Below are positions 1 through 64,000 of a stretch of 64,000 bases of DNA, in pieces. This stretch comes from Deltaproteobacteria bacterium (GTDB lineage Bacteria > Myxococcota_A > UBA9042 > PHBI01): positions 1,490 through 65,489 of the forward strand of contig JAEUKJ010000497.1 in NCBI GenBank assembly GCA_016792665.1, written 5' to 3'. Made by a program: the position numbers and the translations under genes. The notes below the pieces were generated by a model, which saw only the letters and a program-made list of their open reading frames with translations, had not been told where the DNA came from and searched no databases. Positions within the stretch are counted from its first letter, which is position 1; the number at the start of each line of letters is the position of its first letter.

Positions 1-3000
1 TTGAGCCGCTTGATGTCGGTCGCGACCGAGGCCAGGAGCACCTCGGGCTTGGGCAGCCCCTCGGCCTTGAAGGCCGACAGGACATCCTTCAGCGCGGCGA
101 GCGACATCATGCGCGAGGCGATCTGCTCCGAGCACTCGAACGGATAGGTCACGAGGTAGACGACCGCGTCGGTCAGCGCCTGGAGCTGGGTCGAGCTGGT
201 CTGCACCTCGAGCCCGCCGAACGCCGTGACGACCTCACCCGGCAGCTTCACCGGCTGCTTGATGCCGCCGTTGTCGATCTCGCCATAGGTCGCGAACGCC
301 TCGGTCGTGGCCGGCGTCCACACCGGCAGCTTGACCTCGGCCGCGTCGGCCCAGTTGCCCGAGACCGCGCCCGCCTGGAAGCGCGCCGTGCCCGGCTTCG
401 CCGCCGCCATCGGCAGCCGCACCTCGACCCGGTCATTGGCCGGGATCGTGACCGAGCGGCCCTTGCCGCCGGTGAGCTCCGCGTTGGTCGCACGCAGCGC
501 GAGCTGCACCGACATGGGCTTGTCGGTCTGGTTCTGCAGGACCACCGGCAGCTCGAAGCGATCGCCGAAGTTCAGGAAGCGCGGCGGCGACATGCGCACC
601 ATCAGCGGCAGTCGCGCGGTGATGGTCGACTCGCCCTTGCCGAAGAACTTGTCGCCCGCGAGAGCCACCGCGACCACGCGATAGCGGGTCAGGTTGTCGC
701 GCATCTTGAACGGCACGCGCACCTTGCCGCTGGCGTCGGTCTTCAGCTCGGGCGCGAAGATGACGAGCGGGTCGAAGTCCTTGCGCACCGCGATCGGGCC
801 GGCCTTGGGACCCGCCGGCTCACCCGGCGCCTCGGGCTTGGCCATCGCCGCGGTCGGGGCCGGCATCGGCATCGCCGCGTCGGCCGCCATCTCACGCCGC
901 GCGCCGCCCGACGCCTTCTCCATCTTCCCCATCTCCTCTTCCATCTGCTGGTTGCCGGCCTGCCCGTAGAGCTCGGCCAGCGCCGCCAGCATGACGTAGC
1001 TGCGCAGCCGCTCGGTGCGCGTGAAGTCGGGGCGACCCGTGTAGAACGCGGCGATCGGATCGGGGAACGCGTATCCCGTCAGCGCCAGGACCGACTCGTC
1101 GACCACGACGAGGGCGACCTCGGCGTCGGCCACGGCCTTGCCGCTCGCGTCCTTCACGGTCACGTCGACCGCAGTGTCCGCGCCCGGCTCGGTCTTCGGC
1201 GCCAGCGGCTCGGCCGTCACCGACAAGGTCCGCGAGACCGGCGGCACCGACAAGTCGATGGTGCCGACGGCGAAGGCGGGCCGCTTGGGGAGCTTCGGGT
1301 TGGGCTTGCCGTCATCGCCCACGCGATCGGCCTCGCCGTTCAAGAACACCGCGATCGAGACGCCGGGGATCATCCAGTCCTCGATCGGGACCTTGATCGT
1401 CGCCGCGTCCTTCTCGATGGTGAACGGCGTCGTCTTGACGATGCCCTCGCGCTTCAGGGTCCACACGCCCTCGGCCGGCGAGAACGGCGCCTGCACCAGC
1501 ACCTCGGCCACGTCGCCCACCGCGTAGGTCTTCTTCGACGGGATGAGGACGACCGCCTCTTCCTTGAGCTCGCGATCGGCCGGCTGCTTGCCGCCCGGCA
1601 CCCACACCGACAGCTCGGTCTCGTTCGGGCGCTTGTCCTTGTCGCTGACCGTCGCGACGATGCGATGACGGCCGCCCGCCTTCGGCAGGAACTTGCAGGT
1701 CACGACGTCCTTGGCCGAGTTGACCTTGCACTCCTCGACGTCTTCCTCGACCTCGGTCCAGCCGACCTTCTTCACCTTCTTCCACTCGAGGCGCGCGGCC
1801 TTCACCGTCACGGGCACGCCTTCCTGGCGCTTGCCCTCGATGTCGGCCACGACGACCTGGACCTCGATGGGCTTGCCGGTCTCGACGAACCAGCGGTCGG
1901 TCTTCAGGCCGACGTAGTTGCTCGACGGGTGCACGAGCAGCGTGGTCGTGGTCGACCAGGTCTGGCGGTTGACGTCCTCGACCGTCGCCTCGGCCACGAC
2001 CGAGGTCGGACGCGGCGGGGTCACGCCCTTGAAGTCGAGGCCCAGGCGGTGCGTGCCGGCGCTGTCGGTGCGGCCCTCGAAGGCCTGCGTGTTGCCGCCA
2101 CCGTGGCCACCGTAATCGCTGCGCCAGCCCCACCACGGGACCCACTTGCCAAAGACGAAGGTGTCGTGGTTCGGCGGCGTGAAGTTGGTCGGGCTGGTCG
2201 AGACGGACCAGTGCACGGGGGCGTTGGGGAGCGGGCCACCGGCGAAGTAGGTCGCGGTGATGGTCGCGAGTCCCGAGCCGCCGACGAAGTGCGGACCCTC
2301 GCTGGCGACCGACGCGACCTCGAACTCGGGGCGACGGAACTCCTGGATCTCGAAGCTGTGATAGGCCTGCCCTTCGGAGCTCGAGCCCGGGGAGAGCACG
2401 ATCGAGGCCGAGCCGAGGTTCGGCGTCTTGGGCAGCTTCAGGGCGAAGTTGAAGGTGCCGAGCGCCGAGACGTTCGCGTCGCCCTTGCCGATCTCATTGC
2501 CCTGCGAGTCGGTCGCGCGCCACGTGACCTTCGTGAGGCTGCCCGCCGGCAAGAGCGCGACGTCACCCTTTTTGCCGGCCTTGATGTTGCGCACGGCGCC
2601 CTTGACCGAGACGGTCTCGTCGGGGCGGTAGAGGTGGCGGTCGTCGAAGATCATCCAGCGCAGCTCGTCGCCGTGGCTCTGCTTGATCCAGCTGCCGCTG
2701 TCGCCGCCGTAGAGGTTGTCGGGCAGGAAGGCGAGGTCACCGCCCTGCTTGGCAAGCAGCACCTGGGTGCCGGCCGCGCCCGGCAGGTCGAGCGAGGCGA
2801 GGCCGTGCGCGTCGGTCTTGGCGATGGTACCCGGCGGGGTGAGCGTGACCTCGACCCCTTCGAGGGGCTTGCCGTTGGACAGGTTCGTGGCCCAGGCGGT
2901 GAGGCCCTCGTTGTCGGAGAGCGCGTCGAGGCCGATCTTGGTCGCCTGCACCCAGGAGATCGTCGACATCCGGTCGCGCTCCCACTTGTTCTCGAAGACG

Positions 3001-4769
3001 GTCGGGCGGATGACCGCGATGAGCTGGCCGAACTCGCCGTCCAGGGCGGGCGCGAGGTCGATGCCCACCTCGAAGAACTCCTCCTCGGGGGCGCCGGTAT
3101 CGATTTTCTGGTCGAAGACCTTCTTGCCGGGCGGGGTCTTCGGGGCGTCGTCGCGCCAGCGGTCTTGCAGGAAGGCGAGGTAGGCGGGCCAGTCGGCCGG
3201 GGTGACCTTGTAGAGCTGGACCTCGATCTGCTTCATGTTGACGACGTAGACCGGCAGGCGCCGCTTCTGCGCGATGGGGTCGAGCACGGTCATGTTCTTG
3301 AGCTGGCCGGCCAGGATCGCGCGGCTCGGGCCGACGCGCCAGTTCATCGTGTCGCTGTCGCCCAGCGTCTGGCCGTAGATGTCCTTGATGCCGGGGTCGA
3401 GCTTGACCTTGTAGCTCTCCTTGCCTTTGGTGCGGCCGCGCAGGCTGATGCTGGTCCACGAGGCGTCGGCCTGGAAGCCGGCCAGGGCGGGGTCGACGGT
3501 GATCTGCTTCGGGTCGAGGGCGTCCTCGTCGACCGGGTTCGTGAACTCGATCTGGAAGGGCATGCCCGCGTAGCACTCGTCACGCCAGCCGCAGCGGGCC
3601 TCCTTCACCTTGAAGGGGCCGTAGGTCTTGAACGAATAGGACAGGTCCTGTTCGGTGGTGCGCGGCCCCTCGGCCGACGGCAGCCCCTTCGGGAAGACGA
3701 CCGAGACCTGCGTGTCCTTGGGGAGCTTCTCGACGAGCTTCCAGGCGACCCAGCGGCCGACGTTGTCTCTGTCGTCGATCCAGGCCTGGGCCTCCTTCTT
3801 CTCCTCGTCCGCGGTCAGCGCACGGACCTTCAGCGTCTTGCCGCCGGCCGTGACCTTCACCTTCTCGCGGATGGCGTTGGGGTCGACCTTCTGATCGAAG
3901 AGGACATAGAAGACCGGCTCGAGCTGCACCGAGTCGCCCTGCGGCGCGCTCTGGCGGACCGACGGCGGCGGGGTCTTGAAGGTGAAGGTCTTGCCCTGAG
4001 CCAGGGCGTTGCCCAGCGCGTCCTTCACGCCGGCCGGGACCTCGACCTTGAACTCGGTCGCCATCGGCGCGCGACCGACCGGGTCGAAGAAGAGGGTCTT
4101 GGTCCCGACCCAGCGCCAGTTGCCCTCGATGGTCGGGCTCAGCTTCGCCGGGACGGCCTCCTTGGCGAGCGTGTCGTGCGACGTGATGGCGACCATCGGC
4201 GTCGCGAAGGTCACCGTGATGCGCGGCGCGAGCGGCACGTCACCCTCGGGCTGATAGCGCAGCACCGCGGGCGGGACCTGGGTGATGTCGGGCGCCGCGA
4301 TGGCCGGCGGGGCCGGCGGCGGGAAGTTCGCCTCGATGACTCCACCGGTCAGCGGCGGGGGCTTCGAGCCCTCGCGCAGCGCGAACTCGACGACGTCGCC
4401 GTCCTCGCTGCCGATCTTCGGCAGGCGGTCCAAGATCTTCTGCGCGTCCGCATCGGTCAGCGGCTTGGCCTCGACCGGCGGCGCGGTCGGACGCTTGTCG
4501 GCATCCGGCGTTCCCTCGCGCAGCACGTACTCGAAGCTGCCCTCCTCACTCGCACCCGGACCCGGGACCATCTTCATCGAGGCCCCCTCCGCGCGCGGCG
4601 TGCCCTCTTCCTTGCCCTCGATGAACGGGTGCTTGGTCGGCTCGCCGCCGCCCGCGCCCTCGCCATCGGGCGTCGGTAGCGTCTTGTCGTTGCAGGCCCC
4701 GGCGAACGAGACGGCCCCCACCGCCCCCAACACCAGGCCCCATCCCAGGAGCCTCGCGAATCGTTTCAT
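1..4769 (-). CDS. alpha-2-macroglobulin family lipoprotein (bacterial A2M/YfhM-like); C-terminus lies beyond the left edge
   Basis: I translated the minus strand from ATG 4769..4767. The product begins MKRFARLLGWGLVLGAVGAVSFAGAC (signal peptide plus lipobox). The frame then stays open to position 1, so it has no stop in the window and is missing from the ORF track. GC3 is high. Near the edge it reads TYPFECSEQIASR, a CxEQ thioester motif (123..134, Cys codon 134..132, in frame with the start). All listed ORFs in 1..4700 are Arg/Ala/Gly-rich shadow frames. Confidence 0.85.
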   Translation of the reverse strand, partial: MKRFARLLGWGLVLGAVGAVSFAGACNDKTLPTPDGEGAGGGEPTKHPFIEGKEEGTPRAEGASMKMVPGPGASEEGSFEYVLREGTPDADKRPTAPPVEAKPLTDADAQKILDRLPKIGSEDGDVVEFALREGSKPPPLTGGVIEANFPPPAPPAIAAPDITQVPPAVLRYQPEGDVPLAPRITVTFATPMVAITSHDTLAKEAVPAKLSPTIEGNWRWVGTKTLFFDPVGRAPMATEFKVEVPAGVKDALGNALAQGKTFTFKTPPPSVRQSAPQGDSVQLEPVFYVLFDQKVDPNAIREKVKVTAGGKTLKVRALTADEEKKEAQAWIDDRDNVGRWVAWKLVEKLPKDTQVSVVFPKGLPSAEGPRTTEQDLSYSFKTYGPFKVKEARCGWRDECYAGMPFQIEFTNPVDEDALDPKQITVDPALAGFQADASWTSISLRGRTKGKESYKVKLDPGIKDIYGQTLGDSDTMNWRVGPSRAILAGQLKNMTVLDPIAQKRRLPVYVVNMKQIEVQLYKVTPADWPAYLAFLQDRWRDDAPKTPPGKKVFDQKIDTGAPEEEFFEVGIDLAPALDGEFGQLIAVIRPTVFENKWERDRMSTISWVQATKIGLDALSDNEGLTAWATNLSNGKPLEGVEVTLTPPGTIAKTDAHGLASLDLPGAAGTQVLLAKQGGDLAFLPDNLYGGDSGSWIKQSHGDELRWMIFDDRHLYRPDETVSVKGAVRNIKAGKKGDVALLPAGSLTKVTWRATDSQGNEIGKGDANVSALGTFNFALKLPKTPNLGSASIVLSPGSSSEGQAYHSFEIQEFRRPEFEVASVASEGPHFVGGSGLATITATYFAGGPLPNAPVHWSVSTSPTNFTPPNHDTFVFGKWVPWWGWRSDYGGHGGGNTQAFEGRTDSAGTHRLGLDFKGVTPPRPTSVVAEATVEDVNRQTWSTTTTLLVHPSSNYVGLKTDRWFVETGKPIEVQVVVADIEGKRQEGVPVTVKAARLEWKKVKKVGWTEVEEDVEECKVNSAKDVVTCKFLPKAGGRHRIVATVSDKDKRPNETELSVWVPGGKQPADRELKEEAVVLIPSKKTYAVGDVAEVLVQAPFSPAEGVWTLKREGIVKTTPFTIEKDAATIKVPIEDWMIPGVSIAVFLNGEADRVGDDGKPNPKLPKRPAFAVGTIDLSVPPVSRTLSVTAEPLAPKTEPGADTAVDVTVKDASGKAVADAEVALVVVDESVLALTGYAFPDPIAAFYTGRPDFTRTERLRSYVMLAALAELYGQAGNQQMEEEMGKMEKASGGARREMAADAAMPMPAPTAAMAKPEAPGEPAGPKAGPIAVRKDFDPLVIFAPELKTDASGKVRVPFKMRDNLTRYRVVAVALAGDKFFGKGESTITARLPLMVRMSPPRFLNFGDRFELPVVLQNQTDKPMSVQLALRATNAELTGGKGRSVTIPANDRVEVRLPMAAAKPGTARFQAGAVSGNWADAAEVKLPVWTPATTEAFATYGEIDNGGIKQPVKLPGEVVTAFGGLEVQTSSTQLQALTDAVVYLVTYPFECSEQIASRMMSLAALKDVLSAFKAEGLPKPEVLLASVATDIKRL

Positions 4770-4999
4770 GCTCTACTCCTCATGGTTCGGGCGGCACCCT
4801 AGCCGATCTCGTCGCCGCTGTCGCGCCGCGACCGGTGCGCCGAGACCCCTCGGGCGACACCGCTGAAAGCCGCACCGCGCTTGGGTACGGACCAAGCTGC
4901 GAAAAGTTTTTCGCAGCCACGAAGTGCCTCGCCCGACGCGGGCCCTTTCGCGCACGGGCGACGTTTGACCAAGCGCCGCCTGCGGAGGATTCTCGCAGC

Positions 5000-6922
5000 G
5001 TGACCACCCCACTCTCTCGCTGGCGCTTCTTCGTCCCGATCCTCTTTGCGGCCGCGCTCGGTGCGTGTGCCTCGGCGCCGTCGCGGCGCGAGGTCGTGGT
5101 GGACTTCCTGACGGTGCGAGGGGTCGAGGGCAACACGACCCCGGCGCTGGTGTCGGTCGAGCCGAACAAGACCGATCGCATCCGGGTGGGCGTGCTCGAG
5201 AGCTCGGCCCTGTCGCTGTCTGGGCAGTGGCGCGCGTCGGTGTGGCTGGCGGCCTTCCAGGCGTCCTTGGCGCTGGACCGACCGCTCTCGGACTGGGTGG
5301 TGTGGGTCGAGGCGATCCGCAATGGCGCCCAGTTCGATGGGCCCTCGGCCGGTGCCCTGCTGACGGCCGGGATGCTCGCGGGCATGACCGGGCAGAAGGC
5401 CGACCCCAACTTCACGATGACCGGGACCATCAATCCCGACGGCACGGTCGGGCCGGTCGGCGGCATCCCGCAGAAGTTCAAGGCGGCCATCGCCAACGGC
5501 AAGACTACGCTGGGCTATCCGCTGGGGCAGGGCCGCGCGACCGACATCGTCACGCAGCAGGAGGTCGAGCTCCGGTCGCTGGCGAGCACGACGGTCAACG
5601 TCGTCGAGGTGCCCGACGTCGAGACCGCGTATCGGCTGCTGACCGGCAAGGAGCTGCCGCAGGCGATCCCCGTCGAGCCCGCGGCGATGGCGCTGCCGCC
5701 GAAGATCGAGGAGGGGCTGCGCGCGCAGACCGAGACCTGGCTCTCGAATGTGGCGGGGGCCTTTGGCGAGTGGAAGTCGCTGAACGTGGTCGACCCCGAG
5801 CTCGACCAGCGCTGGAACCAGATCGATCGCCTCTTCACCGAGACCAAGGCCTTCCTCGACAGCAAAGAGACCGCCGCGGCCTACACGCTGGCCAACCTGA
5901 TGTTCGTCGACGCGGACTCGGCCTTCTTGCGCGGCAAGCTGACGCGCTTGGTGCGCGATGGGCAGTTCGAAGCGGCATCGCTGTTCGTCGGTGGCATCTT
6001 CGACAACATCGACGGGCGGCTCGCGGGGACGACCGCCAAGATGAAGACCGAGGCCGCGCGCTCGGCGAGCGACCTCATGAGCCTCACCGCGGCCTACGAG
6101 TCACTCGGCAGCGCGGTGCGCCACTTCTTCCAGGGCTTGAACCAGCGCAAGGTCAACGCGGCGCGCGTCGACGAGCTGATCGGCGGCCTGCGGCAGGCCA
6201 AGCTCCAACCCCTGCCCCCCGTCCTGGACGAGCTCATCGCGCTCCTCTATGGGCCGCTCGCCGAGGCCTCGGCCGCCAATGTGCACAACTTCGTCGCCGA
6301 CCAGAACCTCGCCTTCCGCCCCGACCTGCGCCCCGACGCGCGCGAGCTGCCCAAGCGTCTGGTCGACCGGCTGAGCCAGCTCCTGCGCATCGCGGGAAAT
6401 GCCAATATCAGCTATTTCGAGCAGACCACGCTGTCGGAGATTGCCAAGGCCAATGGCGTCTCGCTGGAGACGGTGAAGGCCAAGTTCGGTGACCCGGCCT
6501 ACCAGCTCTTGCAGGACGAGCTGCGCGCGGCGACCGAGAACGCCTTCTCGACGCTCGTCGGCGAGGGCACGACGCTCGAGATGGTGCGCCTCGCGGAGGC
6601 CCTGTCGGCCTATGTCGACGCGGCCTTCCTCATCGCCAAGTACTACTCGCTGGACGCGACCACGGCCCCCGACGGCAGCATCATCAAGCTCGGGCGCGAG
6701 ACGGTGCTGACGCGCATGCTCGAGCTCGCCGAGGTGAAGTCGCGCATCCACGCGGCACGCGCCCTGAAGGAGACGGGCGAGGTGCCGGTGGCGGCGCGGT
6801 TGGCGTATCAGATCGGTCGCTCGTGGCAGGGCGCGCCCTCGGCGAGCGCGCGACTGCAAGCGCTGCAACAGTATTGGCGGGCGTCGATGTTGTCGCAGCT
6901 CGCGGTGTTGCTGCGGCGATAG
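5000..6922 (+). CDS. secreted S16 (Lon-like) serine peptidase lipoprotein without an AAA+ module, with a long helical C-terminal region
   Basis: ORF 4835..6922. The preferred start is GTG 5000, giving VTTPLSRWRFFVPILFAAALGAC (signal plus lipobox). FDGPSAGALLTAGMLAGMTG and MTGTINPDGTVGPVGGIPQKFKAA fit the Ser and Lys dyad motifs of the Lon proteolytic domain. Confidence 0.8.
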   Translation: MTTPLSRWRFFVPILFAAALGACASAPSRREVVVDFLTVRGVEGNTTPALVSVEPNKTDRIRVGVLESSALSLSGQWRASVWLAAFQASLALDRPLSDWVVWVEAIRNGAQFDGPSAGALLTAGMLAGMTGQKADPNFTMTGTINPDGTVGPVGGIPQKFKAAIANGKTTLGYPLGQGRATDIVTQQEVELRSLASTTVNVVEVPDVETAYRLLTGKELPQAIPVEPAAMALPPKIEEGLRAQTETWLSNVAGAFGEWKSLNVVDPELDQRWNQIDRLFTETKAFLDSKETAAAYTLANLMFVDADSAFLRGKLTRLVRDGQFEAASLFVGGIFDNIDGRLAGTTAKMKTEAARSASDLMSLTAAYESLGSAVRHFFQGLNQRKVNAARVDELIGGLRQAKLQPLPPVLDELIALLYGPLAEASAANVHNFVADQNLAFRPDLRPDARELPKRLVDRLSQLLRIAGNANISYFEQTTLSEIAKANGVSLETVKAKFGDPAYQLLQDELRAATENAFSTLVGEGTTLEMVRLAEALSAYVDAAFLIAKYYSLDATTAPDGSIIKLGRETVLTRMLELAEVKSRIHAARALKETGEVPVAARLAYQIGRSWQGAPSASARLQALQQYWRASMLSQLAVLLRR

Positions 6923-6967
6923 CCGGCCGCGGAAGACCGGCCGTTGCCAGGCTGCCCGACGGATCGA

Positions 6968-7606
6968 TCAGGGCTGCTGGATCCCGGCGCAGGCCTCGAA
7001 GTCCGGCGTGCAGTTCTGGTCGCGGCAGGTGTTGCAGGCCTCGGAGGTGGGCGTGAAGCACTGCGCGGCGCAGTTGGCGATCGTGCAGGCGATGACCCCG
7101 CCGAAGCAGTCCGCGCAGCCCGACGAGAGTTCGGTCGACTGCTGGAGGCAGTCCGACGAGCACGCGGCGCCCGAGGCGAGGCACTGGAAGACGCAGGTCT
7201 GGATCTTGCCGGCCAGCGTGATCTCTTCGGTGCGGAGGGTCGCGAGGTCGCCTTCGTTGTTGCACGCGCCCGTGGCCGAAGCGTCGATCGGGTCGGCCGT
7301 GTCGAAGGCGACGTCGGCGGGGTTGGTGTCGGCCGTATCCGCCGTGTCGAGCGCGATGTCCGCAGGCGTCGTATCGGCCGTGTCGAGCGCGACGTCCTCA
7401 GGCGTCGTGTCGGCCGTGTCGAGGGCGACGTCCGCCGGCGACGTGTCGGCCGCGACGGTGTCCGGCGCGACGTCGACGGGCGTCGTGTCCATGGGCGTCG
7501 TGTCCACGGTGTCGGTCGTGTCGTTGTTGCCGGTGGTGGCGGCGTCATCGCAAGCGACGAGGCCGAGGACGAAGAGGGACGACGTCAGGAGACGAGCGAG
7601 CGACAT
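6968..7606 (-). CDS. lipoprotein with Asp/Thr-rich tandem repeats and a 14-Cys C-terminal domain (hypothetical)
   Basis: ORF 6968..7780. The internal ATG at 7606 gives MSLARLLTSSLFVLGLVAC (lipobox). The product continues with DVALDTADTTPE-type 12-aa repeats and then a Cys-rich tail (CVFQCLASGAACSSDC...CADCFGGVIACTIANCAAQC). Confidence 0.7.
   Translation of the reverse strand: MSLARLLTSSLFVLGLVACDDAATTGNNDTTDTVDTTPMDTTPVDVAPDTVAADTSPADVALDTADTTPEDVALDTADTTPADIALDTADTADTNPADVAFDTADPIDASATGACNNEGDLATLRTEEITLAGKIQTCVFQCLASGAACSSDCLQQSTELSSGCADCFGGVIACTIANCAAQCFTPTSEACNTCRDQNCTPDFEACAGIQQP
7344..7451 (-). repeat. three tandem 36-bp coding repeats (DxALDTADTTPx units)
   Basis: The units 7344..7379, 7380..7415 and 7416..7451 are near-identical (gtgtcgagcgcgaYgtcc...ggcgtcgtRtcggcc) and lie in frame inside CDS 6968..7606. 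Confidence 0.8.
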
Positions 7607-7716
7607 GAGAGCTCCGTTGGGCGCAGGTTCCGCAGGGTGCGCGCGGCGTCTCATAAGAGAAAGCGCACGTGGGCACAAGCGATTGCGCGCCACGCGCGGC
7701 GGCGGTGTCGGTCGCG

Positions 7717-8958
7717 TCAGGGGCGCTCGAGGGCTGCGGGCAGGCCGGTGAAGACGTCGGCCGGGGCGAGTCCCATCCACGGGTCGTCGAGCGGGGTCAG
7801 GAAGACCTCGGCATAGACCAGGCGCACGAGGTCATCGATCGGGCGGTCGGGCGTGGCGGCGAAGAGCTCTTGGATCTGACTCTTCACGACGAGGTCGTTC
7901 TGCACCTCGTCGCGCGCGAGGGTGCCCTCGACCGGGGCGACCATGCGCAACATCGGCCGCTCGGTGGCGAGCTTCGTGACCGCGACCGGGGCGGCGCGGA
8001 AGGCCAGGAGGAGGTCGCGCGGCGACTCGCCGGTGGCACGGCGCTGGGCCACCATGAGCGTCGTCAGGAGCGACTCGACCGTCTCCGAGAAGCGAACGGG
8101 GCGTGTGGCGGCGAGACGCCCGAGGACGTCCTCGCTGGTCGCGGCGGCGAGGGCGGCGCGCTCGCGCGGGACGGTCGGACGCACGGCGCGGACGGCTTCC
8201 CACCAGCGCGTGAGGCGCTGCGAGAGGTCGGACTCGTGGTAGCGCTGGAGGGCGGCGCGGCGCGCGGCGGGCGAGAGCTTGCCCACGTCCTTGGCGAGGG
8301 AGGCGGCGCTGGCGAGCCAGGTCGCGAAGGTCACCGGGCCGACGAGGCCGGGCTCGAGGTCGACCACGGCGCCGTCCGAGGTGAGGGCCAGGTGCATGCT
8401 GTTGCCGGTGATGGTGCGGACGATGGTCTTGCCGTCGCCGAGGTCGATCGTGATCTTCGGGGCCTTGCGCACCGACTCCCAGTGCAGCACCCAGCCGTCG
8501 TGGAGGGCCTTGGCGATGGTGGGATCGGGGTAGAGCATCGTGCGGAAGAAGCGGCTGTTGGCGCACGAGAAGTCCTCGTCGAGGTCGCCGAGGAGGCGGA
8601 GCGAGAGGATGGGACGACCGGTGGCCTTGGCCCGGGCCTTGGCGGCGGCGAGGTCGGTGTACCAATAGAGCCCCGAGAACCCAGCGTAGCGCTGGCGCGC
8701 GACGCGGTCGATGAGGGCGTCCCACTTGGCCCCAGGGGAGTCGGCGTGGGCGGGGTCGATGAGGAGCGACGGCGTCGGCACCGAGGAGAGCTCGAGCCGG
8801 AGCTTCAGGAGCCGATCGAAGCCGTCAGGGCCGAGGGCACGGAGCTTGTCGACCGCGCTCGAGTCACCCGCGATCGCGGCCTCTGCCAAAGCGGGGATCG
8901 GATCCGGGGCGGGCGCGGCGGTGAAGAAGGTGAGGACGATGAACGCGAAGGACAGCAT
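7717..8958 (-). CDS. secreted hypothetical protein, possibly with a degenerate thioredoxin-like fold
   Basis: ORF of 413 aa with an N-terminal hydrophobic signal (MLSFAFIVLTFFTAAPAP). The segment YWYTDLAAAKARAKATGRPILSLRLLGDLDEDFSCANSRFF resembles a Thioredoxin_7-type layout but has FSCANS in place of WCxxC. The family call is weak. Confidence 0.6.
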   Translation of the reverse strand: MLSFAFIVLTFFTAAPAPDPIPALAEAAIAGDSSAVDKLRALGPDGFDRLLKLRLELSSVPTPSLLIDPAHADSPGAKWDALIDRVARQRYAGFSGLYWYTDLAAAKARAKATGRPILSLRLLGDLDEDFSCANSRFFRTMLYPDPTIAKALHDGWVLHWESVRKAPKITIDLGDGKTIVRTITGNSMHLALTSDGAVVDLEPGLVGPVTFATWLASAASLAKDVGKLSPAARRAALQRYHESDLSQRLTRWWEAVRAVRPTVPRERAALAAATSEDVLGRLAATRPVRFSETVESLLTTLMVAQRRATGESPRDLLLAFRAAPVAVTKLATERPMLRMVAPVEGTLARDEVQNDLVVKSQIQELFAATPDRPIDDLVRLVYAEVFLTPLDDPWMGLAPADVFTGLPAALERP

Positions 8959-9046
8959 GCGAGGTCTCCGTTCCGGTGGAGACCCAAGCTACGCGCTGCG
9001 GCGAGGCGTCGAGGTAAAGTCCGCGCAAATCCCCGAGGGCCCTTTT

Positions 9047-10339
9047 TTAGAGGGAAAAGACGAGGTAGTGCAGGATGGTCAGCATGTCCGAGGTCGTCTG
9101 CGCATCGTTGTGGAAGTTCGTGTAGATGACGCGGCCGGCGCCCTGGGCGGGCACGTAGGACAAGGTCAGCGGGGCGTTCTTGATGTCGAGCTGGAAGGCG
9201 ACCTTGATGTCGCCGACGACGTGCGCGAAGGCGCCGCTCTGCACGGAGACGGGGGCTATCTGCGGGCCCTGGTCGAACTCGAGCGCGATGGTGTTCTTGC
9301 CGAGGTAGCTCGCGAGGGTGCCGTCAGCGACCGTAGCGGTGACCTTGGTGCCGGACGGGATGACCTGCGGCGAGTTGCCGGTGCCCATCGAGTTCGGGTC
9401 GTCGTTGTTGTACCAGGTGACCTTGTCGGGGAAGGCCCACTCGCCGAGCACCCAGGCGTAGTCGCTCATGTACAGCGAGCCCCCGGACAGTACGAAGTCT
9501 TTGATGTTGGGCATGACCGCGGCGTGCTCTTTGGGGAGCCAGCCGACCGTGCCGCCGCAGTTGGCGAAGAGGATCTTGTACGACTTCAGGCGCTGCGGAT
9601 CCGAGAGCAGGTCGAGGATGGTCCCGTCCGCCCCCTGATCACCCGCGTCGTTGAAGAAGTCGTAGCGCAGCCCGAGCTGGTCCAGGAGGCCTGCGAGGTT
9701 GTCCCAAGTTCCTGACAAGACGGCGATTTTTGCCGACGTCGCGCCGAAGCAGAGCTTGTTGGCGGCACCCGTCACGTCCAGGAGCTGCCCGGGCGCGATC
9801 TGGACCGGGTGGGTCGCGGCGAAGGAGCCCTTCTCGATATTGAGCGTGTGCACGCCGCAGGGCACATCGAGGAGGTAGTAGGTCCCGTCGATGTCGGAGG
9901 TCGTCCGGACCTCGAAGGGCTCGCCATTGCAGCCCGTGCCCTCGACCCAGACGTCGGCGCCATTGACGAAGACGTTGGCGCTGGGCGCGCACACGCGACC
10001 CTTGATGCTGCCCTTCTGGCCGCAGGGGTCGCAGGTCATCGACGTGTCGCCGAGCGAGGTGTCGAAGGTGAACGTGTCGGCGACGTCCGACGTGTCGCTC
10101 GTGTCCGGGCTCGACGCGTCGGCGTCGCCGTTCGGGTTCGAGGTGTCGCTGCACGCGCTGGTGCGCCAGCAGTCCTGGTCGCCGCAGTCGGTGAAGCCGT
10201 CGCCGTCGTCGTCGCCACCGTTGGAGCACAAGGCGGCGGTGGACTCGCCACCCGCGCCTGCGCCGTCATCGCTGCAGGCGGTGAAGATGGGGAGGACGAT
10301 CGGAAGGGAGATCGAGAGGATCTGGGACCACCGATGCAT
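9047..10339 (-). CDS. lipoprotein with an Asp-rich Ca-binding-like motif and a carboxypeptidase-regulatory-like domain (hypothetical)
   Basis: ORF 9047..10492. The ATG at 10339 gives MHRWSQILSISLPIVLPIFTAC (lipobox). Motifs seen: CSNGGDDDGDGFTDCGDQDC, an acidic DTS linker, and SIKGRVCAP...DIDGTYYLLDVPCGVHTLNIEKGSF (CarboxypepD_reg-like). Confidence 0.7.
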   Translation of the reverse strand: MHRWSQILSISLPIVLPIFTACSDDGAGAGGESTAALCSNGGDDDGDGFTDCGDQDCWRTSACSDTSNPNGDADASSPDTSDTSDVADTFTFDTSLGDTSMTCDPCGQKGSIKGRVCAPSANVFVNGADVWVEGTGCNGEPFEVRTTSDIDGTYYLLDVPCGVHTLNIEKGSFAATHPVQIAPGQLLDVTGAANKLCFGATSAKIAVLSGTWDNLAGLLDQLGLRYDFFNDAGDQGADGTILDLLSDPQRLKSYKILFANCGGTVGWLPKEHAAVMPNIKDFVLSGGSLYMSDYAWVLGEWAFPDKVTWYNNDDPNSMGTGNSPQVIPSGTKVTATVADGTLASYLGKNTIALEFDQGPQIAPVSVQSGAFAHVVGDIKVAFQLDIKNAPLTLSYVPAQGAGRVIYTNFHNDAQTTSDMLTILHYLVFSL

Positions 10340-10382
10340 AGAGACGCCTCCGTGTCGCGACGAGCTCGGGCCGTTGGGCCGA

Positions 10383-11744
10383 TCAGTACGGCAGGCAGAC
10401 CTTCTTCTGGACGCTGGCCTGGCCGTTACGGCCCTCGACCTCGCAGGTCGCGCCGAGCGCGCAGTCGTCGTTCGAGAAGCACGTCGCCACACACATGCCG
10501 TCGGTGAGCGTGCTCTCGGCCTCGGCCTTCACGCAGAAGGTCGTCGGCTGGTTCGCGGTGTCGGGGCACGAGCGCGAGCAGGACTGCGTGCAGATCCCGA
10601 CGCCGGCCACGCCGCTGTCGAACGGCGCGCACTTGCCGCCCGTGCACTCGGTGTCGGCGCGGCAGCGATCGCCCATCCAGCCCTCGGTGCCGGGGAGGCA
10701 CACGTCGGCCTTGGTCGCAGCCTGACCGAAGCGCGAGACGCCGGTCTTGGTCTTCATGTGATCGTAGCGGCGGCAGGTGTTGTCGACCGGGACCGACTTC
10801 GGGACGCACATGCCCTTGCCAGCCGCGTCGGGGTCGGCGACGCAGAAGGTCGGGGGATAGGCCGCGCGGTCGGTGCAGAACTTGTCGCAGCGGGTCGTGC
10901 AGAACTTGCGACCGCTGTAGCTGTTGCTGTGGCAGAGGCCGCCCGTGAAGTTGCAGTCGGCGTCGACCTGGCACTCGGAGCCGATCCACTTCTCGGCGAT
11001 GTCGATGGCGCGGTCATTGGCGTTGCGCTCGACCGCCTGCTGGATGCGGACCGGGGTCTTCTTGCCCTGGATGAGGGCGTAGACCTCGACCAGGTCGGCG
11101 GCCTGCATGCGCACGCAGCCATGGCTCACGTAGCCGCGGCGAAGGGTGCCGCCGTTGGCCTCGGTGTAGCGGTCGATGGGGCCGTGGATGCCGTAGGCCA
11201 GGGTCGGCGGGCCTTCGAGGCGGATGAAGGGCAGGCCGGCGAACACCGGGAGCTGCTTGCCCGAGTCGTCCTTCCACCAGATCTTACAGCTGTAGTTCCA
11301 GCTCCAGGTCTGGCCGGCCGGGGTCGAGCCATCGATGCCCTTGGGCATGTCGGTGCGGGCGTAGAAGAGACCGCTCGACAGGCCGGTCGAGACCGGGGTC
11401 AGGCTCTTGCCCTTCTCGATGGCACCGGGGCCGATCATGAAGACCTTGTCGTAGGTCCCCTGGCGGTCGACGAGGTGCAGCGTCAGGCCATCGAGGGACA
11501 CGACGATCATCGGGTCCTTCAGCGGCGTGAGGCTCGGGATGGGCTTGCAGGTCGTGGCGGCACCCCAGTTGCCGTCTTCCTTCAGGTCTTCGACCTCGCC
11601 GAGTCCGATCTCCGAGTAGCCCTCGGGAGCCTCATCGATAGCCGCGTCTTCACCGCACGCCGCGAACGGCGCGGTCAGGCTCACGGCGAGACCGAGGGCG
11701 AAAGTGGAGGAACCGAAGGCCTGAAGCGCGGTGCGAATCGACAT
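10383..11744 (-). CDS. L,D-transpeptidase (YkuD-family) lipoprotein with a ~200-aa Cys-rich C-terminal extension
   Basis: Signal plus lipobox (LTAPFAAC). The catalytic motif reads YGIHGP...RRGYVSHGCVRM. The C-terminal half carries about 28 Cys in repeated C..D.DC..G.C...FCT..C...CP...FCV modules. Confidence 0.85.
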   Translation of the reverse strand: MSIRTALQAFGSSTFALGLAVSLTAPFAACGEDAAIDEAPEGYSEIGLGEVEDLKEDGNWGAATTCKPIPSLTPLKDPMIVVSLDGLTLHLVDRQGTYDKVFMIGPGAIEKGKSLTPVSTGLSSGLFYARTDMPKGIDGSTPAGQTWSWNYSCKIWWKDDSGKQLPVFAGLPFIRLEGPPTLAYGIHGPIDRYTEANGGTLRRGYVSHGCVRMQAADLVEVYALIQGKKTPVRIQQAVERNANDRAIDIAEKWIGSECQVDADCNFTGGLCHSNSYSGRKFCTTRCDKFCTDRAAYPPTFCVADPDAAGKGMCVPKSVPVDNTCRRYDHMKTKTGVSRFGQAATKADVCLPGTEGWMGDRCRADTECTGGKCAPFDSGVAGVGICTQSCSRSCPDTANQPTTFCVKAEAESTLTDGMCVATCFSNDDCALGATCEVEGRNGQASVQKKVCLPY

Positions 11745-11816
11745 AGAAGCCTCGTTGAAGGGCGAGGCGGACTAACAGACCGCGCGACACGATACAAGCT
11801 TGCGGGACGGAGACGC

Positions 11817-12977
11817 TCAGGGGAGGAGGGAAAACCCTTCAGATCCAGGCACATCGTGCCACGTGATGCGGCGCCCCGAGACCCACGAGAAGCTCGCCGG
11901 ATCGACCACGATGGTGACGCCTTGTGACTCGAACACGAGGTCGTCGGGCTCGAGGTTCTCGTCGAAGGCGAAGTCCAGCTCGGGGCGCCCCAGTCCGGGC
12001 ACACGGCTCGTGAGGATGCGCAGCGGGCTACCGGGGACGCCGGCCTCCCACGACATGAGCATGATCTGGCGCGCGGCCATCGGGGTCAGCTCGACCGGGG
12101 TCGTGCGTGCGCCGCGTGCGAAGACGCCGGGTGCCCGCATGCGTCGGGGACCCGACTCGGCCTGGCCTTGCGACCGTGCCTCGGGGGGCGCCACATTCGG
12201 CGGGCGCGGGGTGTTGCGCGGCGGGCGCTCGGGCGCGCGTGGGCTGCGGCGGAGGTCGACCTCCATCGTGACGACGCCGGGGGTCATCCCCTCGGGCAGG
12301 TCGAAGTCGTAGAGCTCGGCGGGGCCGGCGGGGCGGAGGTCCTCGGTGACGCGGCGCACGAGGGCATCGGCCGCGCGCGCGAGGGCTTCGCGTTCGAAGG
12401 CGGCGCGTGAGCCGCGTGAGGATGCACCCTCGGAGCGTGCGCCCGTTGCGGAGGGGGCGCCGCCGATGACGAACGTGGTCGAGGTCATGCCGCGCGTGGG
12501 GTCGATGTCGAGGCGGGTCTCGATCGGATCGCGGCGCGAGGAGCGCGGGGCGCGGGGCGGCGGCATCGGGTCGGGCGGGCGCATGCCGCGGAGCTCGGCC
12601 GCGCGCTGGGCGCGGCGCGAGTCGGGGTCCATCTCGGTGCGGACGTAGCGGCTGTTGTTCGTGAGCTCGCGGGCGAGGAGATCGGCGGCCTCGAGGTCGG
12701 GATCGTTGGGGAAGCGCGGCGGTGGCTCGGGCGCGCGCGCTGCGATGCCCTGAGGTGAGCGCTGGGGCCCGGGTCGGGTCGGGCTGGCCGTGGGGCCGGT
12801 CGACGGTGCGGTGACGATCGGGGCCGGCTGGGCGCCACGGCGAGCGCTGTCGGCGCGGGTCGGACGGGCACGCGGCGCGCGCGCGACGAGCGGTTGCCCG
12901 TCGTCACCGTCGAGGTCGAGGTTCGCGAAGCGCTTGAGGACTGGAGGCTTCGGTCGGTCGCTGAAGTCGGTCGCCAT
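11817..12977 (-). CDS. Pro/Arg-rich protein with a C-terminal HesB/IscA-like domain lacking the Cys ligands
   Basis: ORF 11817..13421, but it cannot start upstream of the neighbouring gene that ends at 13045. The candidate ATGs are 12977 (MATDFSDRP) and 12992. The C-terminus reads LTPMAARQIMLM...LRIL...ELDFAFDENLEPDDLVFESQGVTIVVDPASFSWVSGRRITW...GSEGFSL. That follows an IscA-fold pattern without the CGCG motif. Confidence 0.6.
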   Translation of the reverse strand: MATDFSDRPKPPVLKRFANLDLDGDDGQPLVARAPRARPTRADSARRGAQPAPIVTAPSTGPTASPTRPGPQRSPQGIAARAPEPPPRFPNDPDLEAADLLARELTNNSRYVRTEMDPDSRRAQRAAELRGMRPPDPMPPPRAPRSSRRDPIETRLDIDPTRGMTSTTFVIGGAPSATGARSEGASSRGSRAAFEREALARAADALVRRVTEDLRPAGPAELYDFDLPEGMTPGVVTMEVDLRRSPRAPERPPRNTPRPPNVAPPEARSQGQAESGPRRMRAPGVFARGARTTPVELTPMAARQIMLMSWEAGVPGSPLRILTSRVPGLGRPELDFAFDENLEPDDLVFESQGVTIVVDPASFSWVSGRRITWHDVPGSEGFSLLP

Positions 12978-13044
12978 GGTGTCTCGCAGCATACCCACCG
13001 GCGCGGTCGAATCCAGCTCCCGGCCGCGACGGAGGGGTCGGAGC

Positions 13045-13581
13045 TCAGAGCTCGGTGAGGTCGACGTCGACCACGAGGTCGCGTGCGACGGCTTCGAGGG
13101 CGGCGCGCAGGCTGTCGAGCGTGAGTGTCGTGGGCAGGTGGACGGCGGCCTCGGCTTCGAAGATCGGGACGCCGGACATCGGTGCAACAAAGGTGCGCGT
13201 GTCGAGCTCGTCGACGTTGACGCCGGCCTGGGCCAGGACGCGCGAGATCGCCTGCACGAGCCCGGGGCGGTCCTGGCCGACGAAGGCCAGTCGCGCCGTG
13301 CGCGGGGCCGGCTGGGCGGGGTCCTTGATGTGACCGAAGGCCTCCGGATCAGCCGCGTGGACCTGGACGGCGAGGCCATCGAGGGCGCGCAGAGCCGAGG
13401 TGATCGAGGAGACCGCGTCACTGGGGACGTCGACCTCGACGATGCCGGCGAACTGCCCGGCGAGGCGAGCCATGCGGCTCTTCTGCCAGGAGCCCTGGCT
13501 CTGCGCGATGACGGCGGAGAGGCGATCGACCAGGCCGGGTCGATCGACCCCGATGACGGTGAGGACGAGGCGTGCGTTCAT
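13045..13581 (-). CDS. tandem-ACT-domain protein, glycine cleavage system regulator (GcvR)-like
   Basis: 178 aa. Two ACT-like halves begin LVLTVIGVDRPGLVDRLSAVIA and LAFVGQDRPGLVQAISRVLA, which matches the GcvR/ACT_6 layout. Confidence 0.7.
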   Translation of the reverse strand: MNARLVLTVIGVDRPGLVDRLSAVIAQSQGSWQKSRMARLAGQFAGIVEVDVPSDAVSSITSALRALDGLAVQVHAADPEAFGHIKDPAQPAPRTARLAFVGQDRPGLVQAISRVLAQAGVNVDELDTRTFVAPMSGVPIFEAEAAVHLPTTLTLDSLRAALEAVARDLVVDVDLTEL

Positions 13582-13646
13582 GGGGCGAGCATAGGCGAAT
13601 CGGCGCGCATGTCGACCTGCGGCGCACGCGAGGACCGGAGCAGCCT

Positions 13647-13808
13647 CGACGCCGGCGCTCGGCGCAGCCGCGCGTGACCACGAACACGAGCGCGAGCGAG
13701 CCGAGATGCCGGCAAGGAGCGAGTGCCGTGAGTGACGAGGGGCACTCGAGTGCCCCGCAGGAACGAACGAACGAGCGACGACGCCGGCGCTCGGCGCAGC
13801 CGCGCGTG
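13647..13808. repeat. intergenic repeat element, copy A: perfect 30-bp direct repeats flanking a 102-bp core with a hairpin
   Basis: cgacgccggcgctcggcgcagccgcgcgtg occurs at 13647..13676 and again at 13779..13808. The core holds the hairpin GGGGCAC-tcga-GTGCCCC (13739..13756). About 70 bp of the core (13712..13785) are roughly 80% identical to 48406..48477. Confidence 0.8.
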
Positions 13809-13809
13809 C

Positions 13810-14802
13810 TCAGCCAACCAGGGGGAGCGAGACGCCGCGGCCCTGCTCACGAGCCCGCGCGACGAGGATGCGCGCGACGGCGAGGTCCTGCACGGCGAGG
13901 CCGGTCGAGTCGAAGAGGGTGATCGCTCCGGCCTCGGGCCGCGCCACGAGCTGCCCGTTCAGGACCGCGCCCAGCGAACCCGCGACCTGGTCTTCGCGCA
14001 GGTCGCCGTGATGGAGCGGCACGTTGACCTCACCCGAATGGAAGGCCTGGGCGGGGTCATCGACGAAGATGCGGGCCGAGACCGTGAGCGCGGTCTCGAG
14101 CTCCTGCTTGCCCTCGGCATCGGCGCCCATCGCGTTCAAGTGTGCGCCCGGGCGGACCATGCGGGCAAGGACGACGGGCTCGGCTCCCGGGGTGCTGGTG
14201 CACACGATGTCACACGCGGCCGCCTCCTCGACGCTGCCGACGCGCCCACCGAAGGCCTCGGCCATGGCGAGGGCGGCCTCGGGTCGGACGTCGGCGAAGA
14301 CGAGCTCGGTCACGTGCGGGTGGGTCACGCGGTGCGCCATGGCCATCGTGCGTGACTGGACGCCGGCGCCGACGAAGCCCAGCGAGCGCGCCTCGGGCCG
14401 GGCCAGCGCGCGCGAGGCCACGGCCGCGGCGGCTCCGGTGCGGATCGCGGTGAGCCAGGTCGCATCGAGGATGGCGAGGGGGCGGGCGGTCTCGGGATCG
14501 GAGTAGATGTAGACGCCCATGACGGCCGGCAGGCCGTGGCGACGCGGGTTCTGCGGATGCGAGTTGACCCACTTCACGCCGGCGGCACCGTCGAAGAACG
14601 CCGGCATGGCCCGGAAATCGCCAGCGTATTCGGGGAGATCCAGATAGACCTTGGGCGGCATGCGCGCGCGCCCCGCGGCGTGGGCCGCGAACGCCGACGC
14701 CACGGCGTCGACGACGGCGGGCATGTCGGTGAGCGCCTCGACGTCGGCGCGGGTGAGGATGAGGGTCTCGGGTATTTTTGCCATCGCTGCCATCTCTGCC
14801 AT
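13810..14802 (-). CDS. ornithine cyclodeaminase / mu-crystallin family enzyme
   Basis: ORF 13810..14856; the start is probably ATG 14802 or 14784. Family hallmarks: ILDATWLTAIRTGAAAAVASRALA, GFVGAGVQSR (Rossmann loop) and ITLFDSTGLAVQDLAVA. Confidence 0.8.
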   Translation of the reverse strand: MAEMAAMAKIPETLILTRADVEALTDMPAVVDAVASAFAAHAAGRARMPPKVYLDLPEYAGDFRAMPAFFDGAAGVKWVNSHPQNPRRHGLPAVMGVYIYSDPETARPLAILDATWLTAIRTGAAAAVASRALARPEARSLGFVGAGVQSRTMAMAHRVTHPHVTELVFADVRPEAALAMAEAFGGRVGSVEEAAACDIVCTSTPGAEPVVLARMVRPGAHLNAMGADAEGKQELETALTVSARIFVDDPAQAFHSGEVNVPLHHGDLREDQVAGSLGAVLNGQLVARPEAGAITLFDSTGLAVQDLAVARILVARAREQGRGVSLPLVG

Positions 14803-14998
14803 GTTCGGGGTCGCCACGTGCCGGCCCATTCGCGCATAGGCCGACGCGGTCCGCAAGTCGGCCCGAGGCGCGGGCCTCCGCGGTCGCGTACCGGTCGCGA
14901 CGGGGGCCGTCGGGCGGCGATCGGAACCGCCGAAAAAGATCGGTTTACCCGGTCACGCGGCCGGGTCTCAGCGGCGTCACCGTCAGAGAGCACACACC

Positions 14999-15205
14999 AT
15001 GAACGACACCTCGAACCGCTCCACCCCCTCGAACGCCACCCACCTCCTCGGCGGGATCGCCGCGCTGCTCGGCGGCCTGGTCGTCGTCGCTTTCGGACAA
15101 GCCGCCCTCGGGCCGGCCGAGGTGCATCCCATCGCGACCGGCCTCTTCGCGGTCGGCACCGTGGCGACCGGCGTCGGGCTCGCCTCGCGGCTCACGAATC
15201 GCTGA
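14999..15205 (+). CDS. small membrane protein (hypothetical, 68 aa)
   Basis: ATG start and high GC3. There are two hydrophobic helices (LLGGIAALLGGLVVVAF and LFAVGTVATGVGLA). A strong terminator hairpin follows 52 nt downstream. Confidence 0.55.
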   Translation: MNDTSNRSTPSNATHLLGGIAALLGGLVVVAFGQAALGPAEVHPIATGLFAVGTVATGVGLASRLTNR

Positions 15206-15256
15206 GCGGAGCGTCCGACGCTGAGACGCCGCCAAGGGCGCCGAGACCAGACGCAG

Positions 15257-15296
15257 AAAGGCCTCCGTGACGCGTGCCACGGAGGCCTTTTCAGTT
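15257..15296. terminator. bidirectional rho-independent terminator
   Basis: A perfect 13-bp stem, aaaggcctccgtg (15257..15269) / cacggaggccttt (15278..15290), closes an 8-nt loop. It has T-rich flanks on both strands and sits between convergent genes 14999..15205 (+) and 15342..15728 (-). Confidence 0.75.
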
Positions 15297-15341
15297 TCTC
15301 CAGCCCGGCTCTCAGCCGAGTGACTGGAGGCTCACGACCGC

Positions 15342-15728
15342 TCAGCGGAGGGCGATGCGCGCCTCGCGCTCGAGGGCGGCGGCCTGGCGGACCAGCGCCT
15401 TACCCTGACGCTCGAGCTGCTTGCCCTGGCGGAGGAGGATCGGGCGGTGGGTCATGCGACCGAGGCGCGTGAGCTCCTTGCCGCGAGCGATCTGCTGGAG
15501 CCCCTCCTGCTCCATCTGGGCGGCGCGGCGGAGCTTCTCGTGCTGGCGGGCCTCGAAGGCGCGCCGACCCTGGTAGAAGCCGGGGGTCTTGTCGAGGCGG
15601 CCGCCGCGATCGTAGCGGACCTGGACGAAGTGAGCATCGGTCGGCGGGGGCGAGGCGAGCGCCGCAGGAGCCGCACCGCCAACGATCGTGAGGGTCAGGA
15701 TTCCGAGGAGTTTCTTCGTGAACGACAT
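15342..15728 (-). CDS. small secreted coiled-coil protein (hypothetical)
   Basis: ORF 15342..15734. The ATG at 15728 gives MSFTKKLLGILTLTIVGGAAPAALA (signal peptide), followed by Arg/Gln/Glu-rich helical sequence. Confidence 0.6.
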   Translation of the reverse strand: MSFTKKLLGILTLTIVGGAAPAALASPPPTDAHFVQVRYDRGGRLDKTPGFYQGRRAFEARQHEKLRRAAQMEQEGLQQIARGKELTRLGRMTHRPILLRQGKQLERQGKALVRQAAALEREARIALR

Positions 15729-15962
15729 GGCCAACCTCTCTTGCGGTGAGTCGAGCGAAGCCGCTCGAGCTTGGTGAGCCGACCCAGCGTCGTGCTCGTG
15801 CTGGCAAGAACGCCGCCCGGCGACCGAAATGCGTGAGGCTTTGTAAGGAAAGCTCGATCAGAGCGGCCTGGAGCGCGCCTGTCGTAAAGGTCGTGTCTCG
15901 GATCGCGCGGCGCGTGACGCCCACGACACGACACACGCGGCGACGTCACGCAGCGCGCGGGC

Positions 15963-16481
15963 TCACGCCGAGGGCGCGTCGACCACGCCCACGAGGCGGT
16001 CGAGGAGCTCGACCTGCGCGGGGTTGAGCTTCACGCGCGCCGTCGCGAGATCCACGAAGCGCACCTCGTCGACCTCGTCGAAGGCGAGCTCGCGCATCGA
16101 GCCGGGAGGCCACTCGATCCGGACCTGCGGCGGGCGATGGGGGCGGAGCTCCTGGTCGGCCTCCATCGCGAAGGCGTGCACGACCTTGCCGCCCTTCTGG
16201 GTGATCGCCCCGAGCGACACCATCGGCGTCTCGGGAACGAGGCCCGTCTCTTCCTCGAGCTCGCGGATCGCGGTCTCTCGCAGCCGCTCGTCGTCGATGT
16301 CGACCACGACCGCGCCGGGGTCATCGAAGACGAGACCCTTCGGGATGGACCAGGCCCCTTCGTCCTTGCCCGCGAAGAAGGGCCCGCCGGGGTGCACGAT
16401 CAAGACCTCGAGGCCGTCCACCGCGCTGGCGCGGCGCCAGACCAGGACCCCGGCCGACACCTTCTTCGGGTTGACCTTCAC
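15963..16481 (-). CDS. NUDIX hydrolase
   Basis: The Nudix box RETAIRELEEETGL fits REUXEEXGU. The proposed start is GTG 16481, which overlaps the upstream stop as GTGA (16478..16481). The longer ORF reaching 16799 overlaps the neighbouring gene and is Arg-rich junk. Confidence 0.8.
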   Translation of the reverse strand: MKVNPKKVSAGVLVWRRASAVDGLEVLIVHPGGPFFAGKDEGAWSIPKGLVFDDPGAVVVDIDDERLRETAIRELEEETGLVPETPMVSLGAITQKGGKVVHAFAMEADQELRPHRPPQVRIEWPPGSMRELAFDEVDEVRFVDLATARVKLNPAQVELLDRLVGVVDAPSA

Positions 16482-17005
16482 GGCGCCTTCGAGGGCGGAG
16501 GCGTCACGGCGAAGTCGACCCCGCTTGCGACCAGGGCCTCGGCCACCGCGGTCGCGACGTCGGTCGCAAGCCGCGTGCAGAAGGCGTGACGCTCGGGCGA
16601 GCGGAAGATCGGGAACGGCCCGGTCAGCGTGTTGCACACGATGCCGTCCCCGGGCGCCGCGCCGCGGTCGACCCGCTGCCGCCAGAGGACCTCGTAGCGC
16701 TCCATCGCGTCGCGCAAGGCAGGCGTCACGGGACCGGTCGGGTCGGGGTCGCCGAGGAGCTCTCCCAAGACGAGACGCCCCGCGACGATCGCGCCGCACT
16801 CACCCTGACCGGTGATGCCGCCGCGCCTCAGCGCTTGATAGGCCGCGGGCGCGCGGCCAAAGGTCTCGGCGATGGCGATCCCGCACGAGCGGTGCGGGGT
16901 CACCACGCCATCATAGAGCACCTGCGCGGTCGCACGGGCAGCACCGACGCGCGCGTCGGGCCCCTCGACCGGCGAGGCCGGCCCGTCAGCGCGCGCGGAC
17001 GTCAC
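16478..17005 (-). CDS. C_GCAxxG_C_C family (putative redox-active) protein
   Basis: 175 aa with the pattern HRSCGIAIAETF...GQGECGAIVAGRLVLG...CNTL...FCTRL, typical of the C-GCAxxG-C-C family. Confidence 0.7.
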   Translation of the reverse strand: MTSARADGPASPVEGPDARVGAARATAQVLYDGVVTPHRSCGIAIAETFGRAPAAYQALRRGGITGQGECGAIVAGRLVLGELLGDPDPTGPVTPALRDAMERYEVLWRQRVDRGAAPGDGIVCNTLTGPFPIFRSPERHAFCTRLATDVATAVAEALVASGVDFAVTPPPSKAP

Positions 17006-17008
17006 GGC

Positions 17009-17626
17009 TCACTGACCGCCGAAGCCGCTGCCACCCTGGGGCTGCGGGGCCGGGGCCGGGGCCGGAGCGGGCGTCGGGGCCGGGGCCGCGCCACCACCAA
17101 AGCCGCTGCCGCCCTGGGGCTGCGGGGCCGGAGCCGGGGTCGGAACCGGGGCCGCACCACCACCAAAGCCGCTGCCACCGGGCGCGGGCTGGGGCTGACC
17201 GGGAGGCGTCGCCACCGCACCGCCGAGCTTGCCACCCGCCGCGGGCTGCACGGGCTGACCGGCCGCACCGGGGTCCGCCGGGCCACCGAGCTTGCCACCC
17301 GGGGTGGTCGTGCCGGCCGGGGCCGCGACGGCCTGCGGGTTCAGACCCGCCTCGAACTGCTCGACGCGCGAGCACAGGCCAGCCAGCGCGCGCGCGGCCT
17401 CGTCGCCGGTCTTGGTCTTGAGCGTCTCGAACTCGGTCGAGAACTCGACCTTCTTGCGCTCGATGTCGAACTTGTGCTGCGGCATCTTGCTGGCGAGCAG
17501 GTCGAGCTGATCGACCGCGCGCTTGTAGCGCTGGATCTGGGATTCCACCGTCGGAGCACCGCACGCCGCGAGCGACGCGAGCGCCACGAAGACGACGAGA
17601 AGGGGATTGAAGATCTTGCGAAGCAT
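17009..17626 (-). CDS. lipoprotein with a helical N-domain and a Gly/Pro-rich repetitive tail (hypothetical)
   Basis: ATG 17626 is preceded by AAGGAAA and gives MLRKIFNPLLVVFVALASLAAC (lipobox). The tail repeats PQGGSGFGGGAAPxPTPAPAP. Confidence 0.7.
   Translation of the reverse strand: MLRKIFNPLLVVFVALASLAACGAPTVESQIQRYKRAVDQLDLLASKMPQHKFDIERKKVEFSTEFETLKTKTGDEAARALAGLCSRVEQFEAGLNPQAVAAPAGTTTPGGKLGGPADPGAAGQPVQPAAGGKLGGAVATPPGQPQPAPGGSGFGGGAAPVPTPAPAPQPQGGSGFGGGAAPAPTPAPAPAPAPQPQGGSGFGGQ
17016..17185 (-). repeat. coding tandem repeat (~66-75 bp units, about 2.5 copies)
   Basis: Units start near 17016, 17091 and 17157 (ccaccaccaaagccgctgcc...ctggggctgcggggccgg...). They encode the GGSGFGGG/PAPAP tail of CDS 17009..17626. 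Confidence 0.7.
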
Positions 17627-17686
17627 GCGAGTTTCCTTTTTCAATTCAATAGCTTGAGTGGTCGCGCAGGAACGCCCTGCCGCGGC

Positions 17687-18088
17687 TCAGAGGACGTCGA
17701 CGTAGGCGCCGTAGGTCTGCTGCTCGAGGTCGTCGGCCGTCTTGGCGACCCAGAAGATGGTCTTGCCCACCTCGGTGAGGTCGCTCGTGCGGTCGAGCAG
17801 CGAGTGCATGATGACGACGTCGTTGCCCTTGAGCGCCACGCGGCCGTAGCTGAGCTGCATGTTGAGGCGGAGGAGGCCCCACGGGTCGTTCTTGGTCTGC
17901 GCGTCCGCGGCTTTGGACCAGATGAAGGCGACGGGGTCGCGGTCGCCGTCGACGGCCATCGTCACATTGATGACCTGCGTGCGGCCGTACTGCGTGACGA
18001 CCTCGATGCGCAGATCGCCATTGGGTTCACGACGGGACGGCCAGCCCTTCATCGCGGCGGCCTGGGTGGCGAGATTCAGGACATTCAT
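17687..18088 (-). CDS. hypothetical cytoplasmic protein (possibly YbjN/T3SS-chaperone-like fold)
   Basis: 133 aa with balanced composition and high GC3. The fold suggestion is based only on size and pattern and is weak. Confidence 0.5.
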   Translation of the reverse strand: MNVLNLATQAAAMKGWPSRREPNGDLRIEVVTQYGRTQVINVTMAVDGDRDPVAFIWSKAADAQTKNDPWGLLRLNMQLSYGRVALKGNDVVIMHSLLDRTSDLTEVGKTIFWVAKTADDLEQQTYGAYVDVL

Positions 18089-18198
18089 CGGGCTTCCTCC
18101 GGTGGAGCGGCGGCTACATTAGTCCACCCGCGCCACTTCGCAAGGGATGCCTGCCTCGACCTACACCCGTGGGCGTGGGCGCCCGCCCTTTGGGGACG

Positions 18199-20142
18199 TC
18201 AGGGATCGACGACCTGGACCCCGACGCCCTGGTACACGCGGAGGTGCAGGTTCGCCTTCACGTCGCCCAGCGTCTGGATCTCGCCGTCGGGCCAGCGGAT
18301 GACCACGTTGGCGGCGCCCGAGTCGCCGCCCAGCCCGAAGATCTCGCGCCGCGACTGCTGCGTGTTGTAGTGGCCGGTGCCGCCGATCACCTCGCGCACC
18401 TGCTTGCCGACCGCGCTCTCGAGCGTGATGCGCGCGCCGGTCGCATCGCGCGGCGCCGTGCCGACGAGCTCGATGGCGAGCCAGTGGCCGTGCGCGGCCG
18501 TGTTCTCGAAGAGGGTGCCGCCCGCGGTCTTCGGCATGAAGAAGTCGAGGTCGCCGTCCTGGTCGACGTCGAGCCAGAGCGTCGGCCCGGGCTGCGTGAT
18601 GTCGACGCCCGACTCCGCCCAGGTCCGCTTGCCGAACTTCTTGTCAGCGGTCTGGAGGTAGACCTCCCACTTCGAGCCGCCGCGCAGCCGCGAGACCGCG
18701 AGGTCCAGGCGCCCGTCGTTGTCGACGTCGACGAAGACCGGGTGGAGCTCGTCCTCGTAGTACTCGAGGCCGCGCTGCATGCTCTCTTCGGTGAAGACGC
18801 GCGCGCTGCCGGGCTCGCCGCCGGGGTTCACGTGCAGCATGAGGCGGTCGGTCTGGGGATAGTCGGGGTGCGCGATCTGGCCGACCGCGAGGTCGAGGTC
18901 GCCGTCGTTGTCGAAGTCGCCCCACGAGCACCCAAAGCCGTTGCCACCGATGGGCCCGGGGTAGGTCTTGCCGTCGTAGACGACCGGGTCTTCGCGCTGC
19001 ACGCCGCCGATACCGCGGATGGTCGCGTGCACCTTGGCCGCCTCGCCGACATCGGTGAAGGCCATGGCGCCGTCGTTGCGCCAGAGGAAGTTCCACTCCC
19101 AGTAGTGCGGCGGGTCGTCCGCGGCGGGGCGGCCGGCGCCGTAGTTGTTGACGAAGAGGTCGAGGTCGCCGTCGTCGTCGAAGTCCGCCGGGCAGAGGCC
19201 GTAGCCGCGGCGCGGGACGCCAGCGTAGGACGGGTCCATCTGCGAGGTGAGCGGGTTGTGCTGGTCGGGCAGCGGGAAGCTCGCGAAGACCCCCGTGCCG
19301 TCGCCGCGGTAGAGCTCGTCGGCGGTCTGGAGGTAGAAGTTGCCGGCCAGGTCGCCGACGTTCCACATCGCCACGTAGAGGTCCAGGCGCCCGTCCTTGT
19401 CGAAGTCGGCCAGCGTCGCGGCGGCCATCTCCTTGAAGCGGCTGCCGACCTTGTTAGAGGCGAGGCCGTTGTTGCCGAGGTAGCTGAAGTGACCGCGGCC
19501 GTCGTTCAGCCAGATGCCGTGCTTGCCGTCGGCGCCCGACCGGAACGAGGTCCCCGAGAAGGCGTCGGGATCGCCGTCGTTGTCGAGGTCGCCGAAGACG
19601 AGCAGCACCATGCTCGCGTCCATCCCGGTCTGGGCCGTGACGTCCTCGAAGGCCCAGTCCGAGCTGCCGCGCGGCGTGGCGTTCCTCAGGAAGATCGGCT
19701 TCATGCCGACCGAGGTCCCGAGCACGACCAGGTCATCGCGCCCGTCGACGTCGAAGTCGACGACCATGGCGCGCCCCTCGGGCAGCGTGAGGCCGGTCGG
19801 GATGGCTGCGGCGCGGTTGGCGAAGAGCGGGAAGGTCGCGGCGGGGGCGGCCGCGGTGGTGATGGCGCCGACGTGCTTCCAGAGGCTCGGGTCGCTGGGC
19901 GTGGTGTCCGGGCCCTGCGTATCGCGCGTGTCAGGCACGATGGTGTCGGGCTGGACCGTATCGGGCGACGTGTCGGCGGCGGTGTCGGCCGCATCGGCGG
20001 TGTCGACGGTGTCGACCGTGTCGGGCGACGCGGTGTCGGTGTCGACCGTATCGACCGTGTCCGGCACGTCAGCGTTGCCGGACGCATCACCGCAGGCGGC
20101 GATCGAGAGGGCGAGGAGCGGGACGACAGGCAGGAGGCGCAT
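18199..20142 (-). CDS. CRTAC1/ASPIC-UnbV family lipoprotein with FG-GAP (VCBS) repeats
   Basis: ATG 20142 gives MRLLPVVPLLALSIAAC, followed by a DT-rich linker. There are at least seven FG-GAP Ca-binding loops (FDVDGRDDLVV, FGDLDNDGDPDAF, ADFDKDGRLDLYV, ADFDDDGDLDLFV, GDFDNDGDLDLAV, VDVDNDGRLDLAV, LDVDQDGDLDFFM). The UnbV_ASPIC tail reads GARITLES...GGTGHYNTQQSRREIFGLG. Confidence 0.85.
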   Translation of the reverse strand: MRLLPVVPLLALSIAACGDASGNADVPDTVDTVDTDTASPDTVDTVDTADAADTAADTSPDTVQPDTIVPDTRDTQGPDTTPSDPSLWKHVGAITTAAAPAATFPLFANRAAAIPTGLTLPEGRAMVVDFDVDGRDDLVVLGTSVGMKPIFLRNATPRGSSDWAFEDVTAQTGMDASMVLLVFGDLDNDGDPDAFSGTSFRSGADGKHGIWLNDGRGHFSYLGNNGLASNKVGSRFKEMAAATLADFDKDGRLDLYVAMWNVGDLAGNFYLQTADELYRGDGTGVFASFPLPDQHNPLTSQMDPSYAGVPRRGYGLCPADFDDDGDLDLFVNNYGAGRPAADDPPHYWEWNFLWRNDGAMAFTDVGEAAKVHATIRGIGGVQREDPVVYDGKTYPGPIGGNGFGCSWGDFDNDGDLDLAVGQIAHPDYPQTDRLMLHVNPGGEPGSARVFTEESMQRGLEYYEDELHPVFVDVDNDGRLDLAVSRLRGGSKWEVYLQTADKKFGKRTWAESGVDITQPGPTLWLDVDQDGDLDFFMPKTAGGTLFENTAAHGHWLAIELVGTAPRDATGARITLESAVGKQVREVIGGTGHYNTQQSRREIFGLGGDSGAANVVIRWPDGEIQTLGDVKANLHLRVYQGVGVQVVDP

Positions 20143-20251
20143 GATGGGTCCTGGGCGCGGCGAGCGGCGGACGGTAGCCGAACCTTTCGAGCGTTCAAAA
20201 GGAAAAGTCACAGCCTGGGCCGCCGCGTCAGGTGGCGCTCGGACGGGGGCT

Positions 20252-21736
20252 TCACACGACCAGCGCGAGCCAGCCGGTGATGATCACGATGCCCGCGAGG
20301 TTCAGCCACAGGCCAGCGCGCGCCATCTCGCCGATCGGGATGCGGCCGGTGCCATAGACCACGGCATTGGGTGGGGTGGCGACGGGCAGCATGAAGGCGC
20401 ACGACGCGGACAGGGCCGCGGGCAGCATGACGAGCTCGGGGGAGAGGCCGCTGGCCTTGGCGACCGGGGCGAGGATCGGCATGAGCAGGGTCGTCAGCGC
20501 GGTGTTCGAGGTCACCTCGGTGAAGAACGTCACCGCGGTCGCGATGACCAACATGAAGAGGATGGGAGGCAGCGAGGAGAGGCCGCTGAGACCCTGGACG
20601 ATGGCGGTCGAGAGGCCTGACGCGTCGAAGCCGCGTGCGAGCGCGAGACCGCCGCCGAAGAGGAGGACGACGTCCCACGGGATCTTGCGCGCGGTCGGCC
20701 AGTCCAGGAGGCGCTGGCCCGGCTCGGTGCGGGAGGGCCACACGAAGAGGAGGGTCGTGCCCAGGATGGCGACGGTGGCGTCGTCGACGGTCTTGTCGAG
20801 CCCGAGCAGCGGGGCCCAGCCGATCTTCTGGCCGTGGCCGAGGTCGACGCTGCGCGTGATCCAGAGGACCACCATGACGAGGAAGATCGCCGCGACGCGC
20901 TTCTCGTCGGGGGAGATCGGGCCGAGCGCCCTGGCCTCTTCCAGGAGCACCTCGCGGCCGGCGGAGATCTGGCCCGGCGCGGCCTTGGCAAGCCGCATGT
21001 GGCGTACGAAGTAGACGTACAGGAAGGCGGCCATGAGGACCGCGACCGGCAAGGCGCGAAGCATCCACTCGAGGAAGCCCGGGGCGGTGCCGAAGTACTT
21101 CTCGACGGCGCCGAGGTAGATGAGGTTCGGCGGCGTGCCGAGCGGGGTCGCGATGCCGCCGATCGACGCCCCATAGGCGACCGCGAGCAGCAGCGCGGTC
21201 GCGAAGCGGCTCGCGGCCTTCGGGTCGTCAGGGCGGGCGAGCTCGGGCTCGAGACGCGCGACGAGGGCCAGGGCGATCGGCAACATGATGAGGGTCGCGG
21301 CGGTGTTGGCGATCCACATCGACATGAACCCGGTCGCGACCAACATGCCGAGCACCAGGCGCCGGGGCGAGGCACCGATGCGCAAGAGCACCCAGAGGGC
21401 CAGGCGGCGGTGGAGACCCCAGCGCTCGAGCGCCAGGGCGGCCATGAACCCGGCCATCATGAGGACGATGAAGCGGTCCATGTAGGTGCCGGCGGTCTGC
21501 TCCGAGCTGAGCACGCCCGAGACCGGCAACAGCAAGAGCGGCAAGAGCGAGGTCGCCGCGATCGGCATGCACTCGGCCACCCACCAGAGCGCCACCCAGA
21601 AGGTCACGCCCACCATGGCCAGCGCACTCGGCGCGAGGCCGCCCACGCCGACCCCGGCCTTGCCGAGCACGAGCAGCACGAGGCCGACCAACGGCCCGAG
21701 GTAGAGCGCGACGCGGCGCGGAGACAGCACCCACAT
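20252..21736 (-). CDS. DASS/SLC13 family sodium-coupled anion (di/tricarboxylate or sulfate) symporter
   Basis: 494 aa and polytopic. The hairpin-tip motifs are FTEVTSNTALTTLL and MLPVATPPNAVVY. The region MWIANTAATLIMLPI is also present. Confidence 0.8.
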   Translation of the reverse strand: MWVLSPRRVALYLGPLVGLVLLVLGKAGVGVGGLAPSALAMVGVTFWVALWWVAECMPIAATSLLPLLLLPVSGVLSSEQTAGTYMDRFIVLMMAGFMAALALERWGLHRRLALWVLLRIGASPRRLVLGMLVATGFMSMWIANTAATLIMLPIALALVARLEPELARPDDPKAASRFATALLLAVAYGASIGGIATPLGTPPNLIYLGAVEKYFGTAPGFLEWMLRALPVAVLMAAFLYVYFVRHMRLAKAAPGQISAGREVLLEEARALGPISPDEKRVAAIFLVMVVLWITRSVDLGHGQKIGWAPLLGLDKTVDDATVAILGTTLLFVWPSRTEPGQRLLDWPTARKIPWDVVLLFGGGLALARGFDASGLSTAIVQGLSGLSSLPPILFMLVIATAVTFFTEVTSNTALTTLLMPILAPVAKASGLSPELVMLPAALSASCAFMLPVATPPNAVVYGTGRIPIGEMARAGLWLNLAGIVIITGWLALVV

Positions 21737-21956
21737 GCGCGCACGCTAACCCGGGTGGCCAAGGTCCGAAAGGGACCCAACCCCAAAAGGCGGCGCCCCG
21801 AACGCGGAGGATCCAGCCCGGAGCGGCTTTCGACGTCTGCCCAAGGTGCCTGTCGGAACCGGGCCCCGGGGTCCCGGAACCAGCGCGGAGCCGCGTCTCA
21901 CGCGGGCGTGGCAAGGAATGCAGCAAGGTTGTTGTAGTCGTGGTAGGGCGGTCGAC

Positions 21957-23225
21957 ATGGGTGGAATCGAGAGCTCCGTCGGCCGGCCCGTGCGCGGCCA
22001 GAACTTCTTCGACCGCGAGGACGAGCAGCGCCTCCTCTGGCAGCACCTCCGGCAGAGTCACATCCTGCTGCTCGCGCCGCGCCGGGTGGGCAAGACCTCG
22101 CTCCTCTTCCGGCTGATGGACGATGCCCGTCAGCACGATCGGCGCGCCGTCTACGTGTCGGTCGCCGACGCCCGCAGCGAGGACGACATCGTCCGTAAGC
22201 TTCTGACAGCACTCGCGAATCACCCCGAGAGCGACGCCCTACTGAAGCGCCTCGGGCGCGGCCCGTTCAAGCGCTTCTTCTCCCGGCTCAAGGGGCGCGT
22301 GGCGGCCGGCCCCCTCTCGCTGGAGCTCGCCCCGGCCGAGGCCCCGAGCTGGGCGAGCCTGGCCGAGGCGGCGACCGAGGCGATCGAGCGGGCCGGCGAG
22401 CGCTGGCTCGTGCTGGTCGACGAGCTGCCGATCTTCGTGATGACCCTCCTTCGCCAGGACCAGGCCGAGAGCGCCGACGGACCGCCGCGGCGCACGCGCG
22501 ACTTCCTGAACTGGTTCAGACAGTTGCGTAACGTCGGCGGCGCCACCACCAGCGACGCCGCACGCGACGAGGCGAGCCTGCGCTGGATCCTGGCCGGCTC
22601 GATCGGCCTCGACAGCGTGGTCGCCCGCGCGCGCCTCGGCGACACGATCAACGACCTCCGCGTCTTCCCGCTCGGCGCCTTCTCGCCGGCGGTGGCCGAC
22701 CACTTCCTCGCGGCACTCGGCGACTCCTACGGCCTGCCCCTCGACGCGCCGACGCGCGCCCGCCTCGCCGAGCGCGCCGGCTGGCTCATCCCCTTCTACC
22801 TCCAGGTGCTCTTCTCGCGCCTCCACGACCTCGCCGCCGAAGCCAGCCTGCGCCCGAGCCCAGCGCTCGTCGATCGCGTCGTCGAAGAGCTCCTCACCCC
22901 GACCTACCGCGCCTACTTCGACTACTGGCGCCAGCGCCTCACCGAAGAGCTCGGGCGCCCCGACGACCAGCGCGCCCTGGCCCTCCTCGCCGTCATCGCC
23001 CCCGAGCTCGACGGCGCCCCGCGCGAGGCGCTCCAGCGCGTGGCCGCCGGCTTCGAGGGGCTCACGGCGAGCCAACGCGACGAGAGCCTGCGCTTCCTCC
23101 TCGAGGTGCTGGAAAACGACGGCTACATCGTCAGCGACAGCGGCGAACGCGCGCCGCAGTCCGCGCGCTTCCGCTTCCGCTCGAACCTCTTGCGCGAGTA
23201 CTGGCTGCGCCGGGTCATCGCATGA
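21957..23225 (+). CDS. P-loop NTPase of the archaeal-ATPase (ATPase_2, PF01637-like) type
   Basis: ATG 21957 within ORF 21846..23225. The N-terminus reads FFDREDEQRLLWQHLRQSHILLLAPRRVGKTSLL (Walker A). Walker B is WLVLVDELP. A helical C-terminal region of about 200 aa follows. Confidence 0.75.
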   Translation: MGGIESSVGRPVRGQNFFDREDEQRLLWQHLRQSHILLLAPRRVGKTSLLFRLMDDARQHDRRAVYVSVADARSEDDIVRKLLTALANHPESDALLKRLGRGPFKRFFSRLKGRVAAGPLSLELAPAEAPSWASLAEAATEAIERAGERWLVLVDELPIFVMTLLRQDQAESADGPPRRTRDFLNWFRQLRNVGGATTSDAARDEASLRWILAGSIGLDSVVARARLGDTINDLRVFPLGAFSPAVADHFLAALGDSYGLPLDAPTRARLAERAGWLIPFYLQVLFSRLHDLAAEASLRPSPALVDRVVEELLTPTYRAYFDYWRQRLTEELGRPDDQRALALLAVIAPELDGAPREALQRVAAGFEGLTASQRDESLRFLLEVLENDGYIVSDSGERAPQSARFRFRSNLLREYWLRRVIA

Positions 23226-24607
23226 CGCCGCTCTACAACCCGGCCCTCTTGCCGGCCGAGCGCACGCGGCTCGCGACCTCGCTGCGCCCGCACCTCGTGA
23301 CGAGCCTGCTCGGCTTCCTGCGCCGCCTTGGTGCCGATGGCGCGCCACAACACCAACTCGTCCTCGGGCCGAGCGGCTCGGGCAAGACCATGTTGCTCCG
23401 CACGCTGCAGACCGAGGTCCTGGCCGATCCCGAGCTCGCGCGACGCTGGTTCCCGCTGACCTTCCCCGAAGCCCAGTGGGACATCGCGCGCACCGCCGAC
23501 CTCTGGGCCAACGCCCTCGACTACCTCGTCGTGGCGCTCGAGCGACGCGCGGCCGGCGGCGCGGACGCCCTGCGCGCGCGCATCGCGGCCCTCCCAGAGG
23601 ACGTCGACCAGCGCGGGCCAGCCGCGTTGGCGCTGCTCGTCGCCGAGGCCAAGCGCCTCGAGCGTCGGTTCGTCTTCTTGATCGACACCCTCGACGTCGT
23701 CCTCGAGCGCCTGAAGCGCGACCAGTGGGAGGTCCGCGAGGTGCTGGCGAGCCAGTCGGAGGTCCTGGTCATCGGTGCCTCGGCGCGCGCCATCGAGGCG
23801 ACCTACCGCTACGATGCGGCCTTCTACGACTTCTTCCAGCTCCACGAGCTGCGTCCGATCCACCCCGACCTCCTGCCGCGCCTCCTCGATCGCGTCGCCG
23901 CCGACGAGCCCCTGTACCGTACGCTCGCCCTCGCGCTCGCCGCGCGCCCCGCGATCGTGCGCGCAGCACTGCACCTCGTCGGGAGCCAACCGCGCATGCT
24001 GGCGCTCCTCGGTCGGGCCCTCGCGGACGCCCCGGAGGCCAGCGCCGCGACCCTCGTGCAGCTCGCCCTCGATGGCTGGACGCCGGCCTTCCGCGCGCGC
24101 GTCGAGCCACTGGCCCCGCAGTCACTCATGGTGCTGCACGCGCTGGCCAGCCTGTGGCACCCGTCGCGCCCGCAGGAGGTCGCCGCGCGGAGCCGCCTCG
24201 CACCGAACGTGGTCTCGGCCCAGCTCCACCGTCTCGTCCAGGAAGGGGTCGTCGACAAGGTGCCGCTCGGCGCGCGCGTCGGGTTCCTCATCGCCGATCG
24301 CGTCCTCCAGGCGTGGCTCCTCATGCGCCTCGGCCAGCCCCACCGCCGGCGACTCGCCGCCGCGGCCGACGCACTTGCCGCGCTCGGAGACACAGATTTG
24401 ACACGCGAAGCCGGCGCCGCCGGACCCGTGCAGGCACCCGATGAGGCCGACCCCGAACGGCATTCACACGTCGCGCCGGAGCTGCGATCGCTCATGGGAA
24501 GCTCCTATGAAAGCGCGGTTTTCGCGTCCCAGGCCGCGCTGGCGGGGGTCGAGACAGGCGCGAGAGGAATCTCTGATCAGCGGTCAGGTTTGGGGAAACG
24601 AACGTAG
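23222..24607 (+). CDS. second P-loop NTPase with a C-terminal winged-helix-like segment
   Basis: The start overlaps the upstream stop as ATGA (23222..23225). Walker A is LVLGPSGSGKTMLL and the Walker B-like stretch is RFVFLIDTLDVV. The segment PQEVAARSRLAPNVVSAQLHRLVQEGVVDKV is MarR/wHTH-like. Confidence 0.7.
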   Translation: MTPLYNPALLPAERTRLATSLRPHLVTSLLGFLRRLGADGAPQHQLVLGPSGSGKTMLLRTLQTEVLADPELARRWFPLTFPEAQWDIARTADLWANALDYLVVALERRAAGGADALRARIAALPEDVDQRGPAALALLVAEAKRLERRFVFLIDTLDVVLERLKRDQWEVREVLASQSEVLVIGASARAIEATYRYDAAFYDFFQLHELRPIHPDLLPRLLDRVAADEPLYRTLALALAARPAIVRAALHLVGSQPRMLALLGRALADAPEASAATLVQLALDGWTPAFRARVEPLAPQSLMVLHALASLWHPSRPQEVAARSRLAPNVVSAQLHRLVQEGVVDKVPLGARVGFLIADRVLQAWLLMRLGQPHRRRLAAAADALAALGDTDLTREAGAAGPVQAPDEADPERHSHVAPELRSLMGSSYESAVFASQAALAGVETGARGISDQRSGLGKRT

Positions 24608-24703
24608 AAACTGGACGTCTTTTCGCTGCGTGAGACGTTTCAGCTCTCGCAGCCCGGGTTCGCCCCCGGGCGCGGTTCCGCCCAACCAGAGTCGAGCCCC
24701 GCC

Positions 24704-25321
24704 GTGAACTCCTATTCGATCACCGCCGACCGCCGCCTGGAAGATCTCGTCCGCGAGAACGCGTCACTGCGCGCCGAGATCGAGCGCCTGCGCTCGCTCT
24801 CGATGACCGACGCCCTCACGGGGCTCCCGAACCGCCGCTACCTGGAAGAACGCCTCGACGCCGAGGTCGCCCGCGCCGCGCGTCACCGTCAGCCGCTGGC
24901 CGTGATGGTCATCGACGTCGACGACTTCAAGCGCGTCAATGACACCTGGGGTCACGCCAAAGGGGACGAGGTCCTGGCCTGGGTGGCTGCCTTCCTGCGC
25001 TCGCAGCTCCGCGGCAGCGACGTCGCGTGCCGCACCGGTGGCGACGAGTTCGTCGTGGTCTTGCCGGCGACCGGCCGCGATGGGGCCGACGACCTGGCCG
25101 CGCGACTGCTCTCGACCCTGGCCTCGCTGCGCCACGAGGCTCACGCCGCGGGCCGCACCCCGGCGGAGCACCCCGTCAAGCTGAGCATCGGCGTCGCGGC
25201 GCTGGGCCCCGGCACCGGGGACCCGACGAGCCTGCTCGCGGCCGCCGACCGCGCCATGTATCAGGTCAAGGCGACGACAAAGCGCACGCGCGGCGGCCGT
25301 GTCACCCGCAAGAGCGCCTGA
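24704..25321 (+). CDS. GGDEF diguanylate cyclase with an N-terminal coiled coil
   Basis: GTG start. Motifs: DALTGLPNRR, RTGGDEFVV (active-site GGDEF) and RGSD (an RxxD I-site) five residues upstream of it. Confidence 0.85.
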   Translation: MNSYSITADRRLEDLVRENASLRAEIERLRSLSMTDALTGLPNRRYLEERLDAEVARAARHRQPLAVMVIDVDDFKRVNDTWGHAKGDEVLAWVAAFLRSQLRGSDVACRTGGDEFVVVLPATGRDGADDLAARLLSTLASLRHEAHAAGRTPAEHPVKLSIGVAALGPGTGDPTSLLAAADRAMYQVKATTKRTRGGRVTRKSA

Positions 25322-25423
25322 GCCCGAACCGGGGATTCGCACTCGCCGGCAGCCTCGCTGCGCGAGGCCTTGGACGAATTCGGCGTTGCAGGTGGGAGGG
25401 CGCGGCGAGTAAGGTCGCGCGCC

Positions 25424-25882
25424 ATGAAGCCAACCGTCATCCTCGTCTTCCTCGCCTTTGCCTCACTCGCGGCCTGTGCTGACGAAGGTTCGGACCCGCC
25501 CGCCTCCGGCCGCGTCACCTTCGCGCGCGACCAGGGCGTGAGCTTCACCTCCGGGGCGGTGATGGCGCCCGGCAACTTCTCGAACACGGACGTGTTCGCG
25601 TCGGCCAACGGCAGCTGGCTCAAGCTGTCGAGCGGCGGGTCGAGCCCGACGGCGACGCGTCCCATGGCGTGGTACCTGAACGGCGGTGGGATCCCGCTCG
25701 AGTTCCAGGCGATGAGCGAGGTGCCGAGCACCGATCCCGGCGACACCGTGAGCTACATCGGCAACGCCAAGCCGCACCTCGCCTTCGTGGTCGAGACCGC
25801 GCTCGGCGATCGCGTGCGCGGCTGGATCGAGGCGGGCGACGCGTCGAGCGTGACGCTCCAATGGGAGCGCATCGTCGAGTGA
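25424..25882 (+). CDS. small lipoprotein (hypothetical)
   Basis: ATG 25424 within ORF 25370..25882 gives MKPTVILVFLAFASLAAC (lipobox). Confidence 0.65.
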   Translation: MKPTVILVFLAFASLAACADEGSDPPASGRVTFARDQGVSFTSGAVMAPGNFSNTDVFASANGSWLKLSSGGSSPTATRPMAWYLNGGGIPLEFQAMSEVPSTDPGDTVSYIGNAKPHLAFVVETALGDRVRGWIEAGDASSVTLQWERIVE

Positions 25883-25897
25883 GCGTCGCCGCGCGGC

Positions 25898-26125
25898 TCA
25901 CATCTCGTCGCCCGAGGCCTCGTTGGAGGCCCAGTAATCGGCGAGGAGGTCTTTGGCCTTGGACTCGTCCGAGGCGGTGACGCGGATCTCGACCCCGCGG
26001 GTGGCGTCGAGGCCGGTGTCGTCCTCGAACGTGAAGGCGCTCACCCCGTTGGCGCCGAGGAAGTCGACGAGCGGCTGAGCGAGGGCCTGGACGGGGACGG
26101 TGGTGAGGACGACGTGGTCGGACAT
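25898..26125 (-). CDS. small DUF2007-like protein (hypothetical)
   Basis: 75 aa with an acidic C-terminus and high GC3. The family suggestion is weak. Confidence 0.5.
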   Translation of the reverse strand: MSDHVVLTTVPVQALAQPLVDFLGANGVSAFTFEDDTGLDATRGVEIRVTASDESKAKDLLADYWASNEASGDEM

Positions 26126-26286
26126 CGATGGAGACTCCCGGGGTGTCCCGCCGAGCCTGACGCGGCCGGAACGGGGTTTGGGCCGACGCGGGCCGGCGAC
26201 CGCAGGGTATCAGAGTCGGCGCGGACGGCCTACCTTGTGCGGAACCGCTTCTTGAAAGCGCCTCTCAGTTCTGGTCTAAGAGCCCG

Positions 26287-26622
26287 ATGAGTGAAGCCTC
26301 CCGAGCCCTCGAGGTGAGCGTGGTTCCGAGCGGCGACGCCAAAGCGTCTCGCCCGGCACCGCAATCGAGGGTCGAGGCCCCCGGGCGCGGCGCCCCGCGC
26401 ACCCTCGACCGAGCGGCCCCTGGCGCGGTCGTGCGGGTCATCGGGGTGGATGGCGACGATGCCCTGGCGCGGCGCTTGGAAGACCTCGGCTTCTGGCGTG
26501 GCAGCGAGGTGCGGGTCGATCGCGTCGCGCCCTTCGGAGATCCGGTGCAGTTCCGCCTCCACGGCTATCGGCTCGCGCTCAGGAAGAGCGAGGCCAAGCG
26601 CGTCCTCGTGGAGGACGGATGA
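26287..26622 (+). CDS. feoA: ferrous iron transport protein A
   Basis: The C-terminal 70 aa read GAVVRVIGVDGDDALARRLEDLGFWRGSEVRVDRVAPFGDPVQFRLHGYRLALRKSEA, an FeoA SH3-like pattern. The stop overlaps the feoB start as ATGA. Confidence 0.8.
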   Translation: MSEASRALEVSVVPSGDAKASRPAPQSRVEAPGRGAPRTLDRAAPGAVVRVIGVDGDDALARRLEDLGFWRGSEVRVDRVAPFGDPVQFRLHGYRLALRKSEAKRVLVEDG

Positions 26623-28619
26623 CCGCATCGCGGCGGGTGCCGACGGTTGCGCTGGTCGGGCGGCAGAACGCGGGGAAGACGTCGTTGCTCATGCACCTCA
26701 CGGGCACGACGCAGCACCCCGTGAACTTCCCGGGCAGCAGTGTCGAGCGCGGCGAGGCCTTCACCAAGGCCGGGGACGAGGTCCTCCGCGTGGTCGACCT
26801 GCCGGGGATCACCTCGCTCGAGGCGCTCTCGCCCGACGAGGCGGTGGCCCTCGACTGGCTCGACGGGAAGCGCGAGGGCGAGGGTGCGGACGTGGTCTGC
26901 GCAGTTATGGACGCCGCCAAGCTCTCGGTCGAGCTGCGTCTCGTCCTGGCCCTGGCAGCGCGTGGGAAGCCCCTGGTCGTCGCGCTGACGAAGTCCGACG
27001 TGGCCGGCGTGACGATCGATGTGGACCTGCTCGCGACGCGGCTCGGCGTGCCGGTGTTGGCGGTCAACGCGCTGACCGGCGTCGGCAAGGACGCGCTGCT
27101 CGCCGCCCTGCGGGCCGAGGCGCGGCGCACGACCCCACGTCCGCCCGCAGCGCCGCTCGCGCTCGACACCATCGTGCGCGAGGTCACCGCGCGAAGCGGC
27201 GACCCGCACGACAACCTCACCGACAAGCTCGATCGCGTCCTGCTGCATCGCGTCTTCGGGCTGCCGATCCTCGGGCTCCTGCTCTTTGGGATCTTCCAGA
27301 CCCTCTTTGCCGGCGCCAAGCCCGCCATGGATCTCATCGAAGCCGGTCAGGGCGCCCTGGGTTCATGGGTGACCGACCTCGTCCCCGAGGGAGCCCTGCA
27401 GAGCTTCCTCGTCGACGGGCTCGTCAACGGCGTCGGGTCGGTGCTCGTCTTCTTGCCGCAGATCATCCTGCTCATGATCTTCGTCTCGCTGCTCGAGGCC
27501 TCGGGCTACATGGCGCGGGCCGCGTTCCTGCTCGATCGCGTGCTGTCCAAGGTCGGCCTGTCGGGGCGGAGCTTCGTGCCGATGGTCTCGAGCTTCGCGT
27601 GCGCGGTGCCGGGGATCTTGTCGACGCGCATGATCGACAACGAGCGCGAGCGGTTGGCGACCATCGCCATCTTGCCGCTCATGAGCTGTTCGGCGCGACT
27701 GCCGGTCTACGTGGTCCTCATCGCCGCCTTCTTCCCGGTCCATCAGGCCGGGCTGGTGCTCTTCTCGCTGTACGCGCTGGGCGTCGTCATCGCCTTCGCC
27801 GTCGCCTGGATCCTGCGCAAGACCAAGCTGCGCGGGCCCTACGCCGTGCTCATGATGGAGCTCCCGGTCTACCAGCGGCCATCGTTCAAGGTCGTGCGCG
27901 GGCAGGTCGCGGCGGCGGTGCGCGAGTTCATGGTGATGGCGGGGACGGTCATCCTCACGACCGCGATCCTCATCTGGATCTTGTCCTACTACCCGCGGCC
28001 CGCGGCCGTGCACGAGGCGGCCCAGCGCGAGCGGGCGCCGATCGCCGCCGAGCTCGCGACGCTGGGTGACGGCCCCGAGCACGCGGACGCGCGCGCGAGC
28101 CTCGAGGCCAAGCTGGACGGCGTGAAGACCCGCGAGAAAGCGACCTACCTGGAGGGCAGCCTGCTCGCGAGCGCGGGCAAGTTCATCGCCCCCCTCTTCG
28201 AGCCCGCGGGCTTCGAGTGGCGCACGACCGTCGGCGTGCTCGCGGCCTTCCCGGCGCGAGAGCTCATCATCCCGACGCTCGGGATCCTCTACCGCGTGGG
28301 CGACGTCGACCCCGGCGAGTTCGAGGTCGCGTCGCTGGACGCCAACGAGGCCCGCAAGGACCAGGGGCTCACGGGGCGCTTGCGATCGGCCACGCGCGAG
28401 GACGGCAGCCCCGCCTGGAGCACGCTGTCGGCGCTCGCGGTGATGGTCTTCTTCGCGCTCTGCAGCCAGTGCATGGCGACGCTCGGCGCGATCCGTCGCG
28501 AGACCCGCTCCTGGAAATGGCCGGTCTTCGTCTTTACCTACATGACATCGCTGGCGTGGCTGATGGCCGTCCTGGTGTTCCAGGTCGGGTCGGCACTCGG
28601 CCTGGGAGGTGGGTCATGA
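26619..28619 (+). CDS. feoB: ferrous iron transport protein B
   Basis: The N-terminal G-domain reads VALVGRQNAGKTSLLMHLTG...DLPGITSL. A polytopic gate/permease region follows (LLMIFVSLLEASGYMARAAFLLDRVL...). Confidence 0.9.
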   Translation: MTASRRVPTVALVGRQNAGKTSLLMHLTGTTQHPVNFPGSSVERGEAFTKAGDEVLRVVDLPGITSLEALSPDEAVALDWLDGKREGEGADVVCAVMDAAKLSVELRLVLALAARGKPLVVALTKSDVAGVTIDVDLLATRLGVPVLAVNALTGVGKDALLAALRAEARRTTPRPPAAPLALDTIVREVTARSGDPHDNLTDKLDRVLLHRVFGLPILGLLLFGIFQTLFAGAKPAMDLIEAGQGALGSWVTDLVPEGALQSFLVDGLVNGVGSVLVFLPQIILLMIFVSLLEASGYMARAAFLLDRVLSKVGLSGRSFVPMVSSFACAVPGILSTRMIDNERERLATIAILPLMSCSARLPVYVVLIAAFFPVHQAGLVLFSLYALGVVIAFAVAWILRKTKLRGPYAVLMMELPVYQRPSFKVVRGQVAAAVREFMVMAGTVILTTAILIWILSYYPRPAAVHEAAQRERAPIAAELATLGDGPEHADARASLEAKLDGVKTREKATYLEGSLLASAGKFIAPLFEPAGFEWRTTVGVLAAFPARELIIPTLGILYRVGDVDPGEFEVASLDANEARKDQGLTGRLRSATREDGSPAWSTLSALAVMVFFALCSQCMATLGAIRRETRSWKWPVFVFTYMTSLAWLMAVLVFQVGSALGLGGGS

Positions 28620-28834
28620 CGAGCTGGCAGGATCCGGTCGCGCTCGCGCTGGCAGCGGCGCTGGTCGGGCTCTCGCTGTGGTGGAGGCACCGCCTCATCG
28701 CGCGCGGCGAGGCCTCACACTGCACGCAGTGCAGCGCCGATGCTGGCAACGTCGAGGAGCGACCGGGCGACCGGCCTCCGACACCGCCGCAGAGGGTCCC
28801 GCTGGCCGCGATGCGCATCGGCCGTAAGGGCTAG
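28616..28834 (+). CDS. FeoB-associated small membrane protein with an HCxxC motif (FeoC-like, tentative)
   Basis: ATG 28616 overlaps the feoB stop (ATGA). It has one TM helix (VALALAAALVGLSLWW), a basic stretch and then HCTQC. GC3 is high. Confidence 0.5.
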   Translation: MTSWQDPVALALAAALVGLSLWWRHRLIARGEASHCTQCSADAGNVEERPGDRPPTPPQRVPLAAMRIGRKG

Positions 28835-29544
28835 AGGCGCAGCTTGGCCATGACCGGGAGGTGGTCGCTGCCCATGAAGGGGAGCGGCATCGCCGGCGAG
28901 ATGATCTCGAGCTCTTTCGTGATGTAGATGTGGTCGATGCCGATCTCGGGATCGGACGCGGGGTAGGTCGGGAGCGGGTCGTCGCCGGCCGCGTTGCGGA
29001 GGAACGGCGCCAGGCCGCCGAGCTCGGCGATCTCCGCGTTGAAGTCCCCCATCACCATGAGCGGGGTGGCCTGGGTCTGCGCGTGGCGCAACAGCGCCGG
29101 GAGCTGGGCCTGGCGGTCGACCTCGTTCACGGCGAGGTGGGTGACGAGGACCGAGATCGGCCCCTTGGGCGTGACCACGGTACCGCTCAGGATACAGCGC
29201 TGCTCGTCCTTCCGCTTGGGAAGGCGATGGCGCGTCCACGGGCCGAGCGGGAAGCGCGAGAACAGCGCCACGCCGTAGCCGGGGCGATCGTCGGCGGTCG
29301 GCGCGACGCGGATCTGCGGCGGGTCCGAGTCCGGGATCGTCGTCAGCACCGCGGCGAAGCGGACGTGCCCGAGCCCGCTGGCGCGAGACAGCAGCTGCGG
29401 CTGGTTCCCGGAGTCGCCGTGGAACCAGTCGACGCCGATCTCCTGGACCGCGACCACGTCGGCCTCGCCGATGATGTCGGCGACCGTCTTGAGGTCGCTC
29501 TCCATCCCGAGCTTGATGTTGTAGGTCATCACCGAGAAATCCAT
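28831..29544 (-). CDS. endonuclease/exonuclease/phosphatase (EEP) family protein
   Basis: ATG 29544 gives MDFSVMTYNIKLG... Further motifs: VVAVQEI, VTHLAV, MGDFNA and GIDHIY...GSDHLPVMAKL. Confidence 0.8.
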   Translation of the reverse strand: MDFSVMTYNIKLGMESDLKTVADIIGEADVVAVQEIGVDWFHGDSGNQPQLLSRASGLGHVRFAAVLTTIPDSDPPQIRVAPTADDRPGYGVALFSRFPLGPWTRHRLPKRKDEQRCILSGTVVTPKGPISVLVTHLAVNEVDRQAQLPALLRHAQTQATPLMVMGDFNAEIAELGGLAPFLRNAAGDDPLPTYPASDPEIGIDHIYITKELEIISPAMPLPFMGSDHLPVMAKLRL

Positions 29545-29643
29545 CGGCTCTCCCGCGGCCTCGACCCTGAGCCGCCACCGAGCGCGTGGACCGCGCATCG
29601 GTGGATGGTTTTACCCCGGCCCACCCGGGGCCACAAGCGGCCG

Positions 29644-31455
29644 TCAGGTCCCGGAAACAGGGGACCCGCGAGCCTCGGACGCGAAAGCGTGCTGGGGAAG
29701 GGCGATGTCGAAGGCCGTTCCACGCCCGTCGGCCGTGGTCGGGCTGCGCACTGCGATGCGCCCGCCGTGGGCCAGGACGATGTCCCGGGTCACGACCAGG
29801 CCGAGGCCAGTGCCGTGCGGCTTGCCGGTCGCGAAGGGCTGGAAGAGGCGCGCGCGCAGCTCGGAAGGGATCCCCGGGCCATTGTCGGCGACGGTCAGGA
29901 AGACCCCGCCGCCAGGCAGGGCGCTCAATGACAGGGTGAGGGTGCGCGCCTCGGGCGCGGCCTCTCCGGTGGCCCCGGGGGCGGCCTGGAGCGCCTCGAG
30001 GGCGTTGCGCGCGACGTTCAGGAGGGCTTGCCAGAGCTGCTCGGGGTCGGCCTGCAGCGGCGGCGGGCCCCCGTCGGACGCGGCTTTGATACCGTCGGTG
30101 ACCAGGCGCACGTGGGCCTCGTCGGCTTCGCGGCGCAAGAAGTCGGCAAAGCGCAGCACCAGGGCCCCGACGTCGCAGGGCACGCGATGCGGCTCGGGGC
30201 GCGGACCCGCGGCGAGCGAGGCCAGCGACGAGGGCCAGGGGGCGGGCCGCGACGGGTCGTCGGGGGCGTGCGGCTCGGGGTTCGGGCTCGCGGGGTCGTC
30301 CTCGGCCGTGTTGGAGGCGGATGCGAAGCGCGTGAGCTGGAGGTACTGCTCGGTGATGCGCTTCAAGCGTTGGACCTCGCTGGCGATCGACGCGAGCATG
30401 GCGCGGGCCCCCTTGGGGTCGGGCAGCTCTTCGAGCTCGTCCTCGAGCAGCTCGGCGTTCAACCCGATCGAGCTCAGCGGGTTTCGCACCTCGTGCGTGA
30501 TCTGGGCCGCCAGCCGCCCCACCGCGGCCAGGCGCTCGGCCTGCACCAGCTCGGCCTGCTTGTCGGCGAGCGCCTTGTCGCGCTCTTCGAGGGAGGCCGC
30601 CATGCGGTTGAACTCCTCGCCGAGCTGGCCGAGCTCGTCGGCCGAGGGCACCGCCACACGCTCGGCGTAGTCGCCCGCGGCGATGCGGCGCGCCCCCTCG
30701 CGCAGCTTGCGGATGGGCCGCAGCGTGAGCTGGGCGACAAAGAGCATCACGATCGAGACGCCGAGCGCGCCAGCCGCGACGAAGCCGACCGCGAGCGTGG
30801 TCGTGCGTTCGTCGTCGGCGATCTTCTGCTCGATCTGCCGAATCGGCGCGGCCAGCGCGCGCACCGCATCGTTCACCTCGCGGTTGAGTCGGCGCAGGAC
30901 GCGCGTCATGGCCCGCGTCTCGAGCGAGGTCGGCTTGAGGTTGCCGAGCCCCGCGACCTTCACGGTGCGGACCACCAGGCGCTTGTAGAGCTCGGCGTTG
31001 GTGAGGACCTCGCCCTTGGCGAAGACCTCGGGGAGCTCCTCGCCCTGGAGGATGTCGGCGAGCTCGTGGCCCGTGACGAGCCTGCGGAAGGTCTGGCCGA
31101 GGGCGAGGAGATCGGTCGTGTCGCCCGAGACCTCGTCGCTCGCGATGAGCGCGTCGAGGCGCTCGGCGAGGCGCGAGAAGCCCTGCGGACTCTCGAAGGG
31201 GTCCAGCGTCGGGAGCACCTTCTCGAGCCACAGGATGTCGTCGGCGCGATTGAGGGCCAGGAATTCCTCGGTCGACTTCAGCTGCCGCGACAGGGCGCGG
31301 AGCTGATTCGCCATGGGATTCAATTCCTTCCAGAGCACGGTGACCGTGCGCCGGAGTGCGCTCATGCGGTAGAGGGTGAACGTCTCGGTCGCGCCGAACG
31401 CGATGATGACCACCGCGAAGCCGAGAAAGATCTTGGTCGCGACCGAGAGGCGCAA
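29644..31455 (-). CDS. sensor histidine kinase (2 TM, periplasmic domain, HAMP, HisKA, HATPase_c)
   Basis: The TTG start lies 4 nt after the gcvPB stop. TM helices are present. The HAMP region reads LRPIRKLREGARRIAAGDY...DELGQLGEEFNRM, the H-box is ITHEVRNPLSSI, and the G-boxes are DNGPGIP...GTGLGL. Confidence 0.85.
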   Translation of the reverse strand: MRLSVATKIFLGFAVVIIAFGATETFTLYRMSALRRTVTVLWKELNPMANQLRALSRQLKSTEEFLALNRADDILWLEKVLPTLDPFESPQGFSRLAERLDALIASDEVSGDTTDLLALGQTFRRLVTGHELADILQGEELPEVFAKGEVLTNAELYKRLVVRTVKVAGLGNLKPTSLETRAMTRVLRRLNREVNDAVRALAAPIRQIEQKIADDERTTTLAVGFVAAGALGVSIVMLFVAQLTLRPIRKLREGARRIAAGDYAERVAVPSADELGQLGEEFNRMAASLEERDKALADKQAELVQAERLAAVGRLAAQITHEVRNPLSSIGLNAELLEDELEELPDPKGARAMLASIASEVQRLKRITEQYLQLTRFASASNTAEDDPASPNPEPHAPDDPSRPAPWPSSLASLAAGPRPEPHRVPCDVGALVLRFADFLRREADEAHVRLVTDGIKAASDGGPPPLQADPEQLWQALLNVARNALEALQAAPGATGEAAPEARTLTLSLSALPGGGVFLTVADNGPGIPSELRARLFQPFATGKPHGTGLGLVVTRDIVLAHGGRIAVRSPTTADGRGTAFDIALPQHAFASEARGSPVSGT

Positions 31456-31459
31456 GGCG

Positions 31460-32962
31460 TCACTGCCCCGCGGTCGGGGTCTCCACGGGCCGCCACCGGA
31501 GGATGGGCTTCCTCACGGCGCGCGTCTCGTCGAGGCGCCCGACCAGCGGCAGGTGCGGCGCGGTCTTGAGACGCTGCGGGTCGACCTTGCTCTCGGCGTC
31601 GATGTCGAACATCGCCTCGACGAAGCGGTCGAGGGTCTCTTTGCTCTCGGTCTCGGTCGGCTCGATCATCAGCGCGTTCTGGACGCAGATCGGGAAGTAG
31701 GTCGTCGGCGGGTGGAAGCCGCGGTCGATGAGGCCCTTCGCGATGTCGCGCGTCTCGATGTCGGCGGCCTTCTTCTGCAGCTTGTCGGTCAGGACGACCT
31801 CGTGCATGCAGGCGCGATCGTGGACGACATGGTAGCGCTCGGCGAGCTTCACGCGCAGGTAGTTCGCGTTCAGGACCGCCATCTCGCCGGCCAGCTTGAG
31901 TCCTTCGCGCCCGAGCTCGCGGATGTAGGTGTAGGCGCGGACGTGCATGCCGAAGTTGCCGAGGTAGGCCTTGACGCGCCCGATGGTGAGCGGCTTGTCC
32001 GACACGAGGCGGAAGGTGCTGCCGTCTTTCTCGACGCGCGGAATCGGCAGATACGGGGCCAGGCGGTCGTGCACGCAGACCGGTCCCGAGCCCGGCCCAC
32101 CGCCGCCGTGCGGGGTCGAGAACGTCTTGTGCAGGTTGAGGTGCATCGCGTCGACGCCCATGTCGCCGGGGCGCGCGCGCCCGAGCAGCGCGTTCATGTT
32201 GGCGCCGTCGCAGTACACGAGGCCGCCCTTGGCGTGCACGATGTCGGCGACCTCCTTCACGTTCTCCTCGAAGAGGCCGAGCGTGTTGGGGTTGGTCATC
32301 ATGATGCCGGCGATGTCCTCGTTCATCGCGGCAAGCACGTCCTCGGGCAGGACCACGCCGCGGTCCGACGACTTCAGCGTGACCGTCTCGTAGCCGAGCA
32401 TGGCGAGGGTCGCGGGGTTCGTGCCGTGCGCCGTGTCGGGCACGAGCACCTTCGTGCGCGGCTTGCCCTCGGTGTGCATGAGGTACGCGCGGATGAGCGC
32501 CATGCCGGTGTACTCACCGTGGGCGCCAGCCGCGGGCTGCAGCGTCACGGCCGAGAAGCCGGTGATCTCGGCGAGGTAGCGCTCGAGCTCCCAGTAGAGG
32601 GACAGCGCGCCCTGGATCCAGCTCTCGGGCGCCATCGGGTGGAGGTCGGCGAAGCCCTCCATGCGCGCGACGTCCTCGTTGATCTTCGGGTTGTACTTCA
32701 TCGTGCACGACCCGAGCGGGAAGAAGCCCGTGTCGATGCCGTAGTTCTGCTGCGAGAGACGGATGAAGTGACGCACGGCCTCGGGCTCGCTCACCTCGGG
32801 CCAGCGCGGCGCCTTCTTGCGAAGGAGCCCTTCGGGCAGCGCGACGTTTCCGGGAGCGGTGGTGGCCGAGCGCGGCAGCGACGAGGCGACACGCCCCGGG
32901 CTCGAACGCTCGAAGATCAACGGCTCACGGAACTGGAGACCCTGGGTCGCAATGGAGGACAT
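31460..32962 (-). CDS. gcvPB: glycine dehydrogenase (decarboxylating) subunit 2
   Basis: Motifs: EPLIFERSSPGR, FFPLGSCTMKYNP, DTAHGTNPA and HLNLHKTFSTPHGGGGPG (PLP-Lys region). Confidence 0.9.
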   Translation of the reverse strand: MSSIATQGLQFREPLIFERSSPGRVASSLPRSATTAPGNVALPEGLLRKKAPRWPEVSEPEAVRHFIRLSQQNYGIDTGFFPLGSCTMKYNPKINEDVARMEGFADLHPMAPESWIQGALSLYWELERYLAEITGFSAVTLQPAAGAHGEYTGMALIRAYLMHTEGKPRTKVLVPDTAHGTNPATLAMLGYETVTLKSSDRGVVLPEDVLAAMNEDIAGIMMTNPNTLGLFEENVKEVADIVHAKGGLVYCDGANMNALLGRARPGDMGVDAMHLNLHKTFSTPHGGGGPGSGPVCVHDRLAPYLPIPRVEKDGSTFRLVSDKPLTIGRVKAYLGNFGMHVRAYTYIRELGREGLKLAGEMAVLNANYLRVKLAERYHVVHDRACMHEVVLTDKLQKKAADIETRDIAKGLIDRGFHPPTTYFPICVQNALMIEPTETESKETLDRFVEAMFDIDAESKVDPQRLKTAPHLPLVGRLDETRAVRKPILRWRPVETPTAGQ

Positions 32963-33050
32963 CTTCTACCGCCGCGTAGGTCGGTCGGGGACCGACGGAT
33001 TGCTGGAATGCGAAATCGCCGATAGCTTGGAGAGAATTCGGTTTCCCCAA

Positions 33051-33082
33051 GGAAAACGCCCGCGTCAGAGCGACGCGGGCGT
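33051..33082 (-). terminator. rho-independent terminator downstream of the PPIase gene
   Basis: A perfect 11-bp stem (33056..33066 / 33072..33082) closes a 5-nt loop. It is followed on the minus strand by TTTTCC (the complement of 33051..33056). Confidence 0.75.
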
Positions 33083-33147
33083 TCGGGGTCAGGACGATCG
33101 CCGAAGGCCCGGCAGCGCCAGACGACCTCGGGTCGATCGACCGGGGA

Positions 33148-34479
33148 TCACGGATGCGGAGCAGGCGCCGGGGCCGGGGCCGGAGCGCCGCCCGGAGCCG
33201 GGGCCGGAGCGCCGCCGGGGGCCGGAACAGGAGCCGGAGCGCCACCCGGAGCGGGGATCGGCGCCGGGTTGCCACCAGGACCACCCGGGCCCATGCCACC
33301 AGGTCCACCAGGACCACCGGGGCCACCAGGACCGCCGGGGCCACCCGGACGACCCGGGCCATCGCCGGGGAAGTCCTGCGGGCCGAGGTGCTCCATCGCG
33401 CCCGGCGCCTCGGGCGGCGGGTCGGCGATGAACTTCTCGATCTTGGCCTTCTTCTCGAGGTCGGCCAGCAGCTTGCGGCGCTCCGTGAAGAACTTCTTGT
33501 TCTGGAGGCTCTTGACGATCTGCTCCTTGACCTCCTCGAACGTCTTCTTCCGGTCCTCGCGCTTGTCGGTGACCTTGATGATGTGGAAGCCGAAGCGGGT
33601 GCGGACCGGCTGGGAGATCTCGCCGACTTTCATCTTGAAGGCGACGTCGTCGAACTCCTTGACCATGCGCCCCTCGGAGAAGAACCCGAGGTCGCCACCC
33701 TTCGAGGCCGCGGGGCCCTCGCTCATCTCGTTGGCGATCTTGTCGAAGTCCTCGCCCTTCTTGATGCGCTCCTGCGCCTCTTTCACCTTCTCGTTGGCCT
33801 TGGCCTCGTCCTCGGGCGTCGCGTTCTCGGGCAGCTTGATGAGGACGTGCGACGCGCGGATGCCGGCCTTCTCGGTGTAGAAGCGCTCGTTCTTGTCGTA
33901 GAAGTCCTTGGCCTCGGCGTCGGTGACGCTCATGTCACCGCTCTTCTCGAGGAGGAGCTCCAGCGAGCGACGCTCGCGGATGCGCTGCTCGATCGACTCC
34001 TTCGTCACGCGGCCATGCTTCAGGTAGTTCTCGAACTGCTCGTCGCTCTGGAAGCGCTGCTTGTACTCGTCGAAGCCCTTCTTCAGGTCCTCGTCCGGGA
34101 CGACGACGTTCGCCTCCTTCACGGCCTGGTTGATGAGCTCCTGCTCGATGAGCCGCTTCAGGATGTTCTGCTCGATGCGCGCCACGCGGTCGGCCGGGAT
34201 CTGGGCGCCGCGCGCCGTGATCTTGTCGAGCTCCTCGTAGAACACCGTGCTCGGGATCTCGACCCCGTTGACCTTGGCGACCGGCCCGGTGATGCGCGGC
34301 TTCTCCGCCGGAGGCGCGTTCGGATCGACAGCGGCAGCGGCATCCGCCGCAGGCGCGGGGGCGGGCGCCGAGGTATCGGTTGCGGCGGGCGCGGGCGCCG
34401 GCGCAACGTCGGTCTCTTCCTTCTTGCCGCCACAGGCGACGAGCCCGAGAACCGACAGGGTCATGAGGGTGCGTTTCAT
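33148..34479 (-). CDS. SurA/PrsA-like parvulin peptidyl-prolyl isomerase lipoprotein with a Gly/Pro-rich tail
   Basis: MKRTLMTLSVLGLVAC (lipobox). The parvulin core reads IRASHVLIKL...GGDLGFFSEGRMVKEFDDVAFKMKVGEISQPVRTRFGFHIIKV. The C-terminal 70 aa are GPGGPGG/PAPAP low complexity. Confidence 0.85.
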   Translation of the reverse strand: MKRTLMTLSVLGLVACGGKKEETDVAPAPAPAATDTSAPAPAPAADAAAAVDPNAPPAEKPRITGPVAKVNGVEIPSTVFYEELDKITARGAQIPADRVARIEQNILKRLIEQELINQAVKEANVVVPDEDLKKGFDEYKQRFQSDEQFENYLKHGRVTKESIEQRIRERRSLELLLEKSGDMSVTDAEAKDFYDKNERFYTEKAGIRASHVLIKLPENATPEDEAKANEKVKEAQERIKKGEDFDKIANEMSEGPAASKGGDLGFFSEGRMVKEFDDVAFKMKVGEISQPVRTRFGFHIIKVTDKREDRKKTFEEVKEQIVKSLQNKKFFTERRKLLADLEKKAKIEKFIADPPPEAPGAMEHLGPQDFPGDGPGRPGGPGGPGGPGGPGGPGGMGPGGPGGNPAPIPAPGGAPAPVPAPGGAPAPAPGGAPAPAPAPAPHP

Positions 34480-34697
34480 CAGAGGAGTCCTCCGGAGACA
34501 GACATGAGCGGCGAATTCGCGTGGAAAAAGGGCTCGGTGTCATGGGGCGCGAGCGGTCGCGGACCATACTCCCGGGCAACGGACCCCGCAACGCAAAACG
34601 CGGCGCCTTGGTTCACCGCCCCGGTGCGCGACCCCGCGATTTGCCTTCGCCGGCAGCGTGTCGATGCCGACCCTCGCGCGAAGGCGCGACGCCGACC

Positions 34698-36260
34698 TCA
34701 CAACCAGGCGGGCATCGGCCTCGCCGCGACCCCCGAGACCAACGTCGGGGCGTCGTGCCAATAGACCGTCACGAGATCGCGCCGCTGCCGCGACCACAAG
34801 CGTTCAAAAGCCGACCCGCGCGGGATCTTCGTCACGAGCACCATCGCGTCGACCGCGTCCTGCTCGGCCACCCGCCCGCGCAGCGCCGTCTCGGCCAGGA
34901 GTCCCGCGAGCAGTCGGCCGGTCGTGAGCTTCATCACCAGGATCGCCAGCCCCGAGAGGAGATCGCCGCGGCGCGCCGGCTCGTGCGCCTGCAGGCTCGC
35001 CAGCGCGAGGTCCCGCCAGATCTCGAGGTCACTCGAAAACGGCACGAGGTCCTCGCACCGCCGCCCGCGCAAGACCTCGCCCAGCGCCCACCCGAAGCGT
35101 CGCGCCCGGTCGGCGTCGATCGCGTTGTCGTCGGTGCGCATGCCCTGCGCGATCGCGTCGATCCCTTCGGCCAGCGCACCGCGCAGTCGCGCGATCGCCG
35201 CAAAGCACCGCTCGGTCTGGTCGACCGCCTCGGGCTCAGGCACCGCAAAGGCTGCACGCGTCGCGAAGAGCTCGCTCTCGCGATAGCCCGAGAACAGCGC
35301 CTCGAGCGCGTCGCGCACCGGCTCGACCACCGCGAGCACCAGCCCCTCGAAGTTCGTCGCCCCCTCGACCTTGGCGATCATCGCCGCCCGCAAAGCGGTC
35401 CACGTCGCCAGATCCAGGTCGACCCCGGCCGTCACCGGCACCGGCATCGGCAGCTGCAGGATCGGCGCACCCTCGGCGATGAGCGCCCGGATCTGCCCGA
35501 GCTGCTCGGCGTCCCCGGCCGGCGGCGTGGCCCGCGAGCGCGCCTTCCACCACGCGCGGCACTCGGTCGAGAAGCTCACGTCGATGCCGTCGGGCGTGCG
35601 CGTGAACGTGTACGGGAACTGCCGGCAGATGGTCGGCTTCTGCTGAGATCCCTTGTGCTTGTGGATGATGCAGAGCTTGTCGTCGCCCAGGAAGACGCAG
35701 CGTCCGTGGCGCCGACCGGTCAGACGAATGGCCTGCCCCGTCGGCGAGCTCTCGGCGGGGACCTCGTCGATCCAGTCCTCGGGCCGCACGTCCGCGGGCA
35801 AGAACGGCGACCAGTCGAACTCGCGGATCTTGGCGACGTCGTCGTCCTTCAGCGGCCCGACGTCGGTCCCATGACAGCACCCGCCACACGCGACGCACGC
35901 GTGCGCCAAGGTGCCCTGGAAGCGCAGCGGCGCATCGGCCGCGACAGGAGACGACGCGGCGTCCTCGCGCTGGGACTCGGCGTGGACCTTCAGCTGGTCG
36001 GCCGCACGCGGCGTCTCCAGCATGAGCTCGCGGTTCAAGAGGTCGACGCGCTTGAAGAGCTCGATGCGCGGCACCTGCACGGCCTCGGCGAGCTCGTCGG
36101 GCAGGCACGGCCCCTCGCTCAAGATATCCATGACCTTCAACGCCACCGGATCGATCGGCACACGCACACGCCGCACCGCGTCCTCGACCACGATTCGACC
36201 GCCGAGCTTCTTCACGCGTAGATCGTCGCGCAGCGGCGGGACAGGAGGCGGGCTTCGCAT
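34698..36260 (-). CDS. YkgJ-family Cys-cluster (CxxCxxCC) protein with a long C-terminal extension
   Basis: Motifs: HACVACGGCCHG, GRCVFLGDDKLCIIH and ICRQFPY. At 520 aa it is much longer than typical family members. Confidence 0.7.
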   Translation of the reverse strand: MRSPPPVPPLRDDLRVKKLGGRIVVEDAVRRVRVPIDPVALKVMDILSEGPCLPDELAEAVQVPRIELFKRVDLLNRELMLETPRAADQLKVHAESQREDAASSPVAADAPLRFQGTLAHACVACGGCCHGTDVGPLKDDDVAKIREFDWSPFLPADVRPEDWIDEVPAESSPTGQAIRLTGRRHGRCVFLGDDKLCIIHKHKGSQQKPTICRQFPYTFTRTPDGIDVSFSTECRAWWKARSRATPPAGDAEQLGQIRALIAEGAPILQLPMPVPVTAGVDLDLATWTALRAAMIAKVEGATNFEGLVLAVVEPVRDALEALFSGYRESELFATRAAFAVPEPEAVDQTERCFAAIARLRGALAEGIDAIAQGMRTDDNAIDADRARRFGWALGEVLRGRRCEDLVPFSSDLEIWRDLALASLQAHEPARRGDLLSGLAILVMKLTTGRLLAGLLAETALRGRVAEQDAVDAMVLVTKIPRGSAFERLWSRQRRDLVTVYWHDAPTLVSGVAARPMPAWL

Positions 36261-36304
36261 TCGAACCTCTGGCTGGATGGCGCTCGAGACCCTGCGGTCA
36301 GGGG

Positions 36305-37471
36305 CTACGTGAGGACCAGGTCGTTCCGATGGATCACCGGATCGATCAAGCCCTTGCCGAGCTTGTCCGCGACCGCATCGCTGCGCAAGCCCCGGATGGC
36401 CTCGAGCGTCTCGTCGTCGTAGCCTACCAGCCCGCGCCCGACGAGCTCGCCCTCGGGCCCCCGGATCTCGACCCCGTCGCCCGGCTGGAAGTGCCCGCTC
36501 ACCGCGGTGACCCCGATCGGCAAGAGGCTCGCCGGCCGCTCACGCAAGGCCCGCATCGCACCCGCATCGACCCGGATGACCCCGTTCACCTTCGAGATGA
36601 AGCCGATCCAATGGCGCCGCCGATCGACCCGCTTCTGTGGGTGGAACAAGGTCCCCTCGGGCGCGCCATCGACGATGCGACCGACGATGGTCGGGTCGGC
36701 GCCGAGCGCGATGACCAACGGGATGCCGGCCTCGACCGCGATCTCGGCCGCCTGGATCTTCGACACCATGCCACCGGTGCCGACCCCGGTGCCCGCGACG
36801 CCGGCCATTTGCCGCACCTCGAGGTCGATCTTGGCGACCTCGCGCACCGGCTGCGCGTTCGCGTCCACGCGCGGGTCGCGGTCGTAGAGACACGGGATGT
36901 CCGAGAGCAGGATCACCAGGTCGGCCTCGAAGACCGTCGCGAACGCGGCCGCGAGCCGATCGTTGTCGCCGAAGCGCAGCTCCTCGGTGGCGACCGTGTC
37001 GTTCTCGTTGACGATCGGGATGACGCCGAGGTCGACCAGCTCGCCCAGCGTGTGCCTCAAGCTCAAGAAGTGGTGACGGCGCGCGATGTCCTCGTGGGTG
37101 AGCAGGATCTGCGCGCTCTGGATCTTGTGGCGCAGAAAGCTCTGCCCATAGCGACCCATGAGATCGGCCTGCCCCACGGCCGCCAGCGCTTGCACCCGCG
37201 CGAGCTCCTTCGGACGCTCCGAGAACCCGAGCCGCTGCATGCCGCACGCGACCGCACCCGAGGTCACGATGGCGACCTCGTGCCCGCGCTCGCGCATCGC
37301 ACTGACGGCGTCGACGAAGGCGTCGAGGTAGCTCGAGCCATCGGCCATGACACCTTGCAAGGTCGAGCTGCCGACCTTCAGGACCACGCGCCGCGCGAAG
37401 CCCACGCTGCCCCCGGCCCCGTAATAGCGCTTCCAGCTGGAAGCCGCGCTCGATAGGTCGGCGTCAGCCAT
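36305..37471 (-). CDS. proB: glutamate 5-kinase
   Basis: Motifs: VVLKVGSSTL, IVTSGAVACG, PIVNENDTVATEELRFGDNDRLAA, and a PUA-like C-terminus (GVIRVDAGAMRAL...GRGLVGYD). The proposed ATG 37471 overlaps the murA stop by 8 nt. A downstream GTG start is also possible. Confidence 0.85.
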   Translation of the reverse strand: MADADLSSAASSWKRYYGAGGSVGFARRVVLKVGSSTLQGVMADGSSYLDAFVDAVSAMRERGHEVAIVTSGAVACGMQRLGFSERPKELARVQALAAVGQADLMGRYGQSFLRHKIQSAQILLTHEDIARRHHFLSLRHTLGELVDLGVIPIVNENDTVATEELRFGDNDRLAAAFATVFEADLVILLSDIPCLYDRDPRVDANAQPVREVAKIDLEVRQMAGVAGTGVGTGGMVSKIQAAEIAVEAGIPLVIALGADPTIVGRIVDGAPEGTLFHPQKRVDRRRHWIGFISKVNGVIRVDAGAMRALRERPASLLPIGVTAVSGHFQPGDGVEIRGPEGELVGRGLVGYDDETLEAIRGLRSDAVADKLGKGLIDPVIHRNDLVLT

Positions 37472-38780
37472 CGTCGCGAACGATTGAGGCGCCGAGCGCG
37501 CGCAGCTTGTCGTCGATGCGCATGTAGCCGCGATCGATCTGGCGGATGTTGTAGATGGTCGAGGTCCCCTTGGCCGCCAGCGCCGCGATGAGGAGCGCCA
37601 TGCCGGCGCGCACGTCCGGGCTCTCGAGCCGCGCCGCATAGAGCTGCGAGGCCCCGACGACCACGATGCGATGCGGGTCGCACAGGATGATCGACGCGCC
37701 CATCGCGATGAGCGAGTCGGTAAAGAACATCCGACCCTCGAACATCTTCTCGAAGAACAGCACCGTGCCCTGGCACTGCGTCGCGGTCGTGATGGCGATC
37801 GACATGAGGTCGGTCGGGAAGGCCGGCCACGGCGCGTCATCGATGCGCGGGATGGCGCCGTGGAGGTCCTTGCGGATGGACAGCGGCTGCCCCGGACGCA
37901 CGCGCAGGGTCGCCCCCTGTCCTGGCGACGAAGCGGGCGCCGGCTCGACCTCCGGATGCACGCCGAGCTTGCCGAAGACGTGCAGGATCATGCGCAGCTC
38001 GTCGGGGCGGCAACCCTGGATCGAGATGTCGCTCTGGGTGACCGCGGCGAGCCCGATCCAGCTCCCGATCTCGAGGTAGTCGGGCCCGATCGTGTGGGTC
38101 GTGCCGTGCAGCTTCTTCGAGCCCGAGATGCGCAGCGTGCCGGTGCCGATGCCCGAGATCTCGGCGCCCATCGACACGAGCATGCGGCAGAGGCCCTGCA
38201 CGTGCGGCTCGCAGGCCGCGTTCATGAGCACGGTCTGCCCCTCGGCCAGGACCGCGGCCATGATGATGTTCTCGGTCGCGGTGACCGAGGCCTCGTCGAG
38301 GAAGATCTCGGTACCAGTGAGGCGCTTGCCGTCCGGGATCGCGAGCTCGTACGAGCCATTGGCCGAGAAGCTCGCGCCCAGCGCCTGCAGGCCGAAGAAG
38401 TGCGTGTCCAGGCGGCGGCGGCCGATGACGTCACCACCCGGAGGCGGCAGGACGACGTAGCCCATGCGCGCCAGGATCGGGCCCGCGAAGAGGATGGACG
38501 CGCGCACGCGGCGCGCCAGATCCGCATCGACCTTGCCATCGTGCAGCGTCGCCGCCGTGACCCGCACCGTGTCCTCGGCGAGCCGCTCGACCTTGGCCCC
38601 GAGCGCTTCCAGGACCTCGTACATGACGCGCACGTCGGCGATGTCGGGGACATTGCGGAGCACGACCGGCTCGGCCGTCAGGAGGCAGGCGGCGATGACC
38701 GGCAGCGCCTCGTTCTTCGACCCGCTCGGCGTGACCGTGCCGGACAGTGGCTTGCCCCCCTCGATGACGAATCGCTCCAT
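37464..38780 (-). CDS. murA: UDP-N-acetylglucosamine 1-carboxyvinyltransferase
   Basis: ATG 38780 gives MERFVIEGGKPLSGTVTPSGSKNEALPVIAACLL... The active-site loop reads LPPPGGDVIGRRRLDTH, with Asp at residue 117 where E. coli MurA has Cys115. Confidence 0.9.
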   Translation of the reverse strand: MERFVIEGGKPLSGTVTPSGSKNEALPVIAACLLTAEPVVLRNVPDIADVRVMYEVLEALGAKVERLAEDTVRVTAATLHDGKVDADLARRVRASILFAGPILARMGYVVLPPPGGDVIGRRRLDTHFFGLQALGASFSANGSYELAIPDGKRLTGTEIFLDEASVTATENIIMAAVLAEGQTVLMNAACEPHVQGLCRMLVSMGAEISGIGTGTLRISGSKKLHGTTHTIGPDYLEIGSWIGLAAVTQSDISIQGCRPDELRMILHVFGKLGVHPEVEPAPASSPGQGATLRVRPGQPLSIRKDLHGAIPRIDDAPWPAFPTDLMSIAITTATQCQGTVLFFEKMFEGRMFFTDSLIAMGASIILCDPHRIVVVGASQLYAARLESPDVRAGMALLIAALAAKGTSTIYNIRQIDRGYMRIDDKLRALGASIVRDDG

Positions 38781-38994
38781 GCCCTGACCTCCGTGGTGAA
38801 CCCAACCGACGCGCGACGGCCGCCGGACGCAACACCCTGTCGGCATGCTGCGCCTGTCGAGAGGCGCGGCACCTGTTCGGCTGCGCCTGTCGAGGGGCGC
38901 ATGCTAACCGTGCCGATCCGCGTCGTCGATCTTTTCCTGAAGCCCGCTTCGCACCTCGCCGCGGGCCGCATCTGCAACGGACGATGACCCCGAC

Positions 38995-40167
38995 TCATTC
39001 GGCCGAGAGCACCCCGGCCTCGACCTTCCAGCGACGCATCGCGTCGTCACCGACCCGAATCCAACGACGGTCGGTGGTCGTGACGAAGACCTGTCCCCCA
39101 CCGCGCTGCAAGGTCTCCATCAGCAGCGCATTGCGCCGCTCGTCGAGCTCGCTCGAGACGTCATCGAGGAGGAACACCGGGTAGACCCCGTGCGCCTCGT
39201 GGATGCGATGCAGCTCGGCGATCTTCAGCGCCAACACGAAGGCCCGATGCTGGCCCTGGCTCGCAAACGCCCGCACCGGCCGGCCATCGATCATCAAGTC
39301 GAGCTCGTCCGCATGCGGACCGAGACGCGTCCACCCGAGCTTCGCATCCGACGCGCGCGCCCGCGACAGCGCCGCGGCGAGCTCGAGCGCGACCGACGGC
39401 ATCGCCGCCACGCCGAAGTCGCGCCCGGCAGCCTCGCTTCCCGAGGCCTTGTGCGAGTCGGCGTGATCGAAGCCCGAGGCCTTGTGCGTGAGGGTCGCCG
39501 TGAGCTCGCCGTCGGTGATCTGCCGGAAGGCCTCGGCGAAGTGCACGACGAAGCGCTCGAGGAAGAGGTGGCGCCGCATCAAGACACTCGCGCCGCGTCG
39601 CGCGAGCTCGCCTTCGAAGGCGTCGAGGACGTGGGGATCGAGGGCCACCCCGCGCACCTTGGCGTCGCGGAGGAGGCGGTTCCGGTGCTTGAGCGCCTCG
39701 TGATAGGCGCGCAGCTCGAGGAGGTGCTCGGGCCACACCGCGAAGGTCGCGCGGTCGAGGAAGCGACGACGCACCTCGGGCCCGGCCTTGGTGAGCTCGA
39801 GGTCGTCCGGCCCGAAGAGCACCGCCGCCATGTGCGAGAACGAGCTCGGCATGCGCGTGATGACCTTGCCGTCCAGGAGGACCTTCTTGCCCTCCTTGGC
39901 GAGCTGGATCTCGACTGTGCGCTTGACCTCGCGCCTGACGATCTCGCCATAGACCACCGCGCGCTCGGCCCCGAAGCGCACGAGCTCGCCCTGCTTCGCG
40001 TCACGCGGACTGCGGAACGCCGAGAGCAGATAGACGGCCTCGAGGAGGTTCGTCTTGCCCTGGCCGTTGCGCCCTTCGAAGAGGTTGAATCGCGGCCCCG
40101 GCTCGATACGAAAGGTCTCGAGGTTACGGAAGTCCTGGGCGGCCAGGACCTCTAGACCGACATGCAT
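38995..40167 (-). CDS. recF: DNA replication/repair protein RecF
   Basis: ATG 40167 gives MHVGLEVLAAQDFRNLE...FEGRNGQGKTNLLEAVY (Walker A). The signature and Walker B region reads SQGQHRAFVLALKIAE...VFLLDDVSSELD. Confidence 0.9.
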   Translation of the reverse strand: MHVGLEVLAAQDFRNLETFRIEPGPRFNLFEGRNGQGKTNLLEAVYLLSAFRSPRDAKQGELVRFGAERAVVYGEIVRREVKRTVEIQLAKEGKKVLLDGKVITRMPSSFSHMAAVLFGPDDLELTKAGPEVRRRFLDRATFAVWPEHLLELRAYHEALKHRNRLLRDAKVRGVALDPHVLDAFEGELARRGASVLMRRHLFLERFVVHFAEAFRQITDGELTATLTHKASGFDHADSHKASGSEAAGRDFGVAAMPSVALELAAALSRARASDAKLGWTRLGPHADELDLMIDGRPVRAFASQGQHRAFVLALKIAELHRIHEAHGVYPVFLLDDVSSELDERRNALLMETLQRGGGQVFVTTTDRRWIRVGDDAMRRWKVEAGVLSAE

Positions 40168-40308
40168 GAGGAACCCTAGGGATTCAGGCTGCTCAAAAAT
40201 GGCCAGATGCAAGGAGCCGGAAAGACAAGGAGTGAGGCGGGCTTGGGGCCCGCCGCAACGACGACTCCTTCCGAGCGACGCCGCAGATGGCCGTTTTTCA
40301 GCAGCCTG

Positions 40309-41463
40309 CTAGACGCGCATGGGCATGACGACGAACACCGCACCCGGCTCCGACGGAGAGGTCAGGACCGTCGGCGAGAACTCGTCGGTCATCTCGAAGA
40401 CGACCGACTCGCCCTTCACGACGCCGAGGACGTCGAGGAGGTAGTTGTAGTTGAAGCCGACCACCATGCCCTCGCCGCGGTAGTCGACGTCGAGCTCGTC
40501 GCGCCCCTCGCCGTAGTCGGGGTTCGACGCCGTGACGGCGAGCTTGCCCGGCGTGAGCTCGAGCTTGATGATGTAGGTCTTGTTCGAGGTGAGGATCGCG
40601 TTCTTGCGGATGGCGCGGGCGAGACGCTCACGCGGGACGACCACCTTCACCGGCGAGCTCTGCGGGATGACCCGCGAGTAGTCGGGGTAGTTGTCCTCGA
40701 TCTGACGCACCGAGAACACCGTGCCACCGGTCGCGGTCTTGCCCGCGCGGAAGAGGATGACCCCCTGCGCGAAGCCGACCTCGAGCGCGTCGGCGTCGCT
40801 CTCGAAGAGGCGCTTCACCTCGGTCACACCCTTCTTGTGGATGATGGCCGAGTACTGGTCCTTCTTGCCGATGCCGGCGACCTCGGCCTCGAGCTCGACC
40901 TTCGAGAGGCGATGGCCGTCGGTCGAGACCATCGTGAGCTTGGCGAGCCCGTCGGCCGACCCGGCGGTCACCTTGAAGAAGACGCCGTTCAGGTTCATGC
41001 GCGTCTCGTCCGAGGACATCGAGAACGCGGTCTTCTCGAAGAGATCACGCAGCGCCGACTTCGGAATGCGCAGCCACTTCGCGTCTTCCGGGATCTTCAT
41101 CTCCGGGAAGTCGGCAGGCGTCACACCGGCCAGCTTGAAGTAGGCACGACCGGCCGAGAGCTCGCTCCAGTCGTTGGGCAGCGCGCGCAGATGCAGCGGC
41201 GTCTCGTCGAGGTTCTTCACCACGTCGAAGAGGCTCTTGCCGTTGATGCAGGCGGAGCCGGGGACGATCACCTCGGCCGGGATCTCGGCCATGATGGTCA
41301 CGTCGTAGTCGGTGCTGACGAGGCGCGCGGTGCCGTCGGGCAGGCTCTCGACCAGGACATGGGCAAGGACGTTGCTCGTCGACTTCCTGTCGACGACACC
41401 CTGGGTCTTGTAGACCGCCCCGAGAAAGGTGGTGCGATCGAGTCTGAGCTCCAACGTGGCCAT
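40309..41463 (-). CDS. dnaN: DNA polymerase III beta sliding clamp
   Basis: 384 aa. The sequence runs MATLELRLDRTTFLGAVYKTQGVVDRKSTSNVLAHVLVE...VFVVMPMRV, a typical three-domain clamp pattern. Confidence 0.9.
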   Translation of the reverse strand: MATLELRLDRTTFLGAVYKTQGVVDRKSTSNVLAHVLVESLPDGTARLVSTDYDVTIMAEIPAEVIVPGSACINGKSLFDVVKNLDETPLHLRALPNDWSELSAGRAYFKLAGVTPADFPEMKIPEDAKWLRIPKSALRDLFEKTAFSMSSDETRMNLNGVFFKVTAGSADGLAKLTMVSTDGHRLSKVELEAEVAGIGKKDQYSAIIHKKGVTEVKRLFESDADALEVGFAQGVILFRAGKTATGGTVFSVRQIEDNYPDYSRVIPQSSPVKVVVPRERLARAIRKNAILTSNKTYIIKLELTPGKLAVTASNPDYGEGRDELDVDYRGEGMVVGFNYNYLLDVLGVVKGESVVFEMTDEFSPTVLTSPSEPGAVFVVMPMRV

Positions 41464-42407
41464 GGTCCCTCGTCTTGCCGTGCGCTGCGTCGGAGGTCGA
41501 GCTCGGAAGGAGCACCCTCCCTCACCCGACCCGCTCGGCGAGGCCCCTGCTTACCCGTCTTTTGGATGGTACTCAAGCGATCCCCTGGGGTGGGCGATCG
41601 AGCGTCACGAGGGTCACGAGGGTGGGACCGCGGGTCGTGATCGATTTCTTGCGCGATCGGCGGTTCGGGCCATCGCCTGATCATGAGGACGAGATCCCAG
41701 AACAGAAGAGAGGGCAGAGCAACAGGATCACTAGGGGCTGGGGATCTTGGGGACAACCTCTCAATACGCTGGAATCAAAACGTAAACGGGAGGGCGAGAT
41801 CGTGGATCGAGGGCGCAAGAGATCGTGTGCGAGGGTGTGGACGGCGGTGGAGTCGCGAAGGCCTCGGCGCGATCTCCACACGGATCCCCGACGACCCACG
41901 TGGGGATCCCCGGGGCTCCCACAGGGTTATCCCCATGACCTCCACAGCGCGCGTGATCGGCGAGCGCGAAGATGACGATGACAATGTCCGAGGACCGGTC
42001 GGAGAGACGATGCTCGGGAACTCGTTCTGACCGTGGCGCTTGCCTCGATCGCTACCTGTAACCGCGCATCGCATGCTTGCGATCGTCGGCGAGGGGGTGT
42101 TAGCTCGCAGCACAGTTCACGAGGGCCATGTGCCCGCCCCAAGTGCCTGTCACCGATGACGCGGATGCGTTCCTCGGTGCCCCTGTCGCCCGAGCGACAG
42201 AACGTCATCCGAGGACCCGCGACACGCGCGCACGCCAGCGCGGATAGGGTCCAAACCGATCCGCCGACGCGCGGATCGCGAGAGGCGCGCAAGCGTCGCA
42301 GCGAACGATTGTCTTCAAAGCATGAGCGGCCGCGCCGACAGCGCGCGGATCGATGAAAGAACGGTGAGCGCACGGGGTCGGGCGCGCACCGAGGGGAGCT
42401 CTCATCC
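41464..42407. other. putative chromosomal replication origin (oriC) region
   Basis: A 944-bp gap with no credible ORF lies between divergent dnaN and dnaA. It holds a cluster of DnaA-box-like 9-mers at 41739..41946. The most AT-rich stretch is 41761..41790 (13 G+C in 30 nt, against a much higher background). Gene orientation bias switches here (25/34 minus to the left, 11/14 plus to the right). Confidence 0.65.
41739..41946. promoter_or_regulatory. cluster of DnaA-box-like / GGGGAT(C/A) motifs
   Basis: Sites on the + strand: ttatcccca 41927..41935 (8/9 to TTATCCACA), atctccaca 41872..41880, acctccaca 41938..41946, ggatccccg 41882..41890. Sites in the reverse orientation: tggggatct 41739..41747, gtggatcga 41802..41810, tgtggacgg 41836..41844, tggggatcc 41901..41909. 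Confidence 0.5.
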
Positions 42408-43781
42408 TTGGATCTTTGGAACAAAGCCCTCACGGGCATTCAAGCCCAGGTCGAGCCGTGGGACTTCGCGCACTGGATCAAGCCGGTGGTCTGCGATGTC
42501 GTCGACGAGGCCCGCGGTGAGATCGTGCTCGCGGTGCCGGACGAGTCCCATGGTCAGTGGCTCGAGGAACACTTCGCTTCGTACATCCGCAAGGAGCTCT
42601 CGCGCCTCGGTGGGTCCGAGCTCCGCATCCGCTACACCACCTATGAGAACCGGCAGGGCCCTCTCCTCGCCATGACCGCTCCCGAGGAGCCGGCCCGTGC
42701 GCTCGCGTCCTCGCCGGCGATGCCTGCCATCGAAGTGCTCGAGCCGATCGAGCCGCCGAACCTGAACGAACGCTACCGCTTCGAGAGCTTCGTCGACGGG
42801 CCGACCAACCAGTTCGCGATGAGCGCCGCGCGCGCGGTCGCCGACCACCCGGGCACGCGCTACAACCCGCTCTTCATCTTCGGCGGTGTGGGCCTCGGCA
42901 AGACCCACCTCCTGCACGCGATCGGTCACGCCGTGCGCGAGAAGAACCCGCGTGCACGGGTGCGCTACGTGACCAGCGAGCAGTTCGTCAACGACCTGAT
43001 CCAGGCCATCCGCAGCGACAAGATGCAGGGCTTCCGCCAGCGCTATCGCGACCGCTGCGACGTCCTCCTCATCGACGACATCCAGTTCATCGCCGGCAAG
43101 GATCGTACGCAGGAGGAGTTCTTCCACCTCTTCAACACGCTCCACTCGTCGGCCAAGCAGATCGTGATGACCTGCGATCAGCTGCCCCAGTCGATCCCCG
43201 ACATGGAAGATCGTCTGCGCTCGCGGCTCACGTGGGGTCTCACCGCCGACATCAAGCCGCCGGGCTTCGAGACGCGCGTCGCGATCCTCAAGGCGAAGGC
43301 CGACCTCGAGGGCATCGACCTCGCCGACGACGTCGCGATGCTGGTCGCGCGCCACATCACGCAGAACGTGCGGCAGCTGGAAGGCGCGCTCTTGAAGCTC
43401 GTCGCCTCGCAAAAGCTCATGCACCGCCCGATCGATCTCGACATGGCGCACCAGGCGCTCGGCGCGATGCTCGGCGAGACGCTGACCCGCATCATGCCGG
43501 ACGCGATCCTGAAGGCGGTGGTCGCCGAGTTCAAGGTGAGCCTCACCGACCTCAAGGGACCGCGCCGCCACCGCAACATCACCGTGCCGCGGCAGATCGC
43601 GATGTACCTCATCCGCGAGCTGACCGACGTGTCCCTGCCGCAGATCGGGCAGCTCTTCGGGGGCCGCGATCACTCGACGGTCATCAACTCGCTGAAGCGG
43701 GTCGAGGCGATGCGTGACGCCAACCCCGAGGTCCGCACCCAGCTCGATCGCCTGCGCCGCATGGTGCGCGACGGCGCCTGA
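42408..43781 (+). CDS. dnaA: chromosomal replication initiator protein DnaA
   Basis: TTG start with GAGGGGAG 10 nt upstream. Motifs: LWNKAL..., the AAA+ Walker A GGVGLGKTHLLHAIG, Walker B LLIDDIQF, and the domain IV segment QIAMYLIRELTDVSLPQIGQLFGGRDHSTVINSLKRV. Confidence 0.92.
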   Translation: MDLWNKALTGIQAQVEPWDFAHWIKPVVCDVVDEARGEIVLAVPDESHGQWLEEHFASYIRKELSRLGGSELRIRYTTYENRQGPLLAMTAPEEPARALASSPAMPAIEVLEPIEPPNLNERYRFESFVDGPTNQFAMSAARAVADHPGTRYNPLFIFGGVGLGKTHLLHAIGHAVREKNPRARVRYVTSEQFVNDLIQAIRSDKMQGFRQRYRDRCDVLLIDDIQFIAGKDRTQEEFFHLFNTLHSSAKQIVMTCDQLPQSIPDMEDRLRSRLTWGLTADIKPPGFETRVAILKAKADLEGIDLADDVAMLVARHITQNVRQLEGALLKLVASQKLMHRPIDLDMAHQALGAMLGETLTRIMPDAILKAVVAEFKVSLTDLKGPRRHRNITVPRQIAMYLIRELTDVSLPQIGQLFGGRDHSTVINSLKRVEAMRDANPEVRTQLDRLRRMVRDGA

Positions 43782-43939
43782 GCCCGGGGCGTACGCGCCG
43801 CGGCTCGAACCACCTGACCTGCTTCCACTTCGGGGGCAGGCTTCTAAACCCTTGACAGCACCAGGCGCGCGATGATTGATACGCGCCTCGCTTTTGCGGC
43901 CCCTGAGCCGCGAGAGCCACTTCGTCGGGAGACGTTTCC

Positions 43940-44092
43940 GTGACCAAGCGCACGTACCAGCCCCATAATCGCAAGCGGAAGAACACCCATGGTTTCCGCG
44001 AGCGCATGTCGTCCCACGGTGGCCGCAAGGTCATCAACGCCCGCCGCAAGAAGGGGCGCAAGCGCCTGACCGTGGCGACGCCCAAGAAGTGA
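43940..44092 (+). CDS. rpmH: 50S ribosomal protein L34
   Basis: Not in the ORF track because it is under 60 aa. My own translation from GTG 43940 gives [50 protein letters not shown], with the stop at 44090..44092. Confidence 0.9.
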
Positions 44093-44131
44093 CGATCGTG
44101 CTCCCCCACGAGGTGAGCCCAGACAGCGTCG

Positions 44132-44836
44132 ATGGAGTCGACGATGTCGTCACATCCCGCGAAGGCGGCGAGCATGAGCGAACCGGCCCAAGCAGGGATG
44201 TCAGAGCCGACGGACCGCGATGAGACGAGCGCTCAGCCCGTTGCGGGTCGTGGCGATCGACTCGACGCCCTGGCCCGTGTCGCGGCCGACGTCGTCGTGG
44301 CCGGGGGGAGCCTCGTCTCTCCCCGGGTCAGCGAGTCTTTCCCCAAGGAATGCAGAATCCTGCATCGATCCGAGTTCCTCCGGATCCAGGGGCAGGGTCA
44401 CCGCATCCACGGGGCGCGCCTCATCTTCCAGTTCCTCCCTGGCCGGACGCCGCGATCGCGGCTCGGCCTCACGGTCTCGAAGAAGGTCGGCAACGCGGTC
44501 GTCCGCAATCGGATCAAGCGTTGGCTCCGCGAGGCCTTCCGACGCCATCCCGAGCTGCGACCCGACCGACCCACGCGCGGGCAGCCTTCGAAAGCCTACG
44601 ACCTCGTCATCACCGCCAAGCGTGACATCGAGGACTTCGGCTTCGCCGTCCTGCACGCCGAGGTCGTCGACGTCCTCGGACGCTATCTCGACGGTCGCTT
44701 CGATCGACGGAGAGCCGGTGGACGGGATGGCAAGGGACCTCGGGCAGAGCCCACTGGCGGCGATCGATCGGGGGCCCGAGGGGGCGGCCAGCGCGCGCCC
44801 GCGAAGTCGAATCGTCCGGGCCCTGCGCGCGATTGA
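44132..44836 (+). CDS. rnpA: ribonuclease P protein component
   Basis: The core reads [32 protein letters not shown]...[26 protein letters not shown] (RNR motif). The start is uncertain (ATGs at 44132, 44144, 44174 and 44198). The Arg/Gly-rich tail overlaps yidD. Confidence 0.8.
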
Positions 44837-45104
44837 TCGCGCCCTGGCGTGGCCGCTGCTCGCGCTGATCTTCGTCTATCGCAAGCTCATCTCGCCGGCC
44901 CTGCCTCCCGCGTGTCGCTTCTATCCCTCGTGCTCGGCCTATGCGAACGAGGCCCTCACGCGACACGGACTCTCCTACGGCGCCCCGCTCATGGCGTGGC
45001 GGCTCTGTCGATGCCACCCCTTTTCGCGCGGTGGCTTCGACCCGGTGCCCGGCTCCCCGGGCTCGACAGGCTCCGAGCCCGTCGAAGATCGCGAAGGAAA
45101 CTAG
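44727..45104 (+). CDS. yidD: membrane protein insertion efficiency factor YidD
   Basis: ATG 44727 within ORF 44220..45104. The core reads [58 protein letters not shown]. The extent of the N-terminal extension is uncertain. Confidence 0.85.
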
Positions 45105-45110
45105 ATCATC

Positions 45111-47312
45111 ATGCTTCGTTGGCTCATCGCGTGCGGCGCGCTCATCGCTTCCTCGGGCGCGGCCCTGGCTCAAGACGGTGGGGTCGGTGGCAATGTCGGG
45201 CAGGCCTCTACGGGCCCGTCCACCCAGGGGCCGAGCGTGCCCGGCAAGGTCGAGACCTCGGACTACTTCGGCGAGCAATCGAAGCAGCAACCCGAGCGTG
45301 AAGAGCGCGTGATCGTGGGCTTCCCGGTCGACAAGCCGGCGGTCGTCTACACCTTCACGAATCGCGGCGGCACGATGTCGAAGGCGATCCTCCAGGATCC
45401 GCGCTTCACGCACGCCGCGCGCAACCTCATCCCCAACGTCCCGCCCGAGAAGCTGCTGGCGGGGCAGATCGACCTCGTCTCGACCTGGGGTCCGAAGTGG
45501 CTGCCCTTCGGGACCACCTTCGGCAAGCTGTCCTACCCTGGCCAGGTGACGCTCGTGCTCCGCAAGGCGAGCGATGGGATCATCGAGGGTGGCGTCCTGA
45601 AGCCCCCGGCGGACCGCGCCAAGCTGGCGGTCGACCGACCGATCAAGGCCGACGACCTGCTCGTCGTGACTGCGCCGGCCAACGTCGCGGGCGAGTACAA
45701 GATCGCCTCGGTCGGCAGCGGCGGCGCGCTGACCCCGGTGAAGGAGTTCGCGGCCAAGGCGGCGACCGGAGTCACCTACGAGGTGAAGCGCACCGGCTCG
45801 ATCGAGGCGCTCTACGACGACGACCGCACCTTCGTGCGCGTGTCGGCGACCCCGGGCCTGCCGCTCGTCTACGTGTGGCCGAACCCGGCCTTCGACAGCT
45901 CGCCGGTCTTCATCGAGCGCCGCTTCGACGCGGGCCAGCACCCCTTCGAGCTCAAGCTCTCGGTGACGGTGCACAACGTCGGGACCGAGCTCCTGCAGGT
46001 CCAGACCGGTATCCGCATCGGTGCCTGGCAGCATCCCGAGACGGGGTCGCCCGGGCTCTTCGGTGGGCCGACCCCGGTGCTCCAGGCGAGCTGCCTCGCG
46101 GCCGACGGGCTCGAGCACGCGCCCTTCGCGTCGCTGCGCGAGGCCGCCATCGAGAAGTACGAGCAGCACCAGGAGGCGGTCGGGTTCAAGGCGTTCCCGT
46201 CGGGCACGCAGTGGGTCGCCGCCGACACCAACTACTTCATCCAGGCCGCCGTGCCGATGCCGATCAATGCGGCCGGTGGGCAGTGCCAGCTCGGGTTGAA
46301 GGACTTCAACCCCACGGTGCCCGGTGCGTGGGTGATGTGGTCGCAGTTCATGGCGTCCAACATCGTGGAGATCCCCAAGCGCGGTCAGGGCTGCGTCGCG
46401 GACTGGCTGCCCGAGAGCGCGGCTGGCGTGACCGGGCTGCCGCGCTGCAAGGCGTCGCTCGACAAGCTGGGCGTGACCTCGGCCTCGAGCATCGACGAGG
46501 TGAAGCAGGCCTGGGAGAAGGCGCGCGCGGCTGGCGGTGATCTCGCCGCAGTGGACCAGGCCTATCAGTTGCTGACCGAGCGTCGCCAGGCGACGTGGCG
46601 CTACAACCTCTACAACGGCCCGAAGGACACGGCGTTCCTGCCCGAGTCGCACCCCGAGCTGAAGCGCGCGGTGCAGTTCGGGTGGATGTCGTTTGTCGGC
46701 GCCCCGATGCACAAGGTGCTCGTGTGGTTCCACGAGGGCCTCGGGAGCTGGCCGCTCGCCATCATCCTGCTGACGCTGGGGCTCAAGCTCATCACGTGGC
46801 CGCTCTCGCAGAAGAGCTACATGTCGATGCAGAAGATGAAGAACATCCGGCCCAAGCTCGACGAGCTCAAGCGCAAGTTCGGCAACGACCGCGCGAAGTT
46901 CTCGCAGGAGCAGATGGCGCTCATGAAGCGCGAGGGTGTGAACCCGTTCGCGGGGTGCCTGCCGATGCTGCTCCAGTTCCCGATCTGGGTCGGTCTCTAC
47001 GGGGCCATCCTCGGCTCGGTCGAGCTCTATCACGAGCCGCTCGGGCTCTGGGTGCCGGACCTCTCGTCGTCCGACCCCTACTTCATCATGCCGATCCTCC
47101 TCGGCATCCTCATGTTCGTCCAGACGCTGCTCACGCCGCAGACCGCGACCGACGAGACGCAGGCCAAGATCATGAAGTATGGCATGCCCATCATGTTCAC
47201 GGTCTTCATGCTGTTCCTGCCGTCTGCCCTCGTCCTCTACATCCTCTTCAACACGATCCTCACGATCGTCCAAAACCTCCTCATCAAACGCCGCATGGAG
47301 GCCCGCGCATGA
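45111..47312 (+). CDS. yidC: membrane protein insertase YidC (long periplasmic domain, 733 aa)
   Basis: ATG 45111 follows GAAGGAAA. The C-terminal 60-kDa insertase core reads LAIILLTLGLKLITWPLSQKSYMSMQKMKNIRPKLDELKRKF...GCLPMLLQFPIWVGLY...LVLYILFNTILTIVQN. Confidence 0.9.
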   Translation: MLRWLIACGALIASSGAALAQDGGVGGNVGQASTGPSTQGPSVPGKVETSDYFGEQSKQQPEREERVIVGFPVDKPAVVYTFTNRGGTMSKAILQDPRFTHAARNLIPNVPPEKLLAGQIDLVSTWGPKWLPFGTTFGKLSYPGQVTLVLRKASDGIIEGGVLKPPADRAKLAVDRPIKADDLLVVTAPANVAGEYKIASVGSGGALTPVKEFAAKAATGVTYEVKRTGSIEALYDDDRTFVRVSATPGLPLVYVWPNPAFDSSPVFIERRFDAGQHPFELKLSVTVHNVGTELLQVQTGIRIGAWQHPETGSPGLFGGPTPVLQASCLAADGLEHAPFASLREAAIEKYEQHQEAVGFKAFPSGTQWVAADTNYFIQAAVPMPINAAGGQCQLGLKDFNPTVPGAWVMWSQFMASNIVEIPKRGQGCVADWLPESAAGVTGLPRCKASLDKLGVTSASSIDEVKQAWEKARAAGGDLAAVDQAYQLLTERRQATWRYNLYNGPKDTAFLPESHPELKRAVQFGWMSFVGAPMHKVLVWFHEGLGSWPLAIILLTLGLKLITWPLSQKSYMSMQKMKNIRPKLDELKRKFGNDRAKFSQEQMALMKREGVNPFAGCLPMLLQFPIWVGLYGAILGSVELYHEPLGLWVPDLSSSDPYFIMPILLGILMFVQTLLTPQTATDETQAKIMKYGMPIMFTVFMLFLPSALVLYILFNTILTIVQNLLIKRRMEARA

Positions 47313-48349
47313 CCGCTCCCACCACGTTCACCGGCAAGAATCTCGAGACGGCGCTGCAGAAGGCGTCGCAGGCCACGGGGCTCGCCCCCGAGGCGATCAA
47401 GTACGAAATCCTCGCCGGCAAGACCGGGGGCTATGCGCTCATCAAGGTGATCGGTCAGGCCGCTGCGGTCCCGACCGGACCCCTGGTCGAGAGCCTCTCC
47501 GGCGACCCGAACGCGGCTGCTCCCGCGCGTGCCGATCGCGGCGACCGTGGTGATCGTGGCGACCGTCCGCCGCGTGATCGCGACCGTGGTGGCGATCGTG
47601 GCCCGCGCCCCGAGCGCAGCGGCGACCGCGGTGGTGATCGCGGCCCGCGCCCCGAGCGCAGCGGCGACCGTGGCCCGCGTCCCGACCGTGGTGACCGCGG
47701 CGATCGCGGCCCTCGCCCCGAGCGCGGTGGTGATCGTGGCCCGCGTCGTCGCGATGACCGCGACGAGCTCTTGCCGGTGCCGCAGGACGGCCCGACCGCC
47801 GTCACCTTCGAGGTGGCCGCCGAGGGACCGCTCACCGCGTTCGGCGAGAAGGTCCGCGACGTGCTCGTCGCCACGCTCGAGAAGATGGGCTTCGGCATGA
47901 AGCTGGTCTTCCTCGAGGGCGCCGACGAAGTGCAGGTCGACCTCGTCAGCGGGGTCTACCACGACGTGCTCCTCGCCAAGGAGCTCGAGCTGCTGGACGC
48001 CCTCGAGCACCTCGTCGAGAAGGTCGCCATCGGACACGGCAACCTCCCCGAGGGCGCGCCGAAGAAGAAGGTCCACCTCGACTCGAACGGCTTCCGCGCC
48101 AAGGCCGACCTCGACCTCGCGCACTCGGCCCGCGAGATGGCGGACCGCGCCATCGCCGACCAGCGCGTCTTCAAGCTCGGCCCGCTCGATCCCCGCGCCC
48201 GTCGCGTGGTTCACCTCACGCTCCGCGAGTACGCCGGCGTCGTGACCCGCTCCGAGGGCGAGGGCGTCTTCCGCCGCGTCTGCATCATCCCGAAGAGCGC
48301 CGAGGCCACCGACAACACGTCGGTCCAGGACGACCACTCGGGCGAGTGA
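47309..48349 (+). CDS. jag: Jag/KhpB RNA-binding protein (Jag_N, KH, R3H) with a DRG-repeat insert
   Basis: ATG 47309 overlaps the yidC stop (ATGA). The N-terminus MTAPTTFTGKNLETALQKASQATGLAPEAIKYEIL is Jag_N-like. The C-terminus has the R3H-like GPLDPRARRVVHLTLREYAGVVTRSEGEG..RRVCI. Confidence 0.85.
   Translation: MTAPTTFTGKNLETALQKASQATGLAPEAIKYEILAGKTGGYALIKVIGQAAAVPTGPLVESLSGDPNAAAPARADRGDRGDRGDRPPRDRDRGGDRGPRPERSGDRGGDRGPRPERSGDRGPRPDRGDRGDRGPRPERGGDRGPRRRDDRDELLPVPQDGPTAVTFEVAAEGPLTAFGEKVRDVLVATLEKMGFGMKLVFLEGADEVQVDLVSGVYHDVLLAKELELLDALEHLVEKVAIGHGNLPEGAPKKKVHLDSNGFRAKADLDLAHSAREMADRAIADQRVFKLGPLDPRARRVVHLTLREYAGVVTRSEGEGVFRRVCIIPKSAEATDNTSVQDDHSGE
47531..47768 (+). repeat. in-frame tandem repeats encoding a (G)DRGPRPER(S)GDRG low-complexity linker
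   Basis: DNA units such as ggcccgcgccccgagcgcagcggcgaccg recur. The protein reads DRGDRGDRGDRPPRDRDRGGDRGPRPERSGDRGGDRGPRPERSGDRGPRPDRGDRGDRGPRPERGGDRGPRRRDDRDE. Confidence 0.8.
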
Positions 48350-48492
48350 CGCCGGGGATGAACCTTCGCGAGGCGCCGTGGGAGGCCGCTCGCGAGGGTT
48401 CAGCCGCAAGGAACGAGCGAAGCGAGCGACGAGGCGCACTCAGGTGCGCCGCAGGAGGGAGCGAGCGCGTGACGCCGCGGATGAGCCCTCGC
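48346..48492. repeat. intergenic repeat element, copy B: imperfect 24-bp direct repeats flanking a ~99-bp core with a hairpin
   Basis: gtgacgccggggatgaaccttcgc (48346..48369) and gtgacgccgcggatgagccctcgc (48469..48492) match at 21/24 positions. The core holds the hairpin GGCGCAC-tcag-GTGCGCC (48433..48450) and is about 80% identical to copy A over roughly 70 bp. The element fills the gap between the convergent jag and envC-like stops. Confidence 0.75.
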
Positions 48493-48502
48493 CCGCGGCC
48501 TC

Positions 48503-49732
48503 CTAGCGGAACCAGGACATTGGGTCCATGGCGACGCCATCCTTCCGCAGCTCATGGTAGAGGCGAGGGCCGAAGAAGCTCTCGCTCTCGCCCATGATGC
48601 CGAGGGTCTCGCCGGTCTTCACCTTCGCGCCGACCTCGACCGAGATCTCGGCCAGGTGCGCGTAGATCGACGTGTAGCCCATCGTGTGGTCGAGGATGAC
48701 CACGCGGCCGAGGCCCTGGATCCACCCGGTCCACGCGACCCATCCCCAATAGATGGCGCGCACGGGGACCTTGCCGTCCTTCGGGGTCCGCGCCGGGACC
48801 AGGTGGATGCCGCGCCACATCGAGCGAATGCCCTTGTAGTTGCGCGTGCCGTAGCCACCGACCAGGTCGGGGTTCAGGATCGGCACGGCCAGCCCACCGC
48901 GCGTCTCCTCGAAGTACATGCGCTTGCGATCGGTCGGGGCCGCCGCGCTGAGCTCCTTCACCTTGGCCGCCAGCGTCTCGTCGAGCTTCTCCATCTCGGC
49001 CGCGAACGCCGCGTAGAACTCGGGCTCGTTGACGACGGCGGTCTTGACCGCGGCCTGCTCTTCCTGGTCCCACGCGATCTGCTGGCGCAGCCGCTTCATC
49101 GTCTCACGCGTCCGCGCGAGGTTGGTCGTTCGTCGCTCGAGGTCGGCCTTGGCCTTCCTCCACGCGTCGAGTGTCTCTGCATAGCGACGGATGCGCGCGC
49201 GATCGGCCTCGGCCAGAAGAGCCCGCGCCGAGCGCCGCGCCTCGAAGGTGAGGAAGCCGGTCGCATCCGTGAGCAGATCGCCCAGCGCGGGAGCGCTCAG
49301 GCTGCGACCGAGCAGCGCGAGCCGCGTACGCGTGAGGTTGCGGTCGTGCTCGAGGCCGGCCGTGCGCGCCTCGAAGCGCGTCGTCGTCGCCGCGAGGTCC
49401 AGGTCCAGGCGTTGCTCGAGTCGGGTCAACGACGTGAGCTCTTCCTCGCGCCGATGGAGGTCTTGGTCCAGGCGGTCGCGCGCCGCGAGGATCGACGCCT
49501 CGGGCCTCAAGAGACGGCGGATGTCGGCGCTTGGCGTGCGCGTCACCAGGGCCGCCGGCTCGGGCACGACCAAGGTCTCGAGGTCGGGCTCCTCGGGCTT
49601 GGCCCTGGCACCCCCACTGCCCACGGTGACCAGTGCCACCAGCGCAAGACCGCGGATCAATGCCGAAGGCCTGGCAGAGCCAGGCTGCCCTCGGCTGATC
49701 AGTGCGTGGCTCCGCCAGGCCTTGGGTGGCAT
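48503..49732 (-). CDS. EnvC-like coiled-coil protein with a degenerate LytM/M23 domain (murein hydrolase activator-like)
   Basis: ATG 49732 gives MPPKAWRSHALISRG...LALVALVTVG (signal). Long coiled-coil segments follow. The C-terminus is M23-like (VVILDHTMGYTSIYAHLAEISVEVGAKVKTGETLGIMG...GPRLYHELRKDG), but the HxH motif reads YH and the HxxxD motif is not evident. Confidence 0.75.
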   Translation of the reverse strand: MPPKAWRSHALISRGQPGSARPSALIRGLALVALVTVGSGGARAKPEEPDLETLVVPEPAALVTRTPSADIRRLLRPEASILAARDRLDQDLHRREEELTSLTRLEQRLDLDLAATTTRFEARTAGLEHDRNLTRTRLALLGRSLSAPALGDLLTDATGFLTFEARRSARALLAEADRARIRRYAETLDAWRKAKADLERRTTNLARTRETMKRLRQQIAWDQEEQAAVKTAVVNEPEFYAAFAAEMEKLDETLAAKVKELSAAAPTDRKRMYFEETRGGLAVPILNPDLVGGYGTRNYKGIRSMWRGIHLVPARTPKDGKVPVRAIYWGWVAWTGWIQGLGRVVILDHTMGYTSIYAHLAEISVEVGAKVKTGETLGIMGESESFFGPRLYHELRKDGVAMDPMSWFR

Positions 49733-49742
49733 CACGCCGACC

Positions 49743-50687
49743 TCAGCGCGCATCGCGAGCACCCTTCGCGTTGGCCTCGGCCGGCTTTCCCCGGGGTCGC
49801 AGCCCACGCCGCTCGAGCCCGCGCAGCCCGCCCAGCAACGCCAGCCCGACGCCGCCCACGACGGCCCACGCAATGTAGGGAGGCCCGAGCGGCCCTGCCC
49901 CACCGGCCCCAGGCAACAGGGTCGCCAGCCGCCCGAGAGGGCCCTCGACATACAGGCCGACCGCGATGGCCGCGGCCGCCGCCATGAGGCCGATGAGCGC
50001 CGCGTAGATCACATGGCGCGCGAACAGCCAGCGCGGCGTCGCGCCCAGCGCCAGATAGAGGTCGAGCTCGTCACGGCGGGCCAACACCGCCGCGCTCACC
50101 AGGAGGTAGATCGCGAGGACGCCGACCAGCAGCGCCATCGCCGCGAGCAAGATCCCGACGAGCCGCCCCGCCTCCCCCGCCGCGAACACGAAGCGCAGGT
50201 GCCGCACGTCGAAGGGCACGTCCAGGACACCCTGGACCTCGGCGATGCTCTTCACCTTGGCGACCAGCGTGTCGAGCTCGGCCTCGGACGCGAGCGGCCC
50301 GCGCTCGACGGTCACCTTGGCCAGCCCACCCATCGGGAAGACCTGGTCATCGAGCCCTTCCAAGAGCTCCTCGCCGAGCACCGACGCGAGCTCCCCGCGC
50401 TGGGCCTTGGGTCCCACCCACTCGACCGACCTCACGCCCGGGACGGCCGCGACGCGCGTCAGGACGTCCTTGGTCTGGGCCTCGTCGAGCGCCGGATCGA
50501 GGCTCGCGCGCAGGACCAGATCGGCCTCGAGCGCCGACACCGTCGCGTCCACCCGCCCCGAGAGCCACATCGCCAGCGCCGCCAAGACCAAGCCCGCCGC
50601 CAGGGCGAGCGCCGTCAGGACACTCGCGATGGGCCGCGCGAAGAACATCGCCAGGGCATCGCGCACATGGACCGCCAGGTGACGCAT
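49743..50687 (-). CDS. ftsX: cell division permease-like protein FtsX
   Basis: 314 aa with 4 TM helices and a periplasmic domain between TM1 and TM2. It lies immediately downstream of ftsE, with a 1-nt TGATG overlap. Confidence 0.8.
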   Translation of the reverse strand: MRHLAVHVRDALAMFFARPIASVLTALALAAGLVLAALAMWLSGRVDATVSALEADLVLRASLDPALDEAQTKDVLTRVAAVPGVRSVEWVGPKAQRGELASVLGEELLEGLDDQVFPMGGLAKVTVERGPLASEAELDTLVAKVKSIAEVQGVLDVPFDVRHLRFVFAAGEAGRLVGILLAAMALLVGVLAIYLLVSAAVLARRDELDLYLALGATPRWLFARHVIYAALIGLMAAAAAIAVGLYVEGPLGRLATLLPGAGGAGPLGPPYIAWAVVGGVGLALLGGLRGLERRGLRPRGKPAEANAKGARDAR

Positions 50688-51373
50688 CAGACGCCTCCCG
50701 CGCTGGTCGTCTCACCGTCGTCTTCGATCAGGAAGCCCTTGTTCAAGACGATGACCCGCTCCTCGAAGCGCGCCGGCAGACGCGCATCCCGAGTCGCGAT
50801 GACCACGGTCGTGCCCCGGCTCTTCAGGTCGCGCAGCATCTGCAAGATGGCGTGGGCCGCGTCCGGGTCGAGGTGGCCGGTCGGCTCGTCGGCCAGGACC
50901 AGCGACGGCTCGTGCACGATGGCGCGCGCCAGGGCCACGCGCTGTTGCTCGGCGCTCGAGAGCCAGCTCGGGTAGCTCGCCGCGTGCTTCTCCATCCCGA
51001 CGAGCTCCAGCACCTGGTCGACCCGACGCTTCGCCTGGCGCGCATCGACCCCTGAAATCTCCAATGAAACCGATATGTTATTGTGAACGCTGCGATCCGG
51101 GAGGAGGCGGATGTCCTCCCACAGACGCCCGATGCCGCGCCTCAAGAACGGGACCTGGGCGGTCTTCAGGGTCGCGAGGTTTCGGCCCGCGACGAGGATC
51201 TGCCCCTCGGTCGGTCGCAGCTCGGCCGTGACGAGGTCGAAGAGGGTGGTCTTGCCCGCGCCGGAGCGCCCCGAGAGGAAGACGAGCTCGCCCTCGTGCA
51301 CGCGCAGCGACACGTCGCGAAGCGCCTCGATCCCGCTCGGGAACCGCATGGTCAGCCGGTAGATCTGAATCAC
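50687..51373 (-). CDS. ftsE: cell division ATP-binding protein FtsE
   Basis: GTG start with AAGGAG 6 nt upstream. Walker A is GRSGAGKTTL, the ABC signature is LSSAEQQRVALARA, and Walker B is LVLADEPTGHLD. Confidence 0.88.
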   Translation of the reverse strand: MIQIYRLTMRFPSGIEALRDVSLRVHEGELVFLSGRSGAGKTTLFDLVTAELRPTEGQILVAGRNLATLKTAQVPFLRRGIGRLWEDIRLLPDRSVHNNISVSLEISGVDARQAKRRVDQVLELVGMEKHAASYPSWLSSAEQQRVALARAIVHEPSLVLADEPTGHLDPDAAHAILQMLRDLKSRGTTVVIATRDARLPARFEERVIVLNKGFLIEDDGETTSAGGV

Positions 51374-51654
51374 GAGGGCTCCTTATCACCGAACGGCGAA
51401 GCGGTCGAAAAGCGTCGAGCGTCGCCATCCACCTGAGCGCAGGTTTGGTTGACCGCGAGCCGGCAACGGGTCCTAGCGGCCACGACCCGTCCGGTCGTAA
51501 CGGGACGCCCGCCAGGTCGCGGTACAAGCCGCGCGAGACGCTCGAACCCAGGCTCCGATTCCGGGGCCATTCGGGGTTGACAGCTCCCGCACCCTCGCGG
51601 TAGGCGGCGCCGCGACCCCGAAGCCATAGAGATTTGCAAGAGGAGACACCCCGA

Positions 51655-53001
51655 ATGAAGCTCAAGACTGGATCCCTCGCGGCCCTCGCCCTGCCGCTGG
51701 TCATGTCGACCTCCGCGTCACACGCGACCGAGGCTCGTATCGACTCGATGGGTGGCGGCGTGAAGCTCTGGACGATCGAGGACGAGTCGAACATCTTCGA
51801 CTACCCGTCGCTGCTCGTCCGCTGGGGCAACCGCGTCTACATCGACAACCTCCACCCCGGGACCGAGGGCGGCGAGCTCTTCCCGAACGGCCGCTTCGGC
51901 TTCCACTACAACCTGTCGGACGACACGGTCATCGCCTTCGTCGGCTCGCACACCAACTCGGTGACGCGTCCCGTCGGCTCGGGCTTCGTCCCGACCGGCA
52001 ACGCCTTCACCGGTGGCCAGGCCTTCTCGGTCGCCTTCCAGGCGAGCCTCGCCTCCGACGTCGGCGGCGACGTCGGTGACGGCACGGTCGGCGCGGACGC
52101 GCTCGGCTACGTCGACCAGCGCTACGGCATCCTCTTTGCGACCCAGCTCGGCGCGAAGACCCGCTTCGGCCTGAGCTTCAACGTGGCCGGCGACAACGCC
52201 GACATCGAGTCGCCCAACGTGTCGCAGGTCGACCAGGGCGCACTGCTGTTCGACATCGCGCTGGGCCTCGGCGTCGACCTCGACGGCAGCGAGCTCGAGC
52301 TCTCGGCCGGCGTCGAGTTCGGCATCCTCGAGGACTTCCGCGACGAGGCGGACGCCATCTCGGGCGTCCCGGGTGACCTCCTCGAGCACTGGTCGGGCAG
52401 CCACTTCGGCCTCCGCCTGAACGGCCGCTGGACCTTCGACTTCTTCGACCAGACCAAGATCGTCGCCTACACCCAGTTCATGCTCGGCAGCCAGAGCATC
52501 GACAAGATCAACACGGCCGCGATCCCGGCCGAGAGCGGCTCGTACAGCGGCCTCTCGTTCGCCCTCGGCGCCGACCTCCGCATCGAGCCCTTCCAGGACG
52601 TCATCGTCAGCCCGGGCTTGGGCTTCCTCATCTCGCAGCAGACCGTCGAAGGCCCCAACGTCATCGACCGCGACGCCGACCGCCTCCTCTCGCTGCCGTT
52701 CTACGGCCTCGGCGTGGACCTCAAGCTGACCGACTGGTTCCGCATGCGCTTTGGCGCCAACCAGTACGTCAACATGTTGCGCCAGTCGCAGACCTCGGGC
52801 GGCGTCACGGCGACCGTCGCGACCTCGGACGTCATCACCTCGTTCGCGTGGGGCTTCGGCCTGAACCTGCCGGTGGCCGAGTCGAACCTCGCCATCGACT
52901 TCTCGCTGAACCCGACCTTCTTCAACAACGGCCCGCACGTGCTCACGGGCAACGCGACCGGTCCGTTCGCGTTGAACGCCGGCGTGCGCTACAACTGGTG
53001 A
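51655..53001 (+). CDS. outer-membrane beta-barrel protein (porin-like, hypothetical)
   Basis: ATG 51655 follows AGGAGA and gives MKLKTGSLAALALPLVMSTSASHA (signal). The sequence shows alternating amphipathic strands rich in G/D/S/F and ends GVRYNW (aromatic C-terminus). Confidence 0.7.
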   Translation: MKLKTGSLAALALPLVMSTSASHATEARIDSMGGGVKLWTIEDESNIFDYPSLLVRWGNRVYIDNLHPGTEGGELFPNGRFGFHYNLSDDTVIAFVGSHTNSVTRPVGSGFVPTGNAFTGGQAFSVAFQASLASDVGGDVGDGTVGADALGYVDQRYGILFATQLGAKTRFGLSFNVAGDNADIESPNVSQVDQGALLFDIALGLGVDLDGSELELSAGVEFGILEDFRDEADAISGVPGDLLEHWSGSHFGLRLNGRWTFDFFDQTKIVAYTQFMLGSQSIDKINTAAIPAESGSYSGLSFALGADLRIEPFQDVIVSPGLGFLISQQTVEGPNVIDRDADRLLSLPFYGLGVDLKLTDWFRMRFGANQYVNMLRQSQTSGGVTATVATSDVITSFAWGFGLNLPVAESNLAIDFSLNPTFFNNGPHVLTGNATGPFALNAGVRYNW

Positions 53002-53086
53002 GTCGCTAGCGGCTCCCGCGAGGGAGCCCATTCGTCGTCGTTCGCACAAGGCCTGGCTTGCCGGGCTGCGGGCGAGTCCTTCGTCG

Positions 53087-53127
53087 ACCGGCGGCCGTCC
53101 TCAGGGATGGGCCGCCGGTTCGTTTTC
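53087..53127 (+). terminator. rho-independent terminator after the OMP gene
   Basis: A perfect 10-bp stem, accggcggcc (53087..53096) / ggccgccggt (53110..53119), closes a 13-nt loop and is followed by tcgttttc. Confidence 0.7.
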
Positions 53128-53292
53128 AGGGTGCGGAGTCTGAAAGCCATTCAGTCGGCCCTCCGCACTTGACTCCGGTCCCCTACGATCCTGCATCATC
53201 GGGCCGCTCGACGCCGCCCCCGCGGCGCCGGGCCCTGGGTCCCCTCCCCTCCTGGGCGCCGACCCGACGCCGTTCCCGATGCTCCCGAGGAC

Positions 53293-55440
53293 ATGATGCG
53301 CGCAGCCCGGTTTTCGACCCCGTCCCTCCTGGTGATCCAGCTCCTGGTGGTCGCGCCGGGCCTGACGCTGCTCAGCGGCTGCCCCGACGACACGCAGCCT
53401 GGCACGGACACGGTCGACACGACCGACCCGCTGCCCGACGGTCAGCAGTGCGAGGCGGGCACCGTCGTCGCCTGCATCGAGGAGCGCACCCCGAACGCGC
53501 GCTTCTGCGCGGCCGATGGGGTCTCGACCTTTGTCGACAAGTGCCCGGGCGAGGACGGCATCTGCTTCCAGGACAAGTGCATCAACGTCGACATCAACGG
53601 CGGCATCTGCCTCCCGGGTGAGGTCCAGGCCTGCGTGGCCGAGGGCGGCAAGGAAGCGCTGATCTGCAACCAGTCGCGCACCGCCTTCGTGCCGCAGATC
53701 TGCAAGGGCGACGACGGGCTCGACTCGCAGTGCCGGGACAAGGCCTGCACCACGTGCTTCCCGGGCGTCAAGAAGTGCGGCGACGAGCAGACGGTCCTCG
53801 TCTGCAAGCCCGATGGCTCGGACTACGAGGTCTTCTCGCGCTGCAACGGCAGCTCGCAGATCTGCACCGGCCAGTTCTGCGAAGAGCTGTGCGAGCGCAA
53901 CATCAAGTTCAACAGCTACATCGGCTGCGACTACTTCGCGGTCGACCTCGACAACGCCTTCGTCCCAGGCGGCAACGAGGGCTTCTTCGACGCGGCCGGC
54001 GCGCAGTTCGCGGTGGTCGTCGCCAACCCGCCGGACGCGACCCTGCCGGCCATCGTCGAGGTCAACCAGCTGGAAGGTGGCGTGGTCGAAAAGGTCCTCT
54101 TCGACAGCAAGGGCAACCCGCTGCCGACCGAGCCGCTCATGCCGGGTGAGCTTCGTACGCTGAAGCTCCCGCGCCGCGACGTGAACGGCACCACCATCGG
54201 TCCCCTGGCCTACAAGGTCAGCGCCAACGTCCCGATCATCGCCTACCAGTTCAACCCGCTCGAGAACGAGAACGTGTTCTCGAACGACGCGAGCCTGCTC
54301 CTGCCCGCCGCGCTGCTCGGCCAAGAGTACATCGTCATGACGCGCGAGCAGACCTTCAACGAGCTGCGCAGCTACATCACTGTGGTCGGCATCCTCGAGG
54401 GCGAGACCACCGTGGCGGTCACCGTGGCCGGCCCGACCCAGCCCGGCATCGCCTACGAAGGCGACCCGAACCGCCAGGCCGCGATGCCGCACATGAACCC
54501 GGGCGAGACCAAGATCTTCAAGATCAACCAGTACGACGTGCTCAACCTCGAGACCGACCGACCCGGCGCAGATCTGACCGGCACGCGCGTCGTCGCCGAC
54601 AAGCGCGTCGCGGTCTTCGGCGGGTCCGAGGCGGCCAACGCGCCGAACACCGCCCGCTGCATCAACATCGATCCGGTGACCAGCCAGGGCGTCTGCGAGT
54701 GGGACAAGAAGACCACCTGCAGGACGCTCCTCGACTGCGTGAACGCCGGCTTCAACACCTGCTGCGCCGACCACCTCGAGCAGCAGATGTTCCCGCTGAA
54801 GACCTGGGGCTCGAGCTACATCGCCTCGAAATCCTGGGACCGCGGGCTGTCGAAGGACATCTATCGCATCATCGCGGGCGCCGACAACACGCGCATCGTG
54901 CTCGTGCCGCCGCAGCCGAACGTGGTCGTCCCCATCCTGCAGCGCGGCGGCTTCTTCGAGTTCGAGAGCTCGGGCAACTTCGAGGTGCGGGCCCAGGACA
55001 AAAAGCCCATCCTCGTCGGGCAGTTCCTGGCGGCCCAGGACGCCCCCGACCCCAACGTCGGCGGCGTCGGCACGGCGGGTGATGCGGGCACCGGCGACCC
55101 GGCCTTCATGCTCCTCATCCCGCTCGAGCAGTACCGCACCGACTTCGTGGTGCTGGCCCCGGCCGAGTACGCCGCGAACTACATCAACGTCACGGTGCCC
55201 ACGGGCGCGAGCGTCCAGGTCGATGGCGAGGATATTCCGCCCGGCTTCTTCACGCTCATCGGGTCGGGAGAGTATAGCGTCTACCGCCAGCTCATCGTGC
55301 CGGGGACCCACACGATCCGTTCGAGCGAGCGGGCCGGAGTCATCGTGTACGGGTGGGACCAGTACGTGTCCTATGCCTATACCGGTGGGACCGATCTGCA
55401 GGAAATCCGCACCGAGAACCCGCTGACGCCCGGCAACTGA
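53293..55440 (+). CDS. lipoprotein with Cys-rich repeats and an IgGFc-binding-protein N-terminal-like beta-helix domain
   Basis: MMRAARFSTPSLLVIQLLVVAPGLTLLSGC (lipobox) is followed by a DT linker and about 25 Cys in 170 aa. Later motifs: YKVSANVPIIAYQFNP..NDASLLLPAALLGQEY, DLTGTRVVADKRVAVFGG, CCADHLEQQMFPLKTWG, GDPAFMLLIPLEQY and GVIVYGWDQYVSYAYTGG. Confidence 0.75.
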   Translation: MMRAARFSTPSLLVIQLLVVAPGLTLLSGCPDDTQPGTDTVDTTDPLPDGQQCEAGTVVACIEERTPNARFCAADGVSTFVDKCPGEDGICFQDKCINVDINGGICLPGEVQACVAEGGKEALICNQSRTAFVPQICKGDDGLDSQCRDKACTTCFPGVKKCGDEQTVLVCKPDGSDYEVFSRCNGSSQICTGQFCEELCERNIKFNSYIGCDYFAVDLDNAFVPGGNEGFFDAAGAQFAVVVANPPDATLPAIVEVNQLEGGVVEKVLFDSKGNPLPTEPLMPGELRTLKLPRRDVNGTTIGPLAYKVSANVPIIAYQFNPLENENVFSNDASLLLPAALLGQEYIVMTREQTFNELRSYITVVGILEGETTVAVTVAGPTQPGIAYEGDPNRQAAMPHMNPGETKIFKINQYDVLNLETDRPGADLTGTRVVADKRVAVFGGSEAANAPNTARCINIDPVTSQGVCEWDKKTTCRTLLDCVNAGFNTCCADHLEQQMFPLKTWGSSYIASKSWDRGLSKDIYRIIAGADNTRIVLVPPQPNVVVPILQRGGFFEFESSGNFEVRAQDKKPILVGQFLAAQDAPDPNVGGVGTAGDAGTGDPAFMLLIPLEQYRTDFVVLAPAEYAANYINVTVPTGASVQVDGEDIPPGFFTLIGSGEYSVYRQLIVPGTHTIRSSERAGVIVYGWDQYVSYAYTGGTDLQEIRTENPLTPGN

Positions 55441-55451
55441 GGAGACGAGGC

Positions 55452-58400
55452 ATGCATCGACATCTGAGCACGACCCGCCGCGACGCAGCCCTGGCTTTCG
55501 CGTCCCTCTTCGCGCTGTCTCTCGTCGCAGGCTGCACCGACGACGTCGGCGCGGGCGACACCGACACGGGCAGCGAGGTCAGCCCCGATGTCCCTGACAC
55601 CAGCCCACCCGACACGACCGAGGGCGATACGTCGCCCGATGGTGACACCTCGGTCCCCGAAGACACGGCGGGCCCGGTCGACACGGACCCGGGGGACACG
55701 GCGGCCGAAGCGCTGACCCTCACCCAGGTGCTCCCGGGCAAGGGCCTGACCATCGGTCTCGAGCAGGTCGAGCTCGTCGGCACGGGCTTCTTCCAGGGGA
55801 TCCAGGTCACCTTCGGCGAGAGCCTGGCCCAGGACGTGTTCGTCCTGAACTCGAAGCGCCTCATCGTGCTCACGCCGCCGCGCGGCCCAGGCCTGGTCGA
55901 TGTGCGCGTCGCCGACCCCGACAGCGGAGCCTCGGCCCTCCTCGAGGCGGGCTTCCTCTACTACTCGCCCATCGCCATCACCTCGATCGAGCCCGAGACC
56001 ACCCACATCCTCGGCGGCGAGCGCATCACCGTGCGCGGCAACGGCTTCGTGCCCGGCTCGGTGCTGCTCATCGGGCGACGCTCGGCCATCCAGACCCAGG
56101 TCCTCGACAACAACACCATCACGGCCCTGGCGCCTGCGGGCGAGAAGTCCGGCCCGGTCGACGTGCGCGTCTCGAACGCCCAGGGTGTCGGCCTCCTCGA
56201 TGATGGCCTGGTCTACGTGGACGTGCCGCGCATCGACACCGTCATCCCGCCGGTCGGTCCGGTCGCCGGTGGCACGCCGGTCGAGGTCCGCGGCCAGAGC
56301 TTCTACGAGCCCTTCACGGTGCTCATCGGCGGCAAGCCGCTCGAGAACCCGAAGCTCGTCTCCGAGACGCGCATCACCGGCACCGTCCCGGCCGGCACGG
56401 CCCAGGGGCCGGTCGACGTGATCTTGTCGACCCCGTACGGCACCGGCGCGCGCGCCCGCGGCTTCACCTACGTCACCGACCTCAGCCCGGGCAACGCCCT
56501 CGAGGTCCTCTCCCTCTCGCCGGTGACGGGCGTCGTCACGGGGGGCGAGTCGTTCACCATCGTGGCCAAGGGCCTCACCGCGGGTGCCACGGTCACCTTC
56601 GGTGGCGCGGCCGCGACCAGCGTCAACGTCAACCCGAACGGCCTCGTCATCACCGGTCAGACCCCGGCCGGAGCCGCCCCTGGTGCGGTCAACGTGACCG
56701 TGACCCTGCCCAACGGCCAGACCCAGACCCTCACCTCGGCCTTCACGTATCTCTCGCGTATCGAGATCGGCCAGGTCACCCCGGCGCGCGGTCCGGTCGC
56801 GGGCGGCACGGCCATCGAGATCACCGGCGAGGGCTTCCTGCCCGGGCTCGAGCTGCGCATCGGTGCCCTCTCGGCGGCCTCGGTGCAGGTCATGGGCTCG
56901 CAGATCATCAAGGCCGTCACGCCGCCCGGGGCCCCGGGTCTCAGCGACGTGGTGGTCATCCAGTCGGGTCGCGTCACGAAGAAGCCCGACGCCTTCACCT
57001 ACGATGCCCCGTATGCGCTCTGGGCCGTCGACCCGCCGCTCGGCGCGCAGGCGGGCGGCACGCAGGTCTCGCTCATCGGCGCGGGCTTCCCGGCCGACGC
57101 CAAGGTGAGCTTCGGGTCGCGTCAGGCGACCCACGTGCAGGTCGTCTCGCCGACCCTCATCCTGTGCAAGAGCCCGCCGGGCGACCTCGGCACGGTCTCG
57201 GTGTCCCTCGCGTCGACCACCGCGGGGCAGACCTCGCTGGCCGATTCGTTCACCTACTACGACCCGACCAGCGCCTATGGCGGGACCTGGGGCGGGAGCA
57301 TCGACAACGATGTGAACGTGACGGTGCTCAGCTCGGGCGGTGGTGCCCCGATCCCCGACGCCTTCGTCATGCTGTGGACCGACCCCCGCACCCCGTACCA
57401 GGGCTTCACCAACGAGCGCGGACAGATCACCTTCTCGGGCGTGGACCTCGCGGGTGAGCAGATGGTCTCGGCCTCGAAGCCCGGGTTCTCGCGCGCCTCG
57501 GTGGTCGAGTACAACGCGACCAACGTGACCCTCTACCTGAACCCGACCACCCCGCCCTCGCCCGGCAATCCGCCGACCATCGAGCCGGCGGTCATCCGCG
57601 GCATCGTGACCAACCTGGACAAGGCCCTGCCGATCCCGTTCGGCAAGTGCTCGAACAAGTTCGGCGCGCCGTCGCCGCTGTGCCGCACGTGCACGAGCGA
57701 CACCGACTGCGGCGCCGGGCATTGCTCGGAGCTCCCCGACCAGTTCCCCGGCGGCGAGTCAGGACGCTTCTGCACGACCGACTGCACCAGCAACGCGCAG
57801 TGCCCGAGCGACTTCATGTGCGTGCCGCTCGTCGCGGGCCAGGCCCAGCAGTGCGCGCCCAAGGCCGGCGTCATCACGGCGTTCTGCGACATCACCAACG
57901 AGTCGATCTTCAGCGACGACGTGGTGGCCGACCCCGGCATCCGCGTCGACTCCGAGGCCCGCTTCGAGATGGACCCGGGCCGCTTCGGCGAGGTCGCGGT
58001 CTACTGCACGGGCGGCGTCTACGACGCGACCTTCGGCGAGTTCACGCCGCTCGTCATGGGCGTCGAGCGCCACCTCCTGGTGCTGCCCGGTGACGAGATC
58101 GAAGTCGAGATCGAGCTCGACCATCCCCTCGGTCGCACCCAGTACGTCACACTCGATCCGGTGCCGCGCGGCCCCGAGGGTCCGAACTTCAACTACATCT
58201 TCCCCTACGTCGACCTCGGCAGCGACGGCGTCATCTTCCTCCCGACCCAGGCCGGGTTCGTCGACGGCGAGCCGTTCATCCTCGAGCACTTCCTCTCGGG
58301 TCTGACGGGCGATCTCTACGACGCCTCGTTCACGTTCCTCGGCGGCTCGTTCAGCTTCACCGACACGAACCTGCCCTACACCCTGACCCTGCACCAGAAC

Positions 58401-59633
58401 CTCACGCGCCTCGACGACGACACGATGTACTACCTCGACGCCACCGGGACCTGGAAGGCGCAGCGGACGGGCGTCACGAAGAACGTCAACGGCCTCTTCT
58501 GGGGCGGCGAGAACCTCGTCGGGGTCGGGTCCAAGGGGCTCATCGTGCGCTCGGTCGGCGACGCCTGGGCCTCGCAGGAGTCGGGTGTGCGCGAAGACCT
58601 CCGCGCGGTGCACGGCGCGGGCAGCGAGATCGTCGCGGTCGGTGACCTCGGCAACATGACCCGCTGGGACGGCTTCCGCTGGCAGCCCATCGCCTCGCCG
58701 ACCGTGTCCGATCTCCGCAGCGTCTGGCTCGCCTCGCCGACCGAAGGATGGGCTGTCGGCGCCTACGCGACCCTGCACCTCCAGAACGGCACCTGGACCG
58801 CGTTCCCGGGCGCGGCCGCGGTGCGCAACCTCTTCGGCGTCTGGGGCTTCGCGGCCAACGATGTCTGGGCGGTCGGCGCCTCGGGCACGATCCTGCGCTG
58901 GGACGGCATCGCGTGGAACAGCATCGCGTCGGGCACGAACCTCGGCCTGCGCGCGGTCTGGGGTGCGGCCCCCGATGACGTGTGGTTCGTCGGCGAGGGC
59001 GGCATCGTGCTGCGCTGGAACGGGGTCGAGGTGAAGAAGGTCTCGATCGACACGACCCAGACGCTCACCGCGATCTGGGGCAAGAGCGCCTCGGACATCA
59101 CCGTCGTCGGGCGGCGCTCGACCGCCTTCAAGTGGAACGGCGCGGTGTGGGCGAAGATCCCGCTCGGCGCGTCGGCGACCAACATCGACTTCTTCGCCAT
59201 CGGTGGCCCCGCGACCGGCACCGGCACGACGGTCATGACCGGCTCGCACGAGCTCGTCCTCGGCCCCATCCTCGCGGTCCCCGAGAAGATGAGCCCCGGC
59301 AACGGGGCCCTCATGGGCAACGACTACCGCATCTCGTGGCAGGCCCAGCCGGGCACCGACCCCCACTTCAGCTACGTCGAGGTCGCGATTCCGACGCTGT
59401 TCGGACCCGTGGCCGAGTGGACGATGATCAACGACTACGATGTGCAGTCGATCCTCTTGCCGGACTTCCCGAGCATCGAGGGCACCCCGGGTATCGACCC
59501 GGGCACGAAGTACCTCACGATCTACCGGATCTACAAAGAGGGCTTCGATATCGACAACTACTCCAATACCGACATCAACCAGTTCGGGTGGCGCTCTTGG
59601 TCCGTCAATCAGGTCATTTTCTCCAAGCTCTGA
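55452..59633 (+). CDS. giant lipoprotein (1393 aa): six IPT/TIG-like repeats, a CarboxypepD_reg-like domain, a Cys-rich module and a C-terminal beta-propeller
   Basis: ATG 55452 follows GGAGACGAGG and gives MHRHLSTTRRDAALAFASLFALSLVAGC, then a DT linker. Six repeats of about 85 aa follow the pattern I..V.P..GP.AGGT.V.I.G.GF......V.FGG........V.....I...TP....G.VDV.V (about 55720..57260). The Cys module lies at about 57640..57890. Blades such as VWAVGASGTILRWDGIAW occupy about 58480..59250. Confidence 0.8.
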   Translation: MHRHLSTTRRDAALAFASLFALSLVAGCTDDVGAGDTDTGSEVSPDVPDTSPPDTTEGDTSPDGDTSVPEDTAGPVDTDPGDTAAEALTLTQVLPGKGLTIGLEQVELVGTGFFQGIQVTFGESLAQDVFVLNSKRLIVLTPPRGPGLVDVRVADPDSGASALLEAGFLYYSPIAITSIEPETTHILGGERITVRGNGFVPGSVLLIGRRSAIQTQVLDNNTITALAPAGEKSGPVDVRVSNAQGVGLLDDGLVYVDVPRIDTVIPPVGPVAGGTPVEVRGQSFYEPFTVLIGGKPLENPKLVSETRITGTVPAGTAQGPVDVILSTPYGTGARARGFTYVTDLSPGNALEVLSLSPVTGVVTGGESFTIVAKGLTAGATVTFGGAAATSVNVNPNGLVITGQTPAGAAPGAVNVTVTLPNGQTQTLTSAFTYLSRIEIGQVTPARGPVAGGTAIEITGEGFLPGLELRIGALSAASVQVMGSQIIKAVTPPGAPGLSDVVVIQSGRVTKKPDAFTYDAPYALWAVDPPLGAQAGGTQVSLIGAGFPADAKVSFGSRQATHVQVVSPTLILCKSPPGDLGTVSVSLASTTAGQTSLADSFTYYDPTSAYGGTWGGSIDNDVNVTVLSSGGGAPIPDAFVMLWTDPRTPYQGFTNERGQITFSGVDLAGEQMVSASKPGFSRASVVEYNATNVTLYLNPTTPPSPGNPPTIEPAVIRGIVTNLDKALPIPFGKCSNKFGAPSPLCRTCTSDTDCGAGHCSELPDQFPGGESGRFCTTDCTSNAQCPSDFMCVPLVAGQAQQCAPKAGVITAFCDITNESIFSDDVVADPGIRVDSEARFEMDPGRFGEVAVYCTGGVYDATFGEFTPLVMGVERHLLVLPGDEIEVEIELDHPLGRTQYVTLDPVPRGPEGPNFNYIFPYVDLGSDGVIFLPTQAGFVDGEPFILEHFLSGLTGDLYDASFTFLGGSFSFTDTNLPYTLTLHQNLTRLDDDTMYYLDATGTWKAQRTGVTKNVNGLFWGGENLVGVGSKGLIVRSVGDAWASQESGVREDLRAVHGAGSEIVAVGDLGNMTRWDGFRWQPIASPTVSDLRSVWLASPTEGWAVGAYATLHLQNGTWTAFPGAAAVRNLFGVWGFAANDVWAVGASGTILRWDGIAWNSIASGTNLGLRAVWGAAPDDVWFVGEGGIVLRWNGVEVKKVSIDTTQTLTAIWGKSASDITVVGRRSTAFKWNGAVWAKIPLGASATNIDFFAIGGPATGTGTTVMTGSHELVLGPILAVPEKMSPGNGALMGNDYRISWQAQPGTDPHFSYVEVAIPTLFGPVAEWTMINDYDVQSILLPDFPSIEGTPGIDPGTKYLTIYRIYKEGFDIDNYSNTDINQFGWRSWSVNQVIFSKL

Positions 59634-61597
59634 CGATCCTCTCCGCGACCGCGGCGCTAGCGGGTCTCACCGCTTGCGGCAGCGAGCTCGAAGGGGCCTT
59701 CGCGACGGACACCGTCGACACGACCGACACGGTCGAGGTCTCGGACACCGACGTGCAGGACACCGACACCGTCGACACGGTCGATTCGAGCGGGGACTCC
59801 TCGCCCGACACGGCCGACGCCGACACGGTCGAGGCGGACACGCGCGACACGACGCCCGAGGTCGACACGGCCCCACCGCCCGAGTGGGAGACGGTCTCGC
59901 TGGGCGACGAAGGTCGCGTCGATGCGCTCCAGCTCGTCAGCGACACCCTCGGCTTCGCGGCCAGCGGCGGGCGCGTCCTGCGCTGGGATGGTCGCCTCTG
60001 GTCGGCGTTCGGCGACCCCTTCGACACCGACGTACGCGGCGTCTACGGCACGAGCGACCTGGTCGTCGCGGTCGGTGACGGGGGGCGCGTGGCGACGCGT
60101 CCGGCCGATGGCAGCGAGGCGTGGACCGCGATCGGCGGCGCCCCCGAGGTGCACCTGCGCGCGGTGGTCTTCCGCACGAAAGACGACATCTTTGTCGCAG
60201 GTGACAAGGCGACGGTCGCGCACTGGGACGGCGCGGCGTGGTCCACCAGGTTCACCAGCAACCTCATCAACCTGCGCGCCATGTACCTGCGCGCGGGCTC
60301 GACGGGCGACGACGGGGTCTACTCGGTCGGCTCGGGTGGGCAGCTCGTGGCCAAGGTCGGCGATGCGTGGCGCGCGACGCAGATCGCCGCCAACACCGTC
60401 ATCCTCACCGACATCCTCGGACTCCCCAACGGCACCCTCATCGCCGTCGGCAACGAGCACACCATCACGGCCAAGGGCCCGAACGACCCGACCTGGAAGG
60501 GGCAGACCACGGCCGACGAGCGCAAGCGCGACGTGGCCGGGCTCGCCCTCGGCGCCGACGGTGTCGTGCGCGCGTTCGGGTCCGCGGGCCTCGTGCTGGC
60601 TCAGTCCGGCGTGGTCTGGAACCTGGCGACGGGCGCCTCGGTGGCCGCGGGTCTCAAGGACTTCGCGGTGGCTGACGCCTCGCCGACCGGCCCGCTGGTC
60701 ATGGCGCTCGGCAAGGACGGCGGTGGCGTGCGCTTCGACGGCACCACCTGGGCCTCGCTCGCGACCTCGCCCGAGGCGACCATCACCGACTTCGCCGCGG
60801 GTGCCTCAGGCGCGATCTGGGCGACCGGCTCGCGCGGCTTCCTCGCGCGTCACGATGCCTCCGGATGGAGCAGCGTCCCGGTGCCGACCACCAACGACCT
60901 GCACTCGGTCGATGTCACGGCCGGGGGGATCGCGTGGGTCGTCGGGGCCAAGGGCACGGTCCTGCGCGTGGCCCCGGGTGAGAAGCCGGTGCTCGTCACG
61001 ACGCCCATCCCGTTGGACCTCTACGGGGTCGTCGCGGTCGGCGAGGGTGCGGTCGCGTGCGGTCGCGGCGGTACCCTCCTCGCGGTGACCGAGGCAGGCG
61101 TGGTGGTGCAGGCCTCGGGCACGACGGCCGACCTCAAGGCGATCACCAAGGGCGGTGATGGCCGCATCTGGATCTCGGGCTCGTTCGGCGCCCTCCTCCG
61201 CCTGCCCGCCGATGTCGGTGGCGTGGTCGAGGCGATCGCCAGCGGCATCGGTGGCTCGCTGAACGACCTCGCCGCGTCGTCCGACGGCGTCTACGCGGTC
61301 GGCGACAACGGCACCATCCTGCGCGCGACCGCGACCAACGTGACGGTCGAGGCCGAGTCTCCGGGCCGCTTCCTCTACGCCGTGGCGACGGGTGCGAATG
61401 GGCGCGCGGTGGCCGTCGGCTCGGGTGGGGCGCTCTTGCGCAAGACCGCCAGCGGCTGGGTCGCGGACGTCCCGACGGAAACGGGCGCCACCTTCGAGGC
61501 GGTCTATCTCGCGGCCGACGGCAGCGTCGCCATCGCGGGTGGCATCTATCGCGTCTCGCACGTCGAGACGCGCCTCACGCCGGTGGAGGCCCCATGA
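59588..61597 (+). CDS. lipoprotein with about 14 beta-propeller blades (Ycf48/BNR-like repeat pattern)
   Basis: This is the frame of ORF 58982..61597. The start is GTG 59588 or TTG 59597, giving (M)ALLVRQSGHFLQALTILSATAALAGLTAC (lipobox) and overlapping the upstream gene end (59633). A DT linker follows. I counted 14 xGxxGxhhxh blades (ASGGRVLRWDG, VGDGGRVATR, ... VGSGGALLRK). Confidence 0.7.
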   Translation: MALLVRQSGHFLQALTILSATAALAGLTACGSELEGAFATDTVDTTDTVEVSDTDVQDTDTVDTVDSSGDSSPDTADADTVEADTRDTTPEVDTAPPPEWETVSLGDEGRVDALQLVSDTLGFAASGGRVLRWDGRLWSAFGDPFDTDVRGVYGTSDLVVAVGDGGRVATRPADGSEAWTAIGGAPEVHLRAVVFRTKDDIFVAGDKATVAHWDGAAWSTRFTSNLINLRAMYLRAGSTGDDGVYSVGSGGQLVAKVGDAWRATQIAANTVILTDILGLPNGTLIAVGNEHTITAKGPNDPTWKGQTTADERKRDVAGLALGADGVVRAFGSAGLVLAQSGVVWNLATGASVAAGLKDFAVADASPTGPLVMALGKDGGGVRFDGTTWASLATSPEATITDFAAGASGAIWATGSRGFLARHDASGWSSVPVPTTNDLHSVDVTAGGIAWVVGAKGTVLRVAPGEKPVLVTTPIPLDLYGVVAVGEGAVACGRGGTLLAVTEAGVVVQASGTTADLKAITKGGDGRIWISGSFGALLRLPADVGGVVEAIASGIGGSLNDLAASSDGVYAVGDNGTILRATATNVTVEAESPGRFLYAVATGANGRAVAVGSGGALLRKTASGWVADVPTETGATFEAVYLAADGSVAIAGGIYRVSHVETRLTPVEAP

Positions 61598-64000
61598 GAC
61601 TCCTCGCTCTCACGTCTCTCGTCGTGCTCGCCGTCGGAGGGGGCGGCTGCCCCGAGGACGCCAAGCCGAGCGACGACACCTCGGTCGATACCGACACGGG
61701 CGCGCCCGACACCGACCTGGTCGACGATACCGACGAGGTCGAGGACGTCGACACGACTGCCCCGGACGAGGTAGACAGCGCCGACGTCGAGGACACGGGC
61801 CCGGACAGCGCGGACACCGTCGATACAATCGACCCTGACGCCCCGGATCTCACCGAGCCTGGGACCTTCACGGTCGGCGAGGCGAACCTGCCGCAGGAGT
61901 ACGTCTTCAAGTCCGTGTGGGCGGGCGAGACGGGCCGCGTGGTCGCGGTCGGCAACGATGGCATCGTGGCCACGCAGGAGCTCGATGGGTCGTGGCGCGT
62001 CCTCGCGCGGGCCGAGGGCGCCGACCTCTTGAACGCGGCGCACGGCTTCGACGGACAGAACCTGTGGGCGGTCGGACGTGCCGGCGCGATCTTGCGTGGG
62101 ACGGTCGATTCCTTCGGTGAATCAGGGGCTTGCCAGGTCGATGGCGACTGCCAGGACGGCGACTCCTGCACGGTCGATCGCTGCGTCGACAACGTGTGCG
62201 TGGCCGAGTCCACGCAGAGCTCGGGCTGCTGCGGGTGGACGCCCGGCTCGTGGAACTTCGACACCGGCACGCTGCAGTCGTGGGTGAACCAGGCGGCCCA
62301 GCAGATCGGCCCTTGGGGCTGGCAGGTCGTCTCGCGGCCGAACCGCAGCACCAGCGGGTCGTTTGCGCTCTGGTTCGGCAACCCCAACCTCGGGACCTAT
62401 GGGGGCGGCGTGCCGTTGGCGGCCACCATCCAGAGCCCGAACATCCGCCTGCCGCCGACCGGCACCGCGACCCTGAAGTTCAACGTGTACCTCGATGCCG
62501 AGCCCGACACGAGCTTCGACATCCTGGAGATCAGCGTGCAGAGCGGGGTCGAGCGCACCGAGGTGTGGCACAAGCGCAACCTCTCGAAGGTCCCGACCAA
62601 CGGCTTCGTCCCGGTCGAGGTCAACCTCACGCCGTGGCGCGGCAAGGTCATCCAGCTGCGCGTGCGCTTCGACTCGATCGACGAGACCGTCAACGACTTC
62701 GAGGGTCCCTATATCGACGACCTCCGCGTCGAGACCGCGTGCGTCGCGGGCGGGACTGGGTCCTTGCTCAACGGGCCGACCCTCTGGGGGGTCTATGGCC
62801 TCTCGAAGAACCTCGCGTTCGCGGTCGGCCGCGGCGGGGCCATCCTGCAGTTCGACGGCAGCACCTGGGCGCCGAGCAAGGGCGCCGACGAGAGCGCGGT
62901 GTGGAACGGCATGAGTGGCTTTGGCACGACGCTGTCGCTGGTCGGCAACAACGGCCAGGCCATCGTCGCGCGCGGGGCCGGGATCGAGACGGTCAACACC
63001 GGCACGAGCAACAACCTCCAGTCGGTCTTCACCCCAGACGGCATCCAGTTCTTCGCCGTGGGCGACCTCGGGACCCTCTTGCAGGGCACCGGGGTGGCCT
63101 GGACGCTGGCCGACCTCGGCCTCGCGGTGAGCATGCGTGCGGTGCATGGCGTGCGTGCCGACGATGTCTATGCGGTCGGCTACCAGGGCACCATCGTGCA
63201 CTGGAACGGCAGTGCGTGGCGCCTCCTGACGAGCCCGACCTCGGCCAACCTGTTGGGGGTCTGGGTCGACACGGCGGGCAAGGTGACGATCGTCGGGCAG
63301 GACGGAAAGATCTTCGAGGGCGACAAGGACCTGGGCTTCACCGAGGTCGCGATGCTCAACCAGGGCGGCGAGCTGACCAAGGTCTGGGGCATGCCGGACG
63401 GTTCGTTCATGGTTGCGGCCGGGACCCAGGGCAAGCTCGTCCAGCGCGTGGCCGGGGTCTGGTCGCCGATGACGTCCATCACGTCGCAGGCGCTCTCGGG
63501 CGTGTGGGGCACGTCGCCGACGGACGTCTGGGCCGTGGGTCGCAGCGGGCTCGCGTTGCGCTGGGACGGCACGCTGTGGAAGCGCGTCGTGACGCCGGTG
63601 ACCTCGCCGCTCACGACCGTGTGGGGTGACGCGGCCAACCGCTACTACGCGGCTGGCAGCGCGGGGGCCCTGCTCACGTGGAACGGCGAGGCCTGGGCGA
63701 GTGTCGCGTCGGGCACGACCGAGAACCTGCGCGCCGTCTTCGGACGCTCGGGGACCGACGTGTGGACGGTGGGCGCCAATGGCACGATCCTGCACTACAA
63801 CGGGCTTGGCTGGGGCAAGGTGAAGGTCGAGGGGATCCCCAACGCCGACGGCGGCACCGACCCCATCAAGGACGAGCTGCTCGCGGTCTGGATGGCCTCG
63901 GACAAAGACGGCTGGGCCGTCGGCGACAACGGCCGGATCCTGCGCTGGGACGGCCTCCAGTGGAACATCGTCGAGACCGACTGGAAGACCGCGTTGCGCG
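61594..64000 (+). CDS. lipoprotein with at least 12 propeller blades interrupted by a Cys knot and a jelly-roll (MAM / choice-of-anchor-like) insert; 3' end beyond the right edge
   Basis: Not in the ORF track because there is no stop in the window. My own translation from ATG 61594 (ATGA overlap with the upstream stop) gives MRLLALTSLVVLAVGGGGC, a DT linker, and then blades. The insert runs CQVDGDCQDGDSCTVDRCVDNVCV...SGCCGWTPGSWNFDTGTLQSWV...FDILEISVQSG...LRVRFDSIDETVNDFEGPYIDDLRVE. More blades follow (VGRSGLALRWDGTLW, VGDNGRILRWDGLQW) up to position 64000. Confidence 0.75.
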   Translation, partial: MRLLALTSLVVLAVGGGGCPEDAKPSDDTSVDTDTGAPDTDLVDDTDEVEDVDTTAPDEVDSADVEDTGPDSADTVDTIDPDAPDLTEPGTFTVGEANLPQEYVFKSVWAGETGRVVAVGNDGIVATQELDGSWRVLARAEGADLLNAAHGFDGQNLWAVGRAGAILRGTVDSFGESGACQVDGDCQDGDSCTVDRCVDNVCVAESTQSSGCCGWTPGSWNFDTGTLQSWVNQAAQQIGPWGWQVVSRPNRSTSGSFALWFGNPNLGTYGGGVPLAATIQSPNIRLPPTGTATLKFNVYLDAEPDTSFDILEISVQSGVERTEVWHKRNLSKVPTNGFVPVEVNLTPWRGKVIQLRVRFDSIDETVNDFEGPYIDDLRVETACVAGGTGSLLNGPTLWGVYGLSKNLAFAVGRGGAILQFDGSTWAPSKGADESAVWNGMSGFGTTLSLVGNNGQAIVARGAGIETVNTGTSNNLQSVFTPDGIQFFAVGDLGTLLQGTGVAWTLADLGLAVSMRAVHGVRADDVYAVGYQGTIVHWNGSAWRLLTSPTSANLLGVWVDTAGKVTIVGQDGKIFEGDKDLGFTEVAMLNQGGELTKVWGMPDGSFMVAAGTQGKLVQRVAGVWSPMTSITSQALSGVWGTSPTDVWAVGRSGLALRWDGTLWKRVVTPVTSPLTTVWGDAANRYYAAGSAGALLTWNGEAWASVASGTTENLRAVFGRSGTDVWTVGANGTILHYNGLGWGKVKVEGIPNADGGTDPIKDELLAVWMASDKDGWAVGDNGRILRWDGLQWNIVETDWKTALR

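Follow-up and report, generated by a model that had tools for sequence, protein, structure and literature searches.

Escherichia coli oriC is characterized by flanking gidA/mioC transcription, Dam/SeqA control and 13-mer repeats. Among the closest described systems are Bacillus subtilis incC and Clostridioides difficile oriC2 (PMC6669920, PMC8287927, PMC7561715), where the origin likewise lies in the intergenic region between dnaA and dnaN and carries a basal unwinding system (BUS). The search criteria for a BUS comprise a DnaA box with no more than two mismatches, an optional second tandem box with no more than four, a spacer of 0–16 bp that includes a GC cluster, and three or more consecutive NAN trios (PMC8287927); its orientation was matched here to the C. 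difficile example (PMC7561715). For Sorangium cellulosum So ce56, oriC has been predicted beside dnaN rather than dnaA, with the box TTATCCCCC (Gao & Zhang 2008, PMC2650636), and the classical GC-skew inversion was reported to be missing (PMC2650636).

In this study, we analyzed a window of 64,000 nucleotides (the whole stretch of DNA considered here), in which dnaN and dnaA diverge from a 944-bp gap. Within this gap, 41640–41965 is probably the chromosomal replication origin (oriC), and it is a rearranged form of the well-known dnaA–dnaN type rather than a new kind of origin. A sequence-only reading had already proposed a probable oriC here, which is now supported by a box cluster that is unique in the genome, by a core conserved beside dnaN in ten loci and by a BUS-like module.

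Gene order around the dnaN–dnaA gap

The window spans positions 1490–65489 of contig C590 (68 kb), part of a draft genome of 789 contigs (7.25 Mb, 70% G+C, 86% complete), whose host family, placed by its DnaA relatives, is an uncultured one of the Myxococcota. Gene identities were assigned using Pfam:

36305–37840, minus strand: proB
37464–38846, minus strand: murA
38995–40212, minus strand: recF
40309–41463, minus strand: dnaN, DNA polymerase III beta clamp (DNA_pol3_beta, _2 and _3 domains)
41464–42407: intergenic gap of 944 bp, from the dnaN start codon to the dnaA start codon
42408–43781, plus strand: dnaA, TTG start, 457 aa (DnaA_N, Bac_DnaA, Bac_DnaA_C)
43940–44092, plus strand: rpmH (Ribosomal_L34)
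inside 44220–45104, plus strand: yidD (YidD)
45111–47312, plus strand: yidC (60KD_IMP)
ending at 48349, plus strand: Jag/R3H gene (R3H, Jag_N)

Thus, proB, murA, recF and dnaN read leftward, dnaN being the first gene of dnaN-recF-murA-proB, and dnaA, rpmH, rnpA/yidD, yidC and jag read rightward from the gap, so that the rpmH-rnpA/yidD-yidC-jag block (43940–48349, plus strand) is now co-directional with dnaA. The order previously read from the letters, with dnaN-recF to the left and dnaA-rpmH-rnpA-yidD-yidC-jag to the right, is borne out by the Pfam assignments, and the bounds proposed for the gap (41464–42407) are exact. The flip in strand usage at the gap is roughly as had been claimed: GC3-based gene calls, which are crude, place 22/30 genes on the minus strand to the left and 8/9 on the plus strand to the right. 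The dnaA gene is single-copy, with one match in the draft genome, and its TTG/GTG start and N-terminus are kept across relatives; dnaN shares 60–87% identity with its counterparts in ten related loci. Genes of the gyrB type lie on other contigs (C307 and C241), and the genes scanned to the right of jag did not include parAB.

None of the open reading frames in the gap shows the coding signature GC3>GC1>GC2, which is present in all flanking genes. An Rfam scan of the gap returned no match, the sole hit being sub-threshold and within dnaA, and a simple scan of the gap for sigma-70 promoters and terminators gave nothing useful. The Rfam match within dnaA (42879–42942, minus strand) is to AsdA, an antisense RNA of dnaA from Salmonella; it reached 33 bits, below the gathering score of 52, and is probably due to the conserved coding sequence of dnaA.

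A DnaA-box cluster unique in the draft genome

Seven TCC[AC]CA cores fall within 41739–41946. The density of this core is 7.4 per kb in the gap compared to 0.50 per kb in the genome (about 15-fold), and the gap represents the single maximum of the 7.25-Mb draft, with seven cores per 600 bp and four in the next best place. The box cluster noticed earlier in the gap is therefore confirmed. Based on the E. coli consensus, only three 9-mers of the gap lie within two mismatches, whereas allowing C at position 7 (TTATCCMCA) gives five 9-mers with no more than two mismatches, all in 41739–41946, including a perfect match, TTATCCCCA, at 41927. A DnaA-dependent oriC is expected to show three or more boxes spaced by under 100 bp in an intergenic region next to dnaA and/or dnaN, and this stretch, with its five 9-mers and seven cores, shows that pattern. 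Core and 9-mer scans delimited the following elements:

41756–41748, minus strand, pointing at dnaN: tandem box 1, TTGTCCCCA, one mismatch to TTATCCMCA
41747–41739, minus strand, pointing at dnaN: tandem box 2, AGATCCCCA, two mismatches to TTATCCMCA
41801–41946: upstream DnaA-box array, comprising the boxes below
41809–41801, minus strand: box CGATCCACG
41843–41835, minus strand: box CGTCCACAC
41872–41880, plus strand: box ATCTCCACA
41882–41890, plus strand: box GGATCCCCG
41909–41901, minus strand: box GGATCCCCA
41914–41923, plus strand: box GGCTCCCACA
41927–41935, plus strand: box TTATCCCCA, the best box
41938–41946, plus strand: box ACCTCCACA

Comparison with relatives and history of the flip

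A scan of species-representative genomes yielded eleven close Myxococcota loci. The canonical layout, in which jag, yidC, yidD and rpmH read leftward and dnaA, dnaN, recF, murA and proB read rightward, was found in L003, L004, L005, L007 and L008 and, within the reach of their contigs, in L009 and L011. The window, L001, L002 and L006 share the flipped layout: the flanks are as in the canonical loci and only dnaA is reversed. Canonical loci carry 4–8 boxes in the spacer between dnaA and dnaN and none between rpmH and dnaA; in the flipped loci, the boxes lie in the gap between dnaN and dnaA, with none between dnaA and rpmH.

The origin cores of ten loci (six canonical and four flipped, including the window) could be aligned module by module, in one order and one orientation relative to dnaN. 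Towards dnaN, this order consists of a reverse TTATCC(C/G)CA box with its neighbours, a forward GATCCAC box, a spacer, the tandem forward pair, a G/C 4-mer, CTA and a CT-rich tract. The TTATCC(C/G)CA box and its neighbour are alignable in 10/10 loci, the tandem pair occupies identical alignment columns in 10/10, and the 80 boxes pooled from the ten cores give T-T-A-T-C-C-(A/C)-C-A.

A tree of DnaN, RecF, MurA and DnaA groups the four flipped loci as a single clade (100/100), whose sister group consists of the canonical L003–L005. They span two coded genera (g1 and g5) of one family and stem from four independent assemblies, one of which is a closed 9.29-Mb chromosome. As all flipped loci fall within a single 100/100 clade, one inversion event is indicated, and sequence comparison makes it almost certain that a dnaA cassette flipped once, in an ancestor shared by the two genera within this uncultured Myxococcota family. 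The earlier suggestion that dnaA alone is inverted thus stands, with relatives sharing the flanks but differing in dnaA orientation and with the flipped loci being monophyletic. The same reading had listed the lack of gyrB after recF as part of the rearranged neighbourhood; this lack is true here, but it does not belong to the rearrangement, since canonical relatives also have recF-murA-proB, which makes it ancestral to the order and beyond (it is seen in L212 too).

Elsewhere in the class, G036 (L212) has dnaA diverging across 1.3 kb from dnaN-recF-murA-proB, with six boxes beside dnaN and no rpmH nearby, and G034 (L211) has dnaA, rpmH, yidD, yidC and jag in one direction with no dnaN upstream; both layouts are independent rearrangements. 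Taken together, the predicted origin core stays with dnaN, and of the two genes it is dnaA that moves. The flanks of dnaA are rearrangement-prone in the host family. About 6 kb are inserted between dnaA and rpmH in the flipped locus L002 (11446–17683), and G007 (L213) shows no dnaN within 6.6 kb downstream of dnaA.

Promoter-like elements and extent of the inverted cassette

The limits of the inverted piece were approached using promoter-like elements together with the boundaries of conserved modules:

41548–41576, minus strand: dnaN promoter-like element of putative function; −35 TTGAGT (41576–41571), 17-nt spacer, −10 TAAGCA (41553–41548)
42077–42105, plus strand: dnaA promoter-like element of putative function; TTGCGA-N17-TTAGCT, 331 nt before the TTG start
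43852–43880, plus strand: rpmH promoter-like element, TTGACA-N17-ATTGAT, which stayed in place
about 41965–43851, plus strand: flipped cassette of about 1.9 kb (approximate ends), with dnaA, its own promoter and a leader of about 300 nt

Upstream of dnaN, TTGAGC/TTGCAG-N17/18-TAAGCA/TAAAGC was found in L001, L002 and L006, and in the window only two 30-mers of the gap are less stable than the one at the dnaN element. The dnaA element occurs 225–354 nt upstream of dnaA in 10/11 loci and in both layouts, and thus travelled with dnaA. The dnaA leader (42106–42407, about 300 nt) has kept its length (225–354 nt) in all relatives and is poorly conserved in sequence. Upstream of rpmH, TTGACA with a TTA/TTG-type −10 recurs in both layouts, in 8/10 aligned loci (all but L004 and L005), in most loci 60–90 nt from the gene.

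On the left, the cassette begins after the last conserved origin module, at about 41963, and before the dnaA promoter at 42077; on the right, it ends past the stop codon of dnaA (43781) but short of the conserved −35 of rpmH (43852). Based on these elements and module boundaries, the inverted piece can be described as a cassette of about 1.9 kb with dnaA, promoter and leader. Inverted repeats beyond chance were not found at the cassette ends. Boxes upstream of dnaA were considered as recombination substrates for the flip and rejected, because the canonical relatives have none there.

Skew and gene orientation at the chromosome scale

Raw GC skew changes from positive values in the left part of the window to negative values in the right part. 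This is opposite to the pattern classically seen at an origin and is explained by a C-rich coding strand (coding-strand skew of about −0.05 on both sides). We sampled the closed chromosome G001 (9.29 Mb), a same-genus relative of the window with the homologous locus at 6.767 Mb, by 60 evenly spaced samples of 20 kb and a contiguous 400-kb stretch surrounding the locus, and the 1-Mb contig of G002 by 20 samples, separating coding-strand from position effects. The strand-independent skew flips sign every 20–60 kb, with amplitudes up to ±0.2, in G001, in the 1-Mb contig of G002 and in the window's contig, and in none of these was a replichore-scale switch detected. The sampled cumulative curve of G001 is no better than a random walk. 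The skew patches (G001:C1, loci L081–L140 and L161–L180; G002:C13, L141–L160) far exceed the coding-strand effect of about −0.05. We rejected GC skew as an origin test in the host lineage, as this mosaic of 20–60 kb patches is undecisive and is not evidence against an origin.

The three rRNA operons of G001 (3.49 Mb, minus strand; 5.75 Mb, minus strand; 7.44 Mb, plus strand) are transcribed away from the interval of 5.76–7.44 Mb holding the locus, which is weakly compatible with an origin at this place. The tRNA orientation map of G001 was set aside as uninformative, with 13/31 tRNA units co-oriented for an origin at 6.767 Mb compared to a best value of 18 at any position. Three consecutive samples of G001 (C1:1084070–1413803, L088–L090) showed 59–62% G+C compared to 67% for the genome and hardly any open reading frames with the usual codon signature; this stretch may be a large foreign island.

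A module resembling the basal unwinding system

The dnaN-proximal end of the predicted origin looks like the Bacillus basal unwinding system, in that tandem boxes are followed by a GCCC cluster and a run of six NAN trios:

41735–41738: GC cluster GGGC (GCCC read towards dnaN), flanked by the tandem boxes and the trios
41717–41734, plus strand: DnaA-trio-like run of six consecutive NAN triplets, GAG CAA CAG GAT CAC TAG
41680–41716: purine-rich (plus strand) tract of low stability, adjoining the trios; putative unwinding site as predicted by the BUS
41758–41790: stretch separating the tandem boxes from the middle box, with the lowest stability and the highest A+T content in the gap

Read towards dnaN, TTGTCCCCA-AGATCCCCA-GCCC is followed by CTA GTG ATC CTG TTG CTC. 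In the 3' to 5' direction, the trio-like run is 3'-GAT CAC TAG GAC AAC GAG-5', in which the box-proximal triplet is the consensus 3'-GAT-5'. Compared with TTATCCACA, TTGTCCCCA has two mismatches and AGATCCCCA three, and the 13-bp offset between the first box and the trios, made up of the 9-bp second box plus GCCC, falls within the spacer range of the BUS search. The run of six exceeds the three trios required in that search; across 1739 boxes of the genome, at least six trios follow 0.17% and at least three follow 7.2%.

Among the ten loci, the box-to-trio offset is 12–15 bp in 9/10, a G/C-rich 4-mer (GCCC, GGCC, GGGC or ACCC) occupies the GC-cluster site in 10/10, and a CT-rich tract follows the trio position on the dnaN side in 10/10. 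The trio run itself numbers six in the window and L006, two in seven loci and one in L001; the trio array is thus degenerate in most relatives and not conserved across the clade, while the junction of box, box, GC cluster and CTA is kept in the eight relatives with one or two NAN. In L002, about 230–320 nt upstream of dnaN, the tandem boxes are followed by a pure CT tract of about 70 nt, a potential triplex-forming polypyrimidine stretch that is longer than the CT tracts found there in the other origins.

With regard to duplex stability, the 30-mer at 41758 (41758–41787) is the least stable of the gap (dG −37.5, z=+3.4), and the 30-mer at 41680 (41680–41709), in the purine-rich tract, reaches z=+2.9. 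Neither is extreme in the window by 30-mer G+C. The stretch 41761–41790 (13/30 G+C) had been taken for the most AT-rich 30-mer of the window, which is wrong: 30-mers with 9/30 G+C start at 17630 and 51053, 174 window 30-mers have 13 G+C or fewer, and 41761–41790 is extreme, as least stable, only within the gap.

Alternative readings of the gap

The low stability of 41758–41787 raises the question of where the duplex would open. Instead of the trio side, the same origin might open in the A+T-rich spacer 41758–41790 inside the box array, the trio run of the window being fortuitous. In the gap, duplex stability is lowest for a 30-mer of this spacer (z=3.4), an A+T-rich stretch recurs at the matching place in L006, and 8/10 relatives have no run of three or more trios. 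However, the A+T composition of the spacer is not kept in L001, L002 and the canonical relatives, where it has no clear match, whereas the junction of boxes, GC cluster and CTA and the ensuing CT-rich tract are common to all ten loci, and only 0.17% of boxes are followed by so long a run of trios. We consider opening in the spacer possible, though on the unlikely side, and favour opening on the trio side; 41758–41790 could be an alternative unwinding element or a site for a bending protein.

DnaA-box clusters outside origins are well known, and the cluster could accordingly act on the dnaN and dnaA promoters only as a DnaA-dependent control or titration region, with replication starting elsewhere. 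The skew carries no signal that would tie the site to replication, and the roughly 14% of the genome missing from the draft could hold a second cluster. Yet no other locus of the draft comes near in box density, the boxes of the canonical relatives lie downstream of dnaA and not at its promoter, dnaA is single-copy and adjacent, and the order of modules matches experimentally tested dnaA–dnaN origins of other phyla, which leaves this explanation quite improbable. As the window stems from a draft of 789 contigs, the reversed dnaA might also be an assembly artefact of a fragmented metagenome bin. This is extremely improbable, since the layout recurs in four assemblies of different projects, including the closed chromosome, and tracks the phylogeny, and since both junctions lie inside the single 68-kb contig.

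GATC sites and a Dam-family methyltransferase

The gap contains 20 GATC sites in 944 bp, which is 3.8 times the genome density and the top window genome-wide; among the relatives, enrichment is uneven (0.9–3.4 times). A Dam-family adenine methyltransferase (PF02086) is encoded in 13/13 genomes sampled from the order (189–220 bits), and SeqA was found in 0/9 genomes searched. In the draft genome (G000), the PF02086 gene lies outside the window (C601:17452–18153, minus strand), divergent from uvrB and with no nuclease gene adjacent. A GATC-dense origin together with a PF02086 gene without a nuclease hints at a conserved orphan methyltransferase. GATC enrichment and a PF02086 gene are thus present, but with SeqA missing and the enrichment uneven, the pattern falls short of a Dam/SeqA-type control.

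Proposed working of the predicted origin

The predicted oriC would lie between two promoters firing outward, that of dnaN leftward and that of dnaA rightward. DnaA would bind along some ten arrayed 9-mers conforming to TTATCC(A/C)CA, and from the tandem pair nearest dnaN (41739–41756), a DnaA oligomer would be loaded on the adjoining plus-strand trios (41717–41734). The duplex would then open in the purine/pyrimidine-rich tract on the dnaN side, and forks would depart both ways, with all neighbouring genes co-oriented with them.

As the comparison of loci shows, the ancestral order was rpmH reading leftward, followed by dnaA, the predicted oriC and dnaN, with both dnaA and dnaN reading rightward. 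The cassette of about 1.9 kb (dnaA, promoter and leader) inverted once, leaving the place and orientation of the predicted origin beside dnaN unchanged. By this inversion, the old dnaA–dnaN spacer and the old upstream region of dnaA were joined as the present 944-bp gap, and dnaA, formerly the sole gene read towards the predicted origin, now reads away from it.

According to the twin-domain model, divergent promoters of dnaN and dnaA would be expected to favour opening of the origin. A further step, which we regard as unlikely, would be that the flip rewired origin control, with divergent dnaN/dnaA transcription aiding opening and GATC methylation perhaps helping to time initiation. Transcription of dnaA, once directed into the origin, would now diverge opposite the dnaN promoter, so that negative supercoiling generated by expression of initiator and clamp might build up in the origin between them and ease its opening. 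Adenine methylation of GATC by the order-wide orphan Dam-family enzyme, read by a factor other than SeqA, may set the timing.

Overall, the comparison assigns, with good support, an origin in an uncultured Myxococcota family where the usual GC-skew method fails, and it indicates that the origin core follows dnaN and not dnaA. Sister clades in which dnaA reads into or away from the same predicted origin represent a clean natural experiment, usable for studying the effects of flanking transcription and head-on replication on initiation. The general view of bacterial origin function is unchanged by this finding, which is a modest and ordinary variant.

Comparison with known systems

The predicted origin resembles E. 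coli oriC in being flanked by an outward-firing promoter, in its GATC density and in the presence of an encoded Dam-family methyltransferase, but it differs in having no SeqA and no 13-mer repeats and in its linkage to dnaA and dnaN.

With B. subtilis and C. difficile, it shares the box array and the succession from the last tandem pair to a GC cluster, CTA-type trios and an opening region towards dnaN, and the canonical relatives of the window also share their gene order, with rpmH diverging from dnaA, oriC and dnaN. In contrast to these systems, the origin described here is monopartite, the canonical relatives having no boxes upstream of dnaA; it is G+C-rich (65%), prefers the box TTATCCCCA and has degenerate trios in most relatives, and in the window's clade dnaA faces away from it.

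S. cellulosum belongs to the same phylum and is comparable in its high G+C content, in the predicted origin beside dnaN and in the C at position 7 of its box (TTATCCCCC). Its predicted origin is bordered on the other side by a kinase gene and not by dnaA, whereas here dnaA is adjacent and flipped; both origins are predictions. The published failure of GC skew in S. cellulosum matches the absent replichore-scale skew in the window's lineage. Taken together with the rearrangements among the relatives, the S. cellulosum origin predicted beside dnaN suggests that the origin follows dnaN.

Follow-up and report, generated by a model that had tools for sequence, protein, structure and literature searches.

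We analysed a 64,000-nucleotide stretch of a deltaproteobacterial genome (the window) and found that the spacer between its convergent jag and M23-peptidase genes consists of one complete unit and a truncated second unit of a dispersed, non-coding and probably MITE-like repeat family. A family unit is about 125-135 nt long; inverted repeats at its two ends pair to close a long, interrupted hairpin, within which lie conserved purine-rich loops and a short GC apical hairpin. Given its copy-number bursts, patchy cross-phylum spread and fast turnover, the best reading is that the family behaves as small mobile DNA and not as a dedicated regulatory gene. It is apparently undescribed so far, with members in several bacterial phyla. 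We found no description of this hairpin family in the literature on myxobacterial MITEs and intergenic repeats. Rfam 15, at its gathering score, gave no match in the window or in three related loci; copy B, the copy in the jag/M23 spacer, gave only chance-level matches (E ≥ 0.39), and a low-GC member gave none.

Copies in the window and plan of the unit

Copy B lies between two genes whose stops face each other. The jag gene, which encodes R3H and Jag_N domains, ends on the plus strand with TGA at 48347-48349, and the M23-peptidase (EnvC-like) gene occupies 48503-49951 on the minus strand. The initial annotation had described an element filling this gap, with a left repeat that begins within the jag stop codon, and both points held when sequence and domains were checked: family sequence takes up the whole gap of 48350-48502. 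The left repeat (48348-48375, plus strand) repeats the "gacgcc + 3' arm" segment and represents an additional, truncated unit, whose first bases overlap the jag stop. Bases 48360-48372 of this truncated unit are able to pair with 48389-48401, which would give an alternative hairpin.

The complete unit is a 127-nt rod-like hairpin on the plus strand at about 48379-48505, with an interrupted 26-bp closing stem, purine-rich internal loops and an apical hairpin. The 5' arm of the closing stem (48379-48407) comprises the segments 48379-48389, 48392-48402 and 48404-48407, with covariation in helices 1 and 2, and the 3' arm (48477-48505) comprises 48477-48480, 48482-48492 and 48495-48505. In the computed fold, 48379-48389 pairs with 48495-48505, 48392-48402 with 48482-48492, and 48404-48407 with 48477-48480. 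Between the arms lie the 5' purine-rich internal-loop region (AAGGAACGAGCGAAGCGAGCGACGA, 48408-48432), in which the family alignments show conserved GCAAGGAR and GAGG motifs, the apical hairpin GGCGCAC-tcag-GTGCGCC (48433-48450), and the 3' internal-loop region (48451-48476) with the conserved motifs CGCAGGAG and GTGACGCC. The final three bases of the 3' arm are the complement of the TAG of the M23 gene, so that this stop (48503-48505) sits within the base of the hairpin. The inverted-repeat ends had been overlooked, and the element had been ended at 48492 when it continues to 48505. The plus strand folds with -82.2 kcal/mol (z = -6.3), a stability reached by none of 200 shuffles. In genome searches copy B scored E = 1.4e-12 with nhmmer, and 97.5 bits with E = 5.7e-19 with the covariance model. 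No terminator-like site and no U-tract were found at copy B.

The window holds two further full units on the plus strand. Copy A, which had been described together with copy B, was recovered at 13648-13809; its full unit spans 13681-13811 and ends 2 nt into the stop (13810-13812) of a minus-strand ornithine-cyclodeaminase-family gene, and sequence comparison places a truncated upstream unit at 13648-13677. Copy C, found with both nhmmer and the covariance model, had not been reported; it lies at 40179-40311, fills the dnaN-recF spacer, ends on the TAG of the minus-strand dnaN gene (40309-40311) and stops 11 nt ahead of the recF start codon. The arms of A, B and C are mutually unrelated in sequence, and within each copy the 5' and 3' arms are complementary. 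The apical hairpins of A (GGGGCAC-tcga-GTGCCCC) and B are as first described, with a third pair of G:C in A and C:G in B.

The plan of direct repeat, core and direct repeat that had been proposed for A and B did not survive the comparison with other members; the true plan is two inverted arms that close a long hairpin. The 30-mer taken as a flanking repeat of copy A is the family-consensus 3' hairpin arm and occurs in dozens of copies, and the upstream "repeat" of A, like that of B, belongs to a truncated neighbouring unit. Units of the family pile up head-to-tail and leave partial units behind, which explains the direct repeats that were noted; full tandem arrays and solo arms are common, and in 26 of 92 units (full tandem arrays included) the unit's own 3' arm recurs within the 75 nt upstream. 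Three other accounts of this architecture were rejected. The flanking 28-30-nt direct repeats are not target duplications, since the 30-mer is the family's own 3' arm; insertion of the core alone into existing host terminator hairpins, which might explain locus-specific arms, is excluded by identical arms in dozens of copies; and a retro-element-like 5' truncation is excluded because units truncated at the 5' end and at the 3' end both occur.

Some members carry additional or exchanged segments. The genome contains 14 occurrences of a 25-nt module, GGGACCTGCGGCCCCGCGCCCCGCG, all of them within members of the hairpin family (outside the window, for example, at C439:2200 and on contigs C235, C608, C575, C714, C648, C149 and C429). 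In units with differing arms, and in either orientation, this module takes the place of the apical stem's 3' half or of the 3' loop; it has the appearance of a nested mini-insertion or of a module that can be exchanged. On contig C597 (10104-10260), a unit with standard A-type arms encloses an unrelated interior of about 110 nt, which suggests that arms and core can be exchanged between units. In Desulfatirhabdium-type MAGs, a small separate arm-like palindrome, GACTTTTTGCGAnnCCAT..ATGGnnTCGCAAAAAGTC, precedes each unit at five loci (L039, L068, L081, L036 and L066); a further conserved block, ccgaaaagcacggg, sometimes stands before the palindrome in this subfamily, and the mosaic clusters recall BIMEs.

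Size, pairing and turnover of the family

We searched the genome to which the window belongs (7.25 Mb, 789 contigs, 70% GC). Iterated nhmmer returned 141 hits on 100 contigs, and a covariance model (R1) built from 62 units of this genome (alignment A2) recovered at least 104 units, many of them at contig ends. The initial annotation had proposed a structured element family on the strength of two copies; a genome-wide covariance model, which it had suggested building, brings the number to 104, and together with the nhmmer hits and the fold of copy B (z = -6.3) this puts the family far beyond chance. A chance similarity between two GC-rich spacers can be practically dismissed. The 12-mer GCAAGGARCGAG is by itself not significant, as 36 of 100 shuffles yield at least its 2 matches, so this part of the shuffle control went against the proposal; the whole element, in contrast, is significant, with full-length covariance-model matches at E = 1e-17 to 1e-26 and hundreds of copies in several genomes, and these already refute chance. 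The interior of about 75 nt is the most conserved part of the unit. In the cross-genome alignments, GCAAGGAG, GAGGCGTAC..GTACGCCGCA, GACGA and CGACGCCGCAG are common to all members, and the interior is conserved across phyla from 46% to 81% GC.

The pairing statistics show that the hairpin is maintained across copies. In a structure-blind MAFFT alignment of the 62 units of this genome, 84.1% of cells were paired compared with 66.2% in shuffles, and with slid partners the same alignment gave 26-47%. Two-sided changes were present in 422 cells against 145 in shuffles, the covariation score was 0.443 against 0.152, and none of 500 shuffles reached the observed percentage of paired cells or the covariation score. 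For 31 units from about 20 genomes the corresponding values were 91.9% against 62.9% paired and 0.679 against 0.179 for covariation, in an alignment that was fitted to the model and thereby favours the structure. Covariation was strong in every helix. The apical stem was 98.7-99.1% paired across the family, with five stem variants, and at pairs 67/79 and 68/78 the types AU, GC, UA and CG all occur; the compensatory change first noticed between A and B is thus one of many. These statistics show that the hairpin is kept, and not why, because the copies share a common descent and one arm of a palindrome can serve to repair the other. For such a sequence, compensatory changes are therefore no proof of selection on structure, as hairpin-templated repair can yield them in the absence of selection. 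Under symmetric scoring, G.U wobbles modestly outnumbered A.C on the purine-rich strand (34 to 16 across genomes, 43 to 29 in this genome). On the structure-blind alignment the ratio was 93 to 65, driven by two subfamily positions, and this leaves the strand assignment ambiguous.

Copy number and distribution vary widely. The congener G001 carries at least 81 units and the complete congener G002 carries 6; 27 of 41 relatives have none, and in a Myxococcota sample a match was found in 3 of 151 genomes. Two Desulfatirhabdium-type genomes of 3.7 Mb each hold about 140-200 units apiece, and searches for the arm sequence gave 427 and 284 occurrences in them, compared with 2-4 for a control pattern. 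Scanning named genomes with a pattern and then applying the covariance model, we identified full-length members in low-GC (46-59%) MAGs assigned to "Deltaproteobacteria", Thermodesulfobacteriota, Desulfatirhabdium, Smithellaceae and Acidobacteriota. Near-identical copies sit in unrelated flanks.

Comparison of related genomes revealed rapid turnover. Of 28 gene ends that bear an element in G001, only about 4-6 have one in the genome analysed here as well, and about 75-80% of loci differ between congeners. Presence and absence at orthologous sites were seen between species of one genus and of one family, and in filled/empty pairs the unit begins 0 nt after the stop. An exact-protein look-up for near-identical strains gave no match. 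At the dnaN stop, a unit is present in this genome and in G006, which belongs to another genus, and the site is empty in five relatives. Where the dnaN unit is present (in G006, locus L157), the stop is TAG followed by CAGG, and CCTAGG stands a few bases past the far end; the five relatives without it have a TGA stop and a 3-25-nt spacer. The jag/M23 spacer is occupied by copy B in this genome, by two units in G001 and by a reduced unit in G006; the two G001 units differ in their arms and have the same rare core variants. In G002 the spacer is empty of the element and contains a plain, ordinary GC hairpin, gaaggggcgcc..gggcgcctcttc.

One further locus, L184, shows a difference within a gene pair. 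In the genome analysed here (contig C592) the two genes share an overlap of TTGA, suggestive of translational coupling; their G001 counterparts are separated by a family unit, and there the downstream gene starts at an ATG 4 nt past a second TGA. The insertion thus appears to have uncoupled an overlapping gene pair.

Placement at stop codons

The association with gene ends, which the initial annotation had raised from two copies, is real and much stronger than could be seen from the window. The fixed end of the unit is the 3' end on the purine-rich strand, which lies 0-8 nt from the stop of an opposite-strand gene, so that the purine-rich strand is antisense to that gene. With conservative gene calls, a converging gene stop lay within 8 nt of the 3' model end in 56 of 84 units of this genome and of the other end in 4 of 84 (p = 9e-13). 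The corresponding counts in G001 were 28 of 41 and 2 of 41, and about 10 of 25 units from other phyla had the same placement. The orientation bias is roughly 14:1. Since the fixed end adjoins the stop of the opposite-strand gene, copy B belongs to the M23-peptidase gene, toward which it is oriented, and not to jag. TAG is over-represented among the unit-adjacent stops (24 of 56, compared with 19% genome-wide). In the most recently expanded subfamily (MAG156, Desulfatirhabdium), only about 3-4 of 16 units are stop-adjacent.

Nature of the family and alternative explanations

Several known element classes share features with this family. ERIC/IRU elements of Enterobacteria and Vibrio are imperfect palindromes of about 127 bp. 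They are similar in size and in that the whole unit forms one long imperfect hairpin; they are intergenic, co-transcribed and near gene ends, vary greatly in copy number among related species, and have variants with internal insertions. They differ in that they have no sequence relation to the present family, which has conserved purine-rich loops, copy-specific arms and a fixed end on stops, and whose hosts are Myxococcota, Desulfobacterota-type bacteria and Acidobacteriota. MITEs of the IS5/PIF-Harbinger type, which include the IS1031 and IS427 groups, generate a 3-bp T-N-A or YTAR duplication. The likeness here lies in small size, lack of coding capacity, terminal inverted repeats, many dispersed copies, stop-codon triplets, tandem pile-ups and the TGA on both sides of two young G001 subfamilies. 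In contrast to such MITEs, the terminal repeats of the present family are not conserved in sequence within a genome, the orientation bias is strong, a duplication has no statistical support in the genome analysed here, and no IS5-type transposase with matching ends was found.

Integron attC sites are imperfect inverted repeats of 57-141 nt with R''/R' core sites (RYYYAAC/GTTRRRY) that form cassette arrays served by IntI. The family resembles them in inverted-repeat size, in conserved structure with variable sequence, and in position on or at the stop of an upstream ORF; that attC acts as one folded strand is a further likeness. The attC definition does not fit, however, as the unit ends have no core sites, the interior is conserved, and units are dispersed, standing singly beside housekeeping genes such as dnaN and jag. 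REPs are 20-40-nt palindromes with a GTAG or CGTC head, and a RAYT gene is flanked by REPs (PMC3733652); a REPIN consists of two REPs around a non-conserved spacer (PMC3733652, PMC3116915). REPs, BIMEs and REPINs are, like the present units, extragenic, hairpin-forming, present in high copy, clustered with partial and solo units, and located at gene 3' ends. The family falls outside the REP/RAYT definition, as its unit measures about 130 nt, its interior is conserved and no Y1 transposase (PF01797) was found in the genome. In its shape and behaviour the family resembles hairpin MITEs of the ERIC or Correia type, and we regard it as an unusual version of an already known class of element.

MITE traits are evident in the family: its units are short and non-coding, many dispersed copies sit in unrelated flanks, and terminal inverted repeats are present as arms that pair over about 26 bp, with a sequence that varies between copies with compensation. 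We propose that units are mobilised in trans by some enzyme and would insert at stop-codon-like T-N-A sites, possibly with a 3-bp duplication. Once inserted, a unit would make up the 3' tail of the gene's transcript, where it could fold into a highly stable rod hairpin that would serve as a 3'-end barrier or terminator-like structure, and the complementarity of the arms would be kept either by selection on the hairpin or by hairpin-templated repair. In the two young G001 subfamilies, TGA stands on both sides of the unit in 14 of 18 and 5 of 8 copies, and TCA stands between units of arrays in the genome analysed here. These brackets and spacers possibly reflect duplication of a 3-bp T-N-A target at stop codons, of the kind made by IS5-type MITEs. 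In this genome no significant signal of a target duplication was detected, one G001 copy has TAA on the gene side and TGA on the far side, and the G001 brackets could be element-borne sequence instead of a duplication. Two features speak against the MITE-like reading: the arms vary within one genome yet stay complementary, which is unusual for terminal repeats bound by a transposase, and an orientation bias of this strength would not follow from a DDE enzyme with a symmetric T-N-A target alone.

Searches for a partner enzyme were negative. Neither an autonomous element nor a transposase bounded by matching ends came to light, which is weak evidence because MAGs often lose IS copies, and pairing short motifs for long autonomous versions was too noisy at 70% GC. 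An IS5-type partner was rejected, as PF01609 is absent from the element-rich G000 (the genome analysed here), G006 and G179, and three DDE loci elsewhere have no arm matches. A RAYT/REPIN link was also rejected, since PF01797 is absent from G000 and G024 and the nine Y1 transposases of G010 are accompanied by no elements. An all-against-all BLAST of flanking ORFs for a recurrent neighbouring gene gave only ORFs that overlap the repeat itself.

An alternative is that the unit is a host-selected gene-end RNA module, in which the rod hairpin, within an mRNA 3' end or as a convergent transcript, terminates transcription or blocks 3' exonucleases, spread is secondary, and the stems covary as the RNA fold is selected. 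We regard this as unlikely as an account of the family; a role for the hairpin at RNA 3' ends is plausible. Units directly on stops in fixed orientation, in two genomes and in other phyla, are what such a module would show, as are the strong covariation in every helix and the one-strand excess of G.U over A.C across genomes, which is modest. The ordinary GC hairpin that occupies the element-free G002 spacer points the same way, and the inner stem of low-GC and C-type members resembles a bidirectional terminator, being preceded by A5-6 and followed by T5 on both strands. B and A-type units, however, have no U-tracts and no terminator-like match, and the strand that folds better is antisense to the adjacent gene. 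Units also lie inside operons, with copy C only a few bases ahead of recF. The patchiness within the phylum (3 of 151 genomes), the difference at most loci between congeners, and copy numbers between 6 and more than 80 in a single genus would be unexpected for a host module, as would the small share of stop-adjacent units in the MAG156 subfamily, the youngest expansion.

The same placement can be read at the level of single-stranded DNA, with the folded strand recognised by shape by an HUH enzyme (IS200/IS605 or RAYT-like) or by a recombinase similar to integron integrase, and with strand-specific insertion 3' of a short target such as TGA(G). This reading, which we consider quite improbable, would account for arms that vary in sequence and are conserved in structure, for conserved unpaired bases, for the strict orientation to flanking TGA(G) with a matching TTGAG that ends the far tail, and for the failure to find a consistent target duplication. 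Wobbles of the G.T type lean to one strand, and the unit sits on a stop codon with its folding strand antisense to the gene, as attC sites do. It is countered by the distribution of Y1 transposases, of which none was found in G000 or G024 and nine in G010, which has no elements. The attC R'/R'' consensus (GTTRRRY) is missing from the units, which are scattered by core genes and form no cassette arrays; the GTAG or CGTC head that defines REPs is likewise missing (PMC3733652). A broader proposal, to which we give low credence, is that these are structure-defined mobile hairpins that cross phyla: some enzyme would recognise the loops and apical stem of the folded single-stranded DNA, not the ends, and insert strand-specifically exactly 3' of stops, or alternatively many copies may have been adopted by hosts as gene-end RNA modules. 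The MITE-like reading remains the probable one.

The family accounts for many of the "structured" spacers and assembly breaks in GC-rich myxobacterial MAGs, and it makes up roughly 0.5-0.7% of the two Desulfatirhabdium-type genomes. Stop-adjacent hairpins of this kind should not be taken as gene-specific regulators. An ordinary terminal-repeat transposon does not jointly predict paired but changing arms, an interior shared across phyla and a stop bias of roughly 14:1. The family models (R1; alignments A2 and A5) offer a concrete starting point in the search for the enzyme. Should the hairpin have an additional effect at mRNA 3' ends, its units would amount to mobile gene-end modules that rewire the read-through of operons, as between dnaN and recF.

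Follow-up and report, generated by a model that had tools for sequence, protein, structure and literature searches.

The window, a 64,000-nucleotide stretch of the genome of an uncultured myxobacterium (GCA_016792665.1, JAEUKJ010000497.1:1490-65489), ends in a tightly packed operon encoding four very large proteins, G1-G4, predicted to be membrane-tethered lipoproteins. The region contains the following features, in window coordinates:

51655..53001, + strand: OMP, 448 aa, predicted outer-membrane beta-barrel (MBL8786844.1, 'hypothetical protein')
53011..53128, + strand: three GC-rich hairpins after the OMP stop codon, the last at 53085-53122 and followed by UUCGUUUUC
53293..55440, + strand: G1, 715-aa predicted lipoprotein; signal peptide with Cys30, short DT linker, Cys-rich repeats, IgGFc_binding domain
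55452..59633, + strand: G2, 1393-aa predicted lipoprotein, beginning with an acidic linker
about 55713-57281, + strand: G2, six IPT/TIG domains (Pfam TIG, E=6e-53)
57312-57509, + strand: G2, CarboxypepD_reg-like domain (Pfam, E=6e-7)
about 57648-57887, + strand: G2, Cys module
about 58449-59261, + strand: G2, propeller of roughly 7 blades
59274-59630, + strand: G2, C-terminal domain
59588..61597, + strand: G3, 669-aa predicted lipoprotein, GTG start at 59588 (equals P0121)
59879-61573, + strand: G3, two 7-bladed beta-propellers
61594..64000, + strand: G4, predicted lipoprotein, 865 aa in full and 802 inside the window; ATGA start, acidic linker, 2 blades, insert, 12 blades
62116-62748, + strand: G4 insert (residues 175-385), Cys knot and MAM-like jelly-roll (MAM-like at E=2.7e-4 only)

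The open reading frames of OMP and G1-G4 were recovered at the positions given in a preliminary description of this DNA, and their third-position GC content of 0.81-0.95 indicates that the frames are coding. NCBI proteins MBL8786844-46 are identical to the OMP, G1 and G2 products. The junctions described earlier, an 11-nt gap followed by overlaps, were reproduced as well: GGAG precedes the ATG of G2 across the 11-nt gap, G2 and G3 overlap by 46 nt, and G3 and G4 overlap at an ATGA (61594-61597). No terminator-like site was detected inside 53293-64000 in a scan of the + strand, and the spacing of the genes suggests that G1-G4 are co-transcribed. With G4 counted at its full length, taken from contig L093 (99.3% identical to the window), the operon comprises 715+1393+669+865 = 3642 codons, as against the more than 3,600 first estimated.

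Lipoproteins were recognized by a signal peptide ending in a lipobox of the form [LVI][ASTVI][GAS]C. The lipoboxes of G1-G4 read LSGC, VAGC, LTAC and an atypical GGGC in G4, each followed by a D/T/P-rich linker, so that the signal peptide, lipobox cysteine and acidic linker ascribed to every product are present in all four. By this criterion G1-G4 are predicted bacterial lipoproteins, that is, substrates of Lgt and LspA. The lipobox and low-complexity linker are conserved across all four families: of 108 orthologues at 27 syntenic loci, 95 show the hydrophobic stretch and cysteine with the linker under a crude regular expression.

G1 combines Cys-rich repeats (residues ~53-200) with an IgGFc_binding domain (residues 332-687, nt 54286-55353), which matches Pfam PF17517 over model positions 1-297 of 297 with E=3.6e-60 and 204.2 bits against a cut-off of 25.6. 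The same domain is matched in all 26 aligned G1 homologues. Across 79 homologues, 86 positions are at least 97% conserved, among them S330-N331-D332, S445-E446, D493-H494-E496 and D602-P603, and conserved cysteines are many. The repeats and the domain had both been predicted; the 'beta-helix' fold predicted with them is unsupported, as the AF2 model is of moderate quality (pLDDT 71.6, the most conserved loops being poorly modelled) and a PDB fold search with it returns no structural relative.

The domain composition proposed for G2 is borne out: Pfam TIG (PF01833) matches six stretches with 177 bits in total against a cut-off of 20.9, the CarboxypepD_reg-like domain scores 30.1 bits, just below the cut-off of 32.3, and the Cys module and propeller follow, the blade HMM counting 6 of the roughly 7 blades. 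The NCBIfam choice-of-anchor Z repeat also matches G2 (E=9.5e-26). The most conserved segment of the protein spans residues 600-700. Between the Cys module and the propeller lies a beta region to which no family is assigned.

The propellers of G2, G3 and G4 are paralogues. In G3, an acidic linker of roughly 65 residues follows the lipobox cysteine, and the AF2 model leaves residues 1-81 disordered, a stretch that includes the signal peptide; overall pLDDT is 88.5 and exceeds 95 over residues 95-669, which form 14 four-stranded blades. This confident model agrees with the two 7-bladed propellers expected for G3, of which the blade HMM counts 12 blades, and the top Foldseek matches are tandem 7-blade propellers. 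The two folds on which the preliminary description depended are thus both recovered, the propellers by AF2 and Foldseek and the IPT/TIG domains by Pfam. A profile of G3 matches Ycf48-like PDB chains over a whole propeller (E about 1e-11), and a precomputed Reg_prop match exists for one G3 orthologue. Conserved polar residues are few in G3; together with the Ycf48-like and tandem-propeller folds, this favours a scaffold role for the propellers. G4 had been described as at least 12 blades split by a Cys knot and jelly-roll and running past the window; its full length of 865 aa holds 14 blades by the HMM.

Just past the end of the window lies a gene for a 219-aa Cys-rich protein whose tail, GGGGGGC-TSAPSPLWLGALGLLFL-RRRRLS, fits the tripartite MYXO-CTERM plan by inspection only, the HMM match being not significant. 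Homologues with similar tails occur in L007, L011 and L019, and a small Cys-rich MYXO-CTERM-like protein flanks G4 in 4 lineages. The MYXO-CTERM signal consists of a Cys-containing motif, a hydrophobic helix and an Arg-rich end, and sorts proteins to the cell surface (PMC11980579).

The OMP gene upstream encodes a signal peptide and a C-terminal Trp (...RYNW), consistent with the predicted barrel. A Pfam search of OMP itself gave no match, while OMP_b-brl is matched weakly by 5 of 12 OMP orthologues; the family numbers only 52 clusters. NF053618, the PopA porin-like superfamily, scores 23.3 bits where the cut-off is 150, the match being confined to the N-terminal 100 residues (the PopA structure features 16 strands, a plug and an oligomerisation loop), and a PDB search with the OMP profile yields nothing at E<=10 apart from one chance Ig-domain match (E=1). 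OMP had also been credited with its own terminator. The hairpins after its stop codon are stable (-72.3 kcal/mol, z=-3.2 against shuffles); the U run trailing the last one is short, with four U only, and the consensus terminator scan leaves them unflagged. The last hairpin and UUCGUUUUC are best described as a terminator-like element.

About 30 species-level Myxococcota metagenome-assembled genomes each carry a single G1-G2-G3-G4 cassette with the order and tight packing kept; the genes are not the scattered singletons that would have spoken against a common unit. Order and spacing persist over roughly 38-80% G1 identity in unrelated, changing neighbourhoods. G3 is missing in L007 and L036, and G2 in L014, L024 and L039, so the set of four can be split; many genomes carry G1 alone or with a short TIG protein only. 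All informative loci that carry an OMP homologue have it immediately upstream of G1, whereas most of the distant cassettes have no adjacent OMP, which shows that it is not obligatory in cis. The link between OMP and the cassette is stronger than first assumed, in one direction. G1 is as identical to its orthologues as FtsE is to its own, or more so, and G2 exceeds YidC, EnvC and FtsX. At this locus the cassette neighbours the FtsEX-EnvC and YidC genes, elsewhere rpsP/KH; the flanking housekeeping genes differ between clades, so adjacency to FtsEX is not conserved.

We tentatively read G1-G4 as a complex that is tethered to the outer membrane, is probably exposed at the surface and binds a conserved ligand, and give this reading slightly less than even probability. 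One operon would yield four outer-membrane lipoproteins, each on a long flexible acidic linker, that would associate and act jointly as a cell-envelope complex, most likely on the cell surface. G1 would form its slowly evolving core, a disulfide-locked Cys-repeat stalk carrying the IgGFc_binding-type domain, whose dense invariant polar residues resemble a fixed binding or catalytic site. G2 would provide a six-domain IPT/TIG stalk ending in a 7-blade propeller, with the CarboxypepD_reg-like domain, its best-conserved segment, as a candidate docking module. G3 and G4 would each add two Ycf48-like 7-blade propellers as broad binding platforms, G4 together with its jelly-roll insert. OMP, where present, may be a dedicated partner, either an anchor or a surface route for the lipoproteins. 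G1 and G2 evolve very slowly, which speaks against a variable adhesin and points to a ligand or partner that is itself conserved. The ligand would be a conserved extracellular glycan, polymer, or envelope or surface structure; a variable target is unlikely. The cassette might serve in adhesion or prey recognition, as the preliminary description proposed. A bolder version, which we consider improbable, would make the cassette a surface machine not described before, belonging to uncultured aquatic Myxococcota: barrels of a new, locus-specific family would export or dock the four giant lipoproteins, whose ~35 blades and invariant G1 site would form a capture or contact apparatus of fixed specificity (for example in prey or polymer contact, or surface movement), on DT-rich linkers that might be glycosylated, mucin-like tethers.

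The location of the complex is where the serious rival arises. The proteins could instead form a periplasmic complex for envelope maintenance or assembly, with the lipoproteins anchored in either the inner leaflet of the outer membrane or the inner membrane, where the propellers and the G1 domain would chaperone or scaffold some conserved component of the envelope, in the manner of Ycf48, BamB, TolB and the Lpo lipoproteins. We regard this as unlikely, though it accounts for several observations. Among relatives of the propellers with a solved structure, Ycf48 is the nearest; it acts on the lumenal side of the membrane, the equivalent of the periplasm, which counts against a surface location. 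We know of no export signal for surface lipoproteins defined in this phylum. The single copy, the housekeeping-level conservation and the FtsEX/YidC or ribosomal neighbours would also fit an internal envelope function, but these neighbours vary by clade. An assembly of about 35 blades, six TIG domains and a linker of roughly 90 residues would moreover be very large for the periplasm. TIG arrays, choice-of-anchor-type repeats and MAM-like and Cys-rich modules belong to the usual repertoire of extracellular proteins, to which the many conserved cysteines and the disordered G3 linker also conform; the TIG arrays, the choice-of-anchor-type match, the disulfide-rich modules and the MYXO-CTERM neighbour in several lineages favour a surface location.

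A second alternative keeps the surface location and changes the activity: G1 would be an enzyme with its invariant D/N/S/H/E/R positions as active site, a polysaccharide or other extracellular polymer would be captured and presented by the TIG and propeller proteins, and OMP would take up the products. The near-invariant positions of G1 would suit an enzyme, glycan-active proteins often contain CarboxypepD_reg-like and jelly-roll modules, and the glycan-binding tandem propellers of BT4663 appear among the G3 fold matches. Against this, Pfam, NCBIfam and PDB searches reveal no catalytic family in any of the proteins, the G1 fold matches no hydrolase or lyase in the PDB, the propellers have no conserved acidic pairs, and neither a TonB-dependent receptor or SusD (in OMP, G1-G4 or their neighbours) nor an ABC importer or regulator is found at the locus; we consider polymer processing quite unlikely. 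Least probable of all is that the four are paralogous or unrelated secreted lipoproteins that act singly and are adjacent through shared regulation or history: the paralogy of the propellers, the solitary G1 genes and the few cassettes without G2 or G3 would suit it, but the order and tight spacing kept in about 30 genomes, the overlapping start and stop codons and the common anchor-and-linker design argue otherwise.

If the reading of G1-G4 as a joint surface complex is true, a large clade of uncultured Myxococcota devotes ~3,600 codons to an undescribed single-copy envelope complex that selection constrains as strongly as housekeeping genes. For bacterial IgGFc_binding domains (~5,100 representative clusters, with no solved structure), and likewise for non-photosynthetic Ycf48-like propellers, this would supply the first functional context; it would also define OMP as a new family and bear on how lipoproteins of this phylum arrive at the surface and function there. 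In practical terms, the cassette offers a well-defined target set, with listed invariant residues, for structural and genetic work.

As the preliminary description supposed, searches of the literature, the PDB and the domain families turned up no characterized locus, solved structure or paper corresponding to the cassette; several known systems resemble parts of it. In the Sus-like systems of Bacteroidota and in BtuB-BtuG, propeller or Ig-like lipoproteins are encoded beside a barrel that they presumably cap or partner; the lipoprotein BtuG has a 7-blade propeller (PMC10404256). The OMP barrel, of about 450 aa, is unrelated to theirs and comes from a different phylum. The absence of a TonB-dependent transporter and of SusD excludes a Sus-like polysaccharide utilisation locus, and the regulator is missing as well. 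BT4663 (PDB 4a2m) is likewise a bacterial pair of 7-bladed propellers, but it belongs to a hybrid two-component kinase, whose periplasmic portion it forms, whereas G3 has no signalling domain and shares about 10% identity with it. The Glt/Agl gliding complex of Myxococcus comprises the barrels GltA/B/H, the TPR proteins GltC/D/E and the VWA adhesin CglB; it was rejected, since a Pfam and NCBIfam family search at the locus found no TPR, VWA or named Glt family. TraA/TraB, the outer-membrane exchange system of Myxococcus xanthus, is also a myxobacterial pair in which a Cys-repeat protein is encoded beside an outer-membrane protein, and some of our cassettes also adjoin a MYXO-CTERM protein. TraA is polymorphic, with a PA14-like variable domain, Cys repeats and a MYXO-CTERM anchor, and TraB has an OmpA domain; Pfam and NCBIfam give no PA14 or OmpA match here, and G1 is lipobox-anchored, carries an IgGFc_binding domain and is extremely conserved, so this identity was rejected too.

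The closest resemblances are to individual domains. The TIG sequences of G2 match the IPT domains of plexin-A1 and MET in the PDB (E=1.6e-8 to 1e-4), and plexin and MET ectodomains have a propeller, a Cys knot (PSI) and an IPT stalk in common with G2. The resemblance is in building blocks only: G2 has the reverse order, IPT first and propeller last, its propeller is Ycf48-like rather than Sema, and it has no transmembrane or cytoplasmic part. G1 matches the full model of the N-terminal domain of animal FCGBP, adding a lipid anchor and Cys-rich repeats and having no vWD domains; the PDB and literature hold no solved structure of this domain, and its role in FCGBP has been called unclear (PMC11796319). 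The photosystem II assembly factor Ycf48/HCF136 (PDB 2xbg, 5ojp), to which G3 residues 90-374 align (E about 1e-11), is also a lipoprotein with a 7-bladed propeller as binding platform. The window contains no photosystem genes, and orthology was rejected on the scores (PSII_BNR 16.4 bits against 27; NCBIfam PRK13684 16 against 326) and on the architecture, the propellers here being tandem in G3 and G4 or fused to a TIG stalk in G2. Rather than orthologues, the G2-G4 propellers are superfamily relatives of Ycf48 that share its seven-bladed fold.

The presumed lipoprotein operon comprises four genes, G1-G4, and lies downstream of a gene for a predicted outer-membrane beta-barrel protein of 448 aa (OMP). 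GC content of the window is approximately 70%, and real genes are marked by frames with a third-position GC of 0.81-0.95. The genes are arranged as follows.

51655-53001, + strand, OMP gene
53293-55440, + strand, G1
55452-59633, + strand, G2
59588-61597, + strand, G3, starting with GTG
61594 to beyond 64000, + strand, G4

The products of the OMP gene, G1 and G2 are byte-identical to MBL8786844.1, MBL8786845.1 and MBL8786846.1 (at NCBI 'hypothetical protein', 'IgGFc-binding protein' and 'IPT/TIG domain-containing protein'), encoded on a contig of 68 kb from a MAG recorded as 'Deltaproteobacteria bacterium'; protein record P0121 corresponds to G3 across all 669 aa. As stated in the preliminary description, which was based on the sequence alone, G1 and G2 are separated by 11 nt, G3 and G4 have ATGA in common, and the operon exceeds 3,600 codons (3,642 in sum). 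GGAG precedes the ATG of G2, and the overlap of G2 and G3 is 46 nt. A terminator scan found no + strand terminator-like site within G1-G4. The OMP stop codon is followed by three GC-rich hairpins (-72.3 kcal/mol, z=-3.2 in RNA folding), the last of them succeeded by UUCGUUUUC. The terminator proposed for the OMP gene is plausible in form, but the consensus scan does not flag it. The promoter scan returned a single sigma-70 consensus match, located inside G4 and not considered meaningful, and neither the OMP-G1 spacer nor the rest of the window has an Rfam match to a riboswitch or sRNA.

The G1 alignment served to scan GTDB at one genome per species; the best 80 loci were kept and searched by tblastn with all six window proteins. 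About 30 of the best 80 loci, each from a different assembly, keep the order G1-G2-G3-G4 and have tightly spaced junctions, at G1 identities down to 38%; the order of the cassette is conserved, and its members are not scattered singletons. Several loci deviate from this arrangement. G3 is absent in L007 and L036, where G4 directly follows G2; L014, L024 and L039 combine G1 with one double propeller; approximately 17 loci pair G1 with a TIG protein of ~990 aa without a propeller; and the remaining loci, such as L002 and L003, have G1 alone. Judging from this set of variants, the G1-plus-TIG pair looks like the older core, and the propeller-rich cassette like its elaboration. In L038, L052, L045 and L032 (G1 at 10001 in each), from MAGs labelled Bradymonadia or Myxococcales, the simpler module has beside it a divergent Ser/Thr kinase that carries a PEGA domain, and is followed downstream by an SDF symporter or, in L032, by two CsgG-like lipoproteins. 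In 13-15 distant cassettes G4 is followed by a fifth + strand gene, whose product combines a lipobox with an acidic linker and a region weakly resembling Big_1. Three instances, cut by the locus ends, are given here.

L021:20695-21618, + strand, fifth gene
L026:20569-21822, + strand, fifth gene
L060:20976-21986, + strand, fifth gene

The MAG records of L021, L033, L044, L055, L071 and L077 are titled 'Enterobacteriaceae' or 'Klebsiella pneumoniae'; on records with a high-GC myxobacterial cassette such labels are almost certainly wrong.

The cassette adjoins FtsEX-EnvC and dnaA-yidC in the window and close relatives, and rpsP/KH or an acyltransferase in other clades. Because the neighbours differ between clades, the cassette itself is the conserved unit. 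In the window it is found in a replication-origin neighbourhood (38995-51373), where GC dips to 0.645 at 40001-42000 and matches to DnaA boxes do not exceed chance. The genes of this neighbourhood are listed below, after three large proteins of the envelope or secreted type that are encoded elsewhere in the window (first three rows).

3-4772, - strand, bacterial alpha-2-macroglobulin, running off the window start
9047-10528, - strand, CarboxypepD_reg-like protein
18199-20283, - strand, FG-GAP/ASPIC protein
40309-41550, - strand, recF-like gene and dnaN
42357-43781, + strand, dnaA
45105-47312, yidC
within 38995-51373, - strand, EnvC-like M23 peptidase, FtsX and FtsE

G1 matches the Pfam IgGFc_binding family end to end (E=3.6e-60), with Cys-rich repeats N-terminal to this domain that are modelled by AF2 at pLDDT ~90; the model of the whole protein is moderate (pLDDT 71.6). 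A fold search with this model against the PDB yields no relative, the best hits being weak cupin/jelly-roll look-alikes (E=2e-3, TM<=0.12), and comparison with viral models (BFVD) yields nothing useful. Neither single-sequence nor profile searches of the PDB with G1 give a match. The 'beta-helix' label given to G1 is not upheld, since the model is moderate and the fold searches gave no relative. An alignment of 79 G1 homologues shows conservation of at least 97% at 86 positions, among them 16 Cys and clusters of D/N/S/H/E/R. The most conserved loops, at residues 322-333, 447-452, 489-495 and 581-604 (NPLENENVFSNDAS, AANAPN, TCCADHL and the DAGTGDPA region), are modelled at pLDDT <50, and may become ordered only with a partner, metal or ligand. 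The family is large (5,104 representative clusters with a threshold of E<=1e-3, 787 with E<=1e-30), and close relatives are numerous in uncultured Myxococcota. A paper on FCGBP notes that the IgGFc_binding domain is present in gliding bacteria and calls its role unclear (PMC11796319); our literature search found no paper on bacterial IgGFc-binding domain proteins, PF17517 or this domain combination.

Across related loci, G1 identity is about equal to or above that of the FtsE ATPase (76% and 68% in L001, 64% and 60% in L007, 51% and 53% in L011), and YidC (~40%), EnvC (~40%) and FtsX (~25%) all fall far below G1. In loci keeping FtsE at 58-65%, identities are 47-56% for G2, 30-48% for G4 and 25-39% for G3. 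This pattern is what a fixed site in G1 combined with scaffold-like propellers would give, and is not that of a fast-evolving adhesin. A role in adhesion or recognition, as suggested earlier, would involve a conserved ligand or partner.

The six IPT/TIG-like repeats reported for G2 are recovered by Pfam as six TIG domains (E=6e-53), and G2 also matches the NCBIfam 'choice-of-anchor Z' repeat (E=9.5e-26); its further parts are a Cys module, a propeller and a C-terminal domain. The CarboxypepD_reg-like fold attributed to G2 is detected at E=6e-7, but slightly below the Pfam cut-off. This segment (57252-57551, residues 601-700) is the best-conserved part of G2, with ~65% identity among 24 orthologues versus 33-44% for most of the protein; a few other blocks (the first TIG, residues 451-500 and the C-terminal end) reach ~50%. 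Its conservation makes it a candidate docking module. The AF2 model of G3 is confident (pLDDT >95 for residues 95-669, with residues 1-81 disordered) and consists of 14 four-stranded blades, as expected of the two 7-bladed propellers predicted. Foldseek relates it to tandem 7-bladed propellers, e.g. Aip1, Pwp2, Gemin5 and the glycan sensor BT4663, and its profile matches Ycf48-like proteins across one whole propeller (E ~1e-11). Conserved polar residues are few in G3, and single-sequence PDB searches with G3 and G4 give no match. Full-length G4 (865 aa) is available from contig L093, 99.3% identical to the window. A blade HMM finds 14 blades in it, where at least 12 had been counted, broken after blade 2 by the Cys knot and jelly-roll insert already described, the latter weakly MAM-like (E=2.7e-4). 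The operon encodes about 35 blades, 32 of them detected by HMM, in line with the figure of more than 30.

As anticipated, a signal peptide opens each of the four products and leads to a lipobox Cys (LSGC, VAGC, LTAC and an atypical GGGC), after which comes a D/T/P-rich linker; by a crude test, 95 of 108 orthologues have a lipobox and low-complexity linker. The linkers of G2, G3 and G4 are ~65-90 residues long. D-[ST]-[AILVMT] triplets are dense in those of G3 (59678-59881; nine versus 2.2 expected from shuffles) and G4 (61651-61869), and the pattern is less regular in distant orthologues. This triplet is a general O-glycosylation motif in Bacteroidota.

Directly after G4, beyond the window, lies a gene for a 219-aa protein with a signal peptide, two six-Cys modules and an acidic linker.

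L093:10080-10739 (window-equivalent ~64318-64977), + strand, 219-aa protein

By inspection its tail, GGGGGGC-TSAPSPLWLGALGLLFL-RRRRLS, has the tripartite MYXO-CTERM form with a hydrophobic helix in between; MYXO-CTERM directs proteins to the surface of myxobacterial cells (PMC11980579). In L007, L011 and L019, homologues encoded on the other strand adjoin G4; L001, L004, L006, L008 and L082 have none beside the cassette. The fifth-gene product of distant cassettes is unrelated to the 219-aa protein, whose own similarity to the Cys repeats of G1 is not significant.

A signal peptide is present in OMP, and the last residues are RYNW. The window protein itself has no Pfam match, and five of 12 orthologues weakly match OMP_b-brl. 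Out of 5.8 billion clusters the OMP profile retrieves just 52, none of them named, and a metagenome scan with a 7-sequence alignment recovers 6 close loci only. PDB sequence searches, single-sequence or profile, return nothing; a relationship to PopA was not adopted, as the N-terminal match scores 23 bits against a cut-off of 150 and the PDB profile search gave no backing. Every informative locus with a family member has it directly upstream of G1; this holds for members as distant as 25% and 38% identity and also where FtsE has ceased to be a neighbour. L010 and L094 have two tandem copies there. Being upstream of G1 in all informative loci but missing beside most distant cassettes, OMP is specific to the cassette yet not universal.

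The preliminary description placed genes, junctions and domains correctly, and its interpretation is partly supported, by conserved synteny and by the propeller and TIG folds, but not in the 'beta-helix' label. We tentatively propose that G1-G4 would form a complex tethered to the outer membrane and probably exposed at the surface, in which G1 would be the conserved core for binding or catalysis and OMP a dedicated partner. The TIG arrays, choice-of-anchor-type repeat, disulfide modules, MAM-like insert and ~65-90-residue linkers favour, but do not prove, the cell exterior. A periplasmic role in the envelope is less likely, though a serious rival; among solved structures the propellers are closest to Ycf48, which acts on the lumenal side. 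It is improbable that the locus is a polymer-processing system in which G1 acts as an enzyme, and no enzyme class can be assigned to G1 because the fold searches gave no relative. That genes so consistently ordered have no joint function is very improbable.

The proposed surface complex does not map onto a known polysaccharide-utilisation or motility system: Pfam and NCBIfam searches of the locus found no SusC/SusD pair, TonB-dependent receptor, PA14, OmpA, VWA, TPR or catalytic family. Because such components were not found, the locus is not a Sus-like PUL, which has a SusC/SusD pair and a TonB-dependent receptor, nor TraAB, with its PA14 and OmpA domains, nor a recognisable Glt-type motility cluster, with its VWA and TPR proteins. 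Known domain types make up this cassette, a genuine and conserved system that is uncharacterised so far, and it can be likened to lipoprotein plus OMP envelope complexes.
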